Positions 1-64,000 of a stretch of DNA of 64,000 bases are shown here, one piece after another. Source of the stretch: Candidatus Dojkabacteria bacterium (lineage in GTDB: Bacteria; Patescibacteriota; Dojkabacteria; JAHIVN01). The position numbers and the translations under genes are program-made. The stretch is taken from assembly GCA_016932045.1 (NCBI GenBank), contig JAFGDO010000001.1, positions 1,014-65,013 of the forward strand, given 5' to 3'. The notes beneath the pieces were generated by a model. That model worked only from the letters and a program-made list of their open reading frames with translations. It was not told the origin of the DNA and made no database searches. How positions within the stretch are numbered: the first letter of the stretch is position 1; every line of letters begins with the position of its first letter.

Positions 1-349
1 AATAATAATTGCCATTGGATTTAACCTCGACACCGGCATCAATTGTAAGTACTGCTCCGTCACTTACGGTAACATTGCCGGTGAGATTATAGGGGCTGTT
101 TGCTGCTGTCCATGTAGTATTTGTAGTTATACTTCCACTAACATCAGTTGCTTGTATAATTCCTAGTTCAACAAGAACTATCCTCAAAATTACAGTGCCC
201 AATGTCAACAGAATCAAAACGCCAAAAATAATGAAATAAGCTTTATTGATCTTTTTTGTTTCCTTGATCGCGTTATCAATAAGCTTTTGTATTGTATTAT
301 TTCGCCTCTTGCTCATTATTTTATCGTAATCTTCATCTGAAAATTTCAT
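1..349 (-). CDS. Partial CDS, runs off the window start. Type-II membrane-anchored surface protein with a parallel beta-helix-like ectodomain.
   Basis: Manual reverse translation from ATG at 349..347: MKFSDEDYDKIMSKRRNN...KAYFIIFGVLILLTLGTVILRIV (one TM), then TNTTWTAANSPYNLTGNVTVSDGAVLTIDAGVEVK, which resembles NosD/pectate-lyase-type beta-helix repeats. Not in the supplied ORF track because it is truncated. Confidence 0.45.
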   Translation of the reverse strand, partial: MKFSDEDYDKIMSKRRNNTIQKLIDNAIKETKKINKAYFIIFGVLILLTLGTVILRIVLVELGIIQATDVSGSITTNTTWTAANSPYNLTGNVTVSDGAVLTIDAGVEVKSNGNYY

Positions 350-672
350 TTTTTTATAGAATTTTATCATTAGCTACCCGTCGCTCAGATCAACATTACG
401 GCTCATCAGCTTTCTTTAAAGAATTGTTAATGGTGTAAAGGTAATTTTTATATCACCCCTTTGGCAGTTTCTCTATTCTTCGAGGATTTATTTACAATAT
501 ACATATCATATTACAGAATATGGCATTTATACTGACTTGTCAATCAAAAACGCATGTTGCAGGTATATTTGTATGTAATTGGATTTTCGAGGAATAAAAA
601 AGAAAAAGCAGACTTAGACAGGATCACTTTTCATAATCCTTACTAAGTCTGCTTAATTACTCTTTAACTTCT

Positions 673-1713
673 TTAAACAGTCTGATTTGTCTGATCTCCG
701 CCTCCCTGCATTTGATTTCCGCCTTCAGGCATTCCCTGTGGTTGTGAAGGTCCAATGCTTGTCGGAACCTCCGTCTTTCCGCCACCTGCAGATCCCTTCT
801 TCTTATTTACATATACAGCTAGGCCAACAATCAGTACAACTACTAAGAGAACACCTCCGCCCACATACAGCATAGTTCTATCTGCTTCTTCCTCTTCTTT
901 GGCTGCCGGTTGTGCTGGAGCTGGAGTTGCCGCAACAACTTCAAATACTACCCTATCCTCATACACTACTTCATCATCCATATAAACATCTACATCTCCA
1001 AAATACTGACCGATTTCAAGCTCAGGATCGTCAAACATGACCTTTACTGTGCTCGTTGTAAAGGAATCCACCTCCCCTTCAACATCAGTTGTCTCAAGCG
1101 ATTTCAGAAATTCATCATTTATACTTGAAACATCAAGCATTACTTTGGTCGGAGCTATACTGACATTCCCGTCGTTTCTTATTTCTAACTCAAGTACTAA
1201 TTTCTGTCCTACTTCAAACACTGAAATTGACGCTTTCATGACTGTCATACTCTTTACTTCCTGATCAGAAACAGTTAAGTCGACTTTTATAGCTACTCCC
1301 GGAACAAGGACAACCTGACCTTCCTGATCTTGATCTGCTACCCGGACAGTGATAGTTCCTGTATAGTTTCCGTCTTCTGCGTCATCCGGCACATCAACAG
1401 CTACAGTAAATCGGGTGCTTTCCTCGCCCTCAGCCATTGTGAAAGCGTCACTAGGTGTAACTGTAAACCAATCATTGATGCCTTCAACGTTAAGCTCTAT
1501 CGTGACATCTGCTGCTGACTCGGCTTCTGCTCTTGAGATTAGAAATTCATTCTCATAGTGAGACCCTGCCATTAGAGCATCATTATTAAAGTCAGACGGG
1601 GAAACACCAACGGCTAGTACTCCTCTGGCGAAAAGAAATGCTACCATAGCAAATACTGCTGTGAATACTCCCAACTTCAAGAATTTAGTTTTTAAAATAC
1701 TCATACGGGGCAT
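673..1713 (-). CDS. Secreted cell-surface protein with N-terminal signal peptide and C-terminal TM anchor.
   Basis: N-terminal hydrophobic signal (LGVFTAVFAMVAFLFA). Acidic ectodomain, Pro/Ala/Glu linker (PAPAQPAAKEEEE), C-terminal TM (VLLVVVLIVGLAVYV) with KKK stop-transfer and a Gly/Gln tail. Confidence 0.6.
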   Translation of the reverse strand: MPRMSILKTKFLKLGVFTAVFAMVAFLFARGVLAVGVSPSDFNNDALMAGSHYENEFLISRAEAESAADVTIELNVEGINDWFTVTPSDAFTMAEGEESTRFTVAVDVPDDAEDGNYTGTITVRVADQDQEGQVVLVPGVAIKVDLTVSDQEVKSMTVMKASISVFEVGQKLVLELEIRNDGNVSIAPTKVMLDVSSINDEFLKSLETTDVEGEVDSFTTSTVKVMFDDPELEIGQYFGDVDVYMDDEVVYEDRVVFEVVAATPAPAQPAAKEEEEADRTMLYVGGGVLLVVVLIVGLAVYVNKKKGSAGGGKTEVPTSIGPSQPQGMPEGGNQMQGGGDQTNQTV

Positions 1714-1842
1714 GATATAAAAATTAAATTAATTAACTAAAATTAGTTCCTACCAAGAGAGATAGATTAAAACCTACCTCTCTTGATATGTTTTTACTAT
1801 TCAATGCTCAACAAATACCTATTAATTATCAACCGCTAATCT

Positions 1843-3651
1843 TTACCAAGGAGTCTCACCCTTTACAGCAGTCACATAGTTCATACCTTTATAAATACCA
1901 GCAAGCTTTCCTACCGGGACAAAAATACCCCAGTATAGACTTGCCTGTCCAACTGTTGTTGTAGGATTCGCATAAGTTGTCTTTGGACAGTTCAATTCGG
2001 CTTCAACATCAGAACCTGTCAGGGCCACCCCACTTCCATAAGCAGTACTTGGGGCTAAAGCATAATGCTGCTGACCGACTACTATACTATCACCGGTACA
2101 TGAAGGTGTGCTTACATTATCACAGTCCATATCATCGCCTTTCAAGTTTGTATCTAGAACCACATTTCCTGTTCCTGAAACTACTACTGTATCTGCACAT
2201 GTTGCATCCCCTGTACCTTCCGAGTAAGAACCATAGTTAAGAGTACCAACGTCAAGATCAAGAGCTGTTAGACTATTCACTTCAGTTGGAGTAACCGACT
2301 CAGTATTGCCTTGTGCAGTGTCATCGTCTGTTGCCTGCATAGTTGCATACCATTCATCATCTGTCCATGTTGTTCCTGTATCAGTAGGATCTGCATGATA
2401 GTAAATCGTATTTACAACTGTGCACTTATATCCTGCAGTTGCATCTGTATTCTCTCTGTCTGTCTTTGTGCCTGTACAAGTCTCAACTCCTGAATCATAC
2501 ACACATGAAAGAAGAGGATAACAGCTGTCTCGATCTTCTTCACCCGCAGCATCGCACGAATCAAATGTACCCCCAGCCGTTGATTTATATAAACTAACCT
2601 TCACATTGCCCCCAGTGTTCACATCCTGACAGTTATTGCTGTCAGTAATTATTGCATCTATATATACAGTTTCTGTACTATTTGTAGAACTCTCATCAAG
2701 ATCTAGACTTCCGCCAGTAACTGTAATAGTTACAGTATTCACAGTCGGAGCTACATTGTTTACTGTAAATGTAGCTGATCTTGTTGCCGGAGTAGATTCT
2801 AGATTATGACCGTCATACATATATGGATATACATCATAACTAGCATCCTGTATAACCGCTGGCACAGGATAATTACATTCTAATGTTCCCGGTGATGTAA
2901 CACCAGTTGATGAACATAGAGTCGTTCCTGTACAACCTCCTGAAGTAGCACCTGCGGTTTTACAAACGTATAGACTTACAGTATCAGCTGTACCACCAGC
3001 ATCGTCATACTCTGTATACGTTGCCGTAAATGTTGCTGTTCCTCCTGGATTTGCAGAAGGTGAAGTTAGACCATCAAATGTTGGTTTATGGTTTACATAG
3101 AATGGTGACTCTGTACCATCTGAAGCAGTACCCTGACTGGCTGCTGAACATGACCCGCCGACAATTGCATCACATGCAAATGCATACCATGCCTCAGTTT
3201 CACTATTTCCCGACTGTTGTCCGCCACCGTCTGTTTGCTGAATTGCAGAAGTCGTGCAACTATTAGATGCAGCGCTTGCAGCCGAAGTATCATCTCTGCA
3301 CCATCTATTTCCTGAACCGCCATTACATTCCGGAGCACTAGTTCCATTGTGTGTTGGTGCATTACCGTTCTTACAAATAATCAGAAACCAGTTATCACCA
3401 TTATCATCGGAAGCCGTACCCTGGAAAGTAACTGTAGCTCCTACATTAGTCGGAGCTGCAGCAGTTGAGGCTACAGTCTCTCCCATAGCAGAAAAATTTG
3501 GAGCTTCATTTGATACACTTACCTGAGTTTCTTTTGGCTCAGCGGCTTGTGTATTTACTCTAAGTTTTGTGATTGCCAAAAACATCAAAACAATCCCCAA
3601 AGCTCCTATAGCAAGAATCTTTAGGGCTTTTAATTTGTCTTTGATTAACAT
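1843..3651 (-). CDS. Large Thr/Gly/Ser/Cys-rich secreted surface protein with an N-terminal signal anchor.
   Basis: N-terminal TM or signal (LKILAIGALGIVLMFLAI). More than 35 Cys and long Thr/Gly/Asp-rich tracts typical of extracellular adhesin or S-layer-associated proteins. No recognisable enzymatic motif. Confidence 0.55.
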   Translation of the reverse strand: MLIKDKLKALKILAIGALGIVLMFLAITKLRVNTQAAEPKETQVSVSNEAPNFSAMGETVASTAAAPTNVGATVTFQGTASDDNGDNWFLIICKNGNAPTHNGTSAPECNGGSGNRWCRDDTSAASAASNSCTTSAIQQTDGGGQQSGNSETEAWYAFACDAIVGGSCSAASQGTASDGTESPFYVNHKPTFDGLTSPSANPGGTATFTATYTEYDDAGGTADTVSLYVCKTAGATSGGCTGTTLCSSTGVTSPGTLECNYPVPAVIQDASYDVYPYMYDGHNLESTPATRSATFTVNNVAPTVNTVTITVTGGSLDLDESSTNSTETVYIDAIITDSNNCQDVNTGGNVKVSLYKSTAGGTFDSCDAAGEEDRDSCYPLLSCVYDSGVETCTGTKTDRENTDATAGYKCTVVNTIYYHADPTDTGTTWTDDEWYATMQATDDDTAQGNTESVTPTEVNSLTALDLDVGTLNYGSYSEGTGDATCADTVVVSGTGNVVLDTNLKGDDMDCDNVSTPSCTGDSIVVGQQHYALAPSTAYGSGVALTGSDVEAELNCPKTTYANPTTTVGQASLYWGIFVPVGKLAGIYKGMNYVTAVKGETPW

Positions 3652-4126
3652 AAAAAGGAGTTTTAATAAGTAAAATATTGGATAAATTTGTTGTTTAGCG
3701 TAAATTAAATTATTATATACATCATCATCCTAGGTAATAAGAATAGTTTTGTCAAGTGTCATCTGTTGCTTGAATGAAATGATTTAACTAGGTATAATTC
3801 TTCTGCTCAAAACAATTGCCAATAAAGAATTGAAGGTGTAGAATAAATAGTTTAGATCCTTATAGAATTCAGAGTCTAATCTTTCGCCAAGCGGGATAAC
3901 GGTTTGGAAGTTGTTTAAAAAGTAAAAATATTTGTTGCCCTGTAAAAACTCGCTACACTCGGTTCACAGGGCACAAGTCAAACTCGACATTTCATATCAC
4001 TTCGCTCATGAAATGTAAGTTTGCTATGTAGCCCCATCGTCTAATCCTTCGATAAACTCAGGATTGACGAATTAAAAATAGTATAGTTCTTTACAAAATG
4101 AAATAACTCGCCTTGAATGCATTGAA

Positions 4127-4250
4127 GGGCCCCATCGCCCGCCTGCCCTCACGAACTTGTTCGGGAGCGGGCAGGTCTAACGGTTAGCCTGCCTGCCGGC
4201 AGGCAGGGACACCGGGTTTTTCCCGCAAATGTCCATGAGCCGAAAGCGAA
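4127..4250 (+). pseudogene. Decayed partial copy of tRNA-Glu (D-arm to variable-loop region), interrupted by a 20-nt perfect palindrome.
   Basis: GTCTAACGGTTAG (4175-4187) and GGACACCGGGTTTTTCCCGCAAAT match the D-arm/anticodon-arm/variable-loop segment of the intact tRNA-Glu at 4282-4353. They are split by CCTGCCTGCCGGCAGGCAGG (4188-4207). No T-arm or acceptor 3' strand follows. Confidence 0.4.
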
Positions 4251-4281
4251 TGGGAACAGTTGCGAGGATCCCGCAGATCCT

Positions 4282-4353
4282 GGCGCTATCGTCTAACGGT
4301 TAGGACACCGGGTTTTCAACCCGGCAATCCGGGTTCGATTCCCGGTAGCGTCA
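4282..4353 (+). tRNA. tRNA-Glu (anticodon UUC); CCA not encoded.
   Basis: Manual cloverleaf: acceptor GGCGCTA/TAGCGTC (7 bp, one G-U), D-arm GTC-TAACGGTTAG-GAC, anticodon stem CCGGG/CCCGG with loop TTTTCAA (34-36 = TTC), variable CAAT, T-arm CCGGG-TTCGATT-CCCGG, discriminator A. Confidence 0.8.
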
Positions 4354-4564
4354 CGTAAAATCTCGTATAATCCCTGTGGGATTTCGACGGGATCACGTGA
4401 CCCGTCACAGTAAAATCAGCACCTGATGTGAGATGATTTTACATGAGGAAGTGATGAGCAAAGCGAATTTTACGTCCTCACATGGCTCTAGGTGTCATCC
4501 TGATAAACTTCTTAATAAAACAAATAAACCCCAGAAGACATAGTTAAAATATTATTATTTTCTT

Positions 4565-4822
4565 ATGTATTACTATGTCTACGTACTGCAAAGCTTAAAA
4601 AATGAATATTTCTATATTGGATTCACAACTAATCTCAAGAAGAGAGTTAGTGATCATAACAATGGCAGGAATACCTCAACAAAAAATAGGAAACCTTTAA
4701 AACTTATCTATTTTGAAGGCTATTTGAATAAGAAAGATGCTCTGGGTAGAGAAAAGTTTCTAAAATCAGGTAGTGGAATGAGGTATTTGAAGAAACAGAT
4801 GAGACATTACTTTATGTTATAG
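4565..4822 (+). CDS. Small GIY-YIG nuclease-family protein (UPF0213/YhbQ-like).
   Basis: YVYVL...YIGFTTNLKKRVSDHNNG is a classic GIY-(10-11)-YIG plus conserved Arg/His/Asn core, in an 85-aa protein. It lies between two copies of a 15-nt tRNA 3'-end repeat. Confidence 0.75.
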   Translation: MYYYVYVLQSLKNEYFYIGFTTNLKKRVSDHNNGRNTSTKNRKPLKLIYFEGYLNKKDALGREKFLKSGSGMRYLKKQMRHYFML

Positions 4823-5019
4823 ATTTAACATTCTGGTTCGATCTGCGAAGCAAGGTTCGTCTGCCCTGAGCACAGTCGAAGGGACTCCCGGTAGCGTCAC
4901 CAAAAGTTCCTTGACTTCCACACTGATTTTACAAGAATATAGCTGTATCCTTTATACCCTTTGACTTCTATATAATTGGTTGATAGTATGATCTAATAAG
5001 CTTATGATTCACTACCTAC

Positions 5020-7104
5020 ATGAGAAAACTTCTTTCACAAATTTTTCCCTCGGTTTTTATTTTCTCTTTATTTTTAATAATTCCTTTGTTTTTCCCTCAA
5101 AACACTAAAGCGTATGATCAACTCGGAGAAGGGGTCTGTGAGTGCAATTCCTGCAGCGACTGCACATCAGCTCTTGAAGATGATACTAATTGTACGACTA
5201 CAGTAAGACTTACTGTAGATATTCTTGATGAACAAGCAAGATGCATTGATCACCCTGCTGGTAATGACAAAACCTTCGACTGCCAAAACCATACTATAGA
5301 TGGAACCGATAATGATATAGGTATTGGAATCAGCGGGACTTCTGGAGGCAATAATATTACGATTCAAAACTGTTTTGTAAATGATTTTCAAGAAGGTATT
5401 GTAGTTTACGATGGCTCCACATATGTCATAACTTCTAATACTGTATCTTCCTGTTTATTTGGTATCGGCGCCTATCGAAATAGTAATGTAACTATCTCGG
5501 GAAATACTGCAAATCTGAATGATTATTTTGGAATACATACCATTGAAAATACTTTAGCATCAATTACCGGAAATACTGTCACCAATACTACTGCTGAACT
5601 AGGTCCGGCATCTTATTATATCAGTCAATATTCCAATGGATCTTGGAAAGGGATTGCAGTTGAACACTTCACAACTCAATATAAGACCAAATCATTCCTT
5701 GCTCATGAAGATTCAAACGAGTTGAAACTCAGATTTGTTCAGAAAAATATAGATTTCGGCGATATAGAAAGCATACAGCTTTATGCCTGCGGGACATTTA
5801 TCAGTCCAAAATATGCACGATATTTAGATACTGGCGAATCTGTTCTTGAAGATATACTCTATAATGATTTAAATGTAGTTGTAGCTCATGAAAAAGAAGT
5901 CGAAATCGCTTGGGATATTCCACTGATGTGTTCATACCCGTACATTGTTTCTCTTAATGCAAATGAATATGGGCAAGGACTGCCAATTCAATCCCCGCAT
6001 TCTCGAGATTCAGAGTTTTACACCTATGAGATAGACTCAAGTCAACACTCAATCAACACGGATGGCGTATTGAATGAAAATGATAAACTGAATATACCTC
6101 AATTTATATCTATGTGGGAACCGACTTCAGGTCATCCGAAAGGAAATACCTTTGTTTATATCAGTAATGATAATAAAAATGTATATATATCTTTTGACAT
6201 AACTTCTGACAATACAAATGAGTATGGGCAGGACTGGATAGAAATTGAGACTTCAGATACAAAAGTGTTTAGAATTGACGACTTCAATGATAAGTACGGG
6301 AAATGCGGCTTCGGAACAACTGATAAAGTTGCTTTTAAACATCAAATGTGCGAATTTGCAATTCCAAAAGAAGAATTTCATAACTCCGATATATCATTTA
6401 AGGTTAGATATTATGGTACTGGATCAGCTGGTGGAGCAGGAACTGGGATAATCGTTGAAAGCGATAATGCAACTATAAATAATAATGTTGTTACTGATAA
6501 TGCCACCTATGGTATTTTTATAGATAACTCACTCGGGAACACGATAACTTTGAATACAAACACGGTATGTAATAACTATGATACTGATATCATAGGCACG
6601 AATATGGATCCAACCATAACAGGAGATAATAATAAATGCGATACGACTTTTGACTGGAATGATGCGGGAACAACAGGTTGTACTTTTGGATGTGATGATA
6701 CTCCACCGGTTTTTGTTCAACTTCCGGGAAGCACTGAACTGATCAATATAACTGAAGGACAAGTTATAACTGTAAATCCATATACCATAAAAGTAAAACC
6801 TGAGGATGATGAAAGCGGGATCAATAAAGTCGAGATATATATCGATGATGTTTTAATTTGCACTATAACAACACCGGATGCAAATGGGGTATACTCATGC
6901 AATTGGGACACCTCAAAGTATCATTCAACTGTACGTGCCGTAGCTTATAATAACAATAATCTTACAGCACAGATTACAAGGACAGCAAATGTCGCACTTT
7001 CGGAAACAGGACAAAATATTCTCCTAGGCTTAGTATTCGGTTTACTATTAGTTATCGGGACAATCTTAACGAATAGGATAATCCACCAGAAGAAATTACT
7101 ATAA
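5020..7104 (+). CDS. Secreted parallel beta-helix repeat surface protein with C-terminal TM anchor.
   Basis: N-terminal signal peptide. Repeated G-x-G-I-x-x-x-S/N-I-T-I-x-N-C motifs (GIGISGTSGGNNITIQNCFVN...; NATINNNVVTDNATYGIFIDNSLGNTITLNTNTV) typical of NosD/pectin-lyase-fold repeats. C-terminal TM ILLGLVFGLLLVIGTILT. Confidence 0.6.
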   Translation: MRKLLSQIFPSVFIFSLFLIIPLFFPQNTKAYDQLGEGVCECNSCSDCTSALEDDTNCTTTVRLTVDILDEQARCIDHPAGNDKTFDCQNHTIDGTDNDIGIGISGTSGGNNITIQNCFVNDFQEGIVVYDGSTYVITSNTVSSCLFGIGAYRNSNVTISGNTANLNDYFGIHTIENTLASITGNTVTNTTAELGPASYYISQYSNGSWKGIAVEHFTTQYKTKSFLAHEDSNELKLRFVQKNIDFGDIESIQLYACGTFISPKYARYLDTGESVLEDILYNDLNVVVAHEKEVEIAWDIPLMCSYPYIVSLNANEYGQGLPIQSPHSRDSEFYTYEIDSSQHSINTDGVLNENDKLNIPQFISMWEPTSGHPKGNTFVYISNDNKNVYISFDITSDNTNEYGQDWIEIETSDTKVFRIDDFNDKYGKCGFGTTDKVAFKHQMCEFAIPKEEFHNSDISFKVRYYGTGSAGGAGTGIIVESDNATINNNVVTDNATYGIFIDNSLGNTITLNTNTVCNNYDTDIIGTNMDPTITGDNNKCDTTFDWNDAGTTGCTFGCDDTPPVFVQLPGSTELINITEGQVITVNPYTIKVKPEDDESGINKVEIYIDDVLICTITTPDANGVYSCNWDTSKYHSTVRAVAYNNNNLTAQITRTANVALSETGQNILLGLVFGLLLVIGTILTNRIIHQKKLL

Positions 7105-7180
7105 GAATTAATGCTTTCTGAATGTTCTTTTGAAGGAAAACTTGCTATTTCTATTTCCAAAGTGTATACGAAAGATAGTG

Positions 7181-8323
7181 TTAACCTTTTTTGTTACTGC
7201 GTTTTTTCCTTATGAAAATTAAGAATATTAAAGCTAGGATAACAATAGCAACAACAAATATGCAAAGTACAGATATACAGCAAATTATGAAACCAGAGGC
7301 GGAATCACTAGTATCTCCACCCGTCTTATTACTTATTATATCCAAGATATTATCATCATCAGAAGATAAAATTGATGATGAAAAACACGAACACCCCGGA
7401 AATGGCGTCTGCATCTCATTACTTGAACACTTTTGCAGACACTTCTCATCCTCAAGCCCACTTGTCCACCAAAGGCCGTCCTCCCTATAATCATATGGAG
7501 TTATATTGCTTTCGTCAAAATCATATTTTGTAAAAGTAAACTGTTCACCTGAACGGACCGTAATTAAATTCCCAGTTTTATTATCAATCTCAACTTCTCC
7601 TTCCAGCACCTTATAAGTATATTCATCACCACTATGTTCAAAGATAAACTCACTTCTTGACCCAGCTACATTATCGAGTGAATCTTCTTCGCCTTTGGTA
7701 AGCTCTCTGTATCTTTCACCGCTCATCAGCCGGGTATATTCTCCCTCATTAATTAAAAACATATTTTTAGCGTTTATCCAGAGTTTTTCAACATTACTCA
7801 ATTCAACATAGTATTTACGCTGCAATATATATGAAGAGAATTCAGTAAATTCACGTAACTGTCCATTTGGAAATAGTATCTCCACGTACTGATCCTCAGC
7901 TACCATGATCATATCTCCTTCATATATAAACGAGCCGACTTCAACTTCGATATATTCACTAGATCCATAGCGTTTGACTTCAAGTTTTCCCGGGACGTCT
8001 TTATGCTCTCTATCAAAAGCATATACATAACCAGAAGCGCCACTTTCATAAAGAACTCTTTCAATGCACTTTCGATCGTAACGGCAGTCTTCACTTACAT
8101 ATGGACAGTAACACGTACATTCTTCTCCTTGAGGACAATTACAGGAGATGAACTTTTGAGCCGCGTCATCGAAATACCCAACACAGTTTTTTGTACAAGG
8201 TGTCTTGCCACAAAGGTAGCAGTCACTAGCTCCCTTAGGACAATCCTCAGCTTTAACCGGGAAATGAATAAAAAGTAAAGATGAAACTATAAATAATAAT
8301 GAAAATATTATTTTTTTATTCAT
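7181..8323 (-). CDS. Cys-rich secreted protein with C-terminal TM anchor.
   Basis: Signal peptide. N-terminal Cys cluster (CPKGASDCYLCGKTPCTKNCVGY...CNCPQGEECTCYCPY). C-terminal TM (FIICCISVLCIFVVAIVILALIFLIFI) followed by RKKRSNKKG. Confidence 0.5.
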   Translation of the reverse strand: MNKKIIFSLLFIVSSLLFIHFPVKAEDCPKGASDCYLCGKTPCTKNCVGYFDDAAQKFISCNCPQGEECTCYCPYVSEDCRYDRKCIERVLYESGASGYVYAFDREHKDVPGKLEVKRYGSSEYIEVEVGSFIYEGDMIMVAEDQYVEILFPNGQLREFTEFSSYILQRKYYVELSNVEKLWINAKNMFLINEGEYTRLMSGERYRELTKGEEDSLDNVAGSRSEFIFEHSGDEYTYKVLEGEVEIDNKTGNLITVRSGEQFTFTKYDFDESNITPYDYREDGLWWTSGLEDEKCLQKCSSNEMQTPFPGCSCFSSSILSSDDDNILDIISNKTGGDTSDSASGFIICCISVLCIFVVAIVILALIFLIFIRKKRSNKKG

Positions 8324-8564
8324 TATTTTAAACTTAAAATAAAGTTACTAGTAATATCAGTATAATCCATAGAATTAGGAATGACAACTGTATTGATTGC
8401 GGAAAGCTTTTTTACTGGGGTACAAACTGAAGGTTAAACGACCGCTACATCCATGAAGCCGATTTTGTGATCAGTAACTATGAAGAGATCATCCCGCCAG
8501 CCTCGAAATACCGCTGACAACCTACTAAACTACATTTACTTCAAGTTCGAATATATGTTACATT

Positions 8565-9521
8565 ATGTCTGGAATGAAACATAATCGGCCCTGGTATAAA
8601 ATTCTCATAATCATCTGTATGTTAATTTCCTTCATACTAGTTGCAGTTACTGGGACCATCAAATCAAAAGGGCTACTGCAACCACTTCACATTCCTTACG
8701 ACTCCATCCCTTTGAATGTGATTTCATCTATCCACGACATTACTGGCCCACTGTTTTTAATTCTCGTCTTATTACATCTAATAATTCAAAGACATTGGTT
8801 CATAGCCCTTTTCAAAATTATTTCCAATCCGAAATCGCTAAAAAACATACTACTTTTTATCTTAGGAGTGATCATAATGGCATTGCTATTCCTTATATAT
8901 AATTCTCTTTCTGGAAGATTCCGGTCATCAGAGGAGATAAAAGAACTTGAGTCAATTGAGATAAAAGAATACGAAGGAGAAGATCTTTCGTCAATTACGG
9001 ATTTTAGGGAAAATTCCATTAAAGGTCCTCAATATATAGATAGAAATACTTACAAACTTAAAATACACGGATTAACAGAAAATGAATTAAATCTTTCTTA
9101 TGGTGAGGTTCTAGAATTTGATTCCTACAAAAAGGTAGTAACCTTACATTGCGTAGAAGGCTGGAGTACGAAAATACTTTGGGAAGGCATTCTTCTTAAA
9201 GATCTTTTTGAAGACGCAAAAGTAAAACAAAATGCAAACACTGTTATATTTCGAGCTTATGACGGCTACTCCACTTCTCTTCCGCTTGATTTTATTTCGG
9301 ACAACGACATCCTGCTTGCCTGTAAGATGAACAACGTCGAACTCCCCACAGAAAGAGGTTTTCCATTCCAGGTTGTTGCTGAGTCAAAATGGGGATACAA
9401 GTGGGTTAAATGGGTAACCGAAATAGAACTTTCAGATGATGAGGATTACAAAGGATACTGGGAAAATGCAGGTTATAATCAAGACGCAGACATAGAGGGT
9501 CCTATTTTTGAAGATAAATAA
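8565..9521 (+). CDS. Sulfite-oxidase-family molybdopterin oxidoreductase (MsrP/YedY-like catalytic domain) fused to an N-terminal His-containing membrane domain.
   Basis: HCVEGWS, YDGYSTSLPLDF, DILLACKMNNVELP, ERGFPFQVVAESKWGYKWVKWVTEIEL match the Oxidored_molyb fold of YedY/MsrP. The N-terminal about 110 aa carry 3 TM segments with several His. Confidence 0.7.
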   Translation: MSGMKHNRPWYKILIIICMLISFILVAVTGTIKSKGLLQPLHIPYDSIPLNVISSIHDITGPLFLILVLLHLIIQRHWFIALFKIISNPKSLKNILLFILGVIIMALLFLIYNSLSGRFRSSEEIKELESIEIKEYEGEDLSSITDFRENSIKGPQYIDRNTYKLKIHGLTENELNLSYGEVLEFDSYKKVVTLHCVEGWSTKILWEGILLKDLFEDAKVKQNANTVIFRAYDGYSTSLPLDFISDNDILLACKMNNVELPTERGFPFQVVAESKWGYKWVKWVTEIELSDDEDYKGYWENAGYNQDADIEGPIFEDK

Positions 9522-9921
9522 TATGAATCAAGATAAAATCAAAGAAAAATACAAAAAGGAATTAACACAAGACCAATATAATATATGTTTCCTCAAGGGC
9601 ACAGAAAAACCTGGAAGTGGAAAATACAACAAACACTTTAAAAAAGGAGTTTACAAATGTGTAGTATGTGGTCAAGAACTATTTAGCTCAGATACTAAAT
9701 TTGATTCAAAAACAGGATGGCCAAGTTTTTTTGAACCAGTTAATAAAAAAGCGGTTGAATATAAAAAGGATTCATCTCTAGGATTGGAGAGAACGGAAGT
9801 CGTATGTTCAAATTGTAAAGCCCACCTTGGCCACGTATTCGACGATGGACCCGAACCTAGCGGAAAACGATTCTGCATAAATTCATTGGCATTAAATTTC
9901 AAAAAGGAACCATTTTTTTAA
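9508..9921 (+). CDS. msrB: Peptide-methionine (R)-S-oxide reductase MsrB.
   Basis: CVVCGQELFSSDTKFDSKTGWPSFFEP and CSNCKAHLGHVFDDGPEPSGKRFCINS are the SelR/MsrB signatures (CxxC...CxxC zinc site, catalytic region). Overlaps the upstream gene by 14 nt (operon). Confidence 0.9.
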   Translation: MKINNMNQDKIKEKYKKELTQDQYNICFLKGTEKPGSGKYNKHFKKGVYKCVVCGQELFSSDTKFDSKTGWPSFFEPVNKKAVEYKKDSSLGLERTEVVCSNCKAHLGHVFDDGPEPSGKRFCINSLALNFKKEPFF

Positions 9922-9933
9922 CTTTATTTTATT

Positions 9934-9947
9934 TTTTACATATAAAT
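9934..9947 (+). promoter_or_regulatory. TTTTACATATAAAT promoter-like 14-mer abutting the start codon (leaderless-type).
   Basis: The identical 14-mer recurs at 11864-11877, upstream of another + strand gene. It contains a TATAAAT (-10/TATA-like) element 0-8 nt from ATG. Confidence 0.3.
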
Positions 9948-10418
9948 ATGAAAAAGGTCATCATCATAGTTGTAGTGTTGCTTGTTGTAGGCTTTGCAGT
10001 GTTTTATGTATTGCAACAACAGAAAGAGGAAGAACAAAGCGACACAAAGACTACTCAAAATCAGGAAACTCAAGAGGAAGAATCCGAGGATACTACTACA
10101 GACGGATACATGGATGTATCTGCCAAAGAGGCCGAGGACCTCATTCAAGATAATCCTGATCTAATCATCATCGATGTGTCACCTAACTACGACGAAGGAC
10201 ACCTTCCTGGTGCAGTTAACTATTATGTAGGGGACGGAAGCCTTGATCGAGCGATACCAACGCTTGATAAGAATAGTAAATACCTTGTTTACTGCCACGT
10301 TGATAGTGCTTCAATTTCTGGAGCAAATATCCTGATCAGTGCAGGATTTACAAATGTTTATAGACTTGAAGGCAACTACCAAGCCTGGGTAGATGCAGGT
10401 TATGATATCGAAAAATAG
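9948..10418 (+). CDS. Membrane-anchored rhodanese-domain sulfurtransferase.
   Basis: N-terminal TM, acidic linker, then IIIDVSPNYDEGHLPGAVNYY...YLVYCHVDSASISGANILISAGFTNVYRLEGNYQAWVDAGY. This is a rhodanese fold with the active-site Cys in the CHVDSAS loop. Confidence 0.75.
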   Translation: MKKVIIIVVVLLVVGFAVFYVLQQQKEEEQSDTKTTQNQETQEEESEDTTTDGYMDVSAKEAEDLIQDNPDLIIIDVSPNYDEGHLPGAVNYYVGDGSLDRAIPTLDKNSKYLVYCHVDSASISGANILISAGFTNVYRLEGNYQAWVDAGYDIEK

Positions 10419-10463
10419 AATTATTTACTTATCTGAACTAGTAGAGCCAGAAGAATAATACAT

Positions 10464-11699
10464 TCAATTTACTTTTATTCCTTCTTCGGGTTCAAACTCT
10501 ATAAATTCTATCTTTCCTTTAAATCTTTTTTCGTAGGCTCGCTTCATGTCCTGTTTGAACGATTCAAGACTGCAGCGTTTTACTAAAGCTAAAGCAATGG
10601 CCGAAAAGCCTCCACCCATATTCCTTATCCCAACCACTCCTCCCTGTTTTTTCCCAAATTGATAAAGGAATGTTAGCTCCGGGGTCTTGTCGTCTAAGTT
10701 GTATAATTTAAGTGCACTTAATCCTGACTGTGTGAGCAGCTTTCCGAATCTGTCAATCTGATCTTTCTCCAGTGCTTCAACTGATTCCAAAACCCTATCG
10801 TTTTCATACACTACATGCTCTACTCTTCTTGCCATAGTAGGGTTAAATAGCTTGAGTTTACTTTTGTATTTCCTAAAATCTGAAACTGAAACATCTCGAA
10901 GGCTGGTTATTTTTCTATCTAAGGTTTCTTTCCAAAAAGGAATACTATCTTCACACATTTGTCTTCTTTCAGGATAGCCACTTTTTCCAAGCTGCCTTTT
11001 TACACTCTTATCAACAAGGATGACAAAAACAACATCGTGTTTCTCAAGACTTGAAGGAATTAGCTTAACACTCGATACTGGTAAATCTCCTTTTGACCTA
11101 AAATCCATCAGAACAAATTTTTTCCTCTTGGCAAAAGATATTGTTCCTTGATCAAGAAATCCGCATGGAGATTTTACATATTGATTCTCGGCATTCTGAC
11201 AGATTAATGCTATCTTATATGGATCAATTTTTCTCTTGCACAAACTCAAAAGACCATATGCCATGGCAAGTTCAAATGCAGCTGAACTTGAGACTCCACC
11301 TGATGTTGGAACATCACTATCAATCAATATATCAGCTCCTTTAATTTTGTATCTATTCTTAAGCAAATGTACGACAACACCTTTTGCATAATCAGCCCAA
11401 TCATTCTTCGTGCTTCTTCTTATGTTTTCTTGTATTTTAAATGTGATAGGGGCCTTTGTTGGATAATTTAAAGAATAGATCCTGACGAGTTTATCCTTCC
11501 TCTTTCTAAATGCAGCAATTAATGTTCTTGAAATAGCACATGAGAGTGCAAATCCCTGATTATAGTCAGTATGATTGCCGATGATTTCAGCTCTGCCAGG
11601 GGAAGAAACAATTAAATCCGGATAGATTTTGTAGATCTTATGAAATTTAGAATCTATCTCGTACGCTTTCTCTTTATTGAGATCATTTAACTTTTTCAT
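10464..11699 (-). CDS. GHMP-family sugar kinase, galactokinase-like.
   Basis: GRAEIIGNHTDYNQGFAL matches the galactokinase N-terminal signature GRxNLIGEHxDY. PTSGGVSSSAAFELA is the GHMP ATP-binding motif. Confidence 0.75.
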   Translation of the reverse strand: MKKLNDLNKEKAYEIDSKFHKIYKIYPDLIVSSPGRAEIIGNHTDYNQGFALSCAISRTLIAAFRKRKDKLVRIYSLNYPTKAPITFKIQENIRRSTKNDWADYAKGVVVHLLKNRYKIKGADILIDSDVPTSGGVSSSAAFELAMAYGLLSLCKRKIDPYKIALICQNAENQYVKSPCGFLDQGTISFAKRKKFVLMDFRSKGDLPVSSVKLIPSSLEKHDVVFVILVDKSVKRQLGKSGYPERRQMCEDSIPFWKETLDRKITSLRDVSVSDFRKYKSKLKLFNPTMARRVEHVVYENDRVLESVEALEKDQIDRFGKLLTQSGLSALKLYNLDDKTPELTFLYQFGKKQGGVVGIRNMGGGFSAIALALVKRCSLESFKQDMKRAYEKRFKGKIEFIEFEPEEGIKVN

Positions 11700-11863
11700 A
11701 TATATATAATGAATATAATAATAAATGATTTCAACAATTATACTAGGATAAGCTTTTTTATTGAAGCAGAGATGTATACAAAAAAGCCAATAGTAAAACT
11801 TGACAAAATTAACAAGAGTATTACAATAACTATTGAAATAGTTTAACGAAATTCTGCTCGTTA

Positions 11864-11877
11864 TTTTACATATAAAT
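11864..11877 (+). promoter_or_regulatory. Second copy of the TTTTACATATAAAT promoter-like motif, 8 nt upstream of the ATG at 11886.
   Basis: Exact 14/14 identity with 9934-9947. Confidence 0.3.
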
Positions 11878-11885
11878 TAACTACA

Positions 11886-12839
11886 ATGGACAAAAAAGCA
11901 CTATATATATTTGGAATTCTTATTATTGTATTTTTTTTGCTTAGCATGGAATTCTTTCTTGTTAGAGAGTTTGCCTGTCCAGAATCTAAATTGGAAGACA
12001 AAGAAGTTACTATTCAAGAAAGTGAAGCCCCTAGAGCTCAGGCAATGATGATTCTTATAGAATTCCAGCAGACTGATGGTCTGGTTAACATGGTCAATGA
12101 CATGAAAGAACAGGATATTTATGGCCTACTAATGGTTACTCCAGAATTTGTTGAGGCAAATGCAGAAACAATTAAAAAGGTACTCGAAGTAGGAAACATT
12201 GAAATAGTGCCTACACATGTTAAAGAACCTTTGTGGGATATTCCATATGATAAACAATACGATATCATCTCAGATATGGTTGAGCGTATAGAATCAGCAG
12301 TTGGCATAGAGGCAAGAATCATAAGCTCTAGATATATGGCATCAGATGAAAATACTATAAAGGTAGCAGAAAAATTAGGAATTGAGTACGTAATGGCAAG
12401 AGGAACAACAGAACTTGCGATGACAGTTTATAAACCGGAGGAATATGACGTGAAAGTTCTATCGGTTTCAAATATTGATACTCCTGAGTTCAAATATGGA
12501 AGCTTATGTGATTATAGCTACTATGAGAGAGCCGGCAATCCCGAGGATATGCTCGAGGACCTTCAAAGAGCAGCCGAAGAAGAGAAATTCTTTGGAGTTT
12601 CTCATACATATATAGGCGGGTACAAAGAAAGATGGAATGACATGTGGCATGAATTTTGGAATAATGATCAAGTCGATTGGGTAGAGCTTGATACAATATC
12701 TAATGTCGATAAGAACCTGCCGATGTGGCAAATACCAATAAACAAGAATGCACCATATACGCCTGAGAAAATCAGACCGTTAATACCTTATGAAGAGGAA
12801 GAGAATGTAGATAATCCTTGTACTGTCGAAGACTTGTAA
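11886..12839 (+). CDS. Hypothetical membrane-anchored protein.
   Basis: N-terminal TM (ALYIFGILIIVFFLLSMEFFLV). Acidic soluble domain without recognised motifs. Confidence 0.4.
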   Translation: MDKKALYIFGILIIVFFLLSMEFFLVREFACPESKLEDKEVTIQESEAPRAQAMMILIEFQQTDGLVNMVNDMKEQDIYGLLMVTPEFVEANAETIKKVLEVGNIEIVPTHVKEPLWDIPYDKQYDIISDMVERIESAVGIEARIISSRYMASDENTIKVAEKLGIEYVMARGTTELAMTVYKPEEYDVKVLSVSNIDTPEFKYGSLCDYSYYERAGNPEDMLEDLQRAAEEEKFFGVSHTYIGGYKERWNDMWHEFWNNDQVDWVELDTISNVDKNLPMWQIPINKNAPYTPEKIRPLIPYEEEENVDNPCTVEDL

Positions 12840-12850
12840 AAAGAGATTAA

Positions 12851-13345
12851 ATGAAAAATAAATATATATCCATTACAATAATATCTATATTAATGATCAC
12901 AGGTGCAGGTCTAGCCTCATATTTCATTTTCAGTAATCAAAATAAAACTGAAACCTATACAGCTTCAACAAGCACTGTATCTACTACTACACAAGATAAT
13001 GATACACAAAACAATATTACAGACTCGGAAGGAAATGATGCCCAAACTGCTAGTGAACAAACAATAGTAATGTATCATAACGGCACAGGCCCCATGTGTA
13101 TTGAAGCTTTAGATTTCTTTGAAGAACAGGGAATTGAATTCAAGGAGCATCTCAATACAGAAGAAGGCTTTAAAGATTTACTAAGTTCAGAAAAAGAAAG
13201 GTTTAATGGCGTAAGCGAAGGAGTCTCAGATTCTTTTGGATACTACCCAATTATCATAATTGAAACCAGAGCTTTTTCAGGTTTTGACGATAATGTTAAG
13301 AGTGAGATTCTATCAATATTAAATGCAGCCCCTGCTGAATCCTAA
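12851..13345 (+). CDS. Membrane-anchored/secreted protein with a Thr-rich linker and an ArsC/Spx-like (glutaredoxin-fold) domain.
   Basis: Signal anchor, TASTSTVSTTTQDNDTQNN linker, then IVMYHNGTGPMCIEALDFFEEQGIEFKEH, which resembles the YHNxxC...L..GIE pattern of ArsC/Spx-family thioredoxin folds. Weak call. Confidence 0.35.
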   Translation: MKNKYISITIISILMITGAGLASYFIFSNQNKTETYTASTSTVSTTTQDNDTQNNITDSEGNDAQTASEQTIVMYHNGTGPMCIEALDFFEEQGIEFKEHLNTEEGFKDLLSSEKERFNGVSEGVSDSFGYYPIIIIETRAFSGFDDNVKSEILSILNAAPAES

Positions 13346-15156
13346 AACAACTTTGTAAAAATATTGAGCAGATTATAAACAAGAAATGCCATCACCCAAG
13401 CAACTGCAAATGAGGTAACAATCCTGGCAATCAAAAACTTCCAACTCTTAACCTCATTCTTTATAGCTGAACAGGTTGCTATACACGGTGTATAGAGATT
13501 TGCAAAAACGAGAAATGAAATTGCCTGAAAGGGAGTGAGGGCTCTAAGTAATGCATTTTGCAAACCTCCTTCGCCTACACCAAATAGTACGCCAAAAAGC
13601 CCAATGAATATCTCCTTTGCTAAGAAACCAAAGATAAGCGAAACAGAAAATTCCCAAAAACCAAAACCCAGGGGATTAAATAAAAGAATGATAGAGTTAC
13701 CGATTTGCCCAAGCAGACTGTCGCTTGAACCATACTCAACCCCAAGCGGAAAACTTGAAAGAAACCATATTCCGATGATTGCTAGAAATATGATAGAACC
13801 TGCCTTTTTGATAAATAAAACTGTCTGAGCCCAGGATCTTTTTAGAATATTTTTTATAACTGGCTTTCTATACGGTGGTAGTTCAAGTAATAAAGTTGTA
13901 TCACCTGTTTTATAAACAAATTTTGAAAGTATAACACCAACGACTAACCCGACTAAAATGTTCAATAAATACAAAATAGTAACAACAGAAATACCGATAC
14001 TGGGAAAAAATGTTATTGCCAAATATATATTTAAAGGCAAACAAGCACTACATGGTATAAAGGGAACAAGAAACATAGCTATCAATTTTTCTTTTTTATT
14101 ATGGATTGTACGAGTTGCAAGTACAGCAGAAACGTTACATCCGAAACCAAGTATTAATGGTATAAATGATCGACCTGAGATTCCAATTTTTTCAAACAGT
14201 CGATCAACAAGAACAACCGTACGAGATAAATATCCCGTATCCTCAAACAGGTATATAAAAATATAGAAAATTAGAATTATGGGTGTAAAAGAAAGTACTG
14301 CTCCCAATCCTCCTATGACCCCATCCGTTATGAAGGATCTCAAAATAGGTGAAGGATTAAGAGAAGTGATTATTTCTCCAATCAGAGAAAACAGGTATTC
14401 CACTCCATCAACAAGAGGTAAAGAAATCTTAAAAGTCGCAAGAAACATTAGATACATTAATAAAAGAAGAATTGGAAAGGCTGTAAACTTATTTAGAAAG
14501 ATCGAATCGATCTTATACAAAATTCTTTCTGATTTTGTCTTTACAAGTGGAGTTATACTCTCATTTAGAAATTGCCGAGCTTTCTTGTGATTTATTTCTT
14601 TATCCGGTTTTAGAAATTTGTGAATATACTTGGGGACTTTATAATCTTTTTTACTGATTCTTACGATTTTGTCGATAAGCTCACATTTATTCTCACCTGT
14701 ATGCGCCTCAATATTTACTATAGGAATTTTAAGTATCTTCTCAATCTTCTGATATTCAATTTTTACACCCCTTCTTTTAGCCTCTTTATTGAAATTGAAT
14801 GCTAGTAATAATTTCTTCCCGAGCACAAGAAGTTCCATAGTCAAAAACAAATTCCTTACGAGCGTATTAACATCTACAATTTGAACTACGATATCTAACT
14901 CTCTACTTAACATGAAATTCCTAGCTATTTCTTCCTCTTCTGAAAATGGTGCTATACTGTAAATTCCTGGCAAATCAACAAATCTGATTTCTTTTCCCTT
15001 ATAATTTACTTTTCCCTCGCATTTTTGCACAGTCTTCCCCGGCCAGTTCCCAACGTGATATGATGCCCCAGTTAAACAATTTAAAAGAGAGGTTTTTCCT
15101 GTATTTGGATTTCCAATGAGACCAACAACAATTGTTTTAGTTTTAATATTATTCAC
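13342..15156 (-). CDS. feoB: Ferrous iron transporter FeoB (G-domain plus permease); probable GTG start.
   Basis: GNPNTGKTSLLNCLTG (G1), VDLPGIYS (G3), then multi-TM permease with the conserved gate region. The start codon at 15156 is GTG on the minus strand and overlaps feoA. Confidence 0.9.
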   Translation of the reverse strand: MNNIKTKTIVVGLIGNPNTGKTSLLNCLTGASYHVGNWPGKTVQKCEGKVNYKGKEIRFVDLPGIYSIAPFSEEEEIARNFMLSRELDIVVQIVDVNTLVRNLFLTMELLVLGKKLLLAFNFNKEAKRRGVKIEYQKIEKILKIPIVNIEAHTGENKCELIDKIVRISKKDYKVPKYIHKFLKPDKEINHKKARQFLNESITPLVKTKSERILYKIDSIFLNKFTAFPILLLLMYLMFLATFKISLPLVDGVEYLFSLIGEIITSLNPSPILRSFITDGVIGGLGAVLSFTPIILIFYIFIYLFEDTGYLSRTVVLVDRLFEKIGISGRSFIPLILGFGCNVSAVLATRTIHNKKEKLIAMFLVPFIPCSACLPLNIYLAITFFPSIGISVVTILYLLNILVGLVVGVILSKFVYKTGDTTLLLELPPYRKPVIKNILKRSWAQTVLFIKKAGSIIFLAIIGIWFLSSFPLGVEYGSSDSLLGQIGNSIILLFNPLGFGFWEFSVSLIFGFLAKEIFIGLFGVLFGVGEGGLQNALLRALTPFQAISFLVFANLYTPCIATCSAIKNEVKSWKFLIARIVTSFAVAWVMAFLVYNLLNIFTKLF

Positions 15157-15379
15157 CTTCTACCTTTATCTCGATCTTCTGAGCTAAATTATTCCTTACA
15201 GCAATATATGTATTCATTATCTCATAAATTTTTGGACTTCTCATTGGCGATTCCCTTGTCATTATAATGTCAACTCCCTCAATCAACCCCATACTATGAA
15301 GTCTCTCCCTAATGCTGTGAGGTAAATTTATTTTAACGACTTTTGCTTTTTGATTGCTTTTTAACTCATTTAGATTCAT
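15149..15379 (-). CDS. feoA: FeoA family protein.
   Basis: 76-aa SH3-like FeoA pattern (LxxLKxGQKAxVxxI...RLxxMGLxxGxxI) directly upstream of, and overlapping, feoB. Confidence 0.7.
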   Translation of the reverse strand: MNLNELKSNQKAKVVKINLPHSIRERLHSMGLIEGVDIIMTRESPMRSPKIYEIMNTYIAVRNNLAQKIEIKVEGE

Positions 15380-16254
15380 AATCTTTCCATAAGCTTATTA
15401 TAAATCTTTTGAATTTCATCACAAGCTTTTATATTACTTTCCACAACAGGCCTCAACTCCACAATACTTTTAACAACTTTTTTATCATATGAAATACTTC
15501 CCAGATAATTTTCATCTGCAAACTTCTTAATCTTTACTGAGATCTGTTTATTTAAATCACATTTATTTAAAACTATCCCGTAAGGAATTTCAAAATGTGT
15601 TACTACTGATAAAACTCTCTTAAGATCGGAAAAAGATGAAAGTGAAGGTTCAGCAACAGCTATTATGTAATCAGATCCCTTTATAGAAGCTATGATCGGA
15701 CAGCCAATACCAGCTGCTGCATCTTGAATAATAATCGAATGCTTTTCCTGAATTTGTTTCGCATAAGTTCTGATCTCTACAACTGCTTCTCCTGATTCGG
15801 CTTCCCCAGGTTTTATCTGTCCCTGTATTACTGGAAATCCCCATTTTGTATCAAATCTGGTCAACAAACAGTTTTTTACAGGTTTAAGCTTTATTGCATT
15901 GAATGGACAGACTATCTCGCACAAACCGCAACCTTCGCATTTATAGGATACTAGTCGTACCTCTTTCTTTTTGCTCAGTTCTAAGGCTTGGAAATTGCAA
16001 GCTGATATGCAAGCACCGCACCTTTTACATTTAGTCTTGTCAATAAAGGGTTTACTTGTTGTGCTAATTTCTTTGGAGAACTTTGCATTCTGGGGATTAG
16101 AAGTATCTATGCCCAGCCATAAAGCAAGATTTGGCGCGTCAACATCACAATCTATAGCTACAAGTTCATTATTTTTTGAAAAAAGAATGGCAAGAGACGA
16201 TGCCAGTATACTCTTACCAACACCACCCTTTCCTGAAACAACGGTAATTCGCAT
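15376..16254 (-). CDS. MinD/ParA-superfamily P-loop ATPase with an inserted 2x[4Fe-4S] ferredoxin domain (COG1149-type).
   Basis: Deviant Walker A GKGGVGKS. Two CxxCxxCxxxCP motifs (CKRCGACISACNF; CEGCGLCEIVCPF). Confidence 0.8.
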   Translation of the reverse strand: MRITVVSGKGGVGKSILASSLAILFSKNNELVAIDCDVDAPNLALWLGIDTSNPQNAKFSKEISTTSKPFIDKTKCKRCGACISACNFQALELSKKKEVRLVSYKCEGCGLCEIVCPFNAIKLKPVKNCLLTRFDTKWGFPVIQGQIKPGEAESGEAVVEIRTYAKQIQEKHSIIIQDAAAGIGCPIIASIKGSDYIIAVAEPSLSSFSDLKRVLSVVTHFEIPYGIVLNKCDLNKQISVKIKKFADENYLGSISYDKKVVKSIVELRPVVESNIKACDEIQKIYNKLMERL

Positions 16255-16271
16255 TTCAAATTTATTTTAAA

Positions 16272-17462
16272 TTATCTTCTGCCCCGGACCCTAACCCCTC
16301 TTCTACGTAAGGCTCTTTTAGCATTTTTCCCTATATTCCCGGCTACAACTTCGTCAGCTCCAATAGCTTTAGCAAATCTAACTCCATGCCCTCTTCCTAT
16401 TCTATAATACGGATTCTTTATCTTTTTGCTCAACTTTACCTTTCCTTTCAACTTATCCTCAACTAAATACTCCGGAGCACCAAAGTCATCCACTTGCTTA
16501 TCTTCTCTATAGGGATAGATAGTCCGCCTTCCTTTTTTCCTAATATCAATACTCGGATAAATTTTATTCCCATGCTCAAAAAACTTTTGTACTTTACCTT
16601 CTCTTGACATACGAAATCTCTCATCTGTTCCTTTTACTTGAATTACAACATGTTCTACACTATTTATCTTCTGAATTATTAGCGATTGTAAATCAGAAAT
16701 AATTTGATCCGCTTTCCCTACCTTTACTTCAGATGGAAGAGTAATGGTCAATTCAACAAATATCCTAGCACCTACTTTTCTTGATTTAATCTCAGTTAAA
16801 TTCACCTGTTGTTTTTCGCATATTTTTCTGATCTGATTTTCCACTTCCAGATCAGCAACATCAAGCACGCCCTCTATCACTTCCTTGCCTAATGGTATTA
16901 AGGATAGAATTATATAAATTCCTAAAACCAACGCTACTATACTATCAAGTGCAGGTATATATCTTGCAAAAATAATTCCTAAAAGTACTCCAATAGACGA
17001 AAAAACATCTATCTGAGAATGCTTCCCATCTGTTACTAGAGAGACACTATTCTCTGCCTTACCAGTTTTTATTTTTAAATATGACATAATTCCACACACA
17101 ACCGAAGAAAAAGCCATTATCCCAAAGGCCAAGACATTTACCTGTAGATCAAAATTCTTCTCTAGAAGGCTAACTATTGCATCATAAATAATAGTCATAC
17201 TTGAAATCAGAACCATTAGAAAAACTAGTAAACTTGAGACTGTTTCAGTTCGATAAAGTCCGTAGGGAAATTTTTTTGTTGGAGGTTTCTCTGATAATTT
17301 TACCCCTAGAAATACCAAAAAAGATGATAATATATCTGATAGAGAATCAATTCCCGAGGCAATTATTGAATTACTTTTTGCTACTAATCCTATACCTATC
17401 TTGGATACAGTTAACAACACATTTACAAATGTACTTAGTATAGAGACTTGTTTCCTATTCAC
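16272..17462 (-). CDS. Cation diffusion facilitator (CDF) transporter with a C-terminal extension resembling a NifX/NifB-type FeMo-cofactor-binding domain.
   Basis: Six TM CDF core with SLSDILSS and HSQIDVFSSIG motifs. The C-terminal ~100 aa (GHGVRFAKAIGADEVVAGNIGKNAKRALRRRGVRV) look like the C-terminal half of a Nitro_FeMo-Co domain. Confidence 0.7.
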   Translation of the reverse strand: MNRKQVSILSTFVNVLLTVSKIGIGLVAKSNSIIASGIDSLSDILSSFLVFLGVKLSEKPPTKKFPYGLYRTETVSSLLVFLMVLISSMTIIYDAIVSLLEKNFDLQVNVLAFGIMAFSSVVCGIMSYLKIKTGKAENSVSLVTDGKHSQIDVFSSIGVLLGIIFARYIPALDSIVALVLGIYIILSLIPLGKEVIEGVLDVADLEVENQIRKICEKQQVNLTEIKSRKVGARIFVELTITLPSEVKVGKADQIISDLQSLIIQKINSVEHVVIQVKGTDERFRMSREGKVQKFFEHGNKIYPSIDIRKKGRRTIYPYREDKQVDDFGAPEYLVEDKLKGKVKLSKKIKNPYYRIGRGHGVRFAKAIGADEVVAGNIGKNAKRALRRRGVRVRGRR

Positions 17463-17478
17463 AACGAAAAAAAATTAA

Positions 17479-18315
17479 TTAATCTAATAGATGTATTAAA
17501 GACTCATTATGCAAAAAATTCCCGGATGAATAATCTTTTGCTAACACTTTATTGTAAAGTATTCTTACACTTATCTGCGTTTTATTTTCTCTTGCAATAT
17601 TTATAATTTTTTTCATATCTCCAACGTCATATTGATTTGCTACAACTTCGCTTCTGATTTTCATAACTTTTAAAACTTTTAATATTATATTTAGATCGTG
17701 TGCACCAACAGGTGTCGGTTCTGTAACGGCATACGCTTTCTCAACACCTTCTAAAGCTGCCATTACCGTACAATGCGAACCTGCTGCTGTATCATAAATT
17801 ATCAAATCAAAATTATGCATCATGGTTTCAACAAATTGTTTTGTTTCCTTTACTACAGGACTCGTTTCTCTTATTCCTGGTTTACTTATACCTGTTACTA
17901 AAGTAAAATTATTCTTGATTTCATTTAAATATATCTCCCCATTCTCTACTTTTTTCTTTATTATTGCCTTTTCTGGACATATTGTCCAACATACACCGCA
18001 AGAGGAGCACAGCTCTTCGTTTATTTGCGGGAATTTCCCTTTAGGTTGGAATATTGCATTTGATCTACAGCTTTTCACACACATGCCACACTTGGTGCAC
18101 TTGCTTTTCAATATTTCCGGATAATATGTGTAAGTCTTCTTTAAAGAATCTTCTAGTTTCTTAATACCAAGAATGATATAGTCATTAGGACACTCAACAT
18201 CACAATCAACTAAAAGTACTTTTTTTCTCCTAGAAATTTCCTTAAGTGCAAATAGGATAGAAAAGGTAGATTTTCCTGTTCCTCCTTTCCCCCCGGTAAC
18301 TGCTATTTTTTTCAC
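17479..18315 (-). CDS. Second MinD/ParA-like P-loop ATPase with 2x[4Fe-4S] ferredoxin insert (COG1149 paralog).
   Basis: GGKGGTGKST Walker A. CTKCGMCVKSCRSNAI and CSSCGVCWTICPEKAI ferredoxin motifs. Confidence 0.8.
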   Translation of the reverse strand: MKKIAVTGGKGGTGKSTFSILFALKEISRRKKVLLVDCDVECPNDYIILGIKKLEDSLKKTYTYYPEILKSKCTKCGMCVKSCRSNAIFQPKGKFPQINEELCSSCGVCWTICPEKAIIKKKVENGEIYLNEIKNNFTLVTGISKPGIRETSPVVKETKQFVETMMHNFDLIIYDTAAGSHCTVMAALEGVEKAYAVTEPTPVGAHDLNIILKVLKVMKIRSEVVANQYDVGDMKKIINIARENKTQISVRILYNKVLAKDYSSGNFLHNESLIHLLD

Positions 18316-18623
18316 TTTTGAATATCTTTAAGAATATCTTTTATAGTTTGATTTTTTACTAACTCTATTTTGATGTTTCCTTGTGTGACTGCCTGTTGTG
18401 TATTGGGACCAATATTTACACAATACACTTTTTCCACTTTATTATCTAGAAGAGTCTGTGCCGCAGCAATTCCTGCCCCACGTTGCTGAGAAGCTCCCGG
18501 ATTTTCTATAAATGTAAGATTCTCAGCTAAAGTGTCATATACAGCAAAGAAATTACACCTGCCAAAAACCTCAGACACCTCTGCATTCTCGCCTTTTTCG
18601 TCAACACAAATAGCTAATTTCAT
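18312..18623 (-). CDS. NifX/NifB-like dinitrogenase FeMo-cofactor-binding domain protein.
   Basis: MKLAICVDEKG...VSEVFGRCNFFAVYD...GAGIAAAQTLLDNKVEKVYCVNIGPNTQQAVTQGNIKI matches the Nitro_FeMo-Co fold pattern (FGRxPYFxIYD...GxGxxAAxxL...GVxVV...GIG..A...L...GI.V). Overlaps the upstream ATPase by 4 nt. Confidence 0.7.
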   Translation of the reverse strand: MKLAICVDEKGENAEVSEVFGRCNFFAVYDTLAENLTFIENPGASQQRGAGIAAAQTLLDNKVEKVYCVNIGPNTQQAVTQGNIKIELVKNQTIKDILKDIQK

Positions 18624-18652
18624 AACTTTAACAGTAAAAAGTTAAATAAAGA

Positions 18653-20107
18653 TTACAATAAACCAACTAACATTGCTATGCCTAAACAAGCAATTATTAA
18701 ACCAGCAACTAAATGTAGTATTCTAATCTTTTTATCCTTCCACTCAGATATATCTTCTACCTTTGAAATACCAAAATAGACAATACAAGTAATGAGCAAC
18801 ATAGGGGAAATAAAAATAAGATTGTATATAATAAGATGTGGTATGGATTTTAATGTATCCTCAAATGATAACATACCGCCTAAGATTATATATGGGCCTA
18901 TCGTACATGGAAGAAGAAACAAAGTGACGAATAAACCCACACCAAATGCCCCATTAGGCGAAGTGATACCTTCTATAATCTTTTTGATCTTAGGTCTTAA
19001 AGACATCGGCATTTCTGTACCCAAGCTCCCCGGCTTATAACTTAGAAAATCTTTAATCTGCAAAACACCAAGAATAATTGCCATAATCCCAAAGAATTTG
19101 TAAAGGATCAGCCTTATATTTGTGATAGCTTGAACAATCTTAAAGAATCGAATAATCACTAATCCATATACCATGTACATTATAAAAACTGAAAATGAAA
19201 AGGCTAATCCTGCAAGTATGATATTTTTCTTATTCTTTGGATTATAAGAAATAATGGCTATCAGCATCATAGTTAAGACAGCAAGAGCGCATGGATTTAC
19301 AGCATCAACCGCAGCAAGTGAAATAGTCTTTCCTAACAATACTTTTGTCTGTTCAATTTCTCCGCTTGAATTATTTTCTTCTTGTTCATTGCTAATTTCA
19401 ACACTTTCACCTTTAACCGAAGGTCCGTTCCACTGCAATATCCAGCCTTCAACCTTTGCAGCATTATCAAAATGAACAGATGAGCCTGAAAGTTGCACAT
19501 CTTGCTCCTCAATTATTTGAATACTATTCTGTTCAAAAAGTCCATTTATATCTACACCTGAAATGAATTCTTTAATTATTTCGTTACTTCCATTTTGATT
19601 CTGCTCTGTCTTAATTGCTACTCTATCTTTTGTCCAAACTTTCGGCTTACCAGAAAGATCCGAAATATTTCCGATTGAAACACTTGATCCATCGCTTAAG
19701 GGTAATTTATTTCCAGCATGATTTTCATATTCCTCTCTAAAAGACGATAAAATCGGTTTATCACCAACAATATTTTTATCTTTATCGAAAATAACAAGAG
19801 GAATATGATATCCACAATTATAGTTTGTATTGTATTCATCTATGAATATAGCATTTTGACTTTCCTGATAAACTTCATATTCAACAACGACAAGATCCGG
19901 ATACTCATGCAGCCAGTCTTTTAGTAATATAGAATCAACCTTAGCACAATGCGGGCAGCCAATACCCGTAAAATAAACTACAAAGGTAGGCTCATTAACT
20001 TGAGCTGAAACATTAGTTATAGAAATAAATGCAAATATAACTATTGTGAGAGGGATAAGAAAAGTTCTTTTTATTAATTCCTTGAACTTATCAATTATTC
20101 TTTTCAT
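18653..20107 (-). CDS. Secreted thioredoxin-like domain fused to a CcdA/DsbD-type transmembrane thiol-disulfide transporter.
   Basis: Signal peptide. VVYFTGIGCPHCAKV (CxxC thioredoxin motif). C-terminal 6-8 TM with AVNPCALAVL and LLPCTIGPYI, the two conserved Cys of the CcdA/DsbD beta domain. Confidence 0.7.
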   Translation of the reverse strand: MKRIIDKFKELIKRTFLIPLTIVIFAFISITNVSAQVNEPTFVVYFTGIGCPHCAKVDSILLKDWLHEYPDLVVVEYEVYQESQNAIFIDEYNTNYNCGYHIPLVIFDKDKNIVGDKPILSSFREEYENHAGNKLPLSDGSSVSIGNISDLSGKPKVWTKDRVAIKTEQNQNGSNEIIKEFISGVDINGLFEQNSIQIIEEQDVQLSGSSVHFDNAAKVEGWILQWNGPSVKGESVEISNEQEENNSSGEIEQTKVLLGKTISLAAVDAVNPCALAVLTMMLIAIISYNPKNKKNIILAGLAFSFSVFIMYMVYGLVIIRFFKIVQAITNIRLILYKFFGIMAIILGVLQIKDFLSYKPGSLGTEMPMSLRPKIKKIIEGITSPNGAFGVGLFVTLFLLPCTIGPYIILGGMLSFEDTLKSIPHLIIYNLIFISPMLLITCIVYFGISKVEDISEWKDKKIRILHLVAGLIIACLGIAMLVGLL

Positions 20108-20384
20108 AAGATAACAGACACTTCAAAATCTTTAATATTTTTGGTCTTTGACTTTTTCTAATAGAATATTTTATATGCAGTCCAATTTTTCTGCTTTTTA
20201 AAATGCCTAAATCTGTCAATACCTTTAAGTGATGGGATATCAAATTATTTGGAATATCTAGTTTCTCTACCAACTCACAAGCACATGTTTCCCTTTTGCT
20301 TAATATAAACAGAATCTTCACTCTATTCAACTGAAGCAACTTTTTAATCCTTTTGATATTTTTATCTAGACTCTCTGCTATCAT
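20091..20384 (-). CDS. ArsR/SmtB-family winged-helix transcriptional regulator.
   Basis: ETCACELVEKLDIPNNLISHHLKVLTDLGIL is an ArsR-type HTH with a metal/redox-sensing Cys pair. The 3' end overlaps the trx-ccdA fusion gene by 17 nt. Confidence 0.75.
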   Translation of the reverse strand: MIAESLDKNIKRIKKLLQLNRVKILFILSKRETCACELVEKLDIPNNLISHHLKVLTDLGILKSRKIGLHIKYSIRKSQRPKILKILKCLLSYEKNN

Positions 20385-20599
20385 TTTTTTTACAAATAGA
20401 TTTTTAAGTATTTCAATTACGATTGAAATACTATCATTTTTAATTTACTTCGTCAAGAAAAGCAGTCTTCCTTAAGAATCAAAACATAGAAAGCAATTAT
20501 CTTAAATGGCTACTTATTTGATATAAGAAAGAATAATTAGTACTTAATGCAGATTAAACGAAAGGCATATAAATCACTCTTTACTACTACTACCATATT

Positions 20600-21823
20600 T
20601 TGATATCCTACATAATAATTTCTTTTCCTTTTATTTTCTTCCTAATGAAAAATAGTATTTTGAAATACTTTATAAAGAAAAAAGGAGATATATTCTCAAT
20701 TTTACTTTTTCTGTTAATCATTTTTTTAGCCTGGGTATTCATACCTAAAATTCCTCTTTTGAAAAGAGAAGGACAGGTAGTCAAATATATTGACCCCATC
20801 TATGTAACTGTTGCAGATGTAAAACAAAACACAGTAACTGAAATTGACGTTAAACAAAATGAAATTGAAATGCTAGAAGATACAATTGGTTTCTATCTAC
20901 CAAATGGAGAATACAGAGAGATAACTCTTTCCCACCTTTCAGATGACTATAGAGTTAGAGAGGGAGATCATATAATAGTCTATTCTTTTGATGATCAAAC
21001 TTACTTCTACCATGATATAAATAGAGTTTATTACTTAAAGTATTTAATAATATTATTTATTATTATTGTAGCGTTAATCGGAGGCATCCTTGGTGTAAAA
21101 GCATTATTATCCCTTGGTTTTTCATGCGTAATTTTGATCCTTGGACTCATACCCCTTCTGGAAAAAGGATATGATCCCATTCTTGTTATTATTGGAATAG
21201 GATTTCTCATAATTTCCTCGTCTTTATTCTTTTTATACGGATTTAAAAAGAGGACTCTTATCGCACTACTAGGTACTTCAATAGGATTATTCTTATCATC
21301 ACTACTTAGCCTGCTTTATGTTGACCTACTTAGACTGACAGGCATTCAGGACGAAATCGACAGCTTTTTATACAGCTATTCTCCAGTAAATTTTAATATG
21401 AAAAATTTACTGACAGGAAGTTTTATACTTGGAACACTCGGGGTTATAGATGATGTAACAATCAGCCAGGTGATAACTGTAGAAGAGATCTACAATAATG
21501 CTAAAAACATCTCGACCAAGGAGTTGTTTCTTTCTGCCATGAAAATTGGCAGGAGTCATATTGCCTCAATGGTCAATACACTTTTTCTTGCTTATTTTTC
21601 CGTTTCGTTATCGCTTATACTTGTTGTTTCGATGCAGAACTGGGATATCAATTTACTTCTCAACAAACGTTTTATAGCAACAGAAATAGTCAGAACCTTG
21701 GTAGGAAGCATGGGTTTAGTTGTTTCTGTCCCAATAACCACTTATCTCTCGTGCATAGCACCCAAAAAGACAATTCTAAAAAAACCAACAAAATATTTGT
21801 TGAAGCTTTTCCAGAAAGCTTAG
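20600..21823 (+). CDS. Polytopic membrane protein, possibly YibE/F-like.
   Basis: N-terminal TM, about 100-aa soluble region, then about 8 TM helices. Family assignment from overall architecture only. Confidence 0.4.
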   Translation: MISYIIISFPFIFFLMKNSILKYFIKKKGDIFSILLFLLIIFLAWVFIPKIPLLKREGQVVKYIDPIYVTVADVKQNTVTEIDVKQNEIEMLEDTIGFYLPNGEYREITLSHLSDDYRVREGDHIIVYSFDDQTYFYHDINRVYYLKYLIILFIIIVALIGGILGVKALLSLGFSCVILILGLIPLLEKGYDPILVIIGIGFLIISSSLFFLYGFKKRTLIALLGTSIGLFLSSLLSLLYVDLLRLTGIQDEIDSFLYSYSPVNFNMKNLLTGSFILGTLGVIDDVTISQVITVEEIYNNAKNISTKELFLSAMKIGRSHIASMVNTLFLAYFSVSLSLILVVSMQNWDINLLLNKRFIATEIVRTLVGSMGLVVSVPITTYLSCIAPKKTILKKPTKYLLKLFQKA

Positions 21824-21963
21824 TTTGAAATCCTCACTCTTCCCTTTTCGATTCCGATATGATTATTAAGATTGATAATTTAAATATTAAGGTTATCAAT
21901 CAGTTTGTTTTTTATATTCTTTGCAGATATGATCTAACTAATAAGCTTAAATAATCTAAGTCC

Positions 21964-23442
21964 ATGAAAACGAAAAAGTTTACAATTCTTCACTCGAATG
22001 ATATGCACGGTGACTTTCTTGCAGAGGTGCAAAAAAGTGCTAAAGGTAAAAAAAGTAAACTCATCGGTGGGTTAGCATTGCTATCAGGCTACATCAATAA
22101 AGTTAGGAAAGAAGAAGAGAATGTATTATATGTAATTTCCGGAGATATGCTGCAGGGTTCGATCATCGACTCGGAATACAAAGGAATATCAACAATTGAA
22201 ATCATGAACTATCTAGCCCCTGATGTTGTTGCACTCGGCAATCATGAGTTTGATTACGGCCTACCTCACCTGCTCTTTCTTGAAAGAGTTGCAAATTTCC
22301 CGATTGTAAATGCAAATCTTTATATAAAAAAATACAACAAACGTCTGATGATACCCTATCTGATTATAAAAAAGGCTGGATTTGAAATCATGTTTACAGG
22401 GATAATTACTGAAAAGGTCATGGACAGTATAAAACTTGACGAACTTGTCGGCAGCTTTATAACTCTTGAAGAAGCAAGTGCTGAAACAGGAAAGATCTGT
22501 AACGCATATAAGAACGATGATATAGATCTAACAATTTTGCTAACCCATATCGGTCTTGAGTCAGATATCAAGCTAGCAAGGCTACTAAAAAAAGAATGGG
22601 GCGTTGATATGATTATCGGCGGACATTCTCATTCCATTCTTGATAATCCAAAGAAAGTTAACAATATCTTGATCACACAGGCTGGTGTAGGGACCGATCA
22701 AATAGGACGATTCGATATCACAGTTGACGACGATACGAATAGTATTATTAAATACAATTGGAAGCTTATACCTATAAATGAAAAGCTTGCAAAGCCCGAC
22801 AAAAAACTAGAGGAATTCATTGAAAAATTTAAGAAAAAAGTCGACAGAAAATACAACACAATTGTTTGCAAACTTGCAAAGAAGCTAACACATCCGAAAA
22901 GAGAAACAGAAACTGCACTTGGGAATTTAATAGCTGACTCATTTGTTGATTCAGCACAGTGTGATGTCATGCTTGTTGGGAGCGGATCTATCCGGTTAAA
23001 AAATCTTGGACCACTGGTAACTCTCAAGGATCTACTTGCCTGTTTTCCCTTTGATGATTCTTTATCAAGATTTTCAATAAGCGGGTCTAGATTAATAAAA
23101 ATGTTCAATCACATCATGAGGAAAGAAAACAGAAACAGCGAAGGCGAATGTTACCAGGTAAACGGATCTATCCGTGCCGTGTATAGTGATTCTACAAAAA
23201 GCCTCAAATCTCTAACTATAAACGGTGTCAAAGTAACAAGTACTAATTTTTATACAATATGCCTTCAGGGTTATCATATAAAGAATTCTAAAGAATATTT
23301 AAACATGACAAGTGAAGAACTCACCGAATCAAAAGAGTCGAAAGTTGTAACCACATCCGCACAAGAAGTTTTAGAGGAATTTCTCAGAAATAATCAGAAT
23401 ATTAAAAGAGAAGTAGAAGGCCGACTTGTCTTTAAAAGGTAA
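21964..23442 (+). CDS. Bifunctional metallophosphatase/5'-nucleotidase family protein (UshA-like).
   Basis: ILHSNDMHGDF (motif I), GNHEFDYG (motif III), GGHSH, followed by a C-terminal 5'-nucleotidase substrate-binding domain. Confidence 0.8.
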   Translation: MKTKKFTILHSNDMHGDFLAEVQKSAKGKKSKLIGGLALLSGYINKVRKEEENVLYVISGDMLQGSIIDSEYKGISTIEIMNYLAPDVVALGNHEFDYGLPHLLFLERVANFPIVNANLYIKKYNKRLMIPYLIIKKAGFEIMFTGIITEKVMDSIKLDELVGSFITLEEASAETGKICNAYKNDDIDLTILLTHIGLESDIKLARLLKKEWGVDMIIGGHSHSILDNPKKVNNILITQAGVGTDQIGRFDITVDDDTNSIIKYNWKLIPINEKLAKPDKKLEEFIEKFKKKVDRKYNTIVCKLAKKLTHPKRETETALGNLIADSFVDSAQCDVMLVGSGSIRLKNLGPLVTLKDLLACFPFDDSLSRFSISGSRLIKMFNHIMRKENRNSEGECYQVNGSIRAVYSDSTKSLKSLTINGVKVTSTNFYTICLQGYHIKNSKEYLNMTSEELTESKESKVVTTSAQEVLEEFLRNNQNIKREVEGRLVFKR

Positions 23443-23466
23443 GAGACACTATCTAGGATCGTAACA

Positions 23467-23958
23467 CTATAGCTGCATTTGAGTATCATATACTTCTTCA
23501 ACCCACCATCCTTGAAAAACCTGCAACGGTAATTTACCAGCACACGCCAACCTGACAGCATGAGGAATCGGCACCCACATCCAATCTTTATGTTTTCCCG
23601 GCTCGCTTCTCTCAGGATCAATTTCTCCAGTACTTTCGTCCCAGTAAGTAAAGAAACAAGTTACTCTTGCTAATCCTTTACTAACAAATAACGCGAAAGG
23701 ATATCGGGCGGCTTCAATTAGATAATCAAATTTAACAGTGAGCCCAGTTTCTTCTCTTAATTCTCTTAACGCACATCCTTCCGGATCCTCACCTGATTCC
23801 AAAGTTCCTCCGGGGAATGTAAGCTGCCCAGCATTTGGACCAAGTAATCTTTCTGCAATTAAGATACAAGGCTGAGAATTGATATACCTAACCATTATAA
23901 CAAGTGCTACTTCTGTTGATACTTGTATCTCTGGCAGTGGAAGTTCTGTTTGTACCAT
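23467..23958 (-). CDS. NUDIX hydrolase, compositionally atypical.
   Basis: Nudix box GGTLESGEDPEGCALRELREETGL (GX5EX7REUXEEXGU). Codon and amino-acid usage are visibly GC/Arg/Ala-richer than neighbouring genes. Confidence 0.8.
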   Translation of the reverse strand: MVQTELPLPEIQVSTEVALVIMVRYINSQPCILIAERLLGPNAGQLTFPGGTLESGEDPEGCALRELREETGLTVKFDYLIEAARYPFALFVSKGLARVTCFFTYWDESTGEIDPERSEPGKHKDWMWVPIPHAVRLACAGKLPLQVFQGWWVEEVYDTQMQL

Positions 23959-24045
23959 GTTGTCGTGGATAGTTTAGCTTTTATACTTTTAATTTTACCA
24001 AAATCAAAGCTTAAAATGGAGATAAACACATCTAGTAATATAATT

Positions 24046-24924
24046 CTAGGCAGTTTGTGTTGAAAATAGCTTATTTTTTAGAAAGCTTGAGAATGCTTTC
24101 ACTTCCGGAGAATTTATAGTCATTCCGGGGAATCTATTCATTTCCAATAAATAAGGTTTACTGGTCACTCTATCGATCACAATATCTGCTCTCCCCCACT
24201 CCAGGTCTAAAAGCCGACATGCATCCACTGCGATTCTTTTTACCTCTGAACTTACATCTTTTATATCCTGGAAAACCTCTTTTGCCCCCCAGCACGCATT
24301 ATTTCTGAATTCGCTTTTTGATCTATAGCTTTTCTCGGCAGATATAACCTCACCATTTGAAACTAATATTCCCCAGTCGTAATCGTTTGGGATAAATTGC
24401 TGAAAAATAAAACCTTTGTTTTCGGGCAACTTATCAAGTATATTTACCAACTCTTCCTTTGAATGAATTAAGTGGCTATTCTTTCCTCTTGAACCCTGTG
24501 TATCCTTTACGATAACCGGGAATCCGCAAAGGTCTGCTATCAAGTCTACTTTTTCTTTCTTATTACATTTATTTTGAAAAAAAGAATTTGGAATAGGAAG
24601 TTTATGTAAATCGAACCAAGTCAAATCAACTAACTTTGAGGTTCCTTCACCATAATTAACCTTTGTGTGTGGGACATCATGATAGTCAAGATACACCGAA
24701 ATTGCCCTACTGATATCCCTTGCACCAAAAAGTGAAGATAGCCAGACAAAATCATACTCCTTGATATCACGTCCATTATGTAATATTCTTAGTTCGCAAT
24801 TGAAGCGGAATTCAATATCACTAAATCTACCTCGAAAAATTTCAATATTTTCACCTAGATCCTTCTTTATCTCTTCGATTTTTACAGGAGCAGGTAAAAT
24901 TAGGACCTGCATCTTGGCATTCAT
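24046..24924 (-). CDS. ATP-grasp fold ligase, RimK-like.
   Basis: GFPVIVKDTQGSRGKNSHLIHSKEEL (ATP-grasp B-loop resembling RimK PVVVKPxxGSxGxGV) and C-terminal LLEMNRFPGM (resembling RimK LEVNSSPG). Confidence 0.55.
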   Translation of the reverse strand: MNAKMQVLILPAPVKIEEIKKDLGENIEIFRGRFSDIEFRFNCELRILHNGRDIKEYDFVWLSSLFGARDISRAISVYLDYHDVPHTKVNYGEGTSKLVDLTWFDLHKLPIPNSFFQNKCNKKEKVDLIADLCGFPVIVKDTQGSRGKNSHLIHSKEELVNILDKLPENKGFIFQQFIPNDYDWGILVSNGEVISAEKSYRSKSEFRNNACWGAKEVFQDIKDVSSEVKRIAVDACRLLDLEWGRADIVIDRVTSKPYLLEMNRFPGMTINSPEVKAFSSFLKNKLFSTQTA

Positions 24925-25247
24925 AGTTTTTTTATCCTTTCCTTAAATTAATATGATTTATTAGCTGGGCTAAGCAGAGTTTTTTCAACCCGAAAGTATT
25001 AAATTCTTTCTTTAGTGCTGTTTATTCGGTAATTTGATTCGAAAAGGGGATAGACTTTTCTTATTGAATCCGAATAGAAAGACTTGATTTTCAATAGGTG
25101 TTTATATTATATCATCAATATAATAAGAATACAAAGGAAGTAGCGTATACTTATAAATATATTTCTATAAACATAGAAACTAGTTCTTTTCTCAGGGGAA
25201 AAATAGTAATATTATGAACTAGATACAAATATGTTTTTTATGAATAT

Positions 25248-26084
25248 TTATAGCGGTGATTCTACCTCTTTCTCCTCGGCCCAAGCGGAAAATAATACTT
25301 CAATTTTTACATCTTCAAAATAGCAAGTTCCTTCGATTCCTTGTGCAGTACTTGTGGATAGACTTAGCCCAACAGTTATGCGATCTATACTCAAAGCGTA
25401 TCTCATTATCGTCTTATTCTCCTTATCAACCCAAACCTCAGCATATGCTCCTTCGATTGCTTCTTCCTCACCAGCAAGTGCTATGACGTTATTCAGGATA
25501 TCTCCCTCAAGACTATCTATAAGTTCCTGGACATCATCTTTAGTAAGCTCTATCTTTAAATGATAACACTCTACTCCGTCAATATTCTCATCTTCTAGCG
25601 TCTCAACTTCCTGATCTGCTCGCAAGTTAAAGAACATCTTATACGGTTCAAAGCCCCAGTCTTCCCCCTCCTCCTTTTTAGCCTCCTTAAAATCCGACAT
25701 ACTTTCATTCAAGTAATAGTACTTATCACCATCTCTAAATATTTCATAATCTGCCTTACTCTTTTTTTCTTCTGTCTCGAGATATATTTGAGAATGCATT
25801 CTATCATTCTTATTATCCTCTTTTACTATCATTAAGCTGGTTATATCATAGGTCGTATCATTTCCAGGATACTGTGGAACCACGAAACTTGTGGTAAAGC
25901 GTCGTGTTAGCTCATACTCATAATAATCTGCAGTTGACAAATTCTCAATGGATTTTTTGTATGAAGAACCAGCATTGTCAAGTTGTGATATGAACCATAT
26001 CACCGAGCAACAACAAAAAAAAGCTAAGAAAAGAAGTATGATAGCACCAACGATTAGAAAAATAATGGGCTTCTTATTCTTCAT
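25248..26084 (-). CDS. Hypothetical membrane-anchored protein (paralog A of a tandem pair).
   Basis: N-terminal TM with a Cys cluster (LLFLAFFCCCSVIWFIS). Shares the DG-x-(E/D)CYH-x-(K/E)-(I/V)-x-L motif and overall acidic composition with the adjacent gene. Confidence 0.5.
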   Translation of the reverse strand: MKNKKPIIFLIVGAIILLFLAFFCCCSVIWFISQLDNAGSSYKKSIENLSTADYYEYELTRRFTTSFVVPQYPGNDTTYDITSLMIVKEDNKNDRMHSQIYLETEEKKSKADYEIFRDGDKYYYLNESMSDFKEAKKEEGEDWGFEPYKMFFNLRADQEVETLEDENIDGVECYHLKIELTKDDVQELIDSLEGDILNNVIALAGEEEAIEGAYAEVWVDKENKTIMRYALSIDRITVGLSLSTSTAQGIEGTCYFEDVKIEVLFSAWAEEKEVESPL

Positions 26085-26102
26085 TCACGAACGGATATGA
26101 TT

Positions 26103-26987
26103 TTAAATAGGAGCTTTTATCTCAAATTCCTCGCCCCACTTCATAAACGAAGTAGTAGAAACATAATCATTATAATAGAATCTGAAAGTTGCACCTTGAT
26201 AAGAAGTCTCATATTCAATTCTATCTATTTCAACTTTTACTCTTGCAAATCTTGATGTCTTTTTGGAAACCCAAAGTTCACAAGTTACACCTTCAACCTC
26301 CACATCATTCCTATTTATCTTCTTATCTAAATAGTCCTCTACTGTAGCAACACTAAACCACCTTACAAATATTTCATAGTTTTCTCTAGACAAAGTGACT
26401 TCATAGTGATAACAGTCCTCTCCATCCACTTTCTCATCTTCCAATACTGTATACTCCTCATCTCCAGATAAAGTTTTTAATACTTCTACTTCAGTAACAT
26501 AAAAGATCGAGCTTTCTTCTTCCTGTTCTTCATGTGATTCATACTCCTCGACATCCTTATCACCCCATTGCATATAGACTTTTCCGTCAACCTCCCATGC
26601 CTCAGAGTCGACAGTTTCCTTCCCTCCCACGCTTGAAACCATCTCGAGTGTTTGTTTCTCATGGTAGGAATCTTTTTCAATATTGATTTGCCCATCATAA
26701 ACATCATAGTTATTTACTACTTCTACATCATATTCAGGATAATCGGGTGCAGCAAAACCCTCAGTATATTCAGATTCAGATTTGTATTGCACATATTTTT
26801 CTGTTGTAAATAAATCTGAGGTAGTCGCTTTCTGATAGGCCTTCTCCGGGGTCTGTCTAAGAACAAAACACCAAATTAAAGCTCCGCTGCACGATGATAC
26901 AATACAGCACAAGAGGACTACAACAACGATTATAATTAGAGGTGTTGCCAAAGATTTCTTCTTGGCTGTTTGTGCTTTTTCTGCCAT
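26103..26987 (-). CDS. Hypothetical membrane-anchored protein (paralog B); start probably the internal Met (MAEKAQ...).
   Basis: TM with Cys cluster (VVVLLCCIVSSCSGALIWCFVL). DGEDCYHYEVTL motif parallels DGVECYHLKIEL in paralog A. Confidence 0.45.
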   Translation of the reverse strand: MAEKAQTAKKKSLATPLIIIVVVVLLCCIVSSCSGALIWCFVLRQTPEKAYQKATTSDLFTTEKYVQYKSESEYTEGFAAPDYPEYDVEVVNNYDVYDGQINIEKDSYHEKQTLEMVSSVGGKETVDSEAWEVDGKVYMQWGDKDVEEYESHEEQEEESSIFYVTEVEVLKTLSGDEEYTVLEDEKVDGEDCYHYEVTLSRENYEIFVRWFSVATVEDYLDKKINRNDVEVEGVTCELWVSKKTSRFARVKVEIDRIEYETSYQGATFRFYYNDYVSTTSFMKWGEEFEIKAPI

Positions 26988-27146
26988 TGGATAAAAACAT
27001 AAAAAGTTATTTTTTAACAGTATAGGAAATAATAGAGAATTTAACAAGTATTATGTCGGATACAAGCTGGACTTTAACATGTTTGATAATTGGCACTAGT
27101 TCATATATACTAAAGTCATAAGTTTTTGATTTAGTAATAGCTTCCT

Positions 27147-27386
27147 ATGAAAGGCAACTTGGCAGTAGCATTCCCCAAAAAATTAACAGAAACAGTTGTA
27201 AAACTTCAAAAGGAACTCGGACTTAAGTCTCCCGGCGAAGTTATACTTAAAGCTCTATCACTACTTGAACTGTCAATGGGACGTAAAGTGCAGCTTAAGG
27301 ATGATAAAGAAACGCTAGAAATAAAATCACTGCAAGGTTTGAAGCAGAGTGTAAAAGTCGAAGAACTCCCTGATAAGGAGAACTAA
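27147..27386 (+). CDS. Small ribbon-helix-helix-like DNA-binding protein (tentative).
   Basis: N-terminal beta-strand plus two helices pattern (GNLAVAFPKKLTETVVKLQKELGLKSPGEVILKALSLL), reminiscent of CopG/Arc RHH proteins. Confidence 0.3.
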   Translation: MKGNLAVAFPKKLTETVVKLQKELGLKSPGEVILKALSLLELSMGRKVQLKDDKETLEIKSLQGLKQSVKVEELPDKEN

Positions 27387-27427
27387 GCAATTATATCTGA
27401 ACTAATTTACTGCCTAAAAAATTACAG

Positions 27428-27802
27428 ATGAGTAAAGAGATCGAATTTAAAAGTGACTTTGAAATTGAACCAACAATACACAAGATTGAAGATCTTGATC
27501 CTGGAAAGGATCTGGGAGTAGAGGTCGTAGAAGAACTCCCAGAATCAGAACCAGAAGAACAATTTGAAGTTACACTTAAGAAGAAAAGAGAAGCAACAAG
27601 AGAAAAGCTAGCCTATGTTTTTGTAATTGGATTATTTTTAATAATAATTATAGTTTCTATACTAGGATACCTTTCAGATACAGAACAGGTGCAAAACATC
27701 ACAGATTTGGTACTTGCTATTTCAGGAGTACTTTCTGGTCCTCTTGGATTTATAATTGGCTACTACTTTAAAAGGCAGGAAGAGGAAAAAGAAGCGGAAT
27801 GA
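27428..27802 (+). CDS. Small acidic protein with a single TM helix.
   Basis: Glu-rich N-terminus. TM LAYVFVIGLFLIIIIVSILGYL. Confidence 0.35.
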   Translation: MSKEIEFKSDFEIEPTIHKIEDLDPGKDLGVEVVEELPESEPEEQFEVTLKKKREATREKLAYVFVIGLFLIIIIVSILGYLSDTEQVQNITDLVLAISGVLSGPLGFIIGYYFKRQEEEKEAE

Positions 27803-28261
27803 TCATGGCTCTAATTTAGGCCGCCTTCTCCCATCAGCAAGTTCGTCCACTATACTATAACCCGTTGCAATCATGAGAGCCAAATCAAAATCAATCCTGA
27901 AACCGCATAATGTTTCTTCCTCCTCAACAGCTTCTACCAAAGGTTTAGAACCATGCACTACTACATATAGTGCCGTCATCTGAATTAACTCCCAATGAGA
28001 CCAAGTTAATTCCTCTGTCTGAATAGATCTTAATGCTGCTTGAGAATACTGTGTATCATAATATAAGGCTAGTCCCCATCTTATAACACTAGCCATTTCA
28101 GGACTAATCCTAAAGCAACCCATGCAAAGCTCATTTTCCACAGCCTGATCTACGGGTATATCACCGTGTTCCTCTATATAAATTGCAGCTAGGTGCATTG
28201 ATGAAAGATGAGCATTTGATAATCCTCCTCTGTTTTGTGGTAGTATTTCAGGGGACATCAT
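27803..28261 (-). CDS. Hypothetical protein, compositionally atypical.
   Basis: 152-aa ORF rich in Ala/Leu/Glu/His with locally higher GC. No recognisable motif. Confidence 0.35.
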   Translation of the reverse strand: MMSPEILPQNRGGLSNAHLSSMHLAAIYIEEHGDIPVDQAVENELCMGCFRISPEMASVIRWGLALYYDTQYSQAALRSIQTEELTWSHWELIQMTALYVVVHGSKPLVEAVEEEETLCGFRIDFDLALMIATGYSIVDELADGRRRPKLEP

Positions 28262-28323
28262 GCAGTAGTAAAACTAGATCCACTATCACACGTATAACTT
28301 CATAGCCCTAGAAAAAATTACAC

Positions 28324-29643
28324 CTAGATCAATTGCCTGCTTTCTATTATATGATTTATCTGCCCCTTGGCCTCCTCAGATAAATCATATCTTACTCTTG
28401 TTGAAGGTTTGTCAATCTTTATGAATCTAGCTAGATCAATAGGGGTTCCTATCACGACTGAGTCGCAATCCACTTTGTTAATAGTTTCTTCAAGATCTTT
28501 CATTTGCTGCCTCCCATACCCCATTGCCGGAAGTACTATACCAATATTAGGATAATGATCAAATGTTTCTTGGATCTTACCAGTTACAAATGGACGAGGA
28601 TCAACAATTTTAGCTACTCCGTTTCTTTCGGCCGCAACCGTACCTGCACCAATCTTCATTTCGCCATGAGTGAGGGTCGGTCCATCTTCAACAACAAGTA
28701 CACGCTTGTTTCGAATGACTTCTGGCTTGTCAACACTTAGCACTGACTCTGCCTTTATAATCTGCGCTGAGGGATTATACTCTTTCGCATTTTTTTCAAT
28801 AATTTGAATTTCTTTTGGACTTGCAGAATCTATTTTGTTTATAACAATTACGTCGGCAAGTCTGAAGTTCACTTCACCCGGATAATATCGAATTTCATGT
28901 CCAGCGCGAAGCGGATCTGCAACAACAATTACTAAATCAGATTTATAAAACGACATATCGTTATTGCCCCCATCCCAGACAATCACATCTGCCTCCTCTT
29001 CAGCTTCTCTTAAGATAGCTTCATAATCAACTCCGGCATAAATAATACTTCCCATAGCAATATGAGGTTCATACTCTTCCATTTCCTCAATTGTGCAATC
29101 ATGCTTTTGAAGATCTTCGATCTTCTCAAACCTTTGTACCGCCTGTTTTTCAAGATCTCCATAAGGCATAGGGTGTCGGATTGATACGACCCTTTTACCA
29201 GCTTCTTTTAATATCTCTACTACCCTCCTTGTCGTCTGACTTTTACCGCAGCCTGTTCGAACAGCAAGAACAGAAATAATTGGTTTTGACGATTTCAACA
29301 TTGTCTGGTCAGCACCGAGCATTGAGAATTTTGCTCCGGCTGCCATAACTTTTGATGCTAAATGCATAACAAAATCATAAGAAAGATCACTATAAGATAG
29401 TACGCATTCGTTTATCTCTCTTTCTTTAATAATTTGTACTAAATCAGCTTCATCTTGAATTGGAATACCCTCTGGATATAAATCTCCTGCTAGACTTGAG
29501 GGATACTTACGACCTGTAATATCCGGAATCTGAGCTGCAGTAAATGTAATGACTTCAGTGTTTGGATCCTTTCTATATACAGTATTAAAGTTATGGAAGT
29601 CACGCCCAGCAGCTCCTAAAATTAAAATCCTCCACTTACCCAT
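28324..29643 (-). CDS. Cyclic 2,3-diphosphoglycerate synthetase-like P-loop protein (archaeal-type).
   Basis: N-terminal ILILGAAGRDFHNFN and P-loop-like VRTGCGKSQTT, about 440 aa. Assignment is from my recollection of the cDPG synthetase N-terminal motif and is not a strong call. Confidence 0.45.
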   Translation of the reverse strand: MGKWRILILGAAGRDFHNFNTVYRKDPNTEVITFTAAQIPDITGRKYPSSLAGDLYPEGIPIQDEADLVQIIKEREINECVLSYSDLSYDFVMHLASKVMAAGAKFSMLGADQTMLKSSKPIISVLAVRTGCGKSQTTRRVVEILKEAGKRVVSIRHPMPYGDLEKQAVQRFEKIEDLQKHDCTIEEMEEYEPHIAMGSIIYAGVDYEAILREAEEEADVIVWDGGNNDMSFYKSDLVIVVADPLRAGHEIRYYPGEVNFRLADVIVINKIDSASPKEIQIIEKNAKEYNPSAQIIKAESVLSVDKPEVIRNKRVLVVEDGPTLTHGEMKIGAGTVAAERNGVAKIVDPRPFVTGKIQETFDHYPNIGIVLPAMGYGRQQMKDLEETINKVDCDSVVIGTPIDLARFIKIDKPSTRVRYDLSEEAKGQINHIIESRQLI

Positions 29644-29764
29644 AGTTATTGATTTAACATTTTAGATACTGCCGGATATAATAGGCCAATAGATTTTTTT
29701 ATGCAACCAGAAAAAACGATTTAATCGATCTTTGTGATCAAATCGATTATAAAGTACTATTATT

Positions 29765-30082
29765 ATGAAAGTTCTTAGGTTTATCATAAAAATACCTGAC
29801 TATATCGCAGTAGGTTTGATAAAGATATATCAATTCTTTTTTTCCACCGACCATGCATTTTGGGCAAGACCGGATGTATTTAGAATATGCACATACAAAC
29901 CAAGCTGTTCAGAATTTACCAGCCAGGCAATCCTAAAATATGGCTTAATTCCCGGTTCAATAATGGGACTTAAAAGAATTATAGATTGTAATCCTTTCTC
30001 AAAAGGAGGATACGATCCTGTTCCAGAAAGATATACACTGAAGAGATACAAAGGGAAAGATGCGAAACCGGCGTATGAGTAA
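29765..30082 (+). CDS. yidD: Membrane protein insertion efficiency factor YidD family.
   Basis: IKIYQFFFS...CTYKPSCSEFTSQAILKYGLIPGSIMGLKRIIDCNPFSKGGYDPVPE matches the YidD/DUF37 signature (CRFxPSCSxY...G...RIxRCHPxxxGGxDPVP). Confidence 0.8.
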   Translation: MKVLRFIIKIPDYIAVGLIKIYQFFFSTDHAFWARPDVFRICTYKPSCSEFTSQAILKYGLIPGSIMGLKRIIDCNPFSKGGYDPVPERYTLKRYKGKDAKPAYE

Positions 30083-30189
30083 TATTATCTTGCAAATCTA
30101 ATCTCAACTGTTTGTTCAATGTCTCCGCTCTGGGCAACAATGTACATAACTTCTTATACCTATATCGGAAAGTCCAGGGCTGTTAGTTC

Positions 30190-30840
30190 AGAGTTGTTGG
30201 TTCAGGGCCTCTGCCCTGAACCAGTTCTGCTACTTGTTGTATCAGGGCCTTCACCTTGAACCATATCCTACTACTCTACAACCACATCTATTACCGAATT
30301 ATCGTTATTTATATAGTTTCTCGCTGAAGAATACCTCCAATCTTCCTCCTTTTCAACATACCATTTAGCAACTGGGTTCTCATGAATATAGTTTAACTTC
30401 TGTTCAAAAAAATTAACACTTTCAACGATTTCTGGCCAATTACCATTCTGCCAAACCTTGAAATTTTGCCCAACCTTTCTTCCTAAATCACATAATGTTT
30501 TAAAGCAAAGCTTATTCCCATTTCTTTCGAGAATGGATTTTATCTCTTTTGCCGTATAACTTTTAAAACTACGAACAAATTTAATCATATCAGAACATTG
30601 CGCTATTATATGAATATGATCGTACATAATCACATAGGCATTAATTTTTAAATCCAGCTTCCTTTGATAGAACTTTAAAGATCGAATAACTACCTCGCAA
30701 TACCTGTCTTGAGAAAAAAGGTTAAACCATTTCATAATAGAAAATGTTAAGAAGTATGTTCGATCTTTTAGACATGCAGAAATCCTTGTAGATGACATAT
30801 CATCACTTTTAAATTCAGGGCAGGAGCCCTGAACTAACTA
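30190..30840 (-). mobile_element. IS200/IS605-type element: HUH (Y1) transposase flanked by GC-rich subterminal hairpins.
   Basis: Hairpins: GGTTCAGGGC-CTCT-GCCCTGAACC (30198-30221), a degenerate copy at about 30239-30262, and TTCAGGGC-AGGA-GCCCTGAA (30814-30833). They bracket the transposase ORF. Confidence 0.7.
30271..30798 (-). CDS. IS200-like / REP-associated tyrosine (HUH) transposase.
   Basis: MYDHIHIIAQ (HuH motif) and C-terminal catalytic Tyr region (WRYSSARNY), about 175 aa as in the Y1_Tnp family. Confidence 0.8.
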   Translation of the reverse strand: MSSTRISACLKDRTYFLTFSIMKWFNLFSQDRYCEVVIRSLKFYQRKLDLKINAYVIMYDHIHIIAQCSDMIKFVRSFKSYTAKEIKSILERNGNKLCFKTLCDLGRKVGQNFKVWQNGNWPEIVESVNFFEQKLNYIHENPVAKWYVEKEEDWRYSSARNYINNDNSVIDVVVE

Positions 30841-31098
30841 TGGATAACAAACATCATATTTAATAATTGCTCACACTTGATGTTGAAAACTCCAACCAAA
30901 AAAGTTTATATACAAAAAACAAATATCAGCAGATGGATTTGTTGTATACCTAATCGTAAACGAGACAGAAGGAACAGTTTGATCTATCTCAGCCATGTCT
31001 TCAAATGTATTCACATCATCTTCTTGTATAAAAGACTTCCAACAATCAGTTTCCGAAGTAAATTCCAGGCTAATTCCATTATTTTGCTTATTATATTT

Positions 31099-31830
31099 CT
31101 AAGTCCCCTTTGAATTAAAATCATTACTCTTCCAGCCTGAAAATGTAAATGAACCATCACTATCGAAAACCATCTTTCCATCTGAAATCTCATGAGATAT
31201 ATCTTCAAATATCCATTCCCCAAATATTTTTTGTTCATCTATAAGTCCACAGATTCCTCCTGTATCATAACCTTGATTCCTTTCAGAACTTTCTGAACTT
31301 TTATATAAATACTCATTCAACCAATCTATATAATACCTACCTTCCTCACAACCTTGGTAATTCTCGCGTTCTGCATAATCAACCTTAAATTCAATAGTTT
31401 TATCTTCTAAACTATAACTCACTACACCAGTGAACGATTCCACTAAACTTTCATCAGACAGGATATTATTCCATACTTCATTTATTTCGTTAAAATTGAA
31501 TCTAATTGAACTTGAATCCTTCTTGTACTCCCATTTTCCCGAAAGTTCATATTCACGATCCCCTTCTATTTCTTCAACAAAATAATGAAATTCTCCATCC
31601 TCTAGTAACACTAATTTTAAATATGCTGGGAAATCAGTATTTTTATTGCTCCATTCTCCTATAAGTTGATCTTCTGCCAGTAGTAAGCAGTCATCCTGAG
31701 TTATTTTAGATTCATCTTTTAAACTCTCCCCCTCTTCAGACTTTTTTCTCAATATAATAGCTGTAACTATTGTTACAGCTATTATCATCAGAATAACTAT
31801 CGCACCTAGAATAATCTTATTTTTTCTCAT
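31099..31830 (-). CDS. Hypothetical membrane-anchored protein.
   Basis: N-terminal TM (IILGAIVILMIIAVTIVTAIIL), acidic ectodomain, no known motif. Confidence 0.4.
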   Translation of the reverse strand: MRKNKIILGAIVILMIIAVTIVTAIILRKKSEEGESLKDESKITQDDCLLLAEDQLIGEWSNKNTDFPAYLKLVLLEDGEFHYFVEEIEGDREYELSGKWEYKKDSSSIRFNFNEINEVWNNILSDESLVESFTGVVSYSLEDKTIEFKVDYAERENYQGCEEGRYYIDWLNEYLYKSSESSERNQGYDTGGICGLIDEQKIFGEWIFEDISHEISDGKMVFDSDGSFTFSGWKSNDFNSKGT

Positions 31831-31833
31831 GGC

Positions 31834-32226
31834 TTACTTTTTAAAATTAAAGTACTTGGAAGGATCAACATGATGACCATTCTCCCAAACCTCAAAGTGT
31901 AAATGAACTCCAGTCGCCTTCCCCGACTGACCCATATACATAATTTCTTCTCCTTTTCTAGTTTTCCTTGGATATATACCTGTATAATATTTGGCATGTC
32001 CATATCTAGTTTCATAGTTTCCTTCATGTTTGATAAAGACAGTATTGCCAGCATACCAGCCACTTGACGCATCCCCCTTGTACACTCCCACTATCTTACA
32101 ACCACCCCATTTTGCAAGATCAATTCCTGTATGGAATTTTATCTCCCCGGTAAAAGGATCATGTCTTTCACCATAATTACTTGAAATATAATAGCCTTCA
32201 CAACTAGGATCTGAAACCGGACTCAC
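31834..32226 (-). CDS. M23 (LytM/lysostaphin-type) peptidase domain protein.
   Basis: HTGIDLA...GNYETRYGH...GHLHFEV are the HxxxD and HxH zinc-ligand motifs of M23 peptidases. It lies 25 nt downstream of the giant surface-protein gene, in a different frame. Confidence 0.8.
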   Translation of the reverse strand: MSPVSDPSCEGYYISSNYGERHDPFTGEIKFHTGIDLAKWGGCKIVGVYKGDASSGWYAGNTVFIKHEGNYETRYGHAKYYTGIYPRKTRKGEEIMYMGQSGKATGVHLHFEVWENGHHVDPSKYFNFKK

Positions 32227-32251
32227 AGCAACATCAAAAATGAATGGTTTA

Positions 32252-35200
32252 TCAGGTACAACTTTTTAAATTACTATATTCACTTCGTAGCCCTAAATTC
32301 CATTGTGCTTCTTGCCGGTTTCTACCTCTGTAGTCGATTATCACACCTTGAAATTCAAACTGCCCGAAAATATTTGTTCTTGCCTTTACATAATCATTCA
32401 CATTGAGCTCGCTATTCAAAGTAAAGACTTTTTGAAATCTGCCGCTCAAATCATCATTCCAAATATGCCCGACTTCAGTATCTTCCCCATTGTCTTTATG
32501 AAAGGAGATCATAACGTGTTCAACTTGGAATCTATTGCCTCTATATTCCTTTACCTCTCTCCATGTAGTTTTTTTATTTTCAAGACACCACGGAACAAAG
32601 AAACACTGCTTATCCATTTCCCAAATCCAGGAACTAAGTCTTTCTATCCCCATCTTTTCTTCAATACAACGTCTCTCGCCATTATCAATGAAATAACCTA
32701 CATCGCACTCTTTAACCGCTTCGTTATAAGTCTTATACTCCCTTTTTATATCTGCAGTTAATGAATGCCCCTTTGGAATTGCAACACCATACACTTCTAC
32801 TAATCCATCTTCAGTTGTATATACTGTAGTCAACTCTGGAGTAGGAATAAATACTCCGTTGATGTTATAGTTCTCATCTGAGCTAATACTGATATCTAAA
32901 TTAACATCTGACAAAGAACTCCCATATCTGTCCCCCCATGGATTCTCAGAAACTTCTCCTTCAACATCACCTATCGCCCAAGTCGGCGTATGGTAAATTC
33001 CAGTTACAGTTTCAGAGAAATTTCTAGCACGATCCTGGAGTTGGACATCAACTCTGTATTCTGCCCCCCACATCCAACTTGTAAAAGAACTTAATTTTAG
33101 CTGCCTATTTTCATCTATTTTATACTCCTGTTCACCTAAATCAATACCACTTCTATAAATATGAACTTTTACCTTAGAATACTTTTCTCCTTTTATTTCT
33201 AAGGATAATTTCCTCTGAGCAGGATTACCGTTGAAAAATACTTCTGGTTTCGCAGGCGGCACAGTATCACGTTCGACTTCATATGTAAGTATTTCGGAAT
33301 TATTTCCAGGAGCATCTGTAGATTTCACCTTAATCATATACAATCCATCCTCTTGAGGTCCTGAGTTCTTACCAAAGTTAACATTCTCCTGCCATATACT
33401 TCGAGGCTCATTTTGGAAAGTACAGTAATCTTCAATCCCCTTTGGATTTGTAACCCATAATTCTATATCGCTCAGTCTTTCAGCTTCTCCTTTCAATAGA
33501 ACACTATATTTATTAGTAATATTACCAAAACCATCATCATCCCAGTAATCAGCCGATCTGACTTCATTCGGTTTGCCTGGAGCGGTTTTATCATAGTAGA
33601 GTAATTCTCCTTTTGAAATAGAGCTCTTATTCCCTGCACGATCCTGCACCTTAGTTTGAATAATATAACCTTGTTCGAAAGCACCTATGTTAAGATTAAA
33701 ACTCCAGTCACAAAGAGGATAATAAACACCAGTATATGCCAAAGTTTTACCTTCGCAATTGTCGCTACCAACTAAAATTTCATCGATCTCATATGAACTA
33801 AGCCAGATTTCAACTTTTGAGTTCTCTTCTGCTTTACCTTTAATCTCCAGCTCCCTTCCGCGAATAACATATTCTGGCAGGATTCTTCCCTTTGCCGGCA
33901 ACTCATGTTTTGCATAAATACCGTTGTATTTTCCCCATTCAGATATATCTATATCCGAAAAATTAGGCTTTGTATTATCAATAATATAGGTAAATTCACC
34001 ATTTGCGGCATTTCCGGCATAATCCTCAATATTAATGTCAATACTATAATTTCCTTCATCTGCTTCAGATTCAATGACAAAACCTCCAAGATAGTTTTGT
34101 CTCGAATTATCTCCGAGCAAATGAAACCTAGCTGAATCCTGCCTTATTACTGTAACATAAGTCAGTGCTTCGTTGGATTGAATAAAGATGTCTGCAGCAG
34201 TTCCTGATTGATGAAATGAATTTGAAGTAGTGATATTTCGAAACTCTGGCGCAATTTTATCAAGAACTACATTTACAGGAAAAGAGATTTCGCTCTTATT
34301 GTTTACATTATCGCTACTAACAGAAGAAATTTCATATTTCCTATAACTACTTATAAAGGGTAACTTGATATTTGCCTTCCATTTCCCTGTAGGATCTGCT
34401 TTACAGACATAAACTTCAACACCATCCACAAGGATGTGTACATAACTTAATGGCTCCGCTATACCGTTTATTATCAATTTCTCATCATTTGTATAATAAT
34501 CTTCCCTAAACTTTTTTAAATCTACCAGTAAGTCTTCCTTTATAAGCTTTGTTATAGTAGGCACAACTGGAATAGTTCCATCTATTCGAATGCCAATACT
34601 CATGGTCTTCTCTGTCTCCCCCTTCCTTCCCACGAACTCTATCTCGTAAATTCCACCGCTCACGTCTGGAGTAGTCCATAGATAATCCCATGTGCATTCG
34701 TTTTGGGTACATCCCCTTCCAAAACCATCAACTCGTCCTATTTTGTACCGATCTAATGAACCATCAGGCAACTCAGAAAGATTAGAATAATCTGCAAAAC
34801 TGATATCAACATATTCTGTATATTGTGTTACAAGACTCCTTAGAATTACTTCCTGATCTACCCCTGTAAGCGAAGGTAGAGCTCGCACGCTCAACAAAGG
34901 ATCTGAAAAATCCAAGATTACTTTTACTACATTGCTCTTGGAAGTTTCATTCCCAGAAAAATCAATAGCATAAGCCCAAAGATATGACTCCTTGGTGGTA
35001 AGTGGAACTATCCCTGTAAAAAAGCCGTACTCATTAACCTCCAAAACCTGCTCATCATTACAGTCACCATCAATGCCAATCAGGTCAACACATAATCTTA
35101 CTACAGTATCAAGAGGTGCTTGGCCCTGTACATTTATAACTCCCTTTGCAGTAACCGTGTGGTTCTTCGGATTAGTTATAACAACTTCACCATCAACTTT

Positions 35201-38122
35201 TGTTTTAACATAAAACTTAACTGGATCGGTGCCAAACTCGACCCCATCAGTAGTTCTTATCCATAAAGAATATGTATACTCGCCGTCTGAAAGCCAGCTC
35301 CCGTTACTATCCTTTCCATTAAAGTAATAATTCGGCGGCAGTCCATCAGACCCACTTAATAATGCAACAATATCTTCACCTATATCTTTTATATGAATTT
35401 CCCACACCTCTACTTGCACATCTTCTTCTTGGCTATCTCTGTTATACACTTTTAAAGTAAAATCAATTCCATCCTGCCTGCCATCGCCATTCGGAGAGAT
35501 GTATTCATTATTCCCTTCAATTGATAGATTAACTGCGTATAAATTCACTTCTACATTTAATTCCACTCCTGCAATGTTTTTTGCATTATCAATAAGTTCC
35601 AAACTGATGTTATTTTTAACGTAAATATCATTGACCTGATTCGCCCTCAACTGAAATTCCTCAATTTCAAAATCACACACTTCTTTTACTCCTTCCCAGC
35701 CTATACCAAATCTACTTTCTACCGGATGACAATTGTATATACCTTGCTGATCCGGATTTATATTAATGATAATTTCGGTTTCACTGCCTGTTACATTAAG
35801 TCTTGAATTACTTTCCGCTTGTCCTCTAATGGTAACCTTGGAATGGTTCATTAACTCTCCTTGTAAAGGTGTTTCAATTTGTAAATAAGTATGCGAATCT
35901 AGTGTAAATAGTTCCTTGAAAATATCAGACTGGTTTCCGGCAACATCTCGTACTGTAGACTTAATAGTATAGTCACCATCAGGTTGAAGCGGATTATCAA
36001 AGAAATAAGAATAAATACATTCGAATGATCCCTCGATTTCAACATTTAAACAACTTGTTTCAATATGACCCAATTGTGTTTGGATATTCTTACCATCACT
36101 CACGAGTACAAGTTCATTATTACTTCCCTCAAGTAGAGAAAGATTTATACTTTGCGAATCTATACCACTTTGAAAAATCTCATTATATTCATCAGATAAC
36201 TTGAGATTTATATTTGGAGTTCGATCATTTATCAAACCAATAGGAGCAGTTACTTCTAATTTAGGAACATCAATTTCTTTATTCACTTTTAATGATTGAG
36301 TACTAATATTCCCAGCAGAGTCCATTGCCATAAAAGTAAAAACATTCTCACCCAAACTTAATTGTTCTTCCACTTCGAAAATTCCATAGTGATCTACAAA
36401 AAGTAACCTATTGTTTATGCTTAGCAAGGCTGTCTCCTCAGTTATACCTGAAATAAAGACTGTATCAGTGTTAAGCCAGGCACCATCAATAGGTTTAGAA
36501 ATATTTACAGTAGCAGGAGTATTATCCACTACTACTAAGACATCTGAATCTGGCGAAAAATTTCCAGCTTTATCAAAGGCACGTAACTTAAATGTATACA
36601 GGCCATCTAGAACTATATTTCCTGAATTATCTGTACCATCCCAAATGACCAGATCGCTTAACGAAGTACCCCTAAAACTTTTAATTGTCACATCATATAA
36701 ATCAAGAATGGTTGCTTCCCAATGATCAAAGTGCTCATCAAACACCTCGAAAGAAAGTTCAGTGCTATCAAATCTCCCATCTGCATTCGGACTTATAACC
36801 TCCTCACTTACCTGAGCATTTAAAATTGCCGGTAGGATAGAGTCTTGACGGGATTTTACAAATTCACTCCAGTCGTTCTCATTTCCCAACTTATCCTTTG
36901 ACTTTACTTGATAGCAATAAGTAGCATCGTGGTACAAATCCGCTATAGTAAATTCTTGAGATTCCTGCCAGTCGCCTTCATAAAAATAAGTGTTACAATT
37001 CTCGCCTTCAAAGACGCCAAATTTGTATTTTACTTCTTTTAGTAATGAATCAAAACTTAAAGTTGACCTAACTGTATTCTGATTTCCTTGAGAAAATTCC
37101 GGTTCCCCTATAACTTCAGGAGATGACGGAGGAGTGGTGTCTATAATAAATGTGTATATTGCCGAATAGTCACTCCACACATCCATCTGATCTTTTGATC
37201 TTGTCTTCCACTCCCAGATACCATCAGGTAAGAATTTTGTAAACTGCGCGGTTTTTTGACCGTCACGCTTCGGTGAAATTTCCCAGTCTCTATCTTTTAA
37301 CCTTTTATAGTAAAACCAAGTACCATCAAAGTTACCATCAGGATCCCCAAGATCTTTAACTTTCATAGTAATCTCATATCCTTGGCAAGAAGAATCTCCT
37401 CCAAACTCTGCTTTATTTGTCGGACTTGTAGGATTTGGTATATTTGGAGCATGATTTGCAGAGTAATTAACAACGAGTCGGGGTTGACTAGATTCAAAGC
37501 AGGTTGAGTTATTATAATTTCGAGTACACCAGAAACCTCCAACATTCCCTTGGTCCTTATATAGCACAAGACCATAATTAGAAATGCCCTGTACCCACTC
37601 CCTTACAAGATTTGTAACATCAAAAGTGTATTTTTGTGGAGGATTAAACCACTGTCCCGCCCCTCCCGAAATCCAACTTTGTGCATAGATGCCGCTAAAA
37701 TCGGGTTTATTATTCCAATTAACGTTCATCTCTGACCAATCTTGATTCACTTTCGCTACATTGACTAGGTAATCTCCAGATGCATAATCACTTCGGACAT
37801 ACTGATAAACTTCTAAATATGCAGATTCGATAATTGACTGAGAACTCAGCATAGACAAATCAAACTTAATGTACGCATATGAATTTGAAAAATAATTACC
37901 TAGATTCCAGCTTCTTCCGACAGTCATATCGTTCCAGGATCCATAATTCTTCTCAAATCCTTCTCTTGCCATAGCATCTGCAACAGGAGTAAGATTCAGC
38001 TGAGAAGAAGCTTGAACGTCATCATAAGATTGACTAACGGCAAAAATCAGCGACGTTAAAACACTTTGAGCTATAAAAAATAGTATTATGCGAAGAAACT
38101 TGTTAAAATAATTCTTACTCAA
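32252..38122 (-). CDS. Giant (1956 aa) secreted multi-domain surface protein (adhesin-like).
   Basis: Signal peptide. N-terminal module (GSWNDMTVGRSWNLGNYFSNSYAYIKFDLSML...AYLEVYQY) resembles DNRLRE/carbohydrate-binding-type domains. It is followed by dozens of approximately 90-110-aa beta-rich, Ig-like repeats. No C-terminal TM. Confidence 0.7.
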   Translation of the reverse strand: MSKNYFNKFLRIILFFIAQSVLTSLIFAVSQSYDDVQASSQLNLTPVADAMAREGFEKNYGSWNDMTVGRSWNLGNYFSNSYAYIKFDLSMLSSQSIIESAYLEVYQYVRSDYASGDYLVNVAKVNQDWSEMNVNWNNKPDFSGIYAQSWISGGAGQWFNPPQKYTFDVTNLVREWVQGISNYGLVLYKDQGNVGGFWCTRNYNNSTCFESSQPRLVVNYSANHAPNIPNPTSPTNKAEFGGDSSCQGYEITMKVKDLGDPDGNFDGTWFYYKRLKDRDWEISPKRDGQKTAQFTKFLPDGIWEWKTRSKDQMDVWSDYSAIYTFIIDTTPPSSPEVIGEPEFSQGNQNTVRSTLSFDSLLKEVKYKFGVFEGENCNTYFYEGDWQESQEFTIADLYHDATYCYQVKSKDKLGNENDWSEFVKSRQDSILPAILNAQVSEEVISPNADGRFDSTELSFEVFDEHFDHWEATILDLYDVTIKSFRGTSLSDLVIWDGTDNSGNIVLDGLYTFKLRAFDKAGNFSPDSDVLVVVDNTPATVNISKPIDGAWLNTDTVFISGITEETALLSINNRLLFVDHYGIFEVEEQLSLGENVFTFMAMDSAGNISTQSLKVNKEIDVPKLEVTAPIGLINDRTPNINLKLSDEYNEIFQSGIDSQSINLSLLEGSNNELVLVSDGKNIQTQLGHIETSCLNVEIEGSFECIYSYFFDNPLQPDGDYTIKSTVRDVAGNQSDIFKELFTLDSHTYLQIETPLQGELMNHSKVTIRGQAESNSRLNVTGSETEIIININPDQQGIYNCHPVESRFGIGWEGVKEVCDFEIEEFQLRANQVNDIYVKNNISLELIDNAKNIAGVELNVEVNLYAVNLSIEGNNEYISPNGDGRQDGIDFTLKVYNRDSQEEDVQVEVWEIHIKDIGEDIVALLSGSDGLPPNYYFNGKDSNGSWLSDGEYTYSLWIRTTDGVEFGTDPVKFYVKTKVDGEVVITNPKNHTVTAKGVINVQGQAPLDTVVRLCVDLIGIDGDCNDEQVLEVNEYGFFTGIVPLTTKESYLWAYAIDFSGNETSKSNVVKVILDFSDPLLSVRALPSLTGVDQEVILRSLVTQYTEYVDISFADYSNLSELPDGSLDRYKIGRVDGFGRGCTQNECTWDYLWTTPDVSGGIYEIEFVGRKGETEKTMSIGIRIDGTIPVVPTITKLIKEDLLVDLKKFREDYYTNDEKLIINGIAEPLSYVHILVDGVEVYVCKADPTGKWKANIKLPFISSYRKYEISSVSSDNVNNKSEISFPVNVVLDKIAPEFRNITTSNSFHQSGTAADIFIQSNEALTYVTVIRQDSARFHLLGDNSRQNYLGGFVIESEADEGNYSIDINIEDYAGNAANGEFTYIIDNTKPNFSDIDISEWGKYNGIYAKHELPAKGRILPEYVIRGRELEIKGKAEENSKVEIWLSSYEIDEILVGSDNCEGKTLAYTGVYYPLCDWSFNLNIGAFEQGYIIQTKVQDRAGNKSSISKGELLYYDKTAPGKPNEVRSADYWDDDGFGNITNKYSVLLKGEAERLSDIELWVTNPKGIEDYCTFQNEPRSIWQENVNFGKNSGPQEDGLYMIKVKSTDAPGNNSEILTYEVERDTVPPAKPEVFFNGNPAQRKLSLEIKGEKYSKVKVHIYRSGIDLGEQEYKIDENRQLKLSSFTSWMWGAEYRVDVQLQDRARNFSETVTGIYHTPTWAIGDVEGEVSENPWGDRYGSSLSDVNLDISISSDENYNINGVFIPTPELTTVYTTEDGLVEVYGVAIPKGHSLTADIKREYKTYNEAVKECDVGYFIDNGERRCIEEKMGIERLSSWIWEMDKQCFFVPWCLENKKTTWREVKEYRGNRFQVEHVMISFHKDNGEDTEVGHIWNDDLSGRFQKVFTLNSELNVNDYVKARTNIFGQFEFQGVIIDYRGRNRQEAQWNLGLRSEYSNLKSCT

Positions 38123-38305
38123 CCATAAAAGATAACAGATTATTCATTTTTATATAGAACTTATTTCTATATTCGTCAAGTGTTTATGTGTAATAATATA
38201 AAACATATTTGCAATCCTTATGGATAATCATTGTGAAAAATATTCGATTTCATAACTATGACAAAGATAAATTTTTTTGAATTATTAATTCTTTAAAACA
38301 AATTT

Positions 38306-38887
38306 ATGAACCGTATAAGAATTAACAGAAAGAAAATTCTTCCTAAAAAAGCAAAAAAGGTTTTTTCGGGTGTAATTTTTGATGTGTATCACTGGGATCA
38401 AAAGGTGTTTGATGGAAGCACTCAAACCTTTGAGATGCTGAAACGACCGGATACTGCGGTGGTGATTCCGACAACTATTGACCGCAAGATTCTCGTTCAA
38501 TACGAAGAACAGCCACACAAGGGAAAATTTATATCCTTTCCTGGTGGACGAGTAAGTGATCCAATAAATATCGACTTAGAAGCAGCAAGAGAATTGAGCG
38601 AGGAAACCGGATATTCTTCATTAAAGTTAAAACTGTGGAAAGAGATACAACCAACGAGCAAGATGGACTACATGGTTTACTACTTTATTGCTCAAGGCTG
38701 CAAGAAAGTAACTAATCAAAAGCTCGATAAAGGAGAAAGAATAGAAGTAAGGCCACTTAGCCTTGACGAATTAATTAAACTCTTTGTCGAAGATAAGTTT
38801 AGAGGAACAGAGATAAAAGTTGATTTTTTGAAGGCCTATTACGACAAGAATATTCATAAACAATTAGAAAGAATACTATTTGGATAA
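38306..38887 (+). CDS. NUDIX hydrolase (ADP-ribose pyrophosphatase-like).
   Basis: Nudix box SFPGGRVSDPINIDLEAARELSEETGY. Confidence 0.8.
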   Translation: MNRIRINRKKILPKKAKKVFSGVIFDVYHWDQKVFDGSTQTFEMLKRPDTAVVIPTTIDRKILVQYEEQPHKGKFISFPGGRVSDPINIDLEAARELSEETGYSSLKLKLWKEIQPTSKMDYMVYYFIAQGCKKVTNQKLDKGERIEVRPLSLDELIKLFVEDKFRGTEIKVDFLKAYYDKNIHKQLERILFG

Positions 38888-38892
38888 TCAAT

Positions 38893-39417
38893 ATGTCGCC
38901 CGAAACCGAACCAATTATTGCACCAATACAGGATCAAATTGCTCAAGCATTTGAGACATGGCCTTTTTCGGATAATCCCGGCTTGTCAACTTCAACTTTA
39001 CGGGTACTCGCGTGTACCCTTTTATATTCTCCACAACATTGGGGATTTTCCGTTTTACAGGAGAATGCAAATCAACAAACTGTATCCGTATCTACAAAAA
39101 ATGCCGCTCTTTCTAATCAAATAAGAAGAACACTAATCTGTTTAACACATAACCGAGGTAATACTGTACAAGCAGGTGGAATGCATCCTCAACCGCTTCA
39201 TGAGATTAAGTTTTCTATCACGTTAGCGGGACAAACAAAACTCCTTGCAATTGAACTCTACATCTTACGACAGCTCGGAAGAATTGCAAATCATATAAAA
39301 GTAATTTGGGATTTTGAACATGGTTGGAATCTTAACAACTCTCAGGATACAGGCTTACTTTCTGATACACAAGTATGTGCAATTTTGAAGGATGTTCAAC
39401 AGGCTTCATCCGTTTAA
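38893..39417 (+). CDS. Hypothetical protein, compositionally atypical.
   Basis: 174-aa ORF, Gln/Ala/Leu/Thr-rich and GC-richer than neighbours. No motif recognised. Confidence 0.3.
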   Translation: MSPETEPIIAPIQDQIAQAFETWPFSDNPGLSTSTLRVLACTLLYSPQHWGFSVLQENANQQTVSVSTKNAALSNQIRRTLICLTHNRGNTVQAGGMHPQPLHEIKFSITLAGQTKLLAIELYILRQLGRIANHIKVIWDFEHGWNLNNSQDTGLLSDTQVCAILKDVQQASSV

Positions 39418-40344
39418 TTACTTCCACTTCCGTTGAGTCTCAAATGTAGCATGAGGGTTGAACTTCCTTAAAAGCCTCTGAGGATTTTCTCCCAAGACTT
39501 TGATTTTATCTTCTGGAAATAAGAGACCAGTTCCTTTTTCTCTCAGCATATTTAGATAGCCGACATCTTCGATATCAAATCCCATTAAATACGTTGCAAG
39601 AGAATCTGCTGCTAATGCATCCAAAGAGCCAAGTGTCCAACCAGAATGTATCTCTGTGCCAAAAACCGGACCATCCCCTTCCATTCCGACAGTTCCATCA
39701 AGAATAGTAAGATTAGGATAAACAGTATTTGCAATCTTACTCATAATATCGTGAATAGCTTTTCCCCTATGTATCATAACACGCTCCCTAAACCTCTGGC
39801 TAATAGCACCGACTACAACATTTTTAATGCCAAGCGTCACAACAACCGTGTCATGAGTTTTTGGGCGAGTGATTGAAACAAGAAATGGAGCTTCAACTAA
39901 TGTTTTGCTTAAATGTAATGCCAATTCACCACCGGGACATTTAATATTCTTAAGAATTGTTTCATCATCGGCCAGATCAAATAAAAATACATCTGGGTAC
40001 TCATGTGATAAATCAACAAAGCCGTAATCTAGAAAAGCTTTCTTAGTATCTCCTCCAGAAGCTTCTTCTGCTATTATAATATTCCCCCCATAGAACGATC
40101 TCACAAAATCTACAAACGCATGTACAGCTTCAACAGGCGTAGTAGCAAGCTCATAATTAGTCGACACAAAATTAATTTTGACAACTATTTGGGAGACATT
40201 TTGAATAGCATCCTTTATATCTGATGCAAGAATTTCTAACGAATTTGTCACACCATAGAAGTGATCATCGCTTTTAACAAGGGATACTTTAGATTTCATA
40301 CGAAGCATTATATTGGCAAGTATAATAGTTGTAAATATAATCAT
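39418..40344 (-). CDS. DUF362-family protein.
   Basis: ITRPKTHDTVVVTLGIKNVVVG resembles the conserved KTH...G(V/I)T...KN..G core of DUF362 (COG2006). Confidence 0.5.
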   Translation of the reverse strand: MIIFTTIILANIMLRMKSKVSLVKSDDHFYGVTNSLEILASDIKDAIQNVSQIVVKINFVSTNYELATTPVEAVHAFVDFVRSFYGGNIIIAEEASGGDTKKAFLDYGFVDLSHEYPDVFLFDLADDETILKNIKCPGGELALHLSKTLVEAPFLVSITRPKTHDTVVVTLGIKNVVVGAISQRFRERVMIHRGKAIHDIMSKIANTVYPNLTILDGTVGMEGDGPVFGTEIHSGWTLGSLDALAADSLATYLMGFDIEDVGYLNMLREKGTGLLFPEDKIKVLGENPQRLLRKFNPHATFETQRKWK

Positions 40345-40669
40345 TCAAGCTGTCTGGCTATCCAACTATCCGACAGTATAACAATCATCAGTCTACAATC
40401 ATCCTGCCTGCGACTAGCTTTGGCGAGTCGAGCTTGCTTGCAATGAGTTTACCGAACTGCCGAAGGACAATCTTCAATCTATTCGCTACTTGTCCTGAGC
40501 GTAGTCGAAGGATCTAGCTATCCAGCCACAAACTTACAGCTTTACGCAAACTATCAACCCATTTAAATACCATACTGTTTCTCTGCCTCTCTGTTTTTGC
40601 TGCTTATCTATTTGCCATTCCTTGCTTATTCGCCTAAAATTAAAACAGCTATCTTATTATCGAAACAAA

Positions 40670-41584
40670 ATGATAAAAGTACACGATCTTGCAATAATAG
40701 GCACAGGACCGGCAGGTTATGCTGCAGCTATATATGCTTCGCGCTATAAACTTGATTTTATTCTTATTGGTCAGGTTTCAGGAGGACTCGTGTCTGAGGC
40801 CCACACAATTTGTAACTATCCGGGATTTCAATCAATAACAGGAATGGAGCTTACGCAAAAATTTAAGGAACATATATCTATGCTAAGTGTACAAGAGGTA
40901 AATGACGAGGTCACCGAAGTAAAAGAGAGTAATGGTGAATTCTCAATAACAACAAGAAGCGACCAGAAATATTATGCAAAAAGTGTACTTTTGGCTATTG
41001 GAACAAAACGCAGGAAGTTAAATCTTTCGAACGAAGCGAAATTTCTTGGAAAAGGAGTGTCGTATTGTGCAACATGTGACGGAGGATTCTTTAAGGATAA
41101 AATAGTTGCTGTAGTTGGGGGAAGCGACGCAGCAAATACAGCTTCACTTTATCTTGCGAAACTTGCCTCAAAAGTCTATCAGATATATCGGAAGGACAAA
41201 CTTCGAGGTGACCCGACATGGGCTGATCAAGTGATGAAGAATGAGAAGATCGAAGTAGTACTGAATTCCAATATAGCAGAGCTTATAGGAGAAGATAATC
41301 TCGAGAAGATAATCCTTGATAGAGGACAGGAGATTAAAGTTGATGGATTGTTTGTTGAGATCGGCTCAGTACCAAATGAGACGCTCATCAAACAGCTCAA
41401 CATAAAGACTGATGACGAGAAATATATAATAGTGAATGCTGCTCAAAGAACAAACATAGATGGTGTCTGGGCAGCAGGAGATATAACTACAGCATCGAAT
41501 GGTTTTCGGCAGGTAATAACTGCTTGCGCAGAAGGATCAATAGCAGCAAATGATATATTTACTCATATATCTAGAAATACATAA
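40670..41584 (+). CDS. trxB: Thioredoxin-disulfide reductase.
   Basis: IIGTGPAGYAAAIYASR (FAD GxGxxG), redox-active CATCDG, GGSDAANTASLY (NADPH site). The track ORF starts at 40622, but the conserved N-terminus begins at the internal Met (MIKVHDLAIIG), so the start is placed at 40670. Confidence 0.85.
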   Translation: MIKVHDLAIIGTGPAGYAAAIYASRYKLDFILIGQVSGGLVSEAHTICNYPGFQSITGMELTQKFKEHISMLSVQEVNDEVTEVKESNGEFSITTRSDQKYYAKSVLLAIGTKRRKLNLSNEAKFLGKGVSYCATCDGGFFKDKIVAVVGGSDAANTASLYLAKLASKVYQIYRKDKLRGDPTWADQVMKNEKIEVVLNSNIAELIGEDNLEKIILDRGQEIKVDGLFVEIGSVPNETLIKQLNIKTDDEKYIIVNAAQRTNIDGVWAAGDITTASNGFRQVITACAEGSIAANDIFTHISRNT

Positions 41585-41739
41585 GCCCCCGTCGATCCAA
41601 AAAAGTGAATTTTCTTATAGCATTACCCTCACACACAAACTTCCTATCCGAAACTCCTATAGAAATAGTTACAAAACCTTTACTTATTTTCCTGTTGTGA
41701 TAATATCATTCATATATAACTCCTTAATATCGATTATAT

Positions 41740-43338
41740 ATGGCCCGGCATGCAGACATTGGCATATATGGAATAGGTGTTATGGGTCTTGCATTAGCAA
41801 GAAATATTGCAGGTAAAGGATATAAAGTAGTAGTAGCCAATCGGACAGTAATTGAAGCAAAAAAAGCACTAGAAGAAATACGAAGATTTAAAGAATCAAA
41901 AAACATTTTCCTAGCACAAGATATCTCTGATCTTGTAAAAGATGTAAAAGGACCTCTTATTCTCCTTATTCCCTCGGGCGATCCCCAAGAAGATCTCGTG
42001 ACAGGAAAATCGACCGCTCCTGTAGATGATGTAATCTTCAATGGAAGTGAATCAATAAAAGAAAATGGCAAGACCTTCAGGGTAAAGCCTCTGATAAAAC
42101 TTGTAGGCAAAAATCATATAATTATAGATGCAGGTAATTCTCATCCATATGCTTCAGCCATCCGTGATCTTCGACTTTCGAAACTTGGAATACAATTCCT
42201 TGGGATGGGAGTTAGTGGCGGTGAAATGGGTGCACTAAAGGGCCCAGCTCTCATGCCAGGAGGAGCATACTCAACATATAAATCTGCAGAAAAGTTACTC
42301 AAATCAGCAGCAGCAAAAAAAGGTAAGACAGTTTGTTGTGATTGGATGGGCCCTGGAGGGGCCGGTCACTTTGTTAAAATTATACATAACGGGATTGAAT
42401 ACGGCATTATGCAAGCTATCGCTGAATGTTATTTCTTGCTTAGGGAAGGCTTCAGTTTCTCAAACAAAGAGCTACACGAATTCTTCAGTGAGTGTAATAA
42501 GGGAAGCTTTAAAAGCTACTTACTCGAGATAACAGCACATATTTTAAATACCCATAATGACAATGAGGAATATATCCTAGACCAAATTCTAGATAGTGCT
42601 GGAGCCAAGGGGACAGGCAAGTGGACTACTCAAATTGCAGCAGATCTTGGTATTGCAACAGGAAATATATATGCAGCGCTGGAAGCCAGGCAATTATCGA
42701 ATAAGAAAGAAGAAAGAGAGAGGATCGGTAAGTTAATAAAGAAAAACAAATTGGATGTTAATCGTATCTCAAAGAAAAAAATAAAAGAAACAGCAAAGGA
42801 TTCTCTTTATGCCTCAATTCTCACTTCATACATTCAAGGCTTTCATATCCTCAGGGCAGCTTCAGATGAATTAACTTATACAGCGCCACATAGAGCATTT
42901 GCTGAGAAGTTAAGCCATTACAAGAAAGAAGAGCTAAATACTAAACTCAATTTTGCTAAAATTGCTAACGTGTGGAAATCTGGATGCATCATAAGATCAA
43001 ATCTATTGGAGCTATTTGAAAAGGTATTTAAAGAGGAGAAAGTGGATAATTTATTCTTAAGTAAAAGGATAACTGCTCTTTTCAAAAAGTTTTATAAGAA
43101 CTGGAAAGAGGCGGTAAAAATATCGATATCTATGGATTTGCCTTATTCTGTATCAACATCAAGTTTAAATTACCTAAATAGTTTCAGAAGTCAAAATTTA
43201 CCAGCAAATCTTACCCAGGCACAACGAGATCTTTTTGGTGCTCATACTTTCAAAAAGATAAGTGATTCTTATACTCACCATTTTAATTGGGGAGCAAAAT
43301 ACTCCATAACTCCAACATATAAAATCTCAGATAAGTAA
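41740..43338 (+). CDS. gnd: 6-phosphogluconate dehydrogenase (decarboxylating), with an approximately 40-aa insertion in the NAD(P)-binding domain.
   Basis: IGIYGIGVMGLALARN (Rossmann), IIIDAGNSHPYAS, GMGVSGGEMGALKGPALMPGG, C-terminal DLFGAHTF. Extra segment PSGDPQEDLVTGKSTAPVDDVIFNGSESIKENGKTFRVKPL between conserved blocks. Confidence 0.85.
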   Translation: MARHADIGIYGIGVMGLALARNIAGKGYKVVVANRTVIEAKKALEEIRRFKESKNIFLAQDISDLVKDVKGPLILLIPSGDPQEDLVTGKSTAPVDDVIFNGSESIKENGKTFRVKPLIKLVGKNHIIIDAGNSHPYASAIRDLRLSKLGIQFLGMGVSGGEMGALKGPALMPGGAYSTYKSAEKLLKSAAAKKGKTVCCDWMGPGGAGHFVKIIHNGIEYGIMQAIAECYFLLREGFSFSNKELHEFFSECNKGSFKSYLLEITAHILNTHNDNEEYILDQILDSAGAKGTGKWTTQIAADLGIATGNIYAALEARQLSNKKEERERIGKLIKKNKLDVNRISKKKIKETAKDSLYASILTSYIQGFHILRAASDELTYTAPHRAFAEKLSHYKKEELNTKLNFAKIANVWKSGCIIRSNLLELFEKVFKEEKVDNLFLSKRITALFKKFYKNWKEAVKISISMDLPYSVSTSSLNYLNSFRSQNLPANLTQAQRDLFGAHTFKKISDSYTHHFNWGAKYSITPTYKISDK

Positions 43339-43341
43339 CTT

Positions 43342-44838
43342 ATGAAAGTCGTTTGTATTGATGCAGGTACTTCTACTATTAAAGCCCAAGTGTATGACGA
43401 GAACGGCCCGATTTCGCAGGTTGTAAGGACTACATCATCTCATTGTTTTGATTTAAAAGAAGGAATAATTCATCATAAAGAATTTATACTTTCCACAAGG
43501 AAATGTCTTAGAAAAGTAATAGCTCTTCTTGAAGAAAAGATTGTTGACGCTATTGGACTTGTTACAGTTGGTCCATCACTTGCTATATTTGACAAGAATC
43601 GAGAGCTTTTAAAAGTTAGAAACTACAACTTCCAGACTGCTCAAGCAGGTATAAGAAAAATTATTGGAATGAATTTGTATAAAGCCCGTGGTGTTGGTGC
43701 TGGTTCACAATTTACGCCGGAACAGATCATTCAGTTAAAGAAAGACAAGGCCTTACCCGAGAATCCCTACTTCTCATCCATTGCAAGTATCTTGTGCAAA
43801 AGTCTAGGAGGAGAAATCAAAAACTGGACTTATCCCGAAGCTTCTTACAACGGCTTACTTGATATCCAAAGATTTAAATACTTAGATCAGCTTTTTCAAG
43901 AATTTGGCCTTCAAAAGAGCTCGTTCCCTAAATTCACTTTAGGGCCAAGCGGATATCTTTCTATGGATTTAAAGGAAAAATATGGAATACCCAACAATCA
44001 CAAAATTCCCATTTACTGTTTTGGAACAGACGGACCGGCAACACAGGCTTATATAGGCGAGCATTTATCAACCTTCAAGATAGAATCTACTTGTGCAATC
44101 AGGGTAATGGGCAGCCATCCAATATTTAATAATAAACCACTCATAAAAGGTTTTCCTGGTGTCTGGAATGTTGCTTTCAAGGATTCTAGGACGGATACTT
44201 GTTTTGTGAGTGGAGCTACAACAAATGCTGGAGTGAATACAATAAAACATTATTTTCCTGAGTTAAGTGATCAACAATTAGAAGAATTTGATGAAGAACT
44301 AATTAAGTTGATGCAGAATGGACTACCATCAAAAAGAGAAGTTGGAATTGAGTTACCTTTTGAATTTGGAGAAAGGGATGGAATCCCAAGAAGGTCAGGA
44401 ATTTTAGGTAAAAAGCCTAAGGATAAAATACTACTTTATTATGCTATTAAGGAAGGAGTTCTATTTAATATGATGCAAAGAGTATTACTTGTAAGAAAAG
44501 CGCAACAAGAAGCAGGCAATAAGCTAGGAAATAAATTCTTAACCACAGGCGCTATAAATGTCTCAAAACCTTGGTTGGATCTAGCCATCCTAATGCTAAG
44601 TGAAATCATAGACATAAATGATCCCGAACTGATAAATCCGAACTACCCTGAATTAGCATTAACTGCTATTGCTCGTGGAACATTTAAAAAGCTTGGAGTT
44701 AAAAACTCAATTACTGCCGGAGGGAATTCATCTGATCTAAATTCTTTGTCATTTAAACCTTCGGAAAACACCTGCGGGCACATTAAAAAGCGCTGGCAGT
44801 TATATAATGAGTTTTACGATAAGACTACAAAGGTCTAA
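43342..44838 (+). CDS. FGGY-family carbohydrate kinase (possibly gluconokinase, given the adjacent gnd).
   Basis: N-terminal CIDAGTSTIKAQVYD (FGGY phosphate-1 motif resembling IDxGTTSxR). Size and two-domain layout typical of FGGY kinases. Substrate inferred from context only. Confidence 0.6.
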   Translation: MKVVCIDAGTSTIKAQVYDENGPISQVVRTTSSHCFDLKEGIIHHKEFILSTRKCLRKVIALLEEKIVDAIGLVTVGPSLAIFDKNRELLKVRNYNFQTAQAGIRKIIGMNLYKARGVGAGSQFTPEQIIQLKKDKALPENPYFSSIASILCKSLGGEIKNWTYPEASYNGLLDIQRFKYLDQLFQEFGLQKSSFPKFTLGPSGYLSMDLKEKYGIPNNHKIPIYCFGTDGPATQAYIGEHLSTFKIESTCAIRVMGSHPIFNNKPLIKGFPGVWNVAFKDSRTDTCFVSGATTNAGVNTIKHYFPELSDQQLEEFDEELIKLMQNGLPSKREVGIELPFEFGERDGIPRRSGILGKKPKDKILLYYAIKEGVLFNMMQRVLLVRKAQQEAGNKLGNKFLTTGAINVSKPWLDLAILMLSEIIDINDPELINPNYPELALTAIARGTFKKLGVKNSITAGGNSSDLNSLSFKPSENTCGHIKKRWQLYNEFYDKTTKV

Positions 44839-44889
44839 CTAAAAATATTGAGGAATGAGCCTCAAATTCAAGATGGTTGGTTGCTTAGC

Positions 44890-45540
44890 CTAATCAGAAT
44901 AATATCTTTTTTCTATTGCAAGCAAGACTGCATGTATCTTCTTTGACAAAGTTTTAGAATACTTTTCGATTCTAAAATTCTTCACATCTTTGACTAACAC
45001 ATAACTACCAAGCTTTGCTTTTAGGCTGGATGAAAAAAAGCCTATATCTCCCCTACCTACACTTACAACATTTGACTCTACTTCATCTAATTTATATGAA
45101 AACACTTTTTTATATTTACTATAGATCCATCCGGGACAAGTATAACTTTGATTTGTCAGTTTGAGTGCTTTTGGAAGTGAAAACCCCTCTAGAGATTCAA
45201 CAAACGGCACTTCGGCTCCTTTCTGTAAAGCCTTGCCCTTTTTCTCTAGAAGTTCAGATAATCTTTTGATTTCATCCGATAGAGGAACTTCCTCTACACC
45301 AAAAAAATATTGAATAGGTTTTCCAAGGGCTTTTGCAATTTTTTCAAGGTTCTTTCTCGGACTACTTTTCCCGTTCTCATATCTTGATATCATTTCCCAA
45401 GTTACTCCAATTTTTTTCCCAAGTTGCGATTGGCTCAACTGCGATTCTGCCCTGGCTTTTTTAATCTGAAGACCTATTTTTTTATCCTGCATTATTATGT
45501 TCATAAAATTTAATATAGTGTTTTGAGTTCCGCTCTCCAA
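44890..45540 (-). CDS. XRE-family helix-turn-helix transcriptional regulator with C-terminal domain of unknown function.
   Basis: LQIKKARAESQLSQSQLGKKIGVTWEMISRYENGKSSP is a canonical XRE/Cro-type HTH. The start may be an internal Met (MQDKK). Confidence 0.7.
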   Translation of the reverse strand: MESGTQNTILNFMNIIMQDKKIGLQIKKARAESQLSQSQLGKKIGVTWEMISRYENGKSSPRKNLEKIAKALGKPIQYFFGVEEVPLSDEIKRLSELLEKKGKALQKGAEVPFVESLEGFSLPKALKLTNQSYTCPGWIYSKYKKVFSYKLDEVESNVVSVGRGDIGFFSSSLKAKLGSYVLVKDVKNFRIEKYSKTLSKKIHAVLLAIEKRYYSD

Positions 45541-45560
45541 TCTTCCTTCAATGATTCATA

Positions 45561-45595
45561 TTCTTAATTCTTAATTCTTAATTCTTAATTCTTAA
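45561..45595. repeat. Tandem heptamer repeat (TTCTTAA)x5 in the divergent intergenic region.
   Basis: Five perfect tandem copies read directly from the sequence, immediately upstream of the XRE regulator start (minus strand). Followed by a purine-rich low-complexity tract (TAGTTA/TAGATA-like) through about 45730. Confidence 0.9.
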
Positions 45596-45798
45596 TTATA
45601 TAACACATATTACTATATCATATAATATGAAAGATTTACAGGTAGGTGTAGTAAGACGACAGGAATAGATAGGCAGTAAAGTAGTTAAATAGTTAGTTAG
45701 ATAGTAAGTAGTTACTAGATGACTGATTTGAGATATAAGTTATCAGTTATCAAGATAGCCTTACACTTTCGCGCTATTTATAATATACTTACCTGACC

Positions 45799-47052
45799 AT
45801 GAAAGAACAAATTCAAAAGTCGCGACTGAAGAACAAACTAAGGGTGCTACTTATAAACAAAGAGGGGTTACAAACAACGACTATAATATTTAAGACAAAT
45901 GTAGGAAGTATAAATGAGCCACAAGGGAAAAATGGCTTGTGCACTCTTACTCACAGAATGAATCTGCGGGGAATAAAAAGAATCCCCGACACTTACAAAC
46001 TCAATCTGGAAATAGAAAAGATTGGTGCAAGCCTAGTTTCCAGTTCTACAAAAGAAATAACCTCTTTTGCCATAACAGCCCAGAAACAATTTCTTCCACA
46101 AGTCATAAAGTTACTTGCTGAAGTTATAGAGACACCTATAGATAAATCAGAAGACCTTAAGAAAGAAAAAATCATTCTGACTTCTCAAATAGAAGAACTT
46201 GAAGATAATCCGATGGAATATGCCCTGATAAAATTTACACAACAAGTTTATAAGGACACCAAGCTAGAAAATCTCTCACTTGGGAGTATCATTCACTTAA
46301 AAAAGATAGATATTAGAGATATTAGGCTTTTCAGAAAAAAGTATTTTAATAGCGAAGCTTTAATTACAGTAAGCGGAGATCTTGAAAATGCCAAGGTCTT
46401 AAGCCTCCTAGAAAAGAACTTCGCATTTAAACTTAATCTCTACAGACCAACCAAGGTAAAGTTTAAAAGACCGAAACAACTACTCCAATTCATCAGAAAA
46501 GAGATAGCACAACCAGTTTTTGTCCTGGGGGGAACTGCTCCAAATTATACTTCTAAAGACTACTATCATTTCCTCATCGGCAAAATGATACTAGGTACCG
46601 GAACGGGATCAAAACTTCACCAAACAATACGCGAAAAGTTACATCTAGCATATTATGCATACTCTTTTTTTGCACCAACAGGAATCATAGGGATGTGCGG
46701 AGGAATATCCGGCGTTTTAGGACAAAAATTGAAAGATGCAATTTATGCGACTAGGGAGGAAATTAGGAAAGTATCAAAGGGCGAATTCTCACAAGACGAA
46801 ATAGAACGGGCAAAGGGATTATATGAAGGGATGCTTATAGGATTCAACGAGTCAAGTACAGAACTTGCTTCATTTTACAGCAACCAGTTAATGTACAAGG
46901 GAAGAATTGAGAAAAGTAGAGACATACTAAATAATGTAAAAGCTGTCTCAAAGGAAGATATAGCTTTAAGTTTTAGAAAACACTTGGGAAAAGGCATGTA
47001 TTTAACCTTAATTACACATGAAAGAGAGAATGATTTAAAATGGGAATCATGA
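45799..47052 (+). CDS. M16 (pitrilysin-family) peptidase-like protein, probably the non-catalytic partner (degenerate zinc motif).
   Basis: M16 fold and length. The position of the HxxEH inverzincin motif reads LTHRM (degenerate). Overlaps the downstream active M16 gene by 13 nt. Confidence 0.55.
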   Translation: MKEQIQKSRLKNKLRVLLINKEGLQTTTIIFKTNVGSINEPQGKNGLCTLTHRMNLRGIKRIPDTYKLNLEIEKIGASLVSSSTKEITSFAITAQKQFLPQVIKLLAEVIETPIDKSEDLKKEKIILTSQIEELEDNPMEYALIKFTQQVYKDTKLENLSLGSIIHLKKIDIRDIRLFRKKYFNSEALITVSGDLENAKVLSLLEKNFAFKLNLYRPTKVKFKRPKQLLQFIRKEIAQPVFVLGGTAPNYTSKDYYHFLIGKMILGTGTGSKLHQTIREKLHLAYYAYSFFAPTGIIGMCGGISGVLGQKLKDAIYATREEIRKVSKGEFSQDEIERAKGLYEGMLIGFNESSTELASFYSNQLMYKGRIEKSRDILNNVKAVSKEDIALSFRKHLGKGMYLTLITHERENDLKWES

Positions 47053-48338
47053 AGATAAACCGAACTAAATTTAAAAATGGGGTCAGAATTCTTCATTATT
47101 ACTTGCCAACTACCAATTCTGTATCTTTATGTATACTATTTAAAACCGGACCTGTAGATGAAAAGCCAGAAGAATATGGGCTTGCTCACTTTATTGAGCA
47201 TTCTACTGGAGATGGTACAAGAAACTACCCTGACAAGAAAAAAGCGGATTTCCTGCTTGAAACCTTAGGCGTTGTGGAAAATGCATGGACAGGAAAAAAT
47301 GCCACTTGTTATTGGATGAAGTCTCCAATAAAGAATTTCTCAAAGGCCGCAGATATCTTATTCGACAAGATAACAAATCCTTTGTTTAGAGAAGAATCTG
47401 TCCAGAAGCAAAAGAGAGTAATAATTGAAGAGATAAAGATGCGCCGAGACGACCCAAATATCGTGGCCTGGGATGCTCTTTCAGAAAATATATTTGCATC
47501 ACCTGCTTTAAGCCATATAAATATAGGAAGCGAGAAGACAGTAAGCTCATTCAATCAAGATATGCTCTTTAACTTTTTTAAAAAAAATTATCACTTCAAT
47601 AATGCGCTTATCTGGATAGGAGGAAATATAAAGTTTGACGAAGTCCTTAAAGTATTAGGAAAGTTCAAACTTCCCAAGGGACCGGAAAAGAAAGAAACTA
47701 AGTATGAAAAAGCATCAGGCAAGTACTGCACCTTCCACAAGATGGATATATCTTCAGCCTATGTATACATAGGTATCAATGGATTTCCAATCGACAAAAA
47801 AAACTATTATCAACTGGCTCTTGCGAATACAATACTTGGAGAAGGCGAAGGAAGCTTTCTAAATCAAAGTTTAAAAGTCCAGAATCCCTTAGTATCAGCA
47901 ACAGGATCCGAAATTATTTCTTTTACTAAAGATGGCCTACTACTTACTTTTTTTATTTCTTCAAATGACAATATTACAAAGGCCTGCAATATTTCTTTTG
48001 AACAAATTAAAAGAGTTTTAGATGGTAATATAAACGGCTCTCTCCTTGACCGTGCCAAGAACCTCATGAAGACAGAATTCGCTTCTTTGCAAGAAACCTC
48101 TGATAAATTCGTGTGTTTCAGTTCCGATTACTCAAATCTACCGCGTTTTGAGTTACTTACCGGAAGAAAGAAAAACCTGGATGATATACTAAATACAATT
48201 AACTTAACAACAATAAACGATATAAGAAAGTCATTCCAAGAAACAATCAAAAATAGTAAAATAGTTGTTAGTGTATCGGGACCTGACCCGAAGGTTAAAG
48301 GACAAATAGATAAGATTTTAGAAAAGTCCAATCTTTAA
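47040..48338 (+). CDS. M16 family zinc peptidase (active subunit).
   Basis: GLAHFIEHSTGDGT contains the HxxEH zinc-binding motif with downstream Glu-rich region (VIIEEIKMRRDDP). Confidence 0.75.
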   Translation: MGIMKINRTKFKNGVRILHYYLPTTNSVSLCILFKTGPVDEKPEEYGLAHFIEHSTGDGTRNYPDKKKADFLLETLGVVENAWTGKNATCYWMKSPIKNFSKAADILFDKITNPLFREESVQKQKRVIIEEIKMRRDDPNIVAWDALSENIFASPALSHINIGSEKTVSSFNQDMLFNFFKKNYHFNNALIWIGGNIKFDEVLKVLGKFKLPKGPEKKETKYEKASGKYCTFHKMDISSAYVYIGINGFPIDKKNYYQLALANTILGEGEGSFLNQSLKVQNPLVSATGSEIISFTKDGLLLTFFISSNDNITKACNISFEQIKRVLDGNINGSLLDRAKNLMKTEFASLQETSDKFVCFSSDYSNLPRFELLTGRKKNLDDILNTINLTTINDIRKSFQETIKNSKIVVSVSGPDPKVKGQIDKILEKSNL

Positions 48339-48340
48339 GT

Positions 48341-48862
48341 ATGATCTATATTGTTATCCTATCAATTACAACTCTTTTTTTTCTCTTTGCACTCATCTTA
48401 ACTCCCTACATCAAAAAGTTACTTGGTATAAAGATATGTGCACTTTGTGCTGCTTGTAGCTTATCCTGGATTACTCTTCTCATACTGCGTAGTTTCAAAA
48501 TTCTTGACGTTGATAATATTCTAGTTGGAGTTCTAATGGGAGGAAGTGTTGTAGGAATCGAAGAAACTGTTGAGGATTATTTTGAGAGTAATAGGATAAA
48601 AAAGTTTTGGTTTTTCAGACTTTTAATAGTTATTGTCGGCTATTACACTGCTTACTCAGTTGCGATCGAGAATTTTCCAATGATACTTATTGGAAGTATT
48701 GCAACATTAATAATCGTTATTTCAATATATATGTTTATCTTTAAAAACAAACAAAAAGTAAAAGAAGGAAAACAAAAGGCTGACGAAGAACAGGAAAACT
48801 TTTCAAATGAAGAGGAAGAGGCAATCAAAAAACTGGAAAAGAGCCTCGAGGACTGCTGTTAG
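48341..48862 (+). CDS. Hypothetical multi-TM membrane protein with acidic C-terminal tail.
   Basis: 4-5 hydrophobic helices. C-terminal KKQKVKEGKQKADEEQENFSNEEEEA. Confidence 0.4.
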   Translation: MIYIVILSITTLFFLFALILTPYIKKLLGIKICALCAACSLSWITLLILRSFKILDVDNILVGVLMGGSVVGIEETVEDYFESNRIKKFWFFRLLIVIVGYYTAYSVAIENFPMILIGSIATLIIVISIYMFIFKNKQKVKEGKQKADEEQENFSNEEEEAIKKLEKSLEDCC

Positions 48863-48996
48863 TCACGCAGCTATAAAAAATTGTGTAAATATAAATATCA
48901 GCTTACTTCTATTTAGTAAATATTTCTTCATTCTATTTCGACAACACATAAAATATCACGTATAATTTCTGTGCTAATATTTTAATAATACCCTTA

Positions 48997-49422
48997 ATGA
49001 AGAAGTTGATTCTTTACTTTCTAACTAGCATAAGTGCCATTTGGCTTGTCGATCTTTTAGTATCGGGCTTTACTTTTAACGGAGGAGCAATCACTGTATT
49101 CCTTGTTATCCTTTTTATAGTTGTTGGCATATATCTTGCAGAATGGGTAATAACTAAAGCAGGGAAAAAATCCAGCATGCTTCTCTTCTTTGTCATAGGA
49201 TTATTCATCACTTTCTTCTCACTTTATTTTGCTTCGCTATTCCTTCAGGACTTTAACGTTGGTGCAGGATCACTGCAGGGACTAAAGATTGGATTTTTAT
49301 CTACACCAGTTATCAAGGGAATGGATCAGATCCTTTCACTCTTAATCGGGTCACTAATTGTTATGCTTGTTGCTACGGTAACAAGGTGGGCGCAAAAAGG
49401 AAGTTCAGCCGGAAAGGAATAA
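48997..49422 (+). CDS. Hypothetical small membrane protein (4 TM).
   Basis: Hydropathy only. Confidence 0.35.
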   Translation: MKKLILYFLTSISAIWLVDLLVSGFTFNGGAITVFLVILFIVVGIYLAEWVITKAGKKSSMLLFFVIGLFITFFSLYFASLFLQDFNVGAGSLQGLKIGFLSTPVIKGMDQILSLLIGSLIVMLVATVTRWAQKGSSAGKE

Positions 49423-49474
49423 AACAAAAACTGAATTCTAATAGTTTTAAGCTCAAAGGCTGAGAGCCAAAAAA

Positions 49475-50605
49475 CTATTTCAACCTAACCTCAGGTCCAC
49501 TTTCAGGAGAAGACTCTTCTTTACTCGAAGCCTCTTTTAATGCTTCCTCATCAATATAGTATCTCCTCTTCGAAAATTTTAGAATGAAACCGCCCAAAGC
49601 AAGTATAAAACCCAAAACTACAAGAATCATAGCATATTGTCGGACCTCTCCTCGAAAACTAGCACTAGCAAGTTCAACCGGCCTCCTGAAAAGATCAATC
49701 AATTCCTCAACATATTCGCCAGATATTTTTCCCATCTGTTCTTGATACAAACCATCAATCTTCGCTTTCCCCCATAGACTCCCAAAGAGAAGAGATGACC
49801 CGGATAGCACCCATATAATGCCAATAAACATAAGTTTACTTGATAATTTCGGAACGAGAATAAACAGAATAAGCGAAAATACAAGTATGATTAGTGGGAT
49901 ATATATGTATAACTTTTTAATGATTGGATAGTTTGCCTTGATAAGTTGATTTAATTTATCAAAGCCATTTGAGTCTTTGTCCTCTTTTTTAAAAAACTCT
50001 TTCGAGCTGATGACATCCGTTTGAAAAAATTCCTGCTTCTCAAATTCCTCAGCCATTCTTTCATCAATCTCATCTAAGTTATAATCGGGTGGCAGACATT
50101 CAAGTTCTAGGGGATTTATATCCTGTCCCTCCATTGAAACGATTTCTTCCTGGCTACACTCCGGTAAAGCTTTGATTTGATCAAGAATGGAACTGGTCAC
50201 AATATCGATCATGATTCCACTTCTGTCGGAAAGATCAATTTCAAACTCAGGATATTCAGTCTCACCTTCGAGCCACACATAAACGGAGTCAATAATTTTT
50301 TCTGCATTCATTTTTAACCATTCAGGCGGGAAGACTTCATTAATGGATTCAACAAGTTCCGTCTCCTCATCAAGATTCACATGTTCAGACAATTCTTCTC
50401 CTGCCTCACTCTTTGCTATTTCAACCCAGACTGAAGCTAATTTGTCATAAACTCCACCGCGTGAAAGCCAGTCCTTTATGTTCTGAGAATCAGTTAATAC
50501 CTTGGTCACTGAGATTACAGTGATACCTACGGTAATCACTGAAAAAAGTATAGACGCTAGAATAACCGCAAGTATCCAACGAATACCAGAAAAACAGCTT
50601 TTCAT
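49475..50605 (-). CDS. Hypothetical membrane protein (N-terminal TM, acidic ectodomain, C-terminal TM bundle).
   Basis: Hydropathy only. No motif. Confidence 0.4.
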   Translation of the reverse strand: MKSCFSGIRWILAVILASILFSVITVGITVISVTKVLTDSQNIKDWLSRGGVYDKLASVWVEIAKSEAGEELSEHVNLDEETELVESINEVFPPEWLKMNAEKIIDSVYVWLEGETEYPEFEIDLSDRSGIMIDIVTSSILDQIKALPECSQEEIVSMEGQDINPLELECLPPDYNLDEIDERMAEEFEKQEFFQTDVISSKEFFKKEDKDSNGFDKLNQLIKANYPIIKKLYIYIPLIILVFSLILFILVPKLSSKLMFIGIIWVLSGSSLLFGSLWGKAKIDGLYQEQMGKISGEYVEELIDLFRRPVELASASFRGEVRQYAMILVVLGFILALGGFILKFSKRRYYIDEEALKEASSKEESSPESGPEVRLK

Positions 50606-50843
50606 AAATTCGAACTTAATATCTAATTACTAAATTGTACAAGAATAAGTAGTATTATTCAAAGGCCGAAGGTGAAGTGTAAAGGTTGATGGTTACTATA
50701 CAACTATGTAGCTATCTAACTATCCGACTATACCCGCCCAAGGCGGACAAGTAACTATATGACAATATAACAATTATCCGATTATCAAATGATACAATTA
50801 TTCAATTGAGAATCAACAATGAAGCAATGCAGCTGATTGAATT

Positions 50844-51515
50844 CTACGTCAATATCATCAACAACCCAAGTAGTATCATGACAACCCCCATGATAAATCT
50901 CATTCCTTTTTTATTCTTCTTTCTCCATGCATTTAAGGTTTCAGAGGAAAGACTGAAGTGAGCAATGAAAAGTATAATGATCAAAGGAAAAACAAATATC
51001 AGGTTATAAAAAAGTAGATAAAATACTCCTTGTATGAAACTAGCTTGCTCTGCAAGAAGTCCTATGATCGCAATATAAATTCCTCCTGTACAGGGTAGCT
51101 CAAAAAAAGAAACTATAATGCCTAATGCTATGGCAGAAGGAATTGATGCTTTTTGAATATATTTCTGAATAATGGGTTTTTTGGATTCGGGTATCGCAAG
51201 AGAAAATCCGTGACCTTCAAAGAAAACATCTTTTAAGTTTATAAGGCCAGCAATAATTACAGCAATAGCAGCAATATTATAAATTATTTTTGTAATTTCG
51301 AGCTTCTGTACAAAAGCAAGTAATCCAAGCCCGGCTAGGAAATAGGTTAGATACACAAAAAGAATATACACAATTCCGATTGATAAAAGCTTCCCTCCTC
51401 TTTTTTTTACAGAGATAAGAAAAGTGACAAGGAATATAAGAACTGCTATGGCACATGGATTTATGGAATCCCCAAGAGCACCTAGAATGATAAGAGGAAT
51501 AGTAAGCTCTGTCAT
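50844..51515 (-). CDS. ccdA: Cytochrome c-type biogenesis protein CcdA / DsbD-beta-like thiol-disulfide transporter.
   Basis: GALGDSINPCAIAVL and FFELPCTGGIYIA are the two conserved Cys-containing half-motifs. 6 TM. Confidence 0.75.
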   Translation of the reverse strand: MTELTIPLIILGALGDSINPCAIAVLIFLVTFLISVKKRGGKLLSIGIVYILFVYLTYFLAGLGLLAFVQKLEITKIIYNIAAIAVIIAGLINLKDVFFEGHGFSLAIPESKKPIIQKYIQKASIPSAIALGIIVSFFELPCTGGIYIAIIGLLAEQASFIQGVFYLLFYNLIFVFPLIIILFIAHFSLSSETLNAWRKKNKKGMRFIMGVVMILLGLLMILT

Positions 51516-52000
51516 TTGTCTTTCTTCCGAGCAAGTAATAAAAATAAAACTGAAACTCCCAGTCCTAAACCAAGGATCAGAAGAACTATTTTAACTGAAC
51601 GATTCTTTGCAGTATCATCGTTCTCAAATTCATAACCCTCAGTTGATACATTATACTTTTCACCCAGATAGCTAATTATTTGATCAGCAGAATTAATAAT
51701 CTGACCGCTATCATAAAGTAAAGGCACACCACGCTCGAGGATATCAATTCCTGCCTCATCGCAAACTTTGCTGTAATAATCCGCATTGGAAGGATCCTCA
51801 CGAATATCAAGAATTTCAATACCCTCTAATCCCTTATCGGATATGAAGCCCTTTACCTTCTCACAATACGGACATCCCTCCTCTACAAACAACACAACAC
51901 TTTCGTTCTCACCTTCTGCTAAAACTCCCATGGGCGCAAATAAAAGTGACAGAAGCACTGTAATAAATAATGAGATTTTGGTTATCAAACCTGTTTTCAT
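51512..52000 (-). CDS. Secreted thioredoxin/glutaredoxin-fold protein with C-terminal TM anchor.
   Basis: Signal peptide. VVLFVEEGCPYCEKV (CPYC active site). C-terminal TM IVLLILGLGLGVSVLFLLLA. Overlaps ccdA by 4 nt. Confidence 0.65.
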   Translation of the reverse strand: MKTGLITKISLFITVLLSLLFAPMGVLAEGENESVVLFVEEGCPYCEKVKGFISDKGLEGIEILDIREDPSNADYYSKVCDEAGIDILERGVPLLYDSGQIINSADQIISYLGEKYNVSTEGYEFENDDTAKNRSVKIVLLILGLGLGVSVLFLLLARKKDK

Positions 52001-52088
52001 ACGAAACGAATTTTACTACTTAAATTTTATTGGATCAAGTTCTCTTACCAGAAGTTTGTTATTAGATACTAGATATGAGATATGAGTT

Positions 52089-53426
52089 TTAGAAAAACAT
52101 CACATCCCCAAACTCTGTAATCTTAGTCGTTTCCCCCGTATGGATATTTACAAGCAACAAATCTTCTTTTACAGAATACCAATCACTAAAGTCTCCATAC
52201 TCAAATAAAGTAATGAAATAGTCATCATCTATCCAATAATTTCTGGAAGCGATCTTTTCATTAGCCCCAGGTGATGCTACAACCCTTTTCTCAAGAGTAT
52301 TTAAGTCTACTAGTATAAGCTCAAAGTGCGGTTGATGGGGAACGACCTCTCCTTTTTTTCTTTCGTATAAAACATATCTTCTACCTGGTGAAATCCATAT
52401 AAATGGTTGAAGTACAGCCCATTCACCTTCGTCAAGTTTTTTTTCGACCCCCCCTTTTTCCACAAATAGTTCAGTACCCTCGGCAATACTCCCAATATGT
52501 CTAAAGGTAATATTCTTCTCTTCAAGAAAGTGATAAACATATACTTCTTCATCTGAAGTGGCAATTAATTGAGCATCACCAGTGTTGACATTTATCTTGT
52601 AAATGCCCTCTCCAAGTCCATATTCATGATAATTGTAAGCTGCCGCATGCGTATATATGTTCTGACCATCTTTATCCCAGTTCGCAACCATCAAAAAATC
52701 TCCCAGATAAACTTTTTTATCAGTTACCATGTTATAAGCATAGAACCCGACTTTCCTTTCAGGATATGGATCCATTTCCATACATATATCTACACAATCC
52801 TCCTTTTGGAAAAAAATGACTTCATATATTATGACATCTTCCTTCGGGGATATAGAGATAGTATTATTCCCCTGTATACCAGCTCTTGCTTCTAATGTAT
52901 CAGTTTCCACGATCTCCTTTATTCTGCCAGTTTCTAAGTTATAAGCAAGCAATATATGCTCCTCATAATTCTTATAGAAAATCCACTTTTCATTCGGACC
53001 ATTAAACACTTCAGAAACGCTTGTTATTCCCAGAGATCTTTGATTTGTTCCGTCCCAATCTGAGATCCACAATTCATCATCTTCGCTCCCCTCCCCCTTT
53101 CTGCGCACAAAAGCTATCTTTTTTACCGCGGGTAATAATGGCTCCTCGGCATCATCTTTTTCTTGCTCTTCACTAGATTCTTCTTTGACCTCTGATGTTT
53201 CCTCCTGTTCCTCTTCAGTTACCTCTTCCTCGATCTGACTCTTGTAGATAAAATAAATGCCAATGCACAAACCTAGAAGGAATAACAAACCAACAAAAAC
53301 TCCTAAAACGATTATTACTAATTTCTTTTTATCTCTTTTCTTACCTGGTAAGTCAACATTCTGTTTCTCCATAACTTGATTTTTAACCTCAACTTCATCT
53401 TTATGATTAGGTAAATCTTCTTGCAT
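52089..53426 (-). CDS. Membrane-anchored protein with a putative beta-propeller (TolB-like) ectodomain.
   Basis: N-terminal TM, acidic linker (EEEVTEEEQEETSEVKEESSEEQEKDDAEE), then repeated W/Y-containing beta-strand patterns (LWISDWDGTNQRSLG...). Fold assignment tentative. Confidence 0.35.
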   Translation of the reverse strand: MQEDLPNHKDEVEVKNQVMEKQNVDLPGKKRDKKKLVIIVLGVFVGLLFLLGLCIGIYFIYKSQIEEEVTEEEQEETSEVKEESSEEQEKDDAEEPLLPAVKKIAFVRRKGEGSEDDELWISDWDGTNQRSLGITSVSEVFNGPNEKWIFYKNYEEHILLAYNLETGRIKEIVETDTLEARAGIQGNNTISISPKEDVIIYEVIFFQKEDCVDICMEMDPYPERKVGFYAYNMVTDKKVYLGDFLMVANWDKDGQNIYTHAAAYNYHEYGLGEGIYKINVNTGDAQLIATSDEEVYVYHFLEEKNITFRHIGSIAEGTELFVEKGGVEKKLDEGEWAVLQPFIWISPGRRYVLYERKKGEVVPHQPHFELILVDLNTLEKRVVASPGANEKIASRNYWIDDDYFITLFEYGDFSDWYSVKEDLLLVNIHTGETTKITEFGDVMFF

Positions 53427-53551
53427 TATAAAATCTTAATATATTAACACTTTAACAATATAGCACACAGTAATAATCGAAGTGAAATTATAACTGCATT
53501 TAACACTAAATATAACAAATCAGACGAAGTGCTACTTTATATTTCATATAC

Positions 53552-55414
53552 TTGGAACATTTTTTTTTTGCAGTTATAATGACCTATATGAAGCAATCTG
53601 CGAATAGCATAAAACCGCATGGGTACTGGAGTTTTAGAATCCCCTCTTGGAACCTTATTCTAATAGGTATTCTTGCAATTACAATAACCTCATTTTTACT
53701 TATATTTGAATACATAGTTAATAAAGGCAGCCTTGGAGCGCCTCTTGATGATGTCTATATTCACTTTCAATTCTCAAAGAATCTTGCAGAAGGAAAAGGT
53801 TTTGCCTTTAATGCGAATGAGCCTACCCCAGGCTCAACCTCACCAGCCTGGACGCTGCTGATAACACTTCCCTATTTACTAATTAAGAATCACTTACTGA
53901 TTGCAAAAACCTTCAGTGTCATATTCTACATTCTTACTGGAACTGTTACATACTTTCTAGGAAAAGAGATTCTAAAATCAAGAAAGTGGGCTTTTATGGC
54001 TTCTATATTCACGCTTCTTACAGGTCGCTTTGCCTGGTCAGCACTTTCAGGAATGGAGGTTAGCCTATTTACTTTCCTTTTAAGTTTGGCTTTGTTTTTA
54101 CATTTAAAGAACAAGAGCCGATTCCTTATAGCAGGAGTGCTTGGGATAGCATCAACCGTAAGACCCGAAGGATATCTGATAACAATCTTTTACTTCCTGA
54201 TTCTACTAATAAAATCCATTAGTTCCTTTCAATCATCTAGATCAAGTCAATCGAAATTACTAAGTCGATTTATAGTTACAGGCATAAAAGACCTGCTAGT
54301 ACCAGGAATAATATATATGGCAATAATCGCTCCCTACCTAATCTTCAGCTTCAAAACAACAGGCTCATTTTTACCAAACACATTTACAGCACAAAGTATA
54401 GCCTCAACTACCCTATTCTTTAAGGTGAAAATGGCTATCTTATATATACTTAGATATTTCTACCTGGTCTTTATTGATAATCCTTTTATAGCTCTAGCAT
54501 TACCTTTTGGACTTTATTACATTGTTAAAAGTGCGATTAGAGGAAGGGGGGAATATAGATTCTTGGCTCTGGTAGCTATCGGATTTCCAATAATCGCAAG
54601 TCTTGCGGCACCAAATCTTCGTCATCATGGCAGGTACACCATCCCATTCATACCAATTTATACGATCATTGCGCTTGAGGGATTTAAGCAATACTATAGC
54701 AATCCATTATCAGACTTTTCCGTACGAAGATTTGCTTGTAGAACAAGGATGTTCCTTATGGCTATTGCTTCACTTATAATTGTCCTAGTCTTTGATAAAG
54801 TATTGACAGTTTTAAATGTGGATTCAAAGATAACATTCTTTCTAATAATTACTACATATATTCTGTTTAATATCGGAGTCGGTGCAATTGCAAATAAGTT
54901 CCTGCCGAATAAGTTAATAAAAAATAATCCCCAACTCTTCATATATATTTTTGCGATCATTTTACAGTTAATCCTACTTTTCAATTGGGCATCAACTTAC
55001 GCCTGGAATGTCAAAAATATCAACGATATGCATGTAACTTTAGGAAAGTGGATTAATGAGAATACACCCATGGATAGCGTAATTGCTCTAAATGATATAG
55101 GAGCAATTACATATTATTCACAAAGGGAAATAATTGATCTGGTAGGTTTGGTTTCTCCAGATGTTTTGGAAGTTACTGACGGCTTATCAAAGGAGGAGCG
55201 TGAAGCTCCATTGTGGCAATACTTAAAGGAAAAGCAGCCCGACTACATAATAATACTTCCCTGCTGGTATCCTGAAATATCAAAAAAGGAGGAATTGAAA
55301 GAAATGAAAAGAATCCGACTCGACAAATATTTAATCATAGATTGCGAGATGGTGGTTTATGAATGGAATGAATCGGAACAATCCTTTAATGAAATCAAAC
55401 TGATGTTTGAATAA
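53552..55414 (+). CDS. Large polytopic membrane protein, possibly a GT-C-fold glycosyltransferase (ArnT/PMT-like).
   Basis: About 12 TM helices in the N-terminal two-thirds with an acidic first-loop segment (PLDDVYIHFQFSKNLAEGKG), plus a C-terminal soluble domain. This architecture is typical of GT-C enzymes. No definitive motif. Confidence 0.4.
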   Translation: MEHFFFAVIMTYMKQSANSIKPHGYWSFRIPSWNLILIGILAITITSFLLIFEYIVNKGSLGAPLDDVYIHFQFSKNLAEGKGFAFNANEPTPGSTSPAWTLLITLPYLLIKNHLLIAKTFSVIFYILTGTVTYFLGKEILKSRKWAFMASIFTLLTGRFAWSALSGMEVSLFTFLLSLALFLHLKNKSRFLIAGVLGIASTVRPEGYLITIFYFLILLIKSISSFQSSRSSQSKLLSRFIVTGIKDLLVPGIIYMAIIAPYLIFSFKTTGSFLPNTFTAQSIASTTLFFKVKMAILYILRYFYLVFIDNPFIALALPFGLYYIVKSAIRGRGEYRFLALVAIGFPIIASLAAPNLRHHGRYTIPFIPIYTIIALEGFKQYYSNPLSDFSVRRFACRTRMFLMAIASLIIVLVFDKVLTVLNVDSKITFFLIITTYILFNIGVGAIANKFLPNKLIKNNPQLFIYIFAIILQLILLFNWASTYAWNVKNINDMHVTLGKWINENTPMDSVIALNDIGAITYYSQREIIDLVGLVSPDVLEVTDGLSKEEREAPLWQYLKEKQPDYIIILPCWYPEISKKEELKEMKRIRLDKYLIIDCEMVVYEWNESEQSFNEIKLMFE

Positions 55415-55417
55415 TCT

Positions 55418-57178
55418 TTAGTCAAATACAAAGTGATACCTCGGAAGCATCACCTCAAACATATTTAAAATTACTCTCTGTGTAAACTCATCTATCGAAA
55501 GTCCATGCATTAAGCCACTGTGAAATCGCGCTAGATGTTGTTTAAACATTATAGAAAATCTCGCAATTCTTTCCATCTCTCCTTCTGTCAACACACGCAC
55601 ACCAATTTGCCTTAACCAAGCCATTTCCGTTTCCATTTCATCACCAGCAATGCCTCTATTGAATTCTAGCGCAGCCCTACATTCTCGAACAAATCTTCCT
55701 CTTGCAATTAAACGTACAACATGAGTCTGGACTCTTTGGTAAATTATACCTACTCTATCAAAAGTACTAGTTTTCTTTTCTACACCGCTAATAATACTTG
55801 CTTGTCCCAATAAAGCTTCAAGTCTTAAAACTTCTGCCAAAACATAGCTTTCCATATAAGGTCCAACAATATTCCAATATAAATACCTAGCCTCTTGTTC
55901 ATCATTTTTGACTAATGGAATAGGCCTCCTTGCACCAAGCAATTCATGAACAGCAATACTATCTAAAGACCCGTGAATAAATACTCTTAATGGGAACAAA
56001 CGCGTAACTAAATTATACTCAATTAAGCAGTTATACAGAAAAGAAGTATACCAATTCCCAGGTAATGATACCTGTGACTCTTTCATTCTTCCTAATATAT
56101 TTTCGTATGCAGTTGGATCGATAAATCGGGCAATAGCTGCATTTAATGTATCTAGAGAGAACCCTTCTCTCTTCATAAATTCAAGCATACATCCGTCAGG
56201 ATCACCCTTTGGACCAAAAAGTCTGTGGCTTGCACACTGCCATGAATATGGAAATAAAGCATGTAAAGAACCAGTGTGAGCAAGGAGCATAAAAAACATC
56301 TCCCCCATCCCATGCCGATTCGCATCAGCAAACCCTTGGCGTAATACTCGTTCTGCTGAATCTGAGATTATCCTGACTTCTTCTAATGTATGTTCCGTAT
56401 TTCTAAAACTTAACCACCATGCTCTTATCGCATTTAAACCTACTAATGTTGCTGCAAGAAAGGGTGTTCGGGCTACTTCACGCTGATACCTGAGCATGCT
56501 TGATGCAAACCTGGTTCTAGCTTCATTTAATCCAGGTGCAAATGGCAAGGCAATTGCAGTCCAATTCTCACCAATCGCATCCAGTGCTCCTTCATAGGCA
56601 GATACACTTCTATAACCATCTGGTAATATTTCAATAGCTACAATAGCCGTAGCCATCCTTTGCAAAGCAAAAACAGCAGAAAAAACGTCTGTTGAAGACT
56701 TAGGACGGTACGGTACATCAATATCAGCAAGATAATCTCCGGTAGTCTTATCATATATCTTAAGGTAAATAATGTCTGTTCTTCTGACAACCTCTACCCT
56801 ATACTCTTCTCGAAGAATATCTAAATATCTCTGATCTAGTAGATCTTGCTCGATCAATCCAACAATCAGAAGATCTAGATCACAAACTTCTTCGTCAAGT
56901 TGTCCTAGCTCAACAAGAGCTGCCCTACCTGTTAAGAAGACTCCTCTAACAGAGTCGCCAAAACACCTTACGGTTCGTTCCCTAATGTCCTGCATCGGTC
57001 TGTGAAATTCGTCTAGTCTTTCTAGAGATTCAATTTTATCCCCTGTTTCCAGCGGCAAATCAGTCCCGATTGCTGCTGGATCCATATCTGCGCCTCTAAG
57101 TCGCATTAAAGCAACCTGAGTGCCCCCTGAGGGATCAAGGGGATTTGCTCTATTTGTAAGTGATTCTTCTTGACTCAT
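55418..57178 (-). CDS. Compositionally foreign 586-aa protein with an N-terminal polymerase-beta-like nucleotidyltransferase-type motif and a large helical C-terminal domain.
   Basis: GRAALVELGQLDEEVCDLDLLIV...YLADIDVPY resembles the G[SG]...DxD...D pattern of NTase folds. Arg/Ala/Leu-rich, unlike the Lys/Ile/Asn-rich neighbours. Overlaps the upstream gene by 4 nt. Confidence 0.35.
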   Translation of the reverse strand: MSQEESLTNRANPLDPSGGTQVALMRLRGADMDPAAIGTDLPLETGDKIESLERLDEFHRPMQDIRERTVRCFGDSVRGVFLTGRAALVELGQLDEEVCDLDLLIVGLIEQDLLDQRYLDILREEYRVEVVRRTDIIYLKIYDKTTGDYLADIDVPYRPKSSTDVFSAVFALQRMATAIVAIEILPDGYRSVSAYEGALDAIGENWTAIALPFAPGLNEARTRFASSMLRYQREVARTPFLAATLVGLNAIRAWWLSFRNTEHTLEEVRIISDSAERVLRQGFADANRHGMGEMFFMLLAHTGSLHALFPYSWQCASHRLFGPKGDPDGCMLEFMKREGFSLDTLNAAIARFIDPTAYENILGRMKESQVSLPGNWYTSFLYNCLIEYNLVTRLFPLRVFIHGSLDSIAVHELLGARRPIPLVKNDEQEARYLYWNIVGPYMESYVLAEVLRLEALLGQASIISGVEKKTSTFDRVGIIYQRVQTHVVRLIARGRFVRECRAALEFNRGIAGDEMETEMAWLRQIGVRVLTEGEMERIARFSIMFKQHLARFHSGLMHGLSIDEFTQRVILNMFEVMLPRYHFVFD

Positions 57179-58431
57179 GATAGTAAAACATAACCTTGGT
57201 TTCTAACTGTAATAATTGAAACAACAGCGCCGTGTTTCTTCAGTTTTTTGCGAATTCTCGAAATAGTCTTGTCAATTGCCCAATTAGAATATTTTTCATC
57301 TTCTGCATCTTTCCACAAAATCCTTGCGATCTCATCTCTTGTAACCACTTCCCCCTTTCTAGTCTGCAACTTTTTGTAAACAAGTAGTTCTTTTCCCTTA
57401 AGTACCTCAAGGGCTGAAACCTTACCAATGCTTTGCACTTCCTTAAACCGTCTTTCCAGAATAAAAGAGCTTATCCATTCGGATGTGATCTCGCCTGATC
57501 TCGATATAAGTCCAAGGTTAGCTAGTGTAGAGTTTTGCTTTTGTTTAGTAAGAATTTGTTTTGAGGCCTTTGTAGCTTCAATTCTTTGATCAAAATCCAA
57601 AGAATTCCACAGGTTAACTATTTCTCTAGTAATGAGTTTATTTTCAAAAATCTTCTCAAGCATGCTAGTTGAGAATTCCACATCAGCCAAATTTAGAAGT
57701 TTAATTGTATTCAGTACCAAAGGGTAATAACCTCCAGTAAGCTCAAAAATTCTTTTCTTTGTATCTTTTTCTAGTTTAACCTTAAAGTATGAGCAGAATC
57801 TTTCAATTGTATAATTTGTTTCAGTTCGATCAAGTATTGAAAAGTAGATTACGTTCTCATTCATCGCTGTGCGTAAGGGATCAAAGAAGGCTGGAAAAGT
57901 TTCCTCTTGAGGACTTTTTGAATGAAGTAGAAAAACAAGTGATAAGGGATTATTTGGTGGCTGCCTCCTTATCTCCCAGAGGGCTTTAAGAGCTTCTCCC
58001 GCTTCTCTTGGTAAATCCCAGAAAATTTCAGGCCTTGAAATAAAAATTGTTAAGTGCTCATCTCTTGAGGCAAGATTAAGTAAGTATCTTTGTATATTTG
58101 TAAGCAGGACAATCGGATCTTCAGTTTGTACGTGAGTATAAGACTGATCTTGTATCTCAAGTTTTAGGCTTAGCTGAAACAGCCAATGATAGGGGTTATC
58201 AGTAATAACCGGAATTGGTTCAAAGTAAAGAATTTTGTAAACACTCTCATACTCAGGTAAGAACGAACGAACTATCTTCTTTTCCTGCAATAAAAATTGT
58301 AAATATCCACTCTTTGCACTTTCAGGAAGACCGATAAAACTTCCAGATTGTTTCTTTCTGACAACTTCAAATAAAGGAGAATATCTTTTTTTGAGTTTTT
58401 CCGGGGGCAGCGGATAGTAAAAGTCCGCCAT
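57175..58431 (-). CDS. Protein with a C-terminal OmpR/PhoB-type winged-helix DNA-binding domain and an N-terminal ~330-aa domain of unknown function (degenerate P-loop-like).
   Basis: C-terminus GEVVTRDEIARILWKDAEDEKYSNWAIDKTISRIRKKLKKHGAVVSIITVRNQGYVLL matches trans_reg_C (wHTH). N-terminal GLPESAKSG is Walker-A-like but imperfect. Confidence 0.5.
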   Translation of the reverse strand: MADFYYPLPPEKLKKRYSPLFEVVRKKQSGSFIGLPESAKSGYLQFLLQEKKIVRSFLPEYESVYKILYFEPIPVITDNPYHWLFQLSLKLEIQDQSYTHVQTEDPIVLLTNIQRYLLNLASRDEHLTIFISRPEIFWDLPREAGEALKALWEIRRQPPNNPLSLVFLLHSKSPQEETFPAFFDPLRTAMNENVIYFSILDRTETNYTIERFCSYFKVKLEKDTKKRIFELTGGYYPLVLNTIKLLNLADVEFSTSMLEKIFENKLITREIVNLWNSLDFDQRIEATKASKQILTKQKQNSTLANLGLISRSGEITSEWISSFILERRFKEVQSIGKVSALEVLKGKELLVYKKLQTRKGEVVTRDEIARILWKDAEDEKYSNWAIDKTISRIRKKLKKHGAVVSIITVRNQGYVLLS

Positions 58432-58556
58432 AGATGAATTTTATCATAACGCAAGTGCTCTTGTCACCCAAGGTCAGATTACGTCAGGTATAAGATCAAG
58501 CAACGAGAAATTTAGGAAGTTAAAATTCTAAGACATAATGTATGGAATAGTAATAT

Positions 58557-59582
58557 ATGGTAAAGAGCAATAGGTACAAAATTCCTAAATACTCTGAAGA
58601 TCAGAGTATTTCAATTGGTAGAAACAACCTATATAAGATACGATCGGGCAAAGGAAAGCTTGTATTTACCGGAGCCTACATACATCTTGCACCAATTTGC
58701 AACTTTAGATGCAAAGGATGTTTTACTCATATGGGTAAATTACCCACACAAAGACTTGCGTATAAAGAAATAAAGTATATTGTGGATTTTGCAAAGGGAA
58801 GAGGAGCAGAATCAATAGTTTTTGCTGGAGCAGGTGAGCCAACACTGGACCCCGAGTTTGACCGGATCTGTAACTACATCTCCTCAAAAAAGCTAAATAT
58901 TGTTCTTTTTACCAACCTGACAACTTTGAAAACAAAAGAACAAGCAAAAAAATACTTAAAATCAGGACCTGTTATTGGGAAACTATATTCTCTCAATGAA
59001 GAAAAATACAACAAAATCACTAGTTGTAAGGGAGCATACAAGTCTGCACTCAAAGGATTAGAATTCCTGCTAAACGCAAAGAAAGAATTGGAAAAACCCG
59101 AAGTAACACTTGCAATAGACTCATATATTAGTAGAGATAATTATAAAGATCTTCCAGACCTACTCAGATTCTGTAGGAAAAAAGACATAATTCCATACTT
59201 TGAAGCATTTATAGAGCTTGGACAAGATAAAAAAATAGTTAAGAAATTAGCATTAGGTGGAAAAGAACTGGCTGAATTATTCTTAGAGCTTCAGAGAATT
59301 GACAAAGAGGAATTTGCTATATCTACTCAGATTCATCCATGGAGTAGAAATTATGGTCAGGATAGATGTAGAAAAGCAACACACATGTTTTCTGTAAGGG
59401 AAAATGGGGATATCTGTATATGTGTTTGTACTGAAAGGAAAGTGGGAAACATCTCTGATTGCAAGAACCCATACGAGAGTCTCGAAAGCACCTTTTCCCT
59501 ACCAGCCAAACATCTCCTCCAATATCTTATCTGTGATAACTGCTCCAAAACCATAAACCCCACGTACTTAAATCAGAACTAA
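58557..59582 (+). CDS. Radical SAM enzyme with C-terminal Cys-rich SPASM/twitch-like extension.
   Basis: CNFRCKGC (CX3CX2C), GAGEPTLDP (SAM-binding GGEP-like), C-terminal CRKATHMF...GDICICVCTE...CKNPYE...CDNCS. Confidence 0.75.
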   Translation: MVKSNRYKIPKYSEDQSISIGRNNLYKIRSGKGKLVFTGAYIHLAPICNFRCKGCFTHMGKLPTQRLAYKEIKYIVDFAKGRGAESIVFAGAGEPTLDPEFDRICNYISSKKLNIVLFTNLTTLKTKEQAKKYLKSGPVIGKLYSLNEEKYNKITSCKGAYKSALKGLEFLLNAKKELEKPEVTLAIDSYISRDNYKDLPDLLRFCRKKDIIPYFEAFIELGQDKKIVKKLALGGKELAELFLELQRIDKEEFAISTQIHPWSRNYGQDRCRKATHMFSVRENGDICICVCTERKVGNISDCKNPYESLESTFSLPAKHLLQYLICDNCSKTINPTYLNQN

Positions 59583-59606
59583 TCTTAGAAAATCATTGAG
59601 ATAATA

Positions 59607-60515
59607 ATGAGAACTCTTTTTTGGAACATAACAAATCGATGTAATTTAAATTGCAGATATTGTTACTATAATACTGGAATAGAGAAACGCGTACTTCAAG
59701 AAGCCAATTATTATAAATCGTTGCTTATCATTAATGATATTTCAAAAAACTTCGATAAGATTATATTCACAGGGGGCGAGCCGCTTCTTTATCCAAACTT
59801 GTTCAATCTAATCAAAAAAGTCAAAGAAATGAAATTGTTTGTTCAACTTCTTACTAATGGCGTATTACTTGAAAAATTCTCCAATCAAATTCTAAATTCA
59901 GGAATTGATAAACTTTCCATTTCTCTTGATTCACCAATTACAAAAACTAATGATTATTTACGTGGTAGCACAAGAGTCGTACAAAAAGGAATTCTAAAAC
60001 TAATATCAAATAAAAAACAGGAAACTATAATTGAAATACAACAAACACTAACAAGAAAAAATATTGATTCCCTAGAGCCAATGCTCGACTTCTGTAAAGG
60101 CCACGACCTTAGTCTATGGATTAATCCAGTAGATATAAAACCCTGTAGTTCAACAGAAGAATTGTCTCTTTTAAATTTATCAGAAAATACAGCGAGAAAG
60201 TTAAAAGAGAATATAAAAAAGTGGTTGAAATTAAATCAAAATGAGAAAAATAAGATTTATGCCGATAGTATAATGGCTTTAATCAAAATGAGAAAGCCTC
60301 AACAAAAAACGTGTAATATGGGAATTAACAATTTTGTACTCGATCCTGAAGGAAATGTTTATCCATGTTTCTTAAGAAAAGACATTTTTCTTGGAAATAT
60401 TTATAAGAATAAACTCAAAGATATTATTCATAATCCTTTACTAAATAGGCACAAAATAGAACTTTCTAGTGCTTCATGTCTCCAGCTTGGATGCCTTTGT
60501 TTGACTTTATTATAA
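59607..60515 (+). CDS. Radical SAM / SPASM-domain peptide-modifying-type enzyme.
   Basis: CNLNCRYC (CX3CX2C), FTGGEPLL, and C-terminal CNMGINNFVLDPEGNVYPCF, which resembles the SPASM/twitch motif (C...i.pdGdVyPC). Confidence 0.8.
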   Translation: MRTLFWNITNRCNLNCRYCYYNTGIEKRVLQEANYYKSLLIINDISKNFDKIIFTGGEPLLYPNLFNLIKKVKEMKLFVQLLTNGVLLEKFSNQILNSGIDKLSISLDSPITKTNDYLRGSTRVVQKGILKLISNKKQETIIEIQQTLTRKNIDSLEPMLDFCKGHDLSLWINPVDIKPCSSTEELSLLNLSENTARKLKENIKKWLKLNQNEKNKIYADSIMALIKMRKPQQKTCNMGINNFVLDPEGNVYPCFLRKDIFLGNIYKNKLKDIIHNPLLNRHKIELSSASCLQLGCLCLTLL

Positions 60516-60610
60516 ACTTGCAGTCCAAATGGGTATTGACCCCCTTTGTTTTACATGCTATACTTCAATGAGTTATCATCCACTACTATATTATTTTTTA
60601 AAATAATACT

Positions 60611-60826
60611 ATGACAACAAAGAATACAAGGCCACGAAGGGGTTTGGGACTTGGGAGAGGTTTAGGCAGAGGCGGAGCAAGTGCAGGAAGAAGAGGACTT
60701 GGGGGTACAGCTGAATGTGAGTGCCCGAAATGCGGAAATAAAGAGCCCCATACAAGAGGAATCCCTTGTTCACAGATCAAATGTCCGAAGTGTGGCACAC
60801 CAATGCGAGGAGCATTCTGCAGATAA
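60611..60826 (+). CDS. Small (71 aa) peptide: Gly/Arg-rich N-terminal half plus Cys-rich C-terminal half (7 Cys; two CPKCG zinc-ribbon-like pairs). Candidate radical-SAM substrate (RiPP-like precursor) or a zinc-ribbon protein.
   Basis: MTTKNTRPRRGLGLGRGLGRGGASAGRRGLGGTAECECPKCGNKEPHTRGIPCSQIKCPKCGTPMRGAFCR. Immediately downstream of two rSAM/SPASM genes on the same strand. An overlapping minus-strand ORF (60598-60951) is the alternative reading. Confidence 0.45.
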   Translation: MTTKNTRPRRGLGLGRGLGRGGASAGRRGLGGTAECECPKCGNKEPHTRGIPCSQIKCPKCGTPMRGAFCR

Positions 60827-60916
60827 TTTGTTATTGAAGGGGACCAGATATATCTGGTCCCTACTGCAGAAATATGATACCATTCCTTATGTTTATAAAT
60901 TTTTATATTTTTAAAC

Positions 60917-61201
60917 ATGCGCCACAGAATACGTAGAATGCTAGGATACAATTTCAGAGATTACTATTTCAAACCACGTGGTATTCCTCTAACACAGCTT
61001 GATGAAATAGAGATAACTGATGAGGAATTAGAAACACTTCGCCTAAGATTCATCAAAAAACTGGATCAGCAACAGGCAGCAAAAACAATGAAAATCTCCC
61101 AAAGCCAGTACCAGCGTGATATCACAAAAACCATGGAGAAGATAACTAGAGCTCTTATCGAGGGAAAAGCTTTGCTAATCAGAAATAAAATAAGAGCATA
61201 G
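60917..61201 (+). CDS. DUF134/UPF0251-family small DNA-binding-like protein.
   Basis: FKPRGIPLTQLDEIEITDEELETLRLRFIKKLDQQQAAKTMKISQSQYQRDITKTMEKITRALIEGKALLI follows the DUF134 pattern (FKPxGIP...LxxDExEALRL...Q.EAA..M.VS..T..R.L..AR.KIA.AL..GKAI.I). Confidence 0.7.
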   Translation: MRHRIRRMLGYNFRDYYFKPRGIPLTQLDEIEITDEELETLRLRFIKKLDQQQAAKTMKISQSQYQRDITKTMEKITRALIEGKALLIRNKIRA

Positions 61202-61243
61202 GACAATTTCAACCATCCGACCAAACACCACACGGCTATGTAA

Positions 61244-62932
61244 CTATGTATTTATAGTAGTAGAATTACTACCTGGTTCATTTGCACTAGTCGAATTTGT
61301 CCCCCCCATATTCACTCCGACTGATTCCGGATGAGTTTCTCTATTTTCTGTAAGCGAGCTCCCTTCATGACTAGCAGATTTCTCACTACCAGTCTTTTTC
61401 TTTTTTGTCTTCACTAAAATTAAAACAACAACTATGAGGATAGTCCCGGCCACAATCACTACCGCAACAGTGAAAACCACAAAGTACTTCTGAAAGAAGT
61501 TCCCTTCTTCCTTATCTTCAGTTGTTGATCCTGTGTCCCGAACCTGATCGTCTTTATCCTCGACTGCTTCTTTTGCCCTTACATATCCTCCAACATCAAG
61601 ATTCATCCGTGCAATTCCAAGAACGTCTGTTTCACCTGCATGATTGGGATAAACACCGACGAATTCTACTTTAACTGAAGAAGTCTCGACTTTTTCAAAC
61701 TCGAGTACCTGCTCTTCGGTTGGCAAGTTTTCAAGATTTAGTGTAATTGACGATCCATCAGAGAAAGTTAATTTAAGTGTTTTTGCTGTACTGAATATGT
61801 CATAACGCGAGCCATAAGAAGAACCGTCAAGTGCAAATACAGGTTGAGATATAGCCTGAGTTACGTTTAGAGTATCAACTCTGTATACTGCATCAAATTC
61901 ATATAATACAAATGGCGCCTCGGGTCCGGTTAGATCTGCAAACCACCCATCGCTTGGTCCTTCCTCCTCTTTCTCTGTTCTCAAAAGATTAACAACGTTT
62001 CCTTCCCTCATATAATAAAACCCGAAATCATAGCCTGCTGGAGCTTTTACCTTATCCAACTGAACATCCATGTCTCCTCCTGACACAAGATCTTCAAGTG
62101 ACTCGTCTCTTTGATCCCAGATACCTAAAAGCGAAGGAGCATACGACACTTTAATGTTATCTTCAGGGCCGGGCTCAAGATTTGAGAATTTCCAGACCAG
62201 CTCATTTCCCTCTATTTTAAAACCTTCGTTGTAAGTATCAAACATTGAGCTTGAGATGTCACTTGGGAAGCTGAATATTATCTCTCCCGATCCAATGCTT
62301 CCCGACCAATCAGCTCCAGTCTCCATTATGTAATTAAAAGTTCCGTAAATACTTTTCGGCTCGAACACAAGTCTTGCGTCATATTCAACTTTTATATTTG
62401 TTTCTAAGTTTGCCTTAAAAGTAACCGGGAATTTTATAGCAATCACCTTCTCTTCGGGGAAATTTGGTGTATTCATAAATGAATACATATCATAAACCTC
62501 ATACTCGAAGTCACTTGCTTTATTATCAACATAAACCATAAAATTAATTGCAGGATTCATCTTATCCTCGGGCTTAAAATAGTCAAGATCAATGTAATTG
62601 GCGGGAATAGGAAACATAAGATCCATCACTTCGTCCTTTGAGGAAGTGTTTTTCATCTTAAATTCTGCGCTAACCTGAGCATAATGCCTTACCCACACAT
62701 CGGATTCATTAAAATCGCCTTGGTAAAAGGGACTATCCTTGGTCTCTTCTTGAATGTCATATACAACCTTCTCATAAATCATTTCAACTTTATCTGTTTT
62801 TTCTCCAGGGACGATAATTCCTCCCTCGCTAGGTGCTTCTCCGACATCAGCCGAAGCACCCTTTCTGAATGAAAGACCAAGCAGACACATGAAAAAAGTA
62901 ATTGCAATTGCTACAACAAGTGGTTTTCTCAT
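61244..62932 (-). CDS. Secreted surface protein with signal peptide and C-terminal TM anchor plus Ser/Thr-rich cytoplasmic tail.
   Basis: Signal MRKPLVVAIAITFFMCLLGL. C-terminal TM FVVFTVAVVIVAGTILIVVVLILV followed by KTKKKK. Confidence 0.55.
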   Translation of the reverse strand: MRKPLVVAIAITFFMCLLGLSFRKGASADVGEAPSEGGIIVPGEKTDKVEMIYEKVVYDIQEETKDSPFYQGDFNESDVWVRHYAQVSAEFKMKNTSSKDEVMDLMFPIPANYIDLDYFKPEDKMNPAINFMVYVDNKASDFEYEVYDMYSFMNTPNFPEEKVIAIKFPVTFKANLETNIKVEYDARLVFEPKSIYGTFNYIMETGADWSGSIGSGEIIFSFPSDISSSMFDTYNEGFKIEGNELVWKFSNLEPGPEDNIKVSYAPSLLGIWDQRDESLEDLVSGGDMDVQLDKVKAPAGYDFGFYYMREGNVVNLLRTEKEEEGPSDGWFADLTGPEAPFVLYEFDAVYRVDTLNVTQAISQPVFALDGSSYGSRYDIFSTAKTLKLTFSDGSSITLNLENLPTEEQVLEFEKVETSSVKVEFVGVYPNHAGETDVLGIARMNLDVGGYVRAKEAVEDKDDQVRDTGSTTEDKEEGNFFQKYFVVFTVAVVIVAGTILIVVVLILVKTKKKKTGSEKSASHEGSSLTENRETHPESVGVNMGGTNSTSANEPGSNSTTINT

Positions 62933-63069
62933 CGGCAGTTTAGTAAAAACTTATGTCAAATGTAAGTAATAGATTACAATATATTCAACTATTTCGCAAA
63001 GAATCTTGACATTTAAATCTCTTCCATTCACAATGTTTTCTAGTAGCAATTAATTTTTATCAAAAAAAC

Positions 63070-63756
63070 ATGTCCACGAACCAAACTTCCCAGGAAAAAA
63101 TACAGGATCCAAACACACAAACAAGTGAAGTTAAAAGTAAATCAAGTAATAAGTCCTTACTTATAATTATCTTAATTCTACTCCTGCTTATGCTATGTTG
63201 CGGCTTATCTTTTTGTACTTATGCAGTCATAAAAAACAAGAGAACAGAAAGATGGGGAATATTAAACGACTTTTTTAATTCACTTGAGCAAAATAAAAGT
63301 GAAGAGAGCGAAACAGAGGAAGAAGATGCTAAAGAGGAGGAAGAAACAACCACGCCAGCGGATATATGGGAAGGCCCATCAAGCTGTGTAGCAACGAAAT
63401 TTGACGGCGGGACTTATGATCATGGTGAATCATATACAACCTTAGACGGCTGCGAAACATGTACATGCAATGACGGTGGATGGGACTGTACAGTAAATCC
63501 AGTTTGCATCACAGATCCTACAAGCTGCTATAGAGATGATGCTGAATATGGAAATGGCGCAACATATAACTCTCCAAACGGATGTGAACACTGCACATGC
63601 AATTCAGGAAGCTGGGCTTGTACAATTGAGCTAACTTGCTGTTATTACAACGATACCTATTATGCTAGTGGCTCCTCATTCCCATCAACAGATGGATGCA
63701 ATACATGCACATGCGCAAGCGGCTCAGTCATATGTACAATGATACTGTGCCCATAA
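63070..63756 (+). CDS. Membrane-anchored protein with three tandem VWC (von Willebrand factor type C)-like cysteine-rich repeats.
   Basis: TM (LLIIILILLLLMLCCGLSF), acidic linker, then 3 approximately 40-aa repeats: C-x7-G-x-Y-x-GESY-x4-DGC-ETCTC-x-DG-x-W-x-CT, GATYNSPNGCEHCTCNSGSWACT, GSSFPSTDGCNTCTCASGSVICT. Confidence 0.5.
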   Translation: MSTNQTSQEKIQDPNTQTSEVKSKSSNKSLLIIILILLLLMLCCGLSFCTYAVIKNKRTERWGILNDFFNSLEQNKSEESETEEEDAKEEEETTTPADIWEGPSSCVATKFDGGTYDHGESYTTLDGCETCTCNDGGWDCTVNPVCITDPTSCYRDDAEYGNGATYNSPNGCEHCTCNSGSWACTIELTCCYYNDTYYASGSSFPSTDGCNTCTCASGSVICTMILCP

Positions 63757-63866
63757 AACCAGTGATCTAATTAGAGAATCACATAGAAAGTTTAGATCTA
63801 TTTAATCATCTTTATAGCCTCTACCATCCTAAAATGTTATAATAAACATATATATTTTTGAGCAAC

Positions 63867-64000
63867 AATGGAAATTCTCTCCTGGAATGTAAACGGACTT
63901 CGCGCTGTTTACAAAAAGGGGTTTTTAGAATGGTTACATAAAGCAAAGCCAGATATCCTCTGTCTTCAAGAAACTAAAGCACAAGAAGATCAACTTCCAT
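63867..64000 (+). CDS. xth: Exodeoxyribonuclease III (Xth/APE1 family), 5' fragment running off the window end.
   Basis: Manual translation [44 protein letters not shown] matches the ExoIII N-terminal signature (SWNVNGLRA...PDIxCLQETK). Confidence 0.8.

Follow-up and report, generated by a model that had tools for sequence, protein, structure and literature searches.

Known systems

The closest described system to the locus reported here is the Ssn/NTS family, a branch of the single-domain GIY-YIG proteins that was only recently (2025) shown to consist of hairpin-directed single-strand DNA nucleases, the described case being SsnA of Neisseria meningitidis (CDD cd10448) with its NTS/SRM repeats (Chenal et al., Nat Commun 2025, PMC11893778). 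Ssn proteins bind hairpin repeats that flank their own genes and cut single-stranded DNA a few nucleotides upstream of the hairpin, and control of recombination or of incoming DNA has been proposed for the Neisseria SsnA (PMC11893778). Family assignment in that work was made by tblastn at E < 1e-10 (PMC11893778). For the present locus we draw a likeness to these proteins, not an assignment to their family. Transfer RNA and tmRNA genes are classic targets of integrases. Elements of the IS200/IS605 and REP/RAYT types have strand-specific end hairpins, insert immediately 3' of a fixed short target, as a rule without duplicating it, and also occur as hairpin-only copies. UPF0213 proteins are functionally uncharacterised, and Slx1 is a structure-specific nuclease that needs Slx4. 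All characterised GIY-YIG homing enzymes, to our knowledge, carry a DNA-binding domain.

The locus lies in a 64,000-nucleotide stretch of contig JAFGDO010000001.1 of a Candidatus Dojkabacteria bacterium; this whole stretch is termed the window, and all coordinates refer to it. Positions 4354-4822, next to an intact tRNA-Glu gene, are probably a copy of a selfish cassette, composed of a hairpin leader and a bare GIY-YIG gene and sited at tRNA/tmRNA 3' ends, whose movement we infer. Many tRNA and tmRNA genes have one of its relatives at their 3' end, and it therefore looks like a selfish cassette that targets tRNA gene ends. The cassette occurs mainly in Patescibacteria (CPR).

The likeness to Ssn lies in a protein of about 85-95 aa with GIY-YIG as its sole domain (85 aa in the cassette; ~90-100 aa is typical of Ssn members), a gene flanked by oriented hairpin repeats with a conserved 5' flank starting CGT, and a repeat-gene-repeat layout that has already been noted as insertion-sequence-like (PMC11893778). 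By analogy, an Ssn-type cut just upstream of the hairpin would here fall on the tRNA/leader junction. In contrast to the Ssn repeats, those of the cassette are not dispersed in hundreds of copies, the leader repeats of the 64-kb window being confined to the tRNA-Glu cassette locus, and neither tRNA, tmRNA nor Patescibacteria is mentioned in PMC11893778. Ssn membership could not be established, as the cassette does not follow the repeat pattern published for that family: the SRM pattern HGTCWYN(0-2)YYVSBRHN(0-5)WNVSBRGN(0-2)RNCYNB gave 4 matches in 397 kb of loci versus 2.6 in shuffles, with none in leaders. Other, covarying hairpin repeats flank the cassette genes. A link to Ssn through plasmid-borne homologues was also considered and rejected, the search giving only four weak UPF0213/YazA-type matches.

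The tRNA-Glu locus and its GIY-YIG gene

The intact tRNA-Glu(UUC) is at 4282-4353 on the plus strand (ARAGORN; Rfam RF00005, 67.2 bits), its end being called at 4353 or 4354. It has the acceptor GGCGCTA/TAGCGTC and discriminator A4353, and, since the next bases are C and then G, it has no encoded CCA. On the gene itself ARAGORN, Rfam and the initial annotation agree. The sequence TCCCGGTAGCGTCAC is present at both 4340-4354 and 4886-4900 as an exact 15-nt direct repeat (family D2). By our own estimate the chance expectation of such a repeat within 1.5 kb is ~1e-3. The downstream copy runs on into CA, giving ...GTCACCA, as initially described, and the displaced tRNA-Glu 3' end (TCCCGGTAGCGTCACCA, 4886-4902, plus strand) reaches a local-alignment score of 31 against a control maximum of 23.

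The duplicate is longer than the 15 nt first reported. A displaced T-stem/T-loop piece of the tRNA-Glu 3' part (ATTCTGGTTCGAT, 4830-4842, plus strand; repeat D14), with 85% identity to 4327-4339, begins 8 nt past the GIY-YIG stop codon. It is followed by a 43-nt insertion (4843-4885) that splits the displaced T loop, has no stable fold and includes a GCCCTGAGCACAGTCGAAGGGAC piece which motif comparison found akin to a motif in other loci. Together ATTCTGGTTCGAT and TCCCGGTAGCGTCACCA, on either side of this insertion, amount to a complete T arm plus the 3' strand of the acceptor. For the downstream 15-mer the best reading is the original tRNA-Glu 3' end, now displaced. Displacement of a CCA-bearing end, proposed initially, fits the window, but the CCA is not a general feature: the displaced copies in relatives L083 and L084 are without CCA, and in L020 the CCA belongs to the new copy. 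In cassette-free form the naive tRNA-Glu end would read ...TAGCGTCACCAAAAGTTCC.

The sole credible ORF between the 15-nt copies, at 4565-4822 on the plus strand, encodes a single-domain GIY-YIG nuclease of 85 aa (Pfam PF01541, 2e-16). The ORF list and Pfam, with GIY-YIG as the only family match, bear out that this gene stands alone between the repeats with no integrase. The Pfam match spans residues 2-69 of the 85 aa with no second domain, and Pfam and NCBIfam give a generic GIY-YIG assignment only. Residues Y6, Y17, R27, H31 and E63 are invariant across 29 homologues; we take these to be the equivalents of the I-TevI catalytic residues. The AlphaFold2 model (pLDDT 95) is one compact domain, and the protein stops at residue 85, straight after the catalytic domain, with no linker-joined DNA-binding domain. 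Its nearest solved relatives are UPF0213 BH0048 by sequence (1zg2, 6e-6; also 1ywl) and the Slx1 nuclease domain by fold (TM 0.65-0.71), I-TevI being a weak structural match. In the literature searched, no link of UPF0213/YhbQ/YazA or Slx1 to tRNA gene ends is described.

Leader hairpins and the tRNA junction

Between the tRNA and the ORF lies the cassette leader (4354-4564, plus strand), which begins at the tRNA terminus, is conserved and covarying, and did not figure in the initial annotation. It consists of rearranged hairpin units, recognised from the junction GTCAC|GTAAAATC and homologous units in the relatives L082-L084, from covariation and from folds. Unit 1 (CGTAAAATC...GATCACGTGAC, 4354-4401, plus strand) forms a stem that also draws on the tRNA's last bases GTCAC. 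Unit 2 (4410-4480, plus strand) comprises GTAAAATCA...TGATTTTAC and AGGAAGT...ACGTCCT, and CCCCAGAAGA lies immediately 5' of the GIY-YIG start codon on the same strand. No sigma-70-like promoter was found on the plus strand within the leader. No promoter belonging to the GIY-YIG gene itself is recognisable, and read-through from the tRNA probably accounts for its transcription.

Across the family, nearly all tRNA-linked loci have the consensus junction CCA|CGTAAAA(A/T). The junction motif follows 47 of 52 cassette-linked tRNA/tmRNA genes versus 2 of 30 other tRNAs of the same loci. Pairing in the leader hairpins is 95-97%, and in 93-99 cells both sides have changed; none of 500 shuffles reaches these values, and slid controls pair at ~40%. 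A covariance model places the leader directly 3' of the tRNA or tmRNA in most loci and also finds a leader-only copy in L029; leader units further occur in tandem and as partial reiterations. The second type of leader hairpin is found in Verrucomicrobia on either side of the gene and in either orientation, which fits DNA repeats better than a 5' UTR RNA. There was no Rfam match for the leader in the window or in eight other loci, and inspection of the family alignment gave no complementarity of the leader arm to the adjacent tRNA.

Related cassettes in other genomes

The family was sampled as 80 public genome loci with homologues of the 85-aa GIY-YIG protein. In about 64 of these a tRNA (18 isotypes) or tmRNA gene ends 70-380 nt upstream on the same strand. 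ARAGORN called the upstream same-strand gene at 52 loci, where it ends 71-381 nt away, Rfam added an upstream tmRNA at ten further loci, one more has a partly masked tRNA-Ser, and in two (L010 and L063) the leader match is present while the tRNA was not called. Loci without an upstream tRNA or tmRNA total 15-16, comprising 15 of Verrucomicrobia and one of Omnitrophota. On its right side the cassette is bounded by the ORF stop codon, to within about 2-30 nt.

A clear duplicate of the tRNA 3' end is kept in three of the 65 tRNA/tmRNA-linked loci scored, namely the window, L065 and L020, where it sits right after the ORF with alignment scores of 31-38 against a control maximum of 23. The repeats in these three enclose only leader and ORF, about 450-550 bp, with no integrase or integrase fragment between them. 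The L065 duplicate is followed by a terminator-like hairpin and a T run, from which a 'virtual' empty site was reconstructed. Sixty of the 65 show no duplication, and most cassettes abut the tRNA end; insertion therefore need not leave a duplication behind, or the duplication is lost quickly.

Some nuclease clades of a neighbour-joining tree hold more than one tRNA isotype (Met/Arg/Leu; Asp/Met/Val/Ser), an indication that targets have changed over time. Several clades hold a single isotype each, a pattern also compatible with long vertical association. The closest relatives, L082-L084 (76-84% aa identity), have an equal junction at tRNA-Glu(UUC) or (CUC) with different neighbouring genes. Intact '5'-type' GIY-YIG elements, with the tRNA 5' end duplicated, are present in L005 and L020, and two different GIY-YIG genes around one tRNA were also found. 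That the GIY-YIG segment is an inserted cassette, and not an ancestral part of the tRNA locus, is supported by this comparison.

An empty site at the window's own locus was sought in two ways. Scanning metagenome contigs for TCCCGGTAGCGTCAC gave none with the window's flank among 120 loci, which are mostly chance 15-mers plus a few tRNA-Glu genes of other organisms, the pattern being too short. Synteny likewise gave none: the 694-aa downstream gene has two relatives (51-54% identity), of which the one with DNA to compare, L205, has other neighbours and no tRNA.

Alternative explanations

The arrangement might be a conserved host module, in which the nuclease is co-transcribed with the tRNA or tmRNA and has a cellular function, for instance of the kind proposed for the Neisseria SsnA, the leader is a regulatory or binding site, and the fragments are unrelated decay of tandem duplications. 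This would suit an arrangement that is near-universal in CPR-type loci and mostly free of duplication, an intact and well conserved protein without a recognisable promoter, and the several single-isotype clades; Ssn proteins, too, are thought to be domesticated in Neisseria (PMC11893778). A single function, however, does not predict 18 isotypes and tmRNA upstream or the mixing of isotypes within clades. Nor does a host module predict leader-only copies and tandem or partial leader reiterations, tRNA-end duplicates exactly flanking the cassette in three lineages, or two different GIY-YIG genes around one tRNA, and we regard it as unlikely. Still less room is left for a classical tRNA-integrated island, that is, an integrase element at the tRNA-Glu 3' end, with attL and attR, deleted to 531 bp and retaining GIY-YIG cargo. 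Direct repeats of a tRNA 3' end do bracket foreign DNA here, at a gene of the kind that integrases classically target, and islands and prophages with tyrosine integrases share with the cassette the targeting of the tRNA/tmRNA 3' part, the replacement end and the displaced copy on the far side. The cassette differs from them in having no integrase (tyrosine or serine recombinase), in its size of only about 0.5 kb and in mostly lacking the duplicate. In the window, L065 and L020 there is nothing but leader and ORF between the repeats, without even an integrase fragment, and independent deletions could not yield a leader-plus-ORF unit at more than 60 tRNA/tmRNA ends with a base-precise left junction; the right boundary, set by the stop codon to within about 2-30 nt, also speaks against deletion remnants, and such an origin is highly improbable. 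Integration of the site-specific attL/attR type, suggested initially, is not upheld, the clear duplicate being present in only 3 of 65 tRNA/tmRNA-linked loci. What remains of that suggestion is an integrated, miniature element in the form of an inserted leader and GIY-YIG cassette (18 isotypes plus tmRNA; duplicates in L065 and L020), without an integrase.

A homing endonuclease gene in the strict sense would lie in a self-splicing intron of the T loop or be a free-standing, Seg-like cutter of cassette-free double-stranded tRNA-Glu alleles. The catalytic domain is of the GIY-YIG type and adjoins a highly conserved target gene, and the T loop is where the duplication begins, which a break there followed by one-sided copying of the donor and end joining would be expected to produce. 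T4 SegB and I-TevI resemble the cassette in their GIY-YIG core and as selfish genes beside or inside conserved RNA genes, but they have a C-terminal DNA-binding domain and cut double-stranded DNA, and the cassette is without an intron. SegB is described as being of the GIY-YIG type and as acting within a cluster of tRNA genes (PMC2330249). Against homing at the window, no group I or other intron matched in 3700-5200 at E up to 10 and a complete tRNA precedes the cassette; the protein has 85 aa and no DNA-binding domain, with I-TevI only a weak structural match; and homing between alleles of one isotype leaves unexplained why 18 isotypes carry the cassette at a base-precise junction. We consider homing of this kind quite unlikely, and the homing-endonuclease cassette of the initial annotation does not hold in its classical sense for a bare 85-aa catalytic domain without a group I intron. 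The IS200/IS605 and REP/RAYT elements recall the cassette in their hairpin-only copies and may do so in their end hairpins and mode of insertion. In the cassette a hairpin starts at the junction and takes in the tRNA's last bases, the hairpin being defined at the left end; a clear duplicate is lacking in 60 of 65 loci and present in three. These elements differ in using an HUH tyrosine (Y1, TnpA) transposase with a covalent intermediate, whereas the cassette protein is a hydrolytic GIY-YIG enzyme only.

Proposed mechanism and significance

Under the favoured reading as a selfish cassette, the element occupies the exact 3' terminus of a tRNA or tmRNA gene, after CCA or, in the window, after the discriminator base. 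The Ssn/NTS nucleases suggest by analogy that the small enzyme may recognise hairpins in single-stranded DNA and nick beside them. Repair of breaks at or close to the end of the tRNA gene could then proceed by copying from an allele of the tRNA that bears the cassette, or through ligation, with a clean junction as the usual outcome and an occasional duplication of 15-28 nt of the tRNA end. GIY-YIG enzymes hydrolyse DNA, and we know of none that joins strands; any transposition chemistry must therefore be host-supplied. In the window, insertion would have left two copies of the tRNA-Glu stretch that comprises T arm and acceptor 3' strand, of which the left one remained in the working tRNA and the right one (4830-4902) became junk that later gained the 43-nt insertion. 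A broader proposal, which we put forward only tentatively, is that small single-domain GIY-YIG nucleases with hairpin leaders of their own are an undescribed class of minimal mobile elements that recognise folded, single-stranded tRNA/tmRNA genes and insert base-precisely at the gene terminus. They would exist in 3'-type and 5'-type forms, regenerate an intact tRNA while leaving dead fragments, and work by a nuclease-only, hairpin-guided mechanism unlike that of integrases, of HUH transposases or of classical homing endonucleases.

No description of an association between GIY-YIG genes, tRNA/tmRNA genes and Patescibacteria was found in the literature, including that on COG2827, YhbQ and UPF0213, in a search of incomplete coverage that makes an earlier account possible. 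If mobile, the cassettes, at about 0.45 kb, would be among the smallest autonomous elements known, and spread, not host defence or repair, would be the role of a very large and for the most part uncharacterised group of single-domain GIY-YIG proteins. The base-precise tRNA/leader junctions supply candidate substrates for each enzyme, and nucleases matched to specific hairpins have practical interest as tools for single-strand DNA. The finding of the cassette also accounts for many tRNA pseudo-fragments in CPR genomes and for small "excinuclease ABC subunit C" mis-annotations beside tRNA/tmRNA genes.

tRNA-Glu remnants upstream

Upstream of the intact gene the plus strand carries several decayed copies of tRNA-Glu. 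The longest is a full-length pseudo-tRNA-Glu at 4128-4258 (acceptor GGCCCCA...TGGGAACA), which aligns along the entire tRNA-Glu, has a decayed anticodon loop and T arm, and is of the same allele as in the relatives. Within it, GTCTAACGGTTAG (4175-4187) is an exact copy of tRNA positions 10-22 and GGACACCGGGTTTT (4207-4220) of positions 22-35; between D arm and anticodon arm lies the perfect 20-nt palindrome CCTGCCTGCCGGCAGGCAGG (4188-4207, inverted repeat I3). A 38-nt GC-rich hairpin insertion in the D stem (4138-4175), visible as an alignment gap, has a DNA fold of -11.7 kcal/mol (z -3.7), and a related insertion is found in L064 at the equal tRNA position. The degenerate partial copy split by a palindrome that was annotated initially is thus correctly placed, but is actually a full-length dead tRNA-Glu with a second hairpin insertion. 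It gave no ARAGORN call in intron mode or with both insertions removed. ARAGORN, run also in intron mode, and a permissive Rfam search find only the intact, uninterrupted tRNA-Glu, and an intron-containing, split or permuted tRNA was rejected. A reading of the GC-rich insertions as palindromic footprints of end repair was also rejected, since native tRNA sequence is found in neither half of the palindrome.

Further upstream are two remnants that the initial annotation had missed. A tRNA-Glu 5' fragment at 4029-4044 (GCCCCATCGTCTAA, tRNA positions 2-15; repeat D10 and alignments) is broken within the D loop and is followed by the small hairpin TCCTTCGATAAACTCAGGA, the whole occupying 4029-4066 in the layout of the intact '5'-type' elements of L005 and L020, in which a GIY-YIG ORF comes after fragment and hairpin. 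The oldest remnant, a D arm (GTCTAA[..]TAACGGTTTGGA, approximately 3874-3910; direct repeats D11 and D15), precedes a spacer with a hairpin (3936-3973) and can be aligned to sequence upstream of tRNA-Glu in L084 and L082. Part of this upstream structure is common to L082 and L084 and is therefore older than this genome, in keeping with the older rearrangement suggested initially. The dead copies are probably leftovers of earlier invasions or replacements at this locus. Some may derive from a GIY-YIG element of the '5'-type', the mirror image of the cassette, which makes a second copy of the tRNA 5' end. The intact tRNA (GGCGCTA/TAGCGTC) differs in its acceptor from the pseudo-copies and the relatives (GGCCCCA), a mismatch of which a simple insertion model gives no account. 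As a separate observation, L073 carries a UPF0213-like ORF in front of a tRNA-Met 3' fragment.

The GIY-YIG cassette at tRNA and tmRNA gene ends

The arrangement at the window's tRNA-Glu locus is real, and its initial annotation as an inserted element was essentially right. It exemplifies a cassette that occurs widely at the ends of tRNA and tmRNA genes. The contig is cellular and low in GC (~36%), and the GIY-YIG protein it encodes has an identical NCBI entry from Candidatus Dojkabacteria, a lineage of the Patescibacteria/CPR group. The features initially described are all present: a single tRNA-Glu(UUC) without encoded CCA lies at 4282-4353 (ARAGORN and Rfam, 67 bits), the 15-mer TCCCGGTAGCGTCAC forms a direct repeat at 4340-4354 and 4886-4900 with CA after the second copy, and the sole credible ORF between the copies, of 85 aa at 4565-4822, is a GIY-YIG gene (Pfam, 2e-16). 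The downstream repeat is present but was underestimated at 15 nt; it comprises the whole T arm and acceptor 3' strand (4830-4902), displaced as 4830-4842 and 4886-4902 and interrupted by a 43-nt insertion (4843-4885).

Relatives of the 85-aa protein were searched using one genome per species, and 80 loci (L-numbers) were retained. In 52 of these ARAGORN called a same-strand tRNA or tmRNA whose end lies 71-381 nt upstream. Ten further loci, all CPR, have a tmRNA that ARAGORN missed (Rfam RF00023, 92-136 bits; L007, L009, L016, L021, L024, L028, L031, L056, L059, L067), one additional locus has a partly masked tRNA-Ser, and the CPR loci L010 and L063 show a leader match with no tRNA called. Loci without an upstream tRNA or tmRNA are 15 from Verrucomicrobia and one from Omnitrophota. 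Upstream genes represent 18 isotypes, including Ile, Met, Arg, Ser, Glu, Val, Asp, Ala, Tyr, Phe, Asn, Leu, Trp, His, and Lys; the commonest single target is tmRNA (~19 loci). Some nuclease clades are restricted to one isotype and others mix Met/Arg/Leu or Asp/Met/Val/Ser. The three closest relatives, which come from other collections (L082-L084, 76-84% aa identity), are located at tRNA-Glu(UUC) or (CUC) and have in common with the window the junction GTCAC joined to GTAAAATC, while neighbouring genes differ.

Junction and hairpin leader

Nearly all tRNA-linked loci have CCA joined to CGTAAAA(A/T) at the boundary of tRNA and leader. The motif follows 47 of the 52 linked tRNA/tmRNA genes versus 2 of 30 unlinked tRNAs from these loci; it is thus part of the cassette and not a general terminator. 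Both motif-bearing unlinked tRNAs are followed by leader-only copies. Beyond the motif the leader continues with a stem-loop (arm, loop, complementary arm) and TTTTTACGTG, then a second hairpin, GCCNCGTG...TTTACGNGGC, the 3' arm once more, and TCACGTGGCAC(N)GCC. When 22 leaders were aligned, pairing in the two hairpins reached 96.7%, and 93 cells were changed on both sides. For an alternative fold, in which the 5' arm pairs at long range with the second 3' arm, the figures were 95.2% and 99 cells. Neither level was attained in any of 500 shuffles, and slid controls were ~40% paired. Leader units are frequently reiterated in part, in tandem. The window carries a rearranged version, in which the stem of a short unit (4354-4401) also takes in the last five tRNA bases and a second unit follows at 4410-4480.

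No Rfam family matched the leader. Its hairpins contain few G-U pairs, and in Verrucomicrobia hairpins of the second type flank the gene on either side and point either way; DNA hairpins therefore fit better than a 5' UTR RNA. No sigma-70-like promoter was found between tRNA-Glu and the GIY-YIG ORF, and consequently expression of the gene is likely by read-through from the tRNA.

At L029:2498-3065 the GIY-YIG ORF overruns into the next tRNA-Ser, and after this tRNA comes an ORF-less, leader-only unit. L029:964 reads TGTCATTCTCGCGCAGGCGGGAATCCAG, nearly the Neisseria NTS consensus. The Verrucomicrobia homologues lie away from tRNA genes, and their flanking hairpins (CCGCGTGAGGCGAAGCCTTTTACGCGG) are mostly downstream, facing either way and in some cases forming runs of several, an arrangement that is REP- or NTS-like (L019, L023, L033, L038, L040, L041, L045, L052, L057, L060, L062, L076, L077, L080).

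Relation to known systems

Residues Y6, Y17, R27, H31, and E63 do not vary across 29 homologues. The AlphaFold2 model of the protein (pLDDT 95) is closest to solved structures of UPF0213 protein BH0048 and Slx1 nuclease domains, the match to I-TevI being far weaker. Four known kinds of system each call for a defining feature that is not present here. An att site made by an integrase, as the tRNA 3'-end repeat might suggest, calls for a recombinase gene, and the element has none; a group I intron calls for a ribozyme core interrupting the tRNA, a classical homing enzyme for a separate DNA-binding domain, and an IS200/IS605 element for an HUH transposase, all of which are missing.

Among described systems, the Ssn family comes closest. 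Its members are single-domain GIY-YIG proteins encoded between oriented hairpin repeats; they bind the hairpin when the DNA is single-stranded and cleave a few nt upstream of it (PMC11893778). The resemblance of this layout to insertion sequences has been remarked upon, with tRNA and Patescibacteria never named (PMC11893778). Transferred to the cassette, such a cut point would coincide with the tRNA/leader junction. The cassette is like the Ssn/NTS systems in kind, but differs in having another repeat and a precise target; the published Ssn repeat pattern had no match in the cassette leaders. A description of the tRNA-end association was not found in the literature searched, coverage of which was incomplete.

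Evidence for insertion

In three loci the ORF is directly followed by a clear repeat of the tRNA 3' end: the window, L065 (17 nt), and L020 (19 nt). These duplicates score 31-38, and no control exceeds 23. Behind the L065 duplicate lie a hairpin and T run resembling a terminator, from which an empty site can be reconstructed. Duplicates in L083 and L084 are more decayed and broken by GC-rich insertions, and across the cassette family duplicates are rare. Neither a metagenome scan for the 15-mer nor a synteny search via homologues of the neighbouring gene turned up an empty counterpart of the window's locus. Mobility of the cassette is supported by its distribution, the precision of the junction, and occasional target duplication; the mechanism of movement is one that we infer.

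Dead tRNA copies and 5'-type elements

Upstream, the perfect 20-nt palindrome first reported (4188-4207) lies between segments identical to tRNA positions 10-22 and 22-35. What was taken for a degenerate partial copy is, however, a dead tRNA-Glu of full length (4128-4258) that carries two GC-rich hairpin insertions, the palindrome and a 38-nt insertion at 4138-4175. ARAGORN makes no call here with the insertions present or removed, which speaks against an intron-containing tRNA. Older 5' tRNA remnants lie at 4029-4044 and ~3874-3910. Because 3890-4045 can be aligned to the region upstream of tRNA-Glu in L082 and L084, part of the remnant structure is older than the window genome.

The acceptor strand of the dead copy, GGCCCCA, is the allele of the closest relatives' tRNA-Glu. 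The working gene has GGCGCTA/TAGCGTC, a new allele with which the displaced 3' copy agrees. Where the working tRNA has pairs G4-C69 and T6-A67, the dead copy and every close relative have C4-G69 and C6-G67; the difference reflects either a pair of compensatory changes or an allele of foreign origin.

Short GC-rich insertions breaking dead tRNA copies recur in several CPR genomes with CCTGCC[CT]GCC in common (window 4138-4175 and 4188-4207; L084:1435 and 1462; L083:567; L064:881; L056:688). That of L064 occupies the same tRNA-Glu position as window 4138, between CCATC(G) and (G)TCTAAC, and shares CCTGCCYGCCGAAGCTYC...AGCGTAGG with L084. A small piece, CYGAGTTTATCGAAGG, mostly within a hairpin, recurs in Dojkabacteria relatives and one Verrucomicrobia genome, where it lies beside either tRNA fragments or GIY-YIG genes (window 4048-4066, reverse complement, and 4861-4883; L082 ~846-866; L084 ~784-804; L040 downstream of the gene).

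Mirror-image, 5'-type elements open with a tRNA 5' fragment (~17-25 nt) and a hairpin. A small GIY-YIG ORF follows, and the intact tRNA begins at most ~10 nt from its stop codon or overlaps it. At L005:3561-3950 a tRNA-His 5' fragment (positions 1-25) and small hairpin precede the ORF, with intact tRNA-His 9 nt on; L020:781-1157 shows this same order at tRNA-Asn, which bears a 3'-type cassette on its other side. The 5' piece and hairpin at window 4029-4066 look like what is left of a 5'-type element after loss of its ORF. Downstream of the first cassette in L073 lies a second small GIY-YIG ORF (2890-3148), UPF0213-like and ending in KSWSRKKKEALISRD; directly after it, 12 nt of the tRNA-Met 3' end are repeated.

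Follow-up and report, generated by a model that had tools for sequence, protein, structure and literature searches.

A DUF4405 cytochrome module fused to an MsrP-like molybdopterin domain beside msrB in Candidatus Dojkabacteria: a putative electron wire to an extracytoplasmic molybdoenzyme

Described systems and the Dojkabacteria locus

The closest described counterpart of the locus analyzed here is the Escherichia coli MsrP-MsrQ pair (YedY-YedZ), in which a membrane b-type cytochrome and an extracytoplasmic molybdenum enzyme of the SUOX fold are made as two polypeptides. Fusions of the Sco3746 type were described in 2017 by Tooke et al. as distant fused counterparts of MsrQ/MsrP and are dual Sec-Tat substrates (PMC5449189). 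Sco3746 has five transmembrane domains (TMDs), with histidines on TMD2-4 predicted to bind two b hemes. Its last TMD is weakly hydrophobic and directly preceded by a conserved twin arginine (RR), the Moco domain at its C-terminus lies outside the cytoplasm, and its Tat dependence is proven (PMC5449189). Work from 2024 established heme b binding in the DUF4405 family, the evidence covering only an Oscillospiraceae DUF4405 protein and FezC, a ferrosome protein and DUF4405 relative modelled as a homodimer that forms its heme sites (PMC11334425). The characterised DUF4405 protein has six transmembrane (TM) helices and four His and is linked to ApbE flavinylation systems; as to a link with molybdoenzymes, the word 'molybdopterin' occurs zero times in that paper (PMC11334425). 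Finally, archaeal MsrP homologs have been reported without any MsrQ, their electron donor being unknown (PMC8773360).

The window, a 64,000-nucleotide stretch from a Candidatus Dojkabacteria (CPR) MAG, holds a gene whose product, in our best reading of its sequence, would work like MsrQ-MsrP but be built from different parts, as a transmembrane electron wire joined to an extracytoplasmic molybdoenzyme. All three open reading frames that a first-pass annotation had placed at this locus are present:

8324..8564, plus strand: intergenic region between ORF1 and the divergent gene 7181-8323; presumed to hold the promoter of the three-gene unit
8565..9521, plus strand: ORF1, 318 aa; DUF4405 cytochrome-b module, signal-anchor TM, and SUOX-fold molybdopterin domain (predicted)
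9508..9921, plus strand: msrB, start TTG 9508 or ATG 9523; cytoplasmic methionine-(R)-sulfoxide reductase
9948..10418, plus strand: ORF3, membrane-anchored, single-domain rhodanese, predicted to face outward
10293-10295, plus strand: rhodanese Cys116, in the active-site loop CHVDSAS

The unit is bordered upstream by the divergent gene 7181-8323 and downstream by the convergent gene 10464-11699, both on the minus strand. Promoter and terminator scans did no better than on shuffled sequence, and the sigma-70-like matches in 8324..8564 were weak and no more numerous than in shuffled sequence. NCBI names the ORF1 product 'molybdopterin-dependent oxidoreductase'. The 14-nt overlap previously noted between ORF1 and msrB exists only if msrB starts at TTG 9508, which has GAGGG 8 nt upstream; it disappears with the NCBI start at ATG 9523 (MBN2015210.1, 132 aa), 1 nt past the ORF1 stop. 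The two genes are tightly packed under either start. The msrB product matches SelR (PF01641) at 171 bits and TIGR00357 at 177.9 bits (cutoff 113), carries its catalytic Cys in RFCINS (9874-9876) and a Zn site formed by CxxC pairs 51-54 and 100-103, and has no hydrophobic N-terminal segment. No candidate gene for an electron-donating reductase is encoded in the operon.

The two halves of ORF1

ORF1 residues 15-78 match Pfam DUF4405 (PF14358) at 33.8 bits (cutoff 26.7) over model positions 2-66 of 66, and residues 157-299 match Oxidored_molyb (PF00174) at 122.1 bits (cutoff 24) over positions 6-169 of 169. One 318-aa polypeptide thus joins a His-bearing membrane domain to an MsrP-like Moco domain, as had been annotated. 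The AF2 model contains three long TM helices (10-33, 50-74, and 89-118) and a catalytic domain modelled with confidence, joined by a disordered linker (117-130). The features of ORF1 are as follows:

8595..8786, plus strand: TM1-TM2 (aa 11-74), DUF4405 half-cytochrome (PF14358)
8733-8735, plus strand: His57, predicted heme-b ligand on the outer side of TM2
8775-8777, plus strand: His71, predicted heme-b ligand on the inner side of TM2
8841..8906, plus strand: TM3 (about aa 93-114), very hydrophobic helix predicted to carry the catalytic domain across the membrane
8970..9518, plus strand: SUOX-fold catalytic domain (aa 136-318), predicted extracytoplasmic (PF00174)
9150-9152, plus strand: Cys196, predicted Mo ligand at a beta-hairpin tip, in CVEGWS

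Among 72 fusion homologs, His57 is conserved in 72 and His71 in 71, while other His positions are not conserved; the pair lies 14 residues apart on the same helix, TM2. With these two residues and a score above the DUF4405 threshold, the N-terminus is more than a plain signal anchor. Its proposed identity as MsrQ is nonetheless ruled out, since a family profile aligned to E. coli MsrQ with an hhalign probability of 0.6% and Pfam assigns the domain to DUF4405. Most full-length homologs match PF14358, and some also score as cytochrome b561 (PF01292). The likeness to DUF4405 cytochromes and FezC extends from the shared Pfam family to the His being the most conserved positions, and two His per chain fits the homodimer proposed for FezC (PMC11334425). 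By analogy with FezC, each heme would receive one ligand from each chain, so a dimer would be required for bis-His sites.

TM3 has the highest hydrophobicity of the ORF1 helices (mean KD 2.40) and is predicted to be a Sec-type anchor, the counterpart of the signal peptide or anchor on unfused family members. The net charge before it (loop 2) is +4.0, versus +1.5 for loop 1; this bias, together with the lipoprotein signal peptides of unfused homologs, points to an outward-facing catalytic domain. Like Sco3746, ORF1 is a single polypeptide whose TM helices carry His and are predicted to bind two b hemes, and whose Moco domain, at the C-terminus, is predicted to lie outside the cytoplasm. The published description of Sco3746 sets the two apart: ORF1 has three TMs rather than five, both His on one helix, RR in 9/72 homologs, and a last TM that is the most hydrophobic.

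In the catalytic domain, Cys196 is found in 72/72 homologs. The model places it between strands 187-195 and 201-210, and in the alignment with E. coli MsrP it falls on the MsrP Cys. Further conserved residues are Arg148, Tyr235, Lys275-x-Gly-Tyr-Lys279, and Tyr304, the last invariant. The hhalign probability to E. coli MsrP is 97.8%, and the two share the motifs CVExWS and K.G[YF]K..K, as well as an oxidative-stress context. Several features separate ORF1 from MsrP-MsrQ: it is one polypeptide instead of two; its membrane part is of the DUF4405 type (3 TM, 2 His), not the MsrQ/ferric-reductase type; its catalytic domain measures about 190 aa versus about 290; it has no Tat signal; and Arg148 stands where the aligned MsrP position has Tyr. 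Membership in the MsrP equivalog is ruled out by score (NF003767, 54.7 bits against a cutoff of 207). The SorA profile scores higher, at 73.5 bits, itself below the NCBIfam cutoff of 600, and SorA/sulfite oxidase is the best sequence and fold match for residues 203-305, the C-terminal half of the domain. Foldseek returned SorA (2blf, E 1.4e-14), YedY (1xdy, E 1.8e-13), and PruR structures (E about 1e-7).

These matches bear on an alternative that we consider unlikely, namely that ORF1 is an extracytoplasmic dehydrogenase of sulfite or another sulfur oxyanion, whose electrons would travel inward by way of the hemes and reach an acceptor in the cytoplasm. Besides SorA being the best match in sequence and fold, Tyr304 aligns with SorA Tyr236, and Arg148 presumably equals, by spacing, SorA Arg55 and chicken sulfite oxidase (SO) Arg138; ORF1 would thus have Arg and Tyr at two positions typical of SorA/sulfite oxidase (SO family group 2). 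The surface rhodanese would then produce or handle sulfite or thiosulfate, and the enzyme would detoxify sulfite, an attacker of disulfides in Cys-rich surface proteins, and could yield reducing power; the secreted proteins in the window are indeed Cys-rich. However, ORF1 lacks the dimerisation domain and the cytochrome c or b5 partner of SorA/sulfite oxidase, the residues following the Mo-ligand Cys are MsrP-type (CVEGWS) rather than SO-type with a second substrate Arg, and no inward electron acceptor is evident.

The rhodanese also counts on both sides. ORF3 was confirmed as a TM-anchored rhodanese 3' of msrB, in which an acidic, low-complexity linker rich in Q/E/T connects the TM at the N-terminus to the rhodanese domain (PF00581, 58.4 bits, cutoff 22.2); its NCBI record is MBN2015211.1, and it falls below the cutoff of every NCBIfam equivalog. 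Its adjacency to the family gene is rare, being repeated only in loci L003 (52% identity) and L047 (60% identity), that is, besides the window, 2/80 genome loci and 0/80 metagenome loci. This rules it out as a fixed member of the module that had been proposed; it may be an occasional accessory, perhaps in surface thiol or persulfide chemistry. The recurrent neighbours of the family are instead msr and ROS-defence genes, not genes of sulfur metabolism.

Distribution, export, and cofactors

Neighbourhoods were compared in 80 genome and 80 metagenome loci, some of them related and so not fully independent of one another. MsrB was located close to the family gene in 9-11 of the former and 9 of the latter (roughly 10% of 160), and Msr genes directly adjoin 8/22 fused genes, on either side. 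The link between ORF1 and MsrB is therefore real and recurrent. Other recurrent neighbours are rubrerythrin/ferritin-like, desulfoferrodoxin (superoxide reductase), Fe/Mn-SOD, and thioredoxin-reductase-like genes. Such msr and oxidative-stress neighbours accompany the family in many lineages. The fusion had been thought unusual; it is instead the common form in Patescibacteria, and an analogous 5-TM heme-Moco fusion has been published (PMC5449189). A split version occurs in 6-7 loci of DPANN archaea, where the two parts are adjacent separate genes, the DUF4405-type module being a gene of 85-96 aa. The family is also found in Dehalococcoidia, methanogens, and Bacillota, which we expect to be Moco-proficient. 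The suggestion that surface proteins of the lineage are rich in Cys and Met stood for Cys and failed for Met among the secreted proteins of the window.

Export of the catalytic domain poses a puzzle. Moco is normally inserted in the cytoplasm, and CPR/DPANN lineages are thought to make little cofactor. E. coli MsrP carries the twin-arginine motif KRRQVLK; by a simple regex (not TatFind), no RR precedes TM3 in the window protein, and RR precedes the last TM in 10/183 proteins family-wide and in 9/72 fusions, a mostly negative outcome for Tat targeting. At least 42 family proteins have lipoboxes, and short forms carry lipoprotein signals at the TM3 position. A predicted Moco domain would thus be exported without Tat in hosts thought to be cofactor-poor. 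Pfam annotation of approximately 50 window ORFs revealed no Moa/Moe/Mog, heme-biosynthesis, or Tat genes. A radical-SAM/SPASM ORF (59607-60515) gave a weak MoaA tblastn match, but its Pfam architecture is unlike MoaA, with no Mob_synth_C match. Apart from this match, when E. coli MoaA-E and MoeA/B served as tblastn queries, 1.78 Mb of sequence (the window plus 160 loci, family-flanking DNA that represents little sequence per genome for judging Moco capacity) yielded only a MoaB-like ORF in L029. Our literature search on Moco or methionine-sulfoxide repair in CPR/DPANN found nothing specific. Contrary to the first-pass annotation, missing Moco biosynthesis would not imply a degenerate gene, given the very strong constraint on the catalytic core.

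A second alternative, which we regard as quite unlikely, is that the family binds no Moco at all: the domain would hold a simpler ligand, such as a pterin, as in PruR, or Cys196 would be a redox-active thiol, with the hemes serving another redox or sensing role. The Sec-type export signals just described, the highly hydrophobic TM3, and CPR/DPANN hosts with no Moco genes seen nearby are consistent with this idea. So is PruR, a detectable fold relative that is Mo-free and, like ORF1 as predicted, a small, Sec-exported SUOX-fold protein (PMC11194511). PruR, however, is a regulator without the Mo-ligand Cys and the long beta-hairpin (PMC11194511), and the ORF1 family has both. The family also retains the MsrP/SO-type K.GYK..K motif and Tyr235, and its matches to true molybdoenzymes are about seven orders of magnitude better than those to PruR. 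Its presence in Dehalococcoidia, methanogens, and Bacillota likewise argues against this alternative, given the Moco proficiency that we presume for them.

If Moco is bound after all, one improbable solution is that a large and highly conserved SUOX-fold family, concentrated in CPR/DPANN hosts that may produce neither Moco nor heme, is exported unfolded by Sec, in the form of lipoproteins or of the fusion's C-terminal domain, and loaded with both cofactors outside the cytoplasm, presumably from the host or the environment. If true, no extracytoplasmic molybdoenzyme before it would have been independent of Tat, and it would be the earliest example of Moco scavenging by a prokaryote.

A proposed electron wire and its meaning

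We give roughly even chances to the explanation that ORF1 dimers form a di-heme wire supplying a methionine-sulfoxide reductase outside the cytoplasm, which would complement the cytoplasmic MsrB. By analogy with FezC, two ORF1 copies would pair, with one heme b held between His57 and His57' and a second between His71 and His71'; as in the model of that protein, one heme would lie on the outer side and one on the inner. Electrons would pass from a cytoplasmic donor through the hemes across the membrane to the Mo centre. CPR bacteria are not known to have respiratory chains, which makes a flavin, ferredoxin, or NAD(P)H-dependent reductase a likelier donor than quinol. The Mo centre would reduce the methionine sulfoxide of secreted and surface proteins, and perhaps free sulfoxides as well, and MsrB would serve the same function for cytoplasmic Met-R-SO. 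This explanation is supported by the conserved His57, His71, and Cys196, the SUOX fold, the MsrP-type motifs, the split DPANN versions, and the msr and oxidative-stress neighbours. Weighing against it are the NF003767 failure, the SorA-like C-terminal half with its SorA/SO-type Arg148 and Tyr304, the lack of a Tat motif, the absence of Moco and heme genes from the window and their near-absence from the 1.78 Mb of family-flanking DNA, the absence of a candidate reductase from the operon, and the indirectness of neighbourhood evidence.

CPR bacteria are auxotrophs, and a third alternative, also improbable, is that ORF1 is a broad reductase of S-/N-oxides or other oxidants with protein repair not its main role, for example scavenging nutrients for an auxotrophic symbiont in the form of free methionine sulfoxide or other sulfoxides, or detoxifying an oxidant at the cell surface. 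The divergence of the family from MsrP fits such a role, and DMSO, TMAO, and free MetSO are further substrates of E. coli MsrP/YedY (PMC6211008, PMC7759655), but the only strong context signal is operon linkage to protein-repair msr genes, and no other feature separates this alternative from the wire-fed methionine-sulfoxide reductase.

Read as such a wire-fed reductase, ORF1 offers a concrete candidate for the electron supply of MsrP-like enzymes in archaea and others without MsrQ, a question raised by the archaeal homologs (PMC8773360). The fused arrangement in CPR and the split one in DPANN tie DUF4405 cytochromes to the MsrP-like family. A Tat-less predicted molybdoenzyme in presumed cofactor auxotrophs bears on how episymbionts acquire complex cofactors. 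For ultra-small symbionts with few redox enzymes, the finding suggests an investment in the repair of an exposed, Cys-rich surface proteome.

The three-gene locus and the membrane half of ORF1

The window belongs to a metagenome-assembled genome of Candidatus Dojkabacteria (WS6, Patescibacteria/CPR). Its segment 8565-10418 contains three tightly packed, same-strand ORFs, flanked by a divergent gene for a Cys-rich surface protein on one side and a convergent galactokinase gene on the other.

Genes of the locus
8565-9521 (+): ORF1, 318 aa, Pfam DUF4405 (aa 15-78) and Oxidored_molyb (aa 157-299), both above threshold
9508 or 9523 to 9921 (+): ORF2, MsrB by domain and family profile matches
9948-10418 (+): ORF3, TM-anchored rhodanese by domain match

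Six window proteins exactly match NCBI records within MBN2015207-MBN2015245. The 14-nt overlap of ORF1 and msrB described in the first-pass annotation exists only if msrB starts at TTG 9508, which has GAGGG 8 nt upstream; it disappears with the NCBI start, ATG 9523, located 1 nt after the ORF1 stop. The exact 318-aa product is absent from the public protein collection, and the product called in a Logan assembly (protein record P0001) has just 214 aa, its start lying within TM3; automated annotation may be truncating ORF1.

In the AlphaFold2 model of ORF1, built from 72 homologs (mean pLDDT 82.9), two short helices connect three long transmembrane ones (10-33, 50-74 and 89-118), residues 117-130 form a disordered linker, and the beta-rich domain is modelled with confidence. 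The strongly basic loop 2 (net charge +4.0 versus +1.5 for loop 1) and the hydrophobicity of TM3, the highest of the ORF1 helices, argue for an N-in topology that puts the catalytic domain on the outer side. Unfused bacterial and archaeal relatives carry lipoprotein signal peptides (LAAC, LAGC, LSGC) or signal anchors before the catalytic domain, and these predicted export signals independently confirm the placement predicted for ORF1.

The membrane part had been taken for an MsrQ-type domain, a view contradicted by an hhalign probability of 0.6%. It is instead DUF4405, for which a 2024 study demonstrated heme b binding experimentally and described structural resemblance to MsrQ and PepSY-type cytochromes; in FezC, a DUF4405 relative, heme sites are proposed to form by homodimerisation (PMC11334425). 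The only conserved His residues in full-length homologs, His57 (72/72) and His71 (71/72), lie 14 residues apart on TM2. With two His per chain on one helix, two bis-His hemes would need at least a dimer, and we infer such an assembly for ORF1.

Fused and split forms and their neighbours

The SUOX-fold family of ORF1 has more than 7,997 homologs in total, with at least 550 relatives in a one-genome-per-species scan. Full-length fusions occur in Patescibacteria (Shapiro-, Pace-, Falkow-, Uhr-, Moranii-, Nealsonbacteria, WWE3) and short forms in DPANN archaea, Bathyarchaeia, Thermoplasmatota, methanogens, Dehalococcoidia, Anaerolineae and others, and between Bacteria and Archaea the catalytic domains share 55-70% identity. 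At least six DPANN loci encode the DUF4405 module separately, in an ORF of 83-96 aa with two TM helices that lies directly upstream of (abutting or overlapping) a catalytic gene with its own lipoprotein signal; a weak seventh case, L079, has the module downstream. The HDW...H motif is kept in all split modules but that of L017, where the second His is lost.

Split DUF4405 ORFs in DPANN loci
L066: 6161-6439
L038: 1995-2264
L022: 9721-9990
L019: 9730-9987
L078: 1437-1727
L017: 5813-6064

From these genes, the CPR protein can be read as a half-cytochrome, a former signal anchor (TM3) and the enzyme, and the fused and split pairings tie the DUF4405 module functionally to the SUOX enzyme.

Genes for msr functions (MsrB, an MsrB-MsrA fusion, or two adjacent msr-homologous ORFs) lie directly beside 8 of the 22 fused genes, on either side, and no other neighbour recurs across lineages among these 22. 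Of 80 genome loci, 9-11 have MsrB close to the family gene; of 80 metagenome loci, many of which are short contigs, 9 do. Short forms recurrently neighbour genes for rubrerythrin/ferritin-like proteins, desulfoferrodoxin, Fe/Mn-SOD, thioredoxin-reductase-like proteins, a DOMON protein and small membrane proteins of cytochrome-b561 type; this neighbourhood is one of oxidative stress. Besides the window, a rhodanese adjoins the family gene only in L003 (52% identity) and L047, and is therefore not a conserved member of a module.

The L047 gene (10634-11035, Woesearchaeota MAG) encodes a TM-anchored rhodanese 60% identical to that at window 9948-10418, beside a SUOX gene, a likeness that suggests transfer of the pair across domains between DPANN and CPR. 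Five Dehalococcoidia loci (L043, L044, L046, L062, L072) all have, 100-400 nt upstream of the SUOX gene, genes for a secreted DOMON-domain protein and for a very small membrane protein (about 86 aa) that contains His; the two products may form an alternative electron-delivery route in this lineage.

A hybrid active site and its candidate functions

Foldseek matched the catalytic domain to SorA (sulfite dehydrogenase, E 1.4e-14), E. coli YedY/MsrP (1.8e-13), SoxC, sulfite oxidase and nitrate reductase, and far more weakly (about 1e-7) to the Mo-free, pterin-binding PruR. Profile alignment with E. coli MsrP (probability 97.8%, identity 26%) superimposes the Mo-ligand motifs (HCVEGWS in the family, RCVEAWS in MsrP) and places K.G[YF]K..K identically in both; Cys196, Tyr235 and Lys275-Gly-Tyr-Lys279 are invariant or near-invariant among 72 full-length homologs. 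Assignment as an MsrP equivalog was rejected (54.7 bits, cutoff 207), and the SorA model scores ORF1 higher (73.5). By spacing and alignment, Arg148 and Tyr304 occupy the positions of SorA Arg55 and Tyr236. MsrP-type motifs combined with these residues make the predicted active site a hybrid, from which the substrate cannot be read off.

The reading we favour, with about even confidence, is a homodimeric di-heme wire joined to an outward-facing, methionine sulfoxide-reducing Mo centre. Electrons would pass from a cytoplasmic donor through the wire to this centre, methionine sulfoxide on exported proteins would be reduced there, and MsrB would cover the cytoplasm. CPR bacteria are reported to lack electron transport chains (PMC7507113), which makes quinol an improbable donor. 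A sulfite or oxyanion dehydrogenase with electrons running inward would suit the SorA score and Arg148/Tyr304 better than the msr neighbours, and is unlikely. A SUOX fold without Moco, for which PruR is the precedent and against which the shared Mo-ligand motif speaks, appears quite improbable. A broader sulfoxide or oxidant reductase is about as improbable.

Export, cofactor supply and other window features

To our knowledge, every characterised extracytoplasmic molybdoenzyme is a Tat substrate, because Moco insertion is cytoplasmic. E. coli MsrP uses Tat (KRRQVLK), whereas RR is mostly missing from the family, preceding the last TM in only 10 of 183 proteins. Lipoboxes occur in at least 42 of the family's proteins, TM3 of the fusion is strongly hydrophobic, and the hosts are mostly CPR/DPANN. 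Sco3746, a published 5-TM heme-Moco fusion, is a Tat user (PMC5449189). No Moco, heme or Tat genes were found within the 64-kb window, and 1.78 Mb of flanking DNA held a single MoaB-like ORF, a sample too small to prove absence. Even so, ORF1 is clearly not the degenerate gene that missing Moco genes had been expected to imply, and the question of cofactor supply is therefore genuine.

Two adjacent radical-SAM genes (58557-60515), the second with a SPASM domain and weak MoaA similarity confined to the radical-SAM core, may form a peptide-maturation system. The ORFs at 1843-3651, 5020-7104, 7181-8323 and 63070-63756 encode proteins that are secreted or anchored and have a Cys content of 2.7-9.2%; one is a NosD/beta-helix protein, and another, of 228 aa, has VWC/pacifastin-like Cys-knot matches, unusual for a bacterium. 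Two DsbD_2/SfLAP-type membrane proteins (18653-20107 and 50844-52000), one gene being followed by that of a glutaredoxin-like protein with a signal peptide, look like an extracytoplasmic thiol-reducing pathway, which might support Cys chemistry at the surface or the rhodanese. An iron/metal cluster (13342-18315, minus strand) comprises FeoB, followed by a pair of MinD/CbiA-type ATPases, each carrying a 4Fe-4S ferredoxin insertion, on either side of a CDF cation-efflux gene. A 1,956-aa surface protein with CBM96 and many Ig-like domains, with an M23 peptidase directly downstream (31834-38122, minus strand), may belong to host-attachment or cell-wall-attack machinery. The 532-aa 6-phosphogluconate dehydrogenase at 41740-43338, labelled 'hypothetical protein' by NCBI, matches Pfam (311 bits) in two stretches and so probably carries an insertion, and a weak IS200-like Y1 transposase match at 30271-30798 is possibly a remnant mobile element.

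Pfam already covers the domain architecture of ORF1, NCBI has a name for it, and a functional analogue has been published. The apparent novelties are the pairing of DUF4405 with SUOX, in one fused gene in CPR and in separate genes in DPANN, its strong msr linkage and its predicted Tat-less export.

Follow-up and report, generated by a model that had tools for sequence, protein, structure and literature searches.

In ORP, the cluster is bound non-covalently, and the complex built around this protein is among the closest described counterparts of the locus analyzed here. Known from Desulfovibrio vulgaris, D. gigas and D. alaskensis (Orp3, Orp4, Orp5, Orp8 and Orp9, the last being MrpORP), the ORP complex contains a small carrier of the Nitro_FeMo-Co fold, a small Cys-rich protein and a paralogous P-loop pair, Orp3 and Orp4, in which each partner carries two [4Fe-4S] ferredoxin motifs (PMC6345978). 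It is restricted to anaerobes and controlled by sigma54/OrpR, and a role in cell division has been proposed for it (PMC6345978, PMC8359166). MrpORP fuses a P-loop domain to a Di-Nase domain, both of which bind Fe-S (PMC6345978), and is the precedent within the complex for a carrier domain fused to a partner. In the thioferrate storage protein IssA of Pyrococcus furiosus, which was modelled on MTH1175, a cationic Nitro_FeMo-Co-type domain with almost no cysteines holds thioferrate (PMC5524996); IssA and ORP both bind clusters with few or no cysteines (PMC5524996; PMC6345978). The same fold occurs in the nitrogenase cofactor carriers NifX, NafY and the C-terminal domain of NifB. On the transport side, FieF/YiiP and MamM/MamB represent the characterized cation diffusion facilitators (CDFs) of the Fe/Zn type, with six transmembrane helices and a ZT_dimer cytoplasmic domain (CTD).

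We analyzed a stretch of 64,000 nucleotides, here called the window, from a Candidatus Dojkabacteria bacterium, in which elements of this kind are encoded:

13342..15156, minus strand: FeoB, 604 aa (TIGR00437, 520 bits against a cut-off of 315.65)
15149..15379, minus strand: FeoA (E 4e-18; 65.7 bits against 23)
15376..16254, minus strand: MinD/Mrp-type ATPase B with a 2x[4Fe-4S] insert (CbiA/ParA P-loop and 2x Fer4)
16272..17462, minus strand: CDF transporter with NifX-like domain, 396 aa (Cation_efflux, ZT_dimer, weak Nitro_FeMo-Co)
16275..16547, minus strand: its extra C-terminal NifX-like domain, residues 306-396, 91 residues (profile, hhalign, fold)
16557..16625, minus strand: its disordered linker, residues 280-302 (pLDDT below 50; variable, gapped alignment columns)
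16635..16847, minus strand: its canonical cytoplasmic domain, ZT_dimer, residues 206-276 (E 5e-8; AF2)
16875..17441, minus strand: its transmembrane domain, residues 8-196, six helices (Cation_efflux, E 1e-37; AF2 helices)
17479..18315, minus strand: MinD/Mrp-type P-loop ATPase A (CbiA/ParA P-loop and 2x Fer4)
18312..18623, minus strand: stand-alone NifX-like protein, 103 aa, pI 5.1 (Nitro_FeMo-Co, E 4e-19)
18653..20107, minus strand: thioredoxin-like/DsbD_2 membrane protein (DsbD_2, E 2e-6)
20091..20384, minus strand: ArsR/SmtB-family HTH regulator (HTH_5, E 9e-14; NF033788, 61 bits against a cut-off of 55)
20407..20432, no strand: palindrome, perfect 11-4-11, candidate ArsR operator
20600..21823, plus strand: YibE/F-like membrane protein, divergent (E 1.5e-65)
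60611..60826, plus strand: zinc-ribbon protein, 71 aa, G/R-rich, two CPKCG knuckles, unlinked module component
60917..61201, plus strand: DUF134 protein, sigma-70 region 4-like HTH, unlinked module component (E 6.6e-14)

The core is a run of six co-oriented genes in the order NifX-like protein, ATPase A, CDF, ATPase B, FeoA and FeoB, for which open reading frames and domain matches bear out the positions and labels of a first-pass annotation. That annotation had also described overlaps of 4-8 nt and translational coupling throughout; this applies to three of the five junctions. In gene order, the NifX-like gene and ATPase A overlap by 4 nt, the next two junctions are gaps, of 16 nt and then 17 nt, and ATPase B and feoA overlap by 4 nt, feoA and feoB by 8 nt. 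The same-strand run extends upstream through the membrane protein, whose thioredoxin-like CPHC domain lies N-terminal to a DsbD_2/CcdA-like transmembrane region, to an arsR gene that overlaps it by 17 nt and encodes an ETCACEL motif (alpha3 CxC). The membrane protein gene is kept in related clusters (47% identity in locus L006, 30% in L013), and the YibE/F-like family also adjoins the cluster in L006. Upstream of arsR lies a promoter-like site (TTGACG-17-TAGTAT with TG, 20456-20428, minus strand), whose -10 hexamer is overlapped by the palindrome AGTATTTCAAT-cgta-ATTGAAATACT. The arsR gene is probably the first of the operon, behind a palindromic operator; the palindrome's role as that operator, and ArsR control of the operon, are suggested by this layout.

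The assignment of FeoAB rests on the FeoB equivalog score, the N-terminal G-domain (FeoB_N, residues 10-164, followed by Gate and FeoB_C) and the FeoA domain. The GTG at 15156 proposed as the feoB start, which produces the 8-nt overlap with feoA, is the first and sole canonical in-frame start ahead of the G1 motif GNPNTGKT.

The 103-aa protein matches MTH1175 (3e-10), TM1290 (2e-7) and D. gigas ORP (2wfb, 1.2e-4) among PDB structures and is, judged by these matches, a carrier domain of the MTH1175/ORP type, similar to Orp8. NifX in the strict sense was considered for it and rejected (TIGR02663, 23 bits against a cut-off of 112). No nif genes occur among the window genes scanned against Pfam and NCBIfam, which also sets the system apart from the nitrogenase carriers. 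The name that Pfam gives the domain, 'Nitro_FeMo-Co', misleads in this case, since CPR organisms are, to our knowledge, not diazotrophs. ATPase A carries an inserted 2x[4Fe-4S] ferredoxin domain with two CxxCxxCxxxC motifs and a deviant Walker A (GGKGGTGKS). Across CPR and DPANN these MinD-ferredoxin ATPases split into orthologous groups A and B, the window's ATPase A belonging to the former together with genes from L006, L008, L009, L010, L013, L014 and L015, and the pair would form a heterodimer. It resembles Orp3/Orp4 in architecture and A/B pairing (PMC6345978), any correspondence with DVU2103/2104 being putative. MrpORP itself was not found, the matches to NF041136 being partial-domain ones of 19-43 bits against a cut-off of 450. 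With a carrier, a paired P-loop ATPase, a small Cys-rich protein and a distribution restricted to anaerobes, the cluster is by its predicted components an ORP-complex-like module. It differs in its presumed regulation, by ArsR here and with DUF134/DUF5320 elsewhere, and in having a membrane CDF fused to a carrier domain as an integral member, with metal importers attached, which is unreported for Desulfovibrio.

The first-pass annotation had seen a NifX-like tail on the CDF. This is an additional domain and not the standard cytoplasmic one: the CTD is intact at residues 206-276 and is followed, after a poorly conserved, disordered linker of about 25 residues, by a separate domain at 306-396. 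No characterized CDF has such a linker and NifX-fold domain after its CTD. Searched as a single sequence, the tail matches PF02579 over residues 339-392 and profile positions 22-77 of 94 (E 1.2e-3), and its 19.6 bits stay below the gathering score of 26.3; 26 of 33 family members do match, at best with E 2.4e-15, so that the proposed HMM similarity holds for the family and fails for the single sequence. The tail profile matches MTH1175 (1eo1, the top hit), PH0822 (2yx6) and TM1816 (1o13) in the PDB, and hhalign pairs the tail with the neighbouring NifX-like gene at 93.8% probability. An AF2 model (pLDDT 93) has the fold beta-beta-beta-alpha-beta-alpha-beta, which lacks the family's last helix, as in the whole of the window's clade; in Foldseek it reaches TM 0.75-0.77 to 2yx6, 1o13 and 2wfb, its matches including D. 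gigas ORP, NifX and NafY (9ian_F, 1p90). Sequence profiles and model together identify the tail as a diverged Nitro_FeMo-Co homologue of the MTH1175/ORP/NifX fold (IPR003731) without the last helix. With a pI of 10.9 and no cysteine it recalls the cationic IssA, which shares its fold family and a context of iron and sulfur handling; IssA is a soluble protein whose own tail is rich in Gly, Arg and Trp and which assembles into giant particles, whereas the CDF tail, as known from sequence and model, is truncated and tethered to a transporter.

The fusion is not peculiar to the window. Its type-1 form comprises about 65 full-length Patescibacteria proteins, down to 34% identity; at E<=1e-10 the type-2 form has no fewer than 562 matching proteins, and the 120 of these listed, from DPANN archaea and some CPR, all combine PF01545, PF16916 and PF02579. 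Because the fused architecture is conserved in more than 180 inspected proteins, assembly or gene-calling artefacts are very unlikely. All fused proteins are annotated just as 'CDF transporter', and we found no description of a CDF::NifX fusion in the searchable literature, where it appears to be undescribed. The first-pass remark that the arrangement was unfamiliar is therefore right as to the literature and not as to the databases, which hold a large CPR/DPANN family.

The gene neighbourhood recurs as well. At 8 of 11 fusion loci, NifX-like genes and the conserved A/B ATPases lie within 7 kb of the fused CDF, which, together with the recurrence of the architecture, places the arrangement beyond chance. 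In the stretches read, L004, L011 and L012 show no MinD-ferredoxin ATPases, L012 having a NifX-like gene; at two loci the fused CDF stands alone. DUF134 and DUF5320 often accompany the clusters, as in the fixed order DUF134-NifX-CDF::NifX-ATPaseA-ATPaseB of L014 and L015, and gene order is conserved across the bacterial and archaeal domains. Related loci do show COG1149-type ATPases together with NifX-like genes and DUF134, as had been expected, and in the window the DUF134 gene does lie far from the cluster, as had been noted. FeoAB adjoins the fused CDF at two of the 11 loci (the window and L012), a local linkage and not a general partnership. Further divalent-metal transporters in these clusters are ZIP (L013) and ABC-3 (L010), and the iron regulator DtxR occurs in L012 and L016. 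The 71-aa zinc-ribbon protein is homologous to small genes inside related clusters (E 1e-16) and to the C-terminal tail of CDF relatives of about 350 aa (E 4e-16). The closest CDF relatives without a NifX domain (36-41% identity) lie in the same module and have as their tail its small double-zinc-ribbon protein, a second, independent Rosetta-stone fusion of the CDF to a module component.

How far the tail acts in cofactor handling is the point on which readings diverge first. It might be a regulatory or oligomerization add-on without cofactor binding that modulates the CDF dimer by auto-inhibition or protein-protein interaction. The family's HFG histidine is lost in the window (DFG), and 54 of 65 type-1 tails have Asp in its place; with the absence of conserved cysteines and of the last helix in the window's clade, this means that cofactor binding may have been lost, and the score below the Pfam threshold points the same way. 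We nevertheless regard such an add-on as rather unlikely. Of the tail motifs KKGxRxIxPY, DFGAPEYLV, NPY..GRGHG and IGxNA, the loops NPY, GRGHG (His359, kept in 60 of 65 type-1 proteins) and IGxNA are under strong purifying conservation, HFG is retained in 88 of the 120 listed type-2 fusions, the cysteine-poor IssA and ORP do bind clusters (PMC5524996; PMC6345978), and synteny is with cluster-handling genes.

A second question is the metal. The CDF, whose GTG start is supported by the N-termini of homologues (MNK/MDK-KQ(V/I)SILS), belongs clearly to its superfamily (PF01545, 130 bits, GA 26.6; PF16916, 33.2 bits, GA 26.7; TIGR01297, 181.8 bits, cut-off 82.35). CDFs are exporters, a direction that fits 'overflow' and does not fit a supply of metal to cluster assembly. 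Site A, with the tetrahedral pattern (H/D)xxxD in TM2 and HxxxD in TM5, consists of D39-S-L-S-D43 and H148-S-Q-I-D152, a DD-HD site which we take to be that of YiiP/FieF. D43, H148 and D152 are invariant across the 65 type-1 proteins; in type-2 fusions the TM5 motif is (E/D)xxx(D/H), and the metal may differ or vary. In both structure and sequence, the best matches of the CDF are FieF/YiiP and MamM/MamB. Equivalence to FieF, MamM, MamB or MntE was rejected, all scores lying far under the cut-offs (MamM 128/350, MamB 119/350, MntE 105/500, FieF 93.5/420 bits).

These data bear on a reading in which the whole system serves zinc or another soft metal, with a Zn2+-exporting CDF, a thiolate ArsR/SmtB sensor and NifX-like and zinc-ribbon domains that buffer or sense Zn. 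HD-HD sites are typical of Zn2+ CDFs and occur in 55 of the 65 type-1 proteins, and the CxC motif of the regulator, the ZIP and ABC-3 transporters and the zinc-ribbon tails of the sister CDFs would all suit zinc. We consider this improbable: the window's own site is DD-HD, its core scores best against the MamM, MamB, MntE and FieF models and the FieF/YiiP structures, not against Zn-specific ones, and lower against ZitB and Cdf31, FeoAB and DtxR-family regulators lie in the clusters, Fe-S proteins abound in every module, and we know of no NifX-fold protein that binds Zn. Coincidence, with CDF and FeoAB as ordinary metal homeostasis beside an ORP-like module for cell division or unrelated redox chemistry, could appeal to the proposed division role (PMC6345978, PMC8359166), the rare FeoAB linkage and the solitary fused CDFs, but is strongly disfavoured and very hard to credit given that the CDFs of different lineages are covalently joined to two distinct components of the module, NifX-like and zinc-ribbon, and that gene order is kept across both domains.

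On balance we lean, with modest confidence, towards an ArsR-controlled operon that joins an ORP-complex-like metallocluster module to divalent-metal transport, the tail being the hand-off point and Fe2+ overflow being exported. An ORP-like Fe-S handling module and an exporter of divalent metal, probably of Fe2+, are probably coupled physically. Domain identities, the fused architecture with its conservation, the synteny and both Rosetta-stone fusions are shown by the comparisons above; the metal, the direction of hand-off and cofactor binding by the tail we infer from sequence. The module contributes one soluble NifX-like carrier and a conserved heterotypic MinD-type ATPase pair, predicted to carry two [4Fe-4S] clusters each. 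The CDF, with its second NifX-like domain on a flexible linker in the cytoplasm, would export metal by proton coupling, as in the Fe/Mn/Zn-CDF type. This very basic, cysteine-free domain might serve as the docking or hand-off point between membrane pump and soluble module, its ligand being either the ATPase pair or, bound non-covalently, the anionic metal-sulfide species that the free carrier binds. The loading state of the Fe-S machinery would in that case be coupled to, or gate, the release of excess metal, which is most probably Fe2+. With FeoAB as the import arm in this genome, import, buffering and cluster handling, and overflow export would all lie in one operon, governed by a single repressor that senses metal or thiols. 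The hand-off of metal or Fe-S coupled to transport that the first-pass annotation had suggested is still something we infer, although it is strengthened by the CDF::zinc-ribbon fusion and the conserved synteny.

Through this operon, found in a CPR bacterium with a tiny genome, metal transport is linked to the 'orange protein'-type module of anaerobes, which is poorly understood. A wider and doubtful extension is that CPR and DPANN share a dedicated, hitherto unrecognized membrane-anchored metallocluster system. Its parts would be a CDF pump with a covalently attached adaptor of NifX-fold or zinc-ribbon type, a MinD-type [4Fe-4S] ATPase working as a heterodimer, and NifX-like carriers in solution, and it would move iron or iron-sulfide between the outside and an Fe-S store in the cytoplasm. 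If true, the physiological function of the ORP-type module would be metal-sulfide trafficking or detoxification, not cell division, and these episymbionts might also use the system to exchange metal with their hosts.

The metal-handling cluster comprises eight genes, all on the minus strand, between 13342 and 20384 of the window, which belongs to a Candidatus Dojkabacteria (Patescibacteria/CPR) genome:

20091-20384, minus strand, ArsR/SmtB regulator
18653-20107, minus strand, thioredoxin-like (CPHC)/DsbD_2-like membrane protein
18312-18623, minus strand, 103-aa Nitro_FeMo-Co protein (NifX-like)
17479-18315, minus strand, MinD/Mrp-type P-loop ATPase with an inserted 2x[4Fe-4S] ferredoxin domain (ATPase A)
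16272-17462, minus strand, 396-aa cation diffusion facilitator (CDF)
15376-16254, minus strand, second MinD/Mrp-type ATPase of the same architecture (ATPase B)
15149-15379, minus strand, FeoA
13342-15156, minus strand, FeoB

ORFs and domain matches confirm the six-gene run that the first-pass annotation had placed at 13342-18623 on the minus strand. The 4-8 nt overlaps attributed to this run hold for three junctions and fail for two: from the NifX-like gene to FeoB, a 4-nt overlap is followed by gaps of 16 and 17 nt and then by overlaps of 4 and 8 nt. Further upstream, arsR overlaps the membrane-protein gene by 17 nt, and 29 nt separate the latter from the NifX-like gene. The proposed GTG start of feoB at 15156 was upheld by its N-terminus, as the FeoB_N alignment begins at residue 10; this GTG is the sole canonical in-frame start before the G1 motif, and the protein exceeds the FeoB equivalog cut-off. 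Upstream of arsR, a perfect 11-4-11 palindrome (20407-20432) covers part of the -10 hexamer in a promoter-like site, TTGACG-17-TAGTAT. From its sequence it looks as the operator of an autoregulated ArsR-family gene should, and we consider it a candidate operator. Promoter and terminator matches inside the operon were no commoner than in shuffled sequence and were therefore left unused, the site coinciding with the palindrome being the exception.

The central observation concerns the C-terminus of the CDF. The possibility that its tail is merely the standard cytoplasmic domain, set beforehand as the refuting case, is excluded because a normal transmembrane domain (residues 8-196) and a normal ZT_dimer domain (206-276) are both present ahead of it. 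In the AlphaFold2 (AF2) model of the full-length protein (pLDDT 80.5), a disordered linker (280-302) leads into a confidently folded beta-beta-beta-alpha-beta-alpha-beta unit (312-393). The anticipated similarity to Nitro_FeMo-Co (PF02579) was found as a weak match of 19.6 bits, which for the single sequence lies under the gathering score; among 33 full-length relatives, 26 match the family at E<=0.01 (best E 2.4e-15). A tail-only profile retrieved MTH1175, PH0822 and TM1816 from the PDB (E 2e-6 to 1e-4) and aligned with the neighbouring 103-aa NifX-like protein with an hhalign probability of 93.8%. Likewise, the tail-only AF2 model (pLDDT 93) matches the structures of PH0822, TM1816, TM1290, MTH1175, Ta1041m and MJ0327, as well as D. 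gigas orange protein (ORP), NifX within the NifEN complex, and NafY. Since the tail in the window's clade stops directly past the last strand (…GVRVRGRR*), it lacks the terminal helix that longer relatives retain.

How widespread is this fusion? About 65 full-length Patescibacteria proteins share the window's form (type 1), with 34-74% identity. We used the tail profile as query in an exhaustive HMM search of 1.84 billion cluster representatives: each of the 36 matches at E<=1e-10 is a full-length fusion or a fragment of one, and the second tier includes eight more distant CDF fusions. One of these distant fusions, used as query in turn, matched at least 562 proteins at E<=1e-10. The best 120 of these, from Aenigmatarchaeota, Woesearchaeota, Diapherotrites, Thermoplasmatota and Microgenomates, all combine Cation_efflux, ZT_dimer and Nitro_FeMo-Co (120/120). 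An artefact of read-through or frameshift is ruled out by the conservation of the architecture, which more than 180 inspected proteins share. All fused CDFs among the matches listed are labelled 'cation diffusion facilitator family transporter' and nothing more, and a full-text literature search for the CDF::NifX-like architecture found no paper describing it. The combination, an ORP-like module that has its own fused CDF, is present in databases yet unremarked, and widespread in CPR and DPANN.

The closest CDF relatives without the NifX tail, proteins of about 350 aa from Pacearchaeota and Pacebacteria (36-41% identity), carry in its stead a G/R-rich double-CPxCG zinc-ribbon tail. This is homologous to 67-72-aa genes between DUF5320 and NifX in three loci of other genomes (L008, L009, L010), and to a G/R-rich 71-aa ORF of the window with two CPKCG knuckles (60611-60826, plus strand), immediately upstream of the DUF134 gene (60917-61201). 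In locus L016 the zinc-ribbon-tailed CDF lies inside the same ORP-like module. Taken together, the two tail forms link the CDF covalently, in different lineages, to two separate parts of a single module. Opposite the 71-aa ORF runs a 117-aa ORF (60598-60951) that matches nothing in Pfam at E<=0.001. We regard it as spurious, and it could hide the small ORF from annotation.

ORP-type modules, with NifX-like carriers, ferredoxin-containing MinD ATPases, DUF134 and DUF5320, are widespread in anaerobes; to our knowledge, their function is still unexplained, over 20 years on from the discovery of the orange protein. We sampled 11 fused-CDF loci for context, the window included. NifX-like genes and MinD-ferredoxin ATPases lie within 7 kb of the fused CDF in eight, and the seven of these other than the window all have DUF134 and/or DUF5320 as well. 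In L014 and L015 the gene order is fixed as DUF134, NifX, CDF::NifX, ATPase, ATPase. Across bacteria and archaea the ATPases sort into orthologous groups A and B, of which the window holds one each, and the two would form a heterodimer. The thioredoxin/DsbD-like membrane gene recurs within the clusters of L006 (47% identity) and L013 (30%). The DUF134 gene of the window, on the plus strand, lies 42 kb from the cluster, as stated in the first-pass annotation; no DUF5320 gene was identified among the window genes scanned against Pfam.

Several further features were recorded. In both ATPases, cysteines are kept in addition to the eight of the ferredoxin domain: one directly follows the P-loop strand (A, DCDVEC; B, DCDVD) and another belongs to a G-x-x-C past Walker B (C182 of A, C185 of B); by analogy with CooC or Nbp35 these could provide an inter-subunit metal or cluster site. 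Convergent with feoB are a polysaccharide-deacetylase-like protein (11886-12839, plus strand) and a 164-aa protein (MYHNGTGPMC; 12851-13345, plus strand). The pair (11886-13345) is another conserved cluster neighbour, present beside the L006 cluster as a single fused 448-aa gene (50% identity). Divergent from arsR is a YibE/F-like membrane protein (20600-21823, plus strand), a family that also follows the L006 cluster, together with thioredoxin. L004, a hypersaline-lake CPR contig, has a type I CRISPR-Cas adaptation/Cas3 set (Cas2, Cas1, Cas4, Cas3-like; 11791-15182) about 3.6 kb from its stand-alone fused CDF. Next to the DUF134 pair of the window, the stretches 58557-60515 (plus) and 55418-58431 (minus) hold a radical-SAM and radical-SAM/SPASM pair and, preceding it, two further proteins: one of 418 aa, whose C-terminus is an OmpR-type winged helix, and one of 586 aa that has no Pfam match. 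This may be a peptide-maturation locus. The window also holds an ORF that starts with TTG and is very long, at 1956 aa (32252-38122, minus), and a 228-aa protein (63070-63756, plus) whose C-terminus matches von Willebrand factor type C/pacifastin-like Cys-rich domains, unusual for a bacterium.

The soluble part of the module fits the published description of the Desulfovibrio ORP complex. There, Orp8/ORP has the Nitro_FeMo-Co fold and binds a non-covalent Mo-Cu-sulfide cluster, Orp3/Orp4 are paralogues with two [4Fe-4S] motifs, and the complex also has a small Fe-S protein and, as a separate member, MrpORP, a P-loop::Di-Nase fusion that binds Fe-S in both domains (PMC6345978). Its role is still only 'putatively cell division' (PMC8359166). 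An ANME-2a genome reportedly encodes a CDF, a Di-Nase protein, a P-loop NTPase and 4Fe-4S proteins in adjacent genes, all unfused (PMC12622379).

In the best-supported reading, the CDF belongs to the ORP-like metallocluster module as an integral partner and is physically coupled to it. The NifX-fold domain tethered to the pump would act as an adaptor between pump and soluble module, either binding the anionic metal-sulfide species also carried by the free carrier or docking the carrier/ATPase complex. The state of the Fe-S pool in the cytoplasm would thereby govern how much surplus divalent metal, most probably Fe2+, is exported, and in the window genome FeoAB would serve as import arm and ArsR as control. 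The tail is strongly basic (pI 10.9), has no cysteine and carries Asp in place of the HFG histidine usual for the family; it might instead be purely regulatory, without cofactor. The GRGHG-loop histidine is kept in 60 of 65 type-1 proteins, and IssA of P. furiosus, from the same domain family, is itself cationic and nearly Cys-free, and can hold iron and sulfide as thioferrate and reload ferredoxin (PMC5524996).

Another rival has zinc in place of iron. The CDF core is nearest to the MamM, MamB, MntE and FieF models and the FieF/YiiP structures, far under every equivalog cut-off, and its site A varies (DD-HD in the window, HD-HD in most type-1 relatives, H..D / (E/D)..(D/H) in the more distant type 2); sequence therefore does not fix the metal specificity. 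As further divalent-metal transporters or iron regulators, related clusters hold ZIP (L013), ABC-3 (L010), FeoAB with DtxR-FeoA (L012), and DtxR (L016). The earlier proposal of Fe or Fe-S hand-off coupled to transport is partly supported, on a wider basis: the tail is truly an additional NifX-fold domain, but FeoAB is linked to the fused CDF in only two of the 11 loci. That module and CDF are neighbours by coincidence is very unlikely, given the covalent fusions and the gene order shared between bacteria and archaea. A magnetosome-like system was rejected: MamM/MamB are the best named matches, and FmpB of RS-1 contains a NifX/NifB domain (PMC4287615), but scores are far under cut-off and no mam or mad genes were found. 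So was a nitrogenase cofactor role, with no nif genes among the scanned window genes and the NifX-like protein below the NifX equivalog threshold.

With a CDF exporter integral to the module and covalently fused, in lineages of the smallest genomes, either to a carrier domain or to a small zinc-ribbon protein, these classical Rosetta-stone arguments point to metal trafficking by the ORP-type module. The fused CDF gives this long-standing orphan a functional lead that can be tested, and compact constructs are at hand in the transporter, its tail domain and the pair of ATPases. If true, this would add a new class of cytoplasmic accessory domain to CDF biology, and would bear on iron and sulfide management in organisms with minimal Fe-S biosynthesis.
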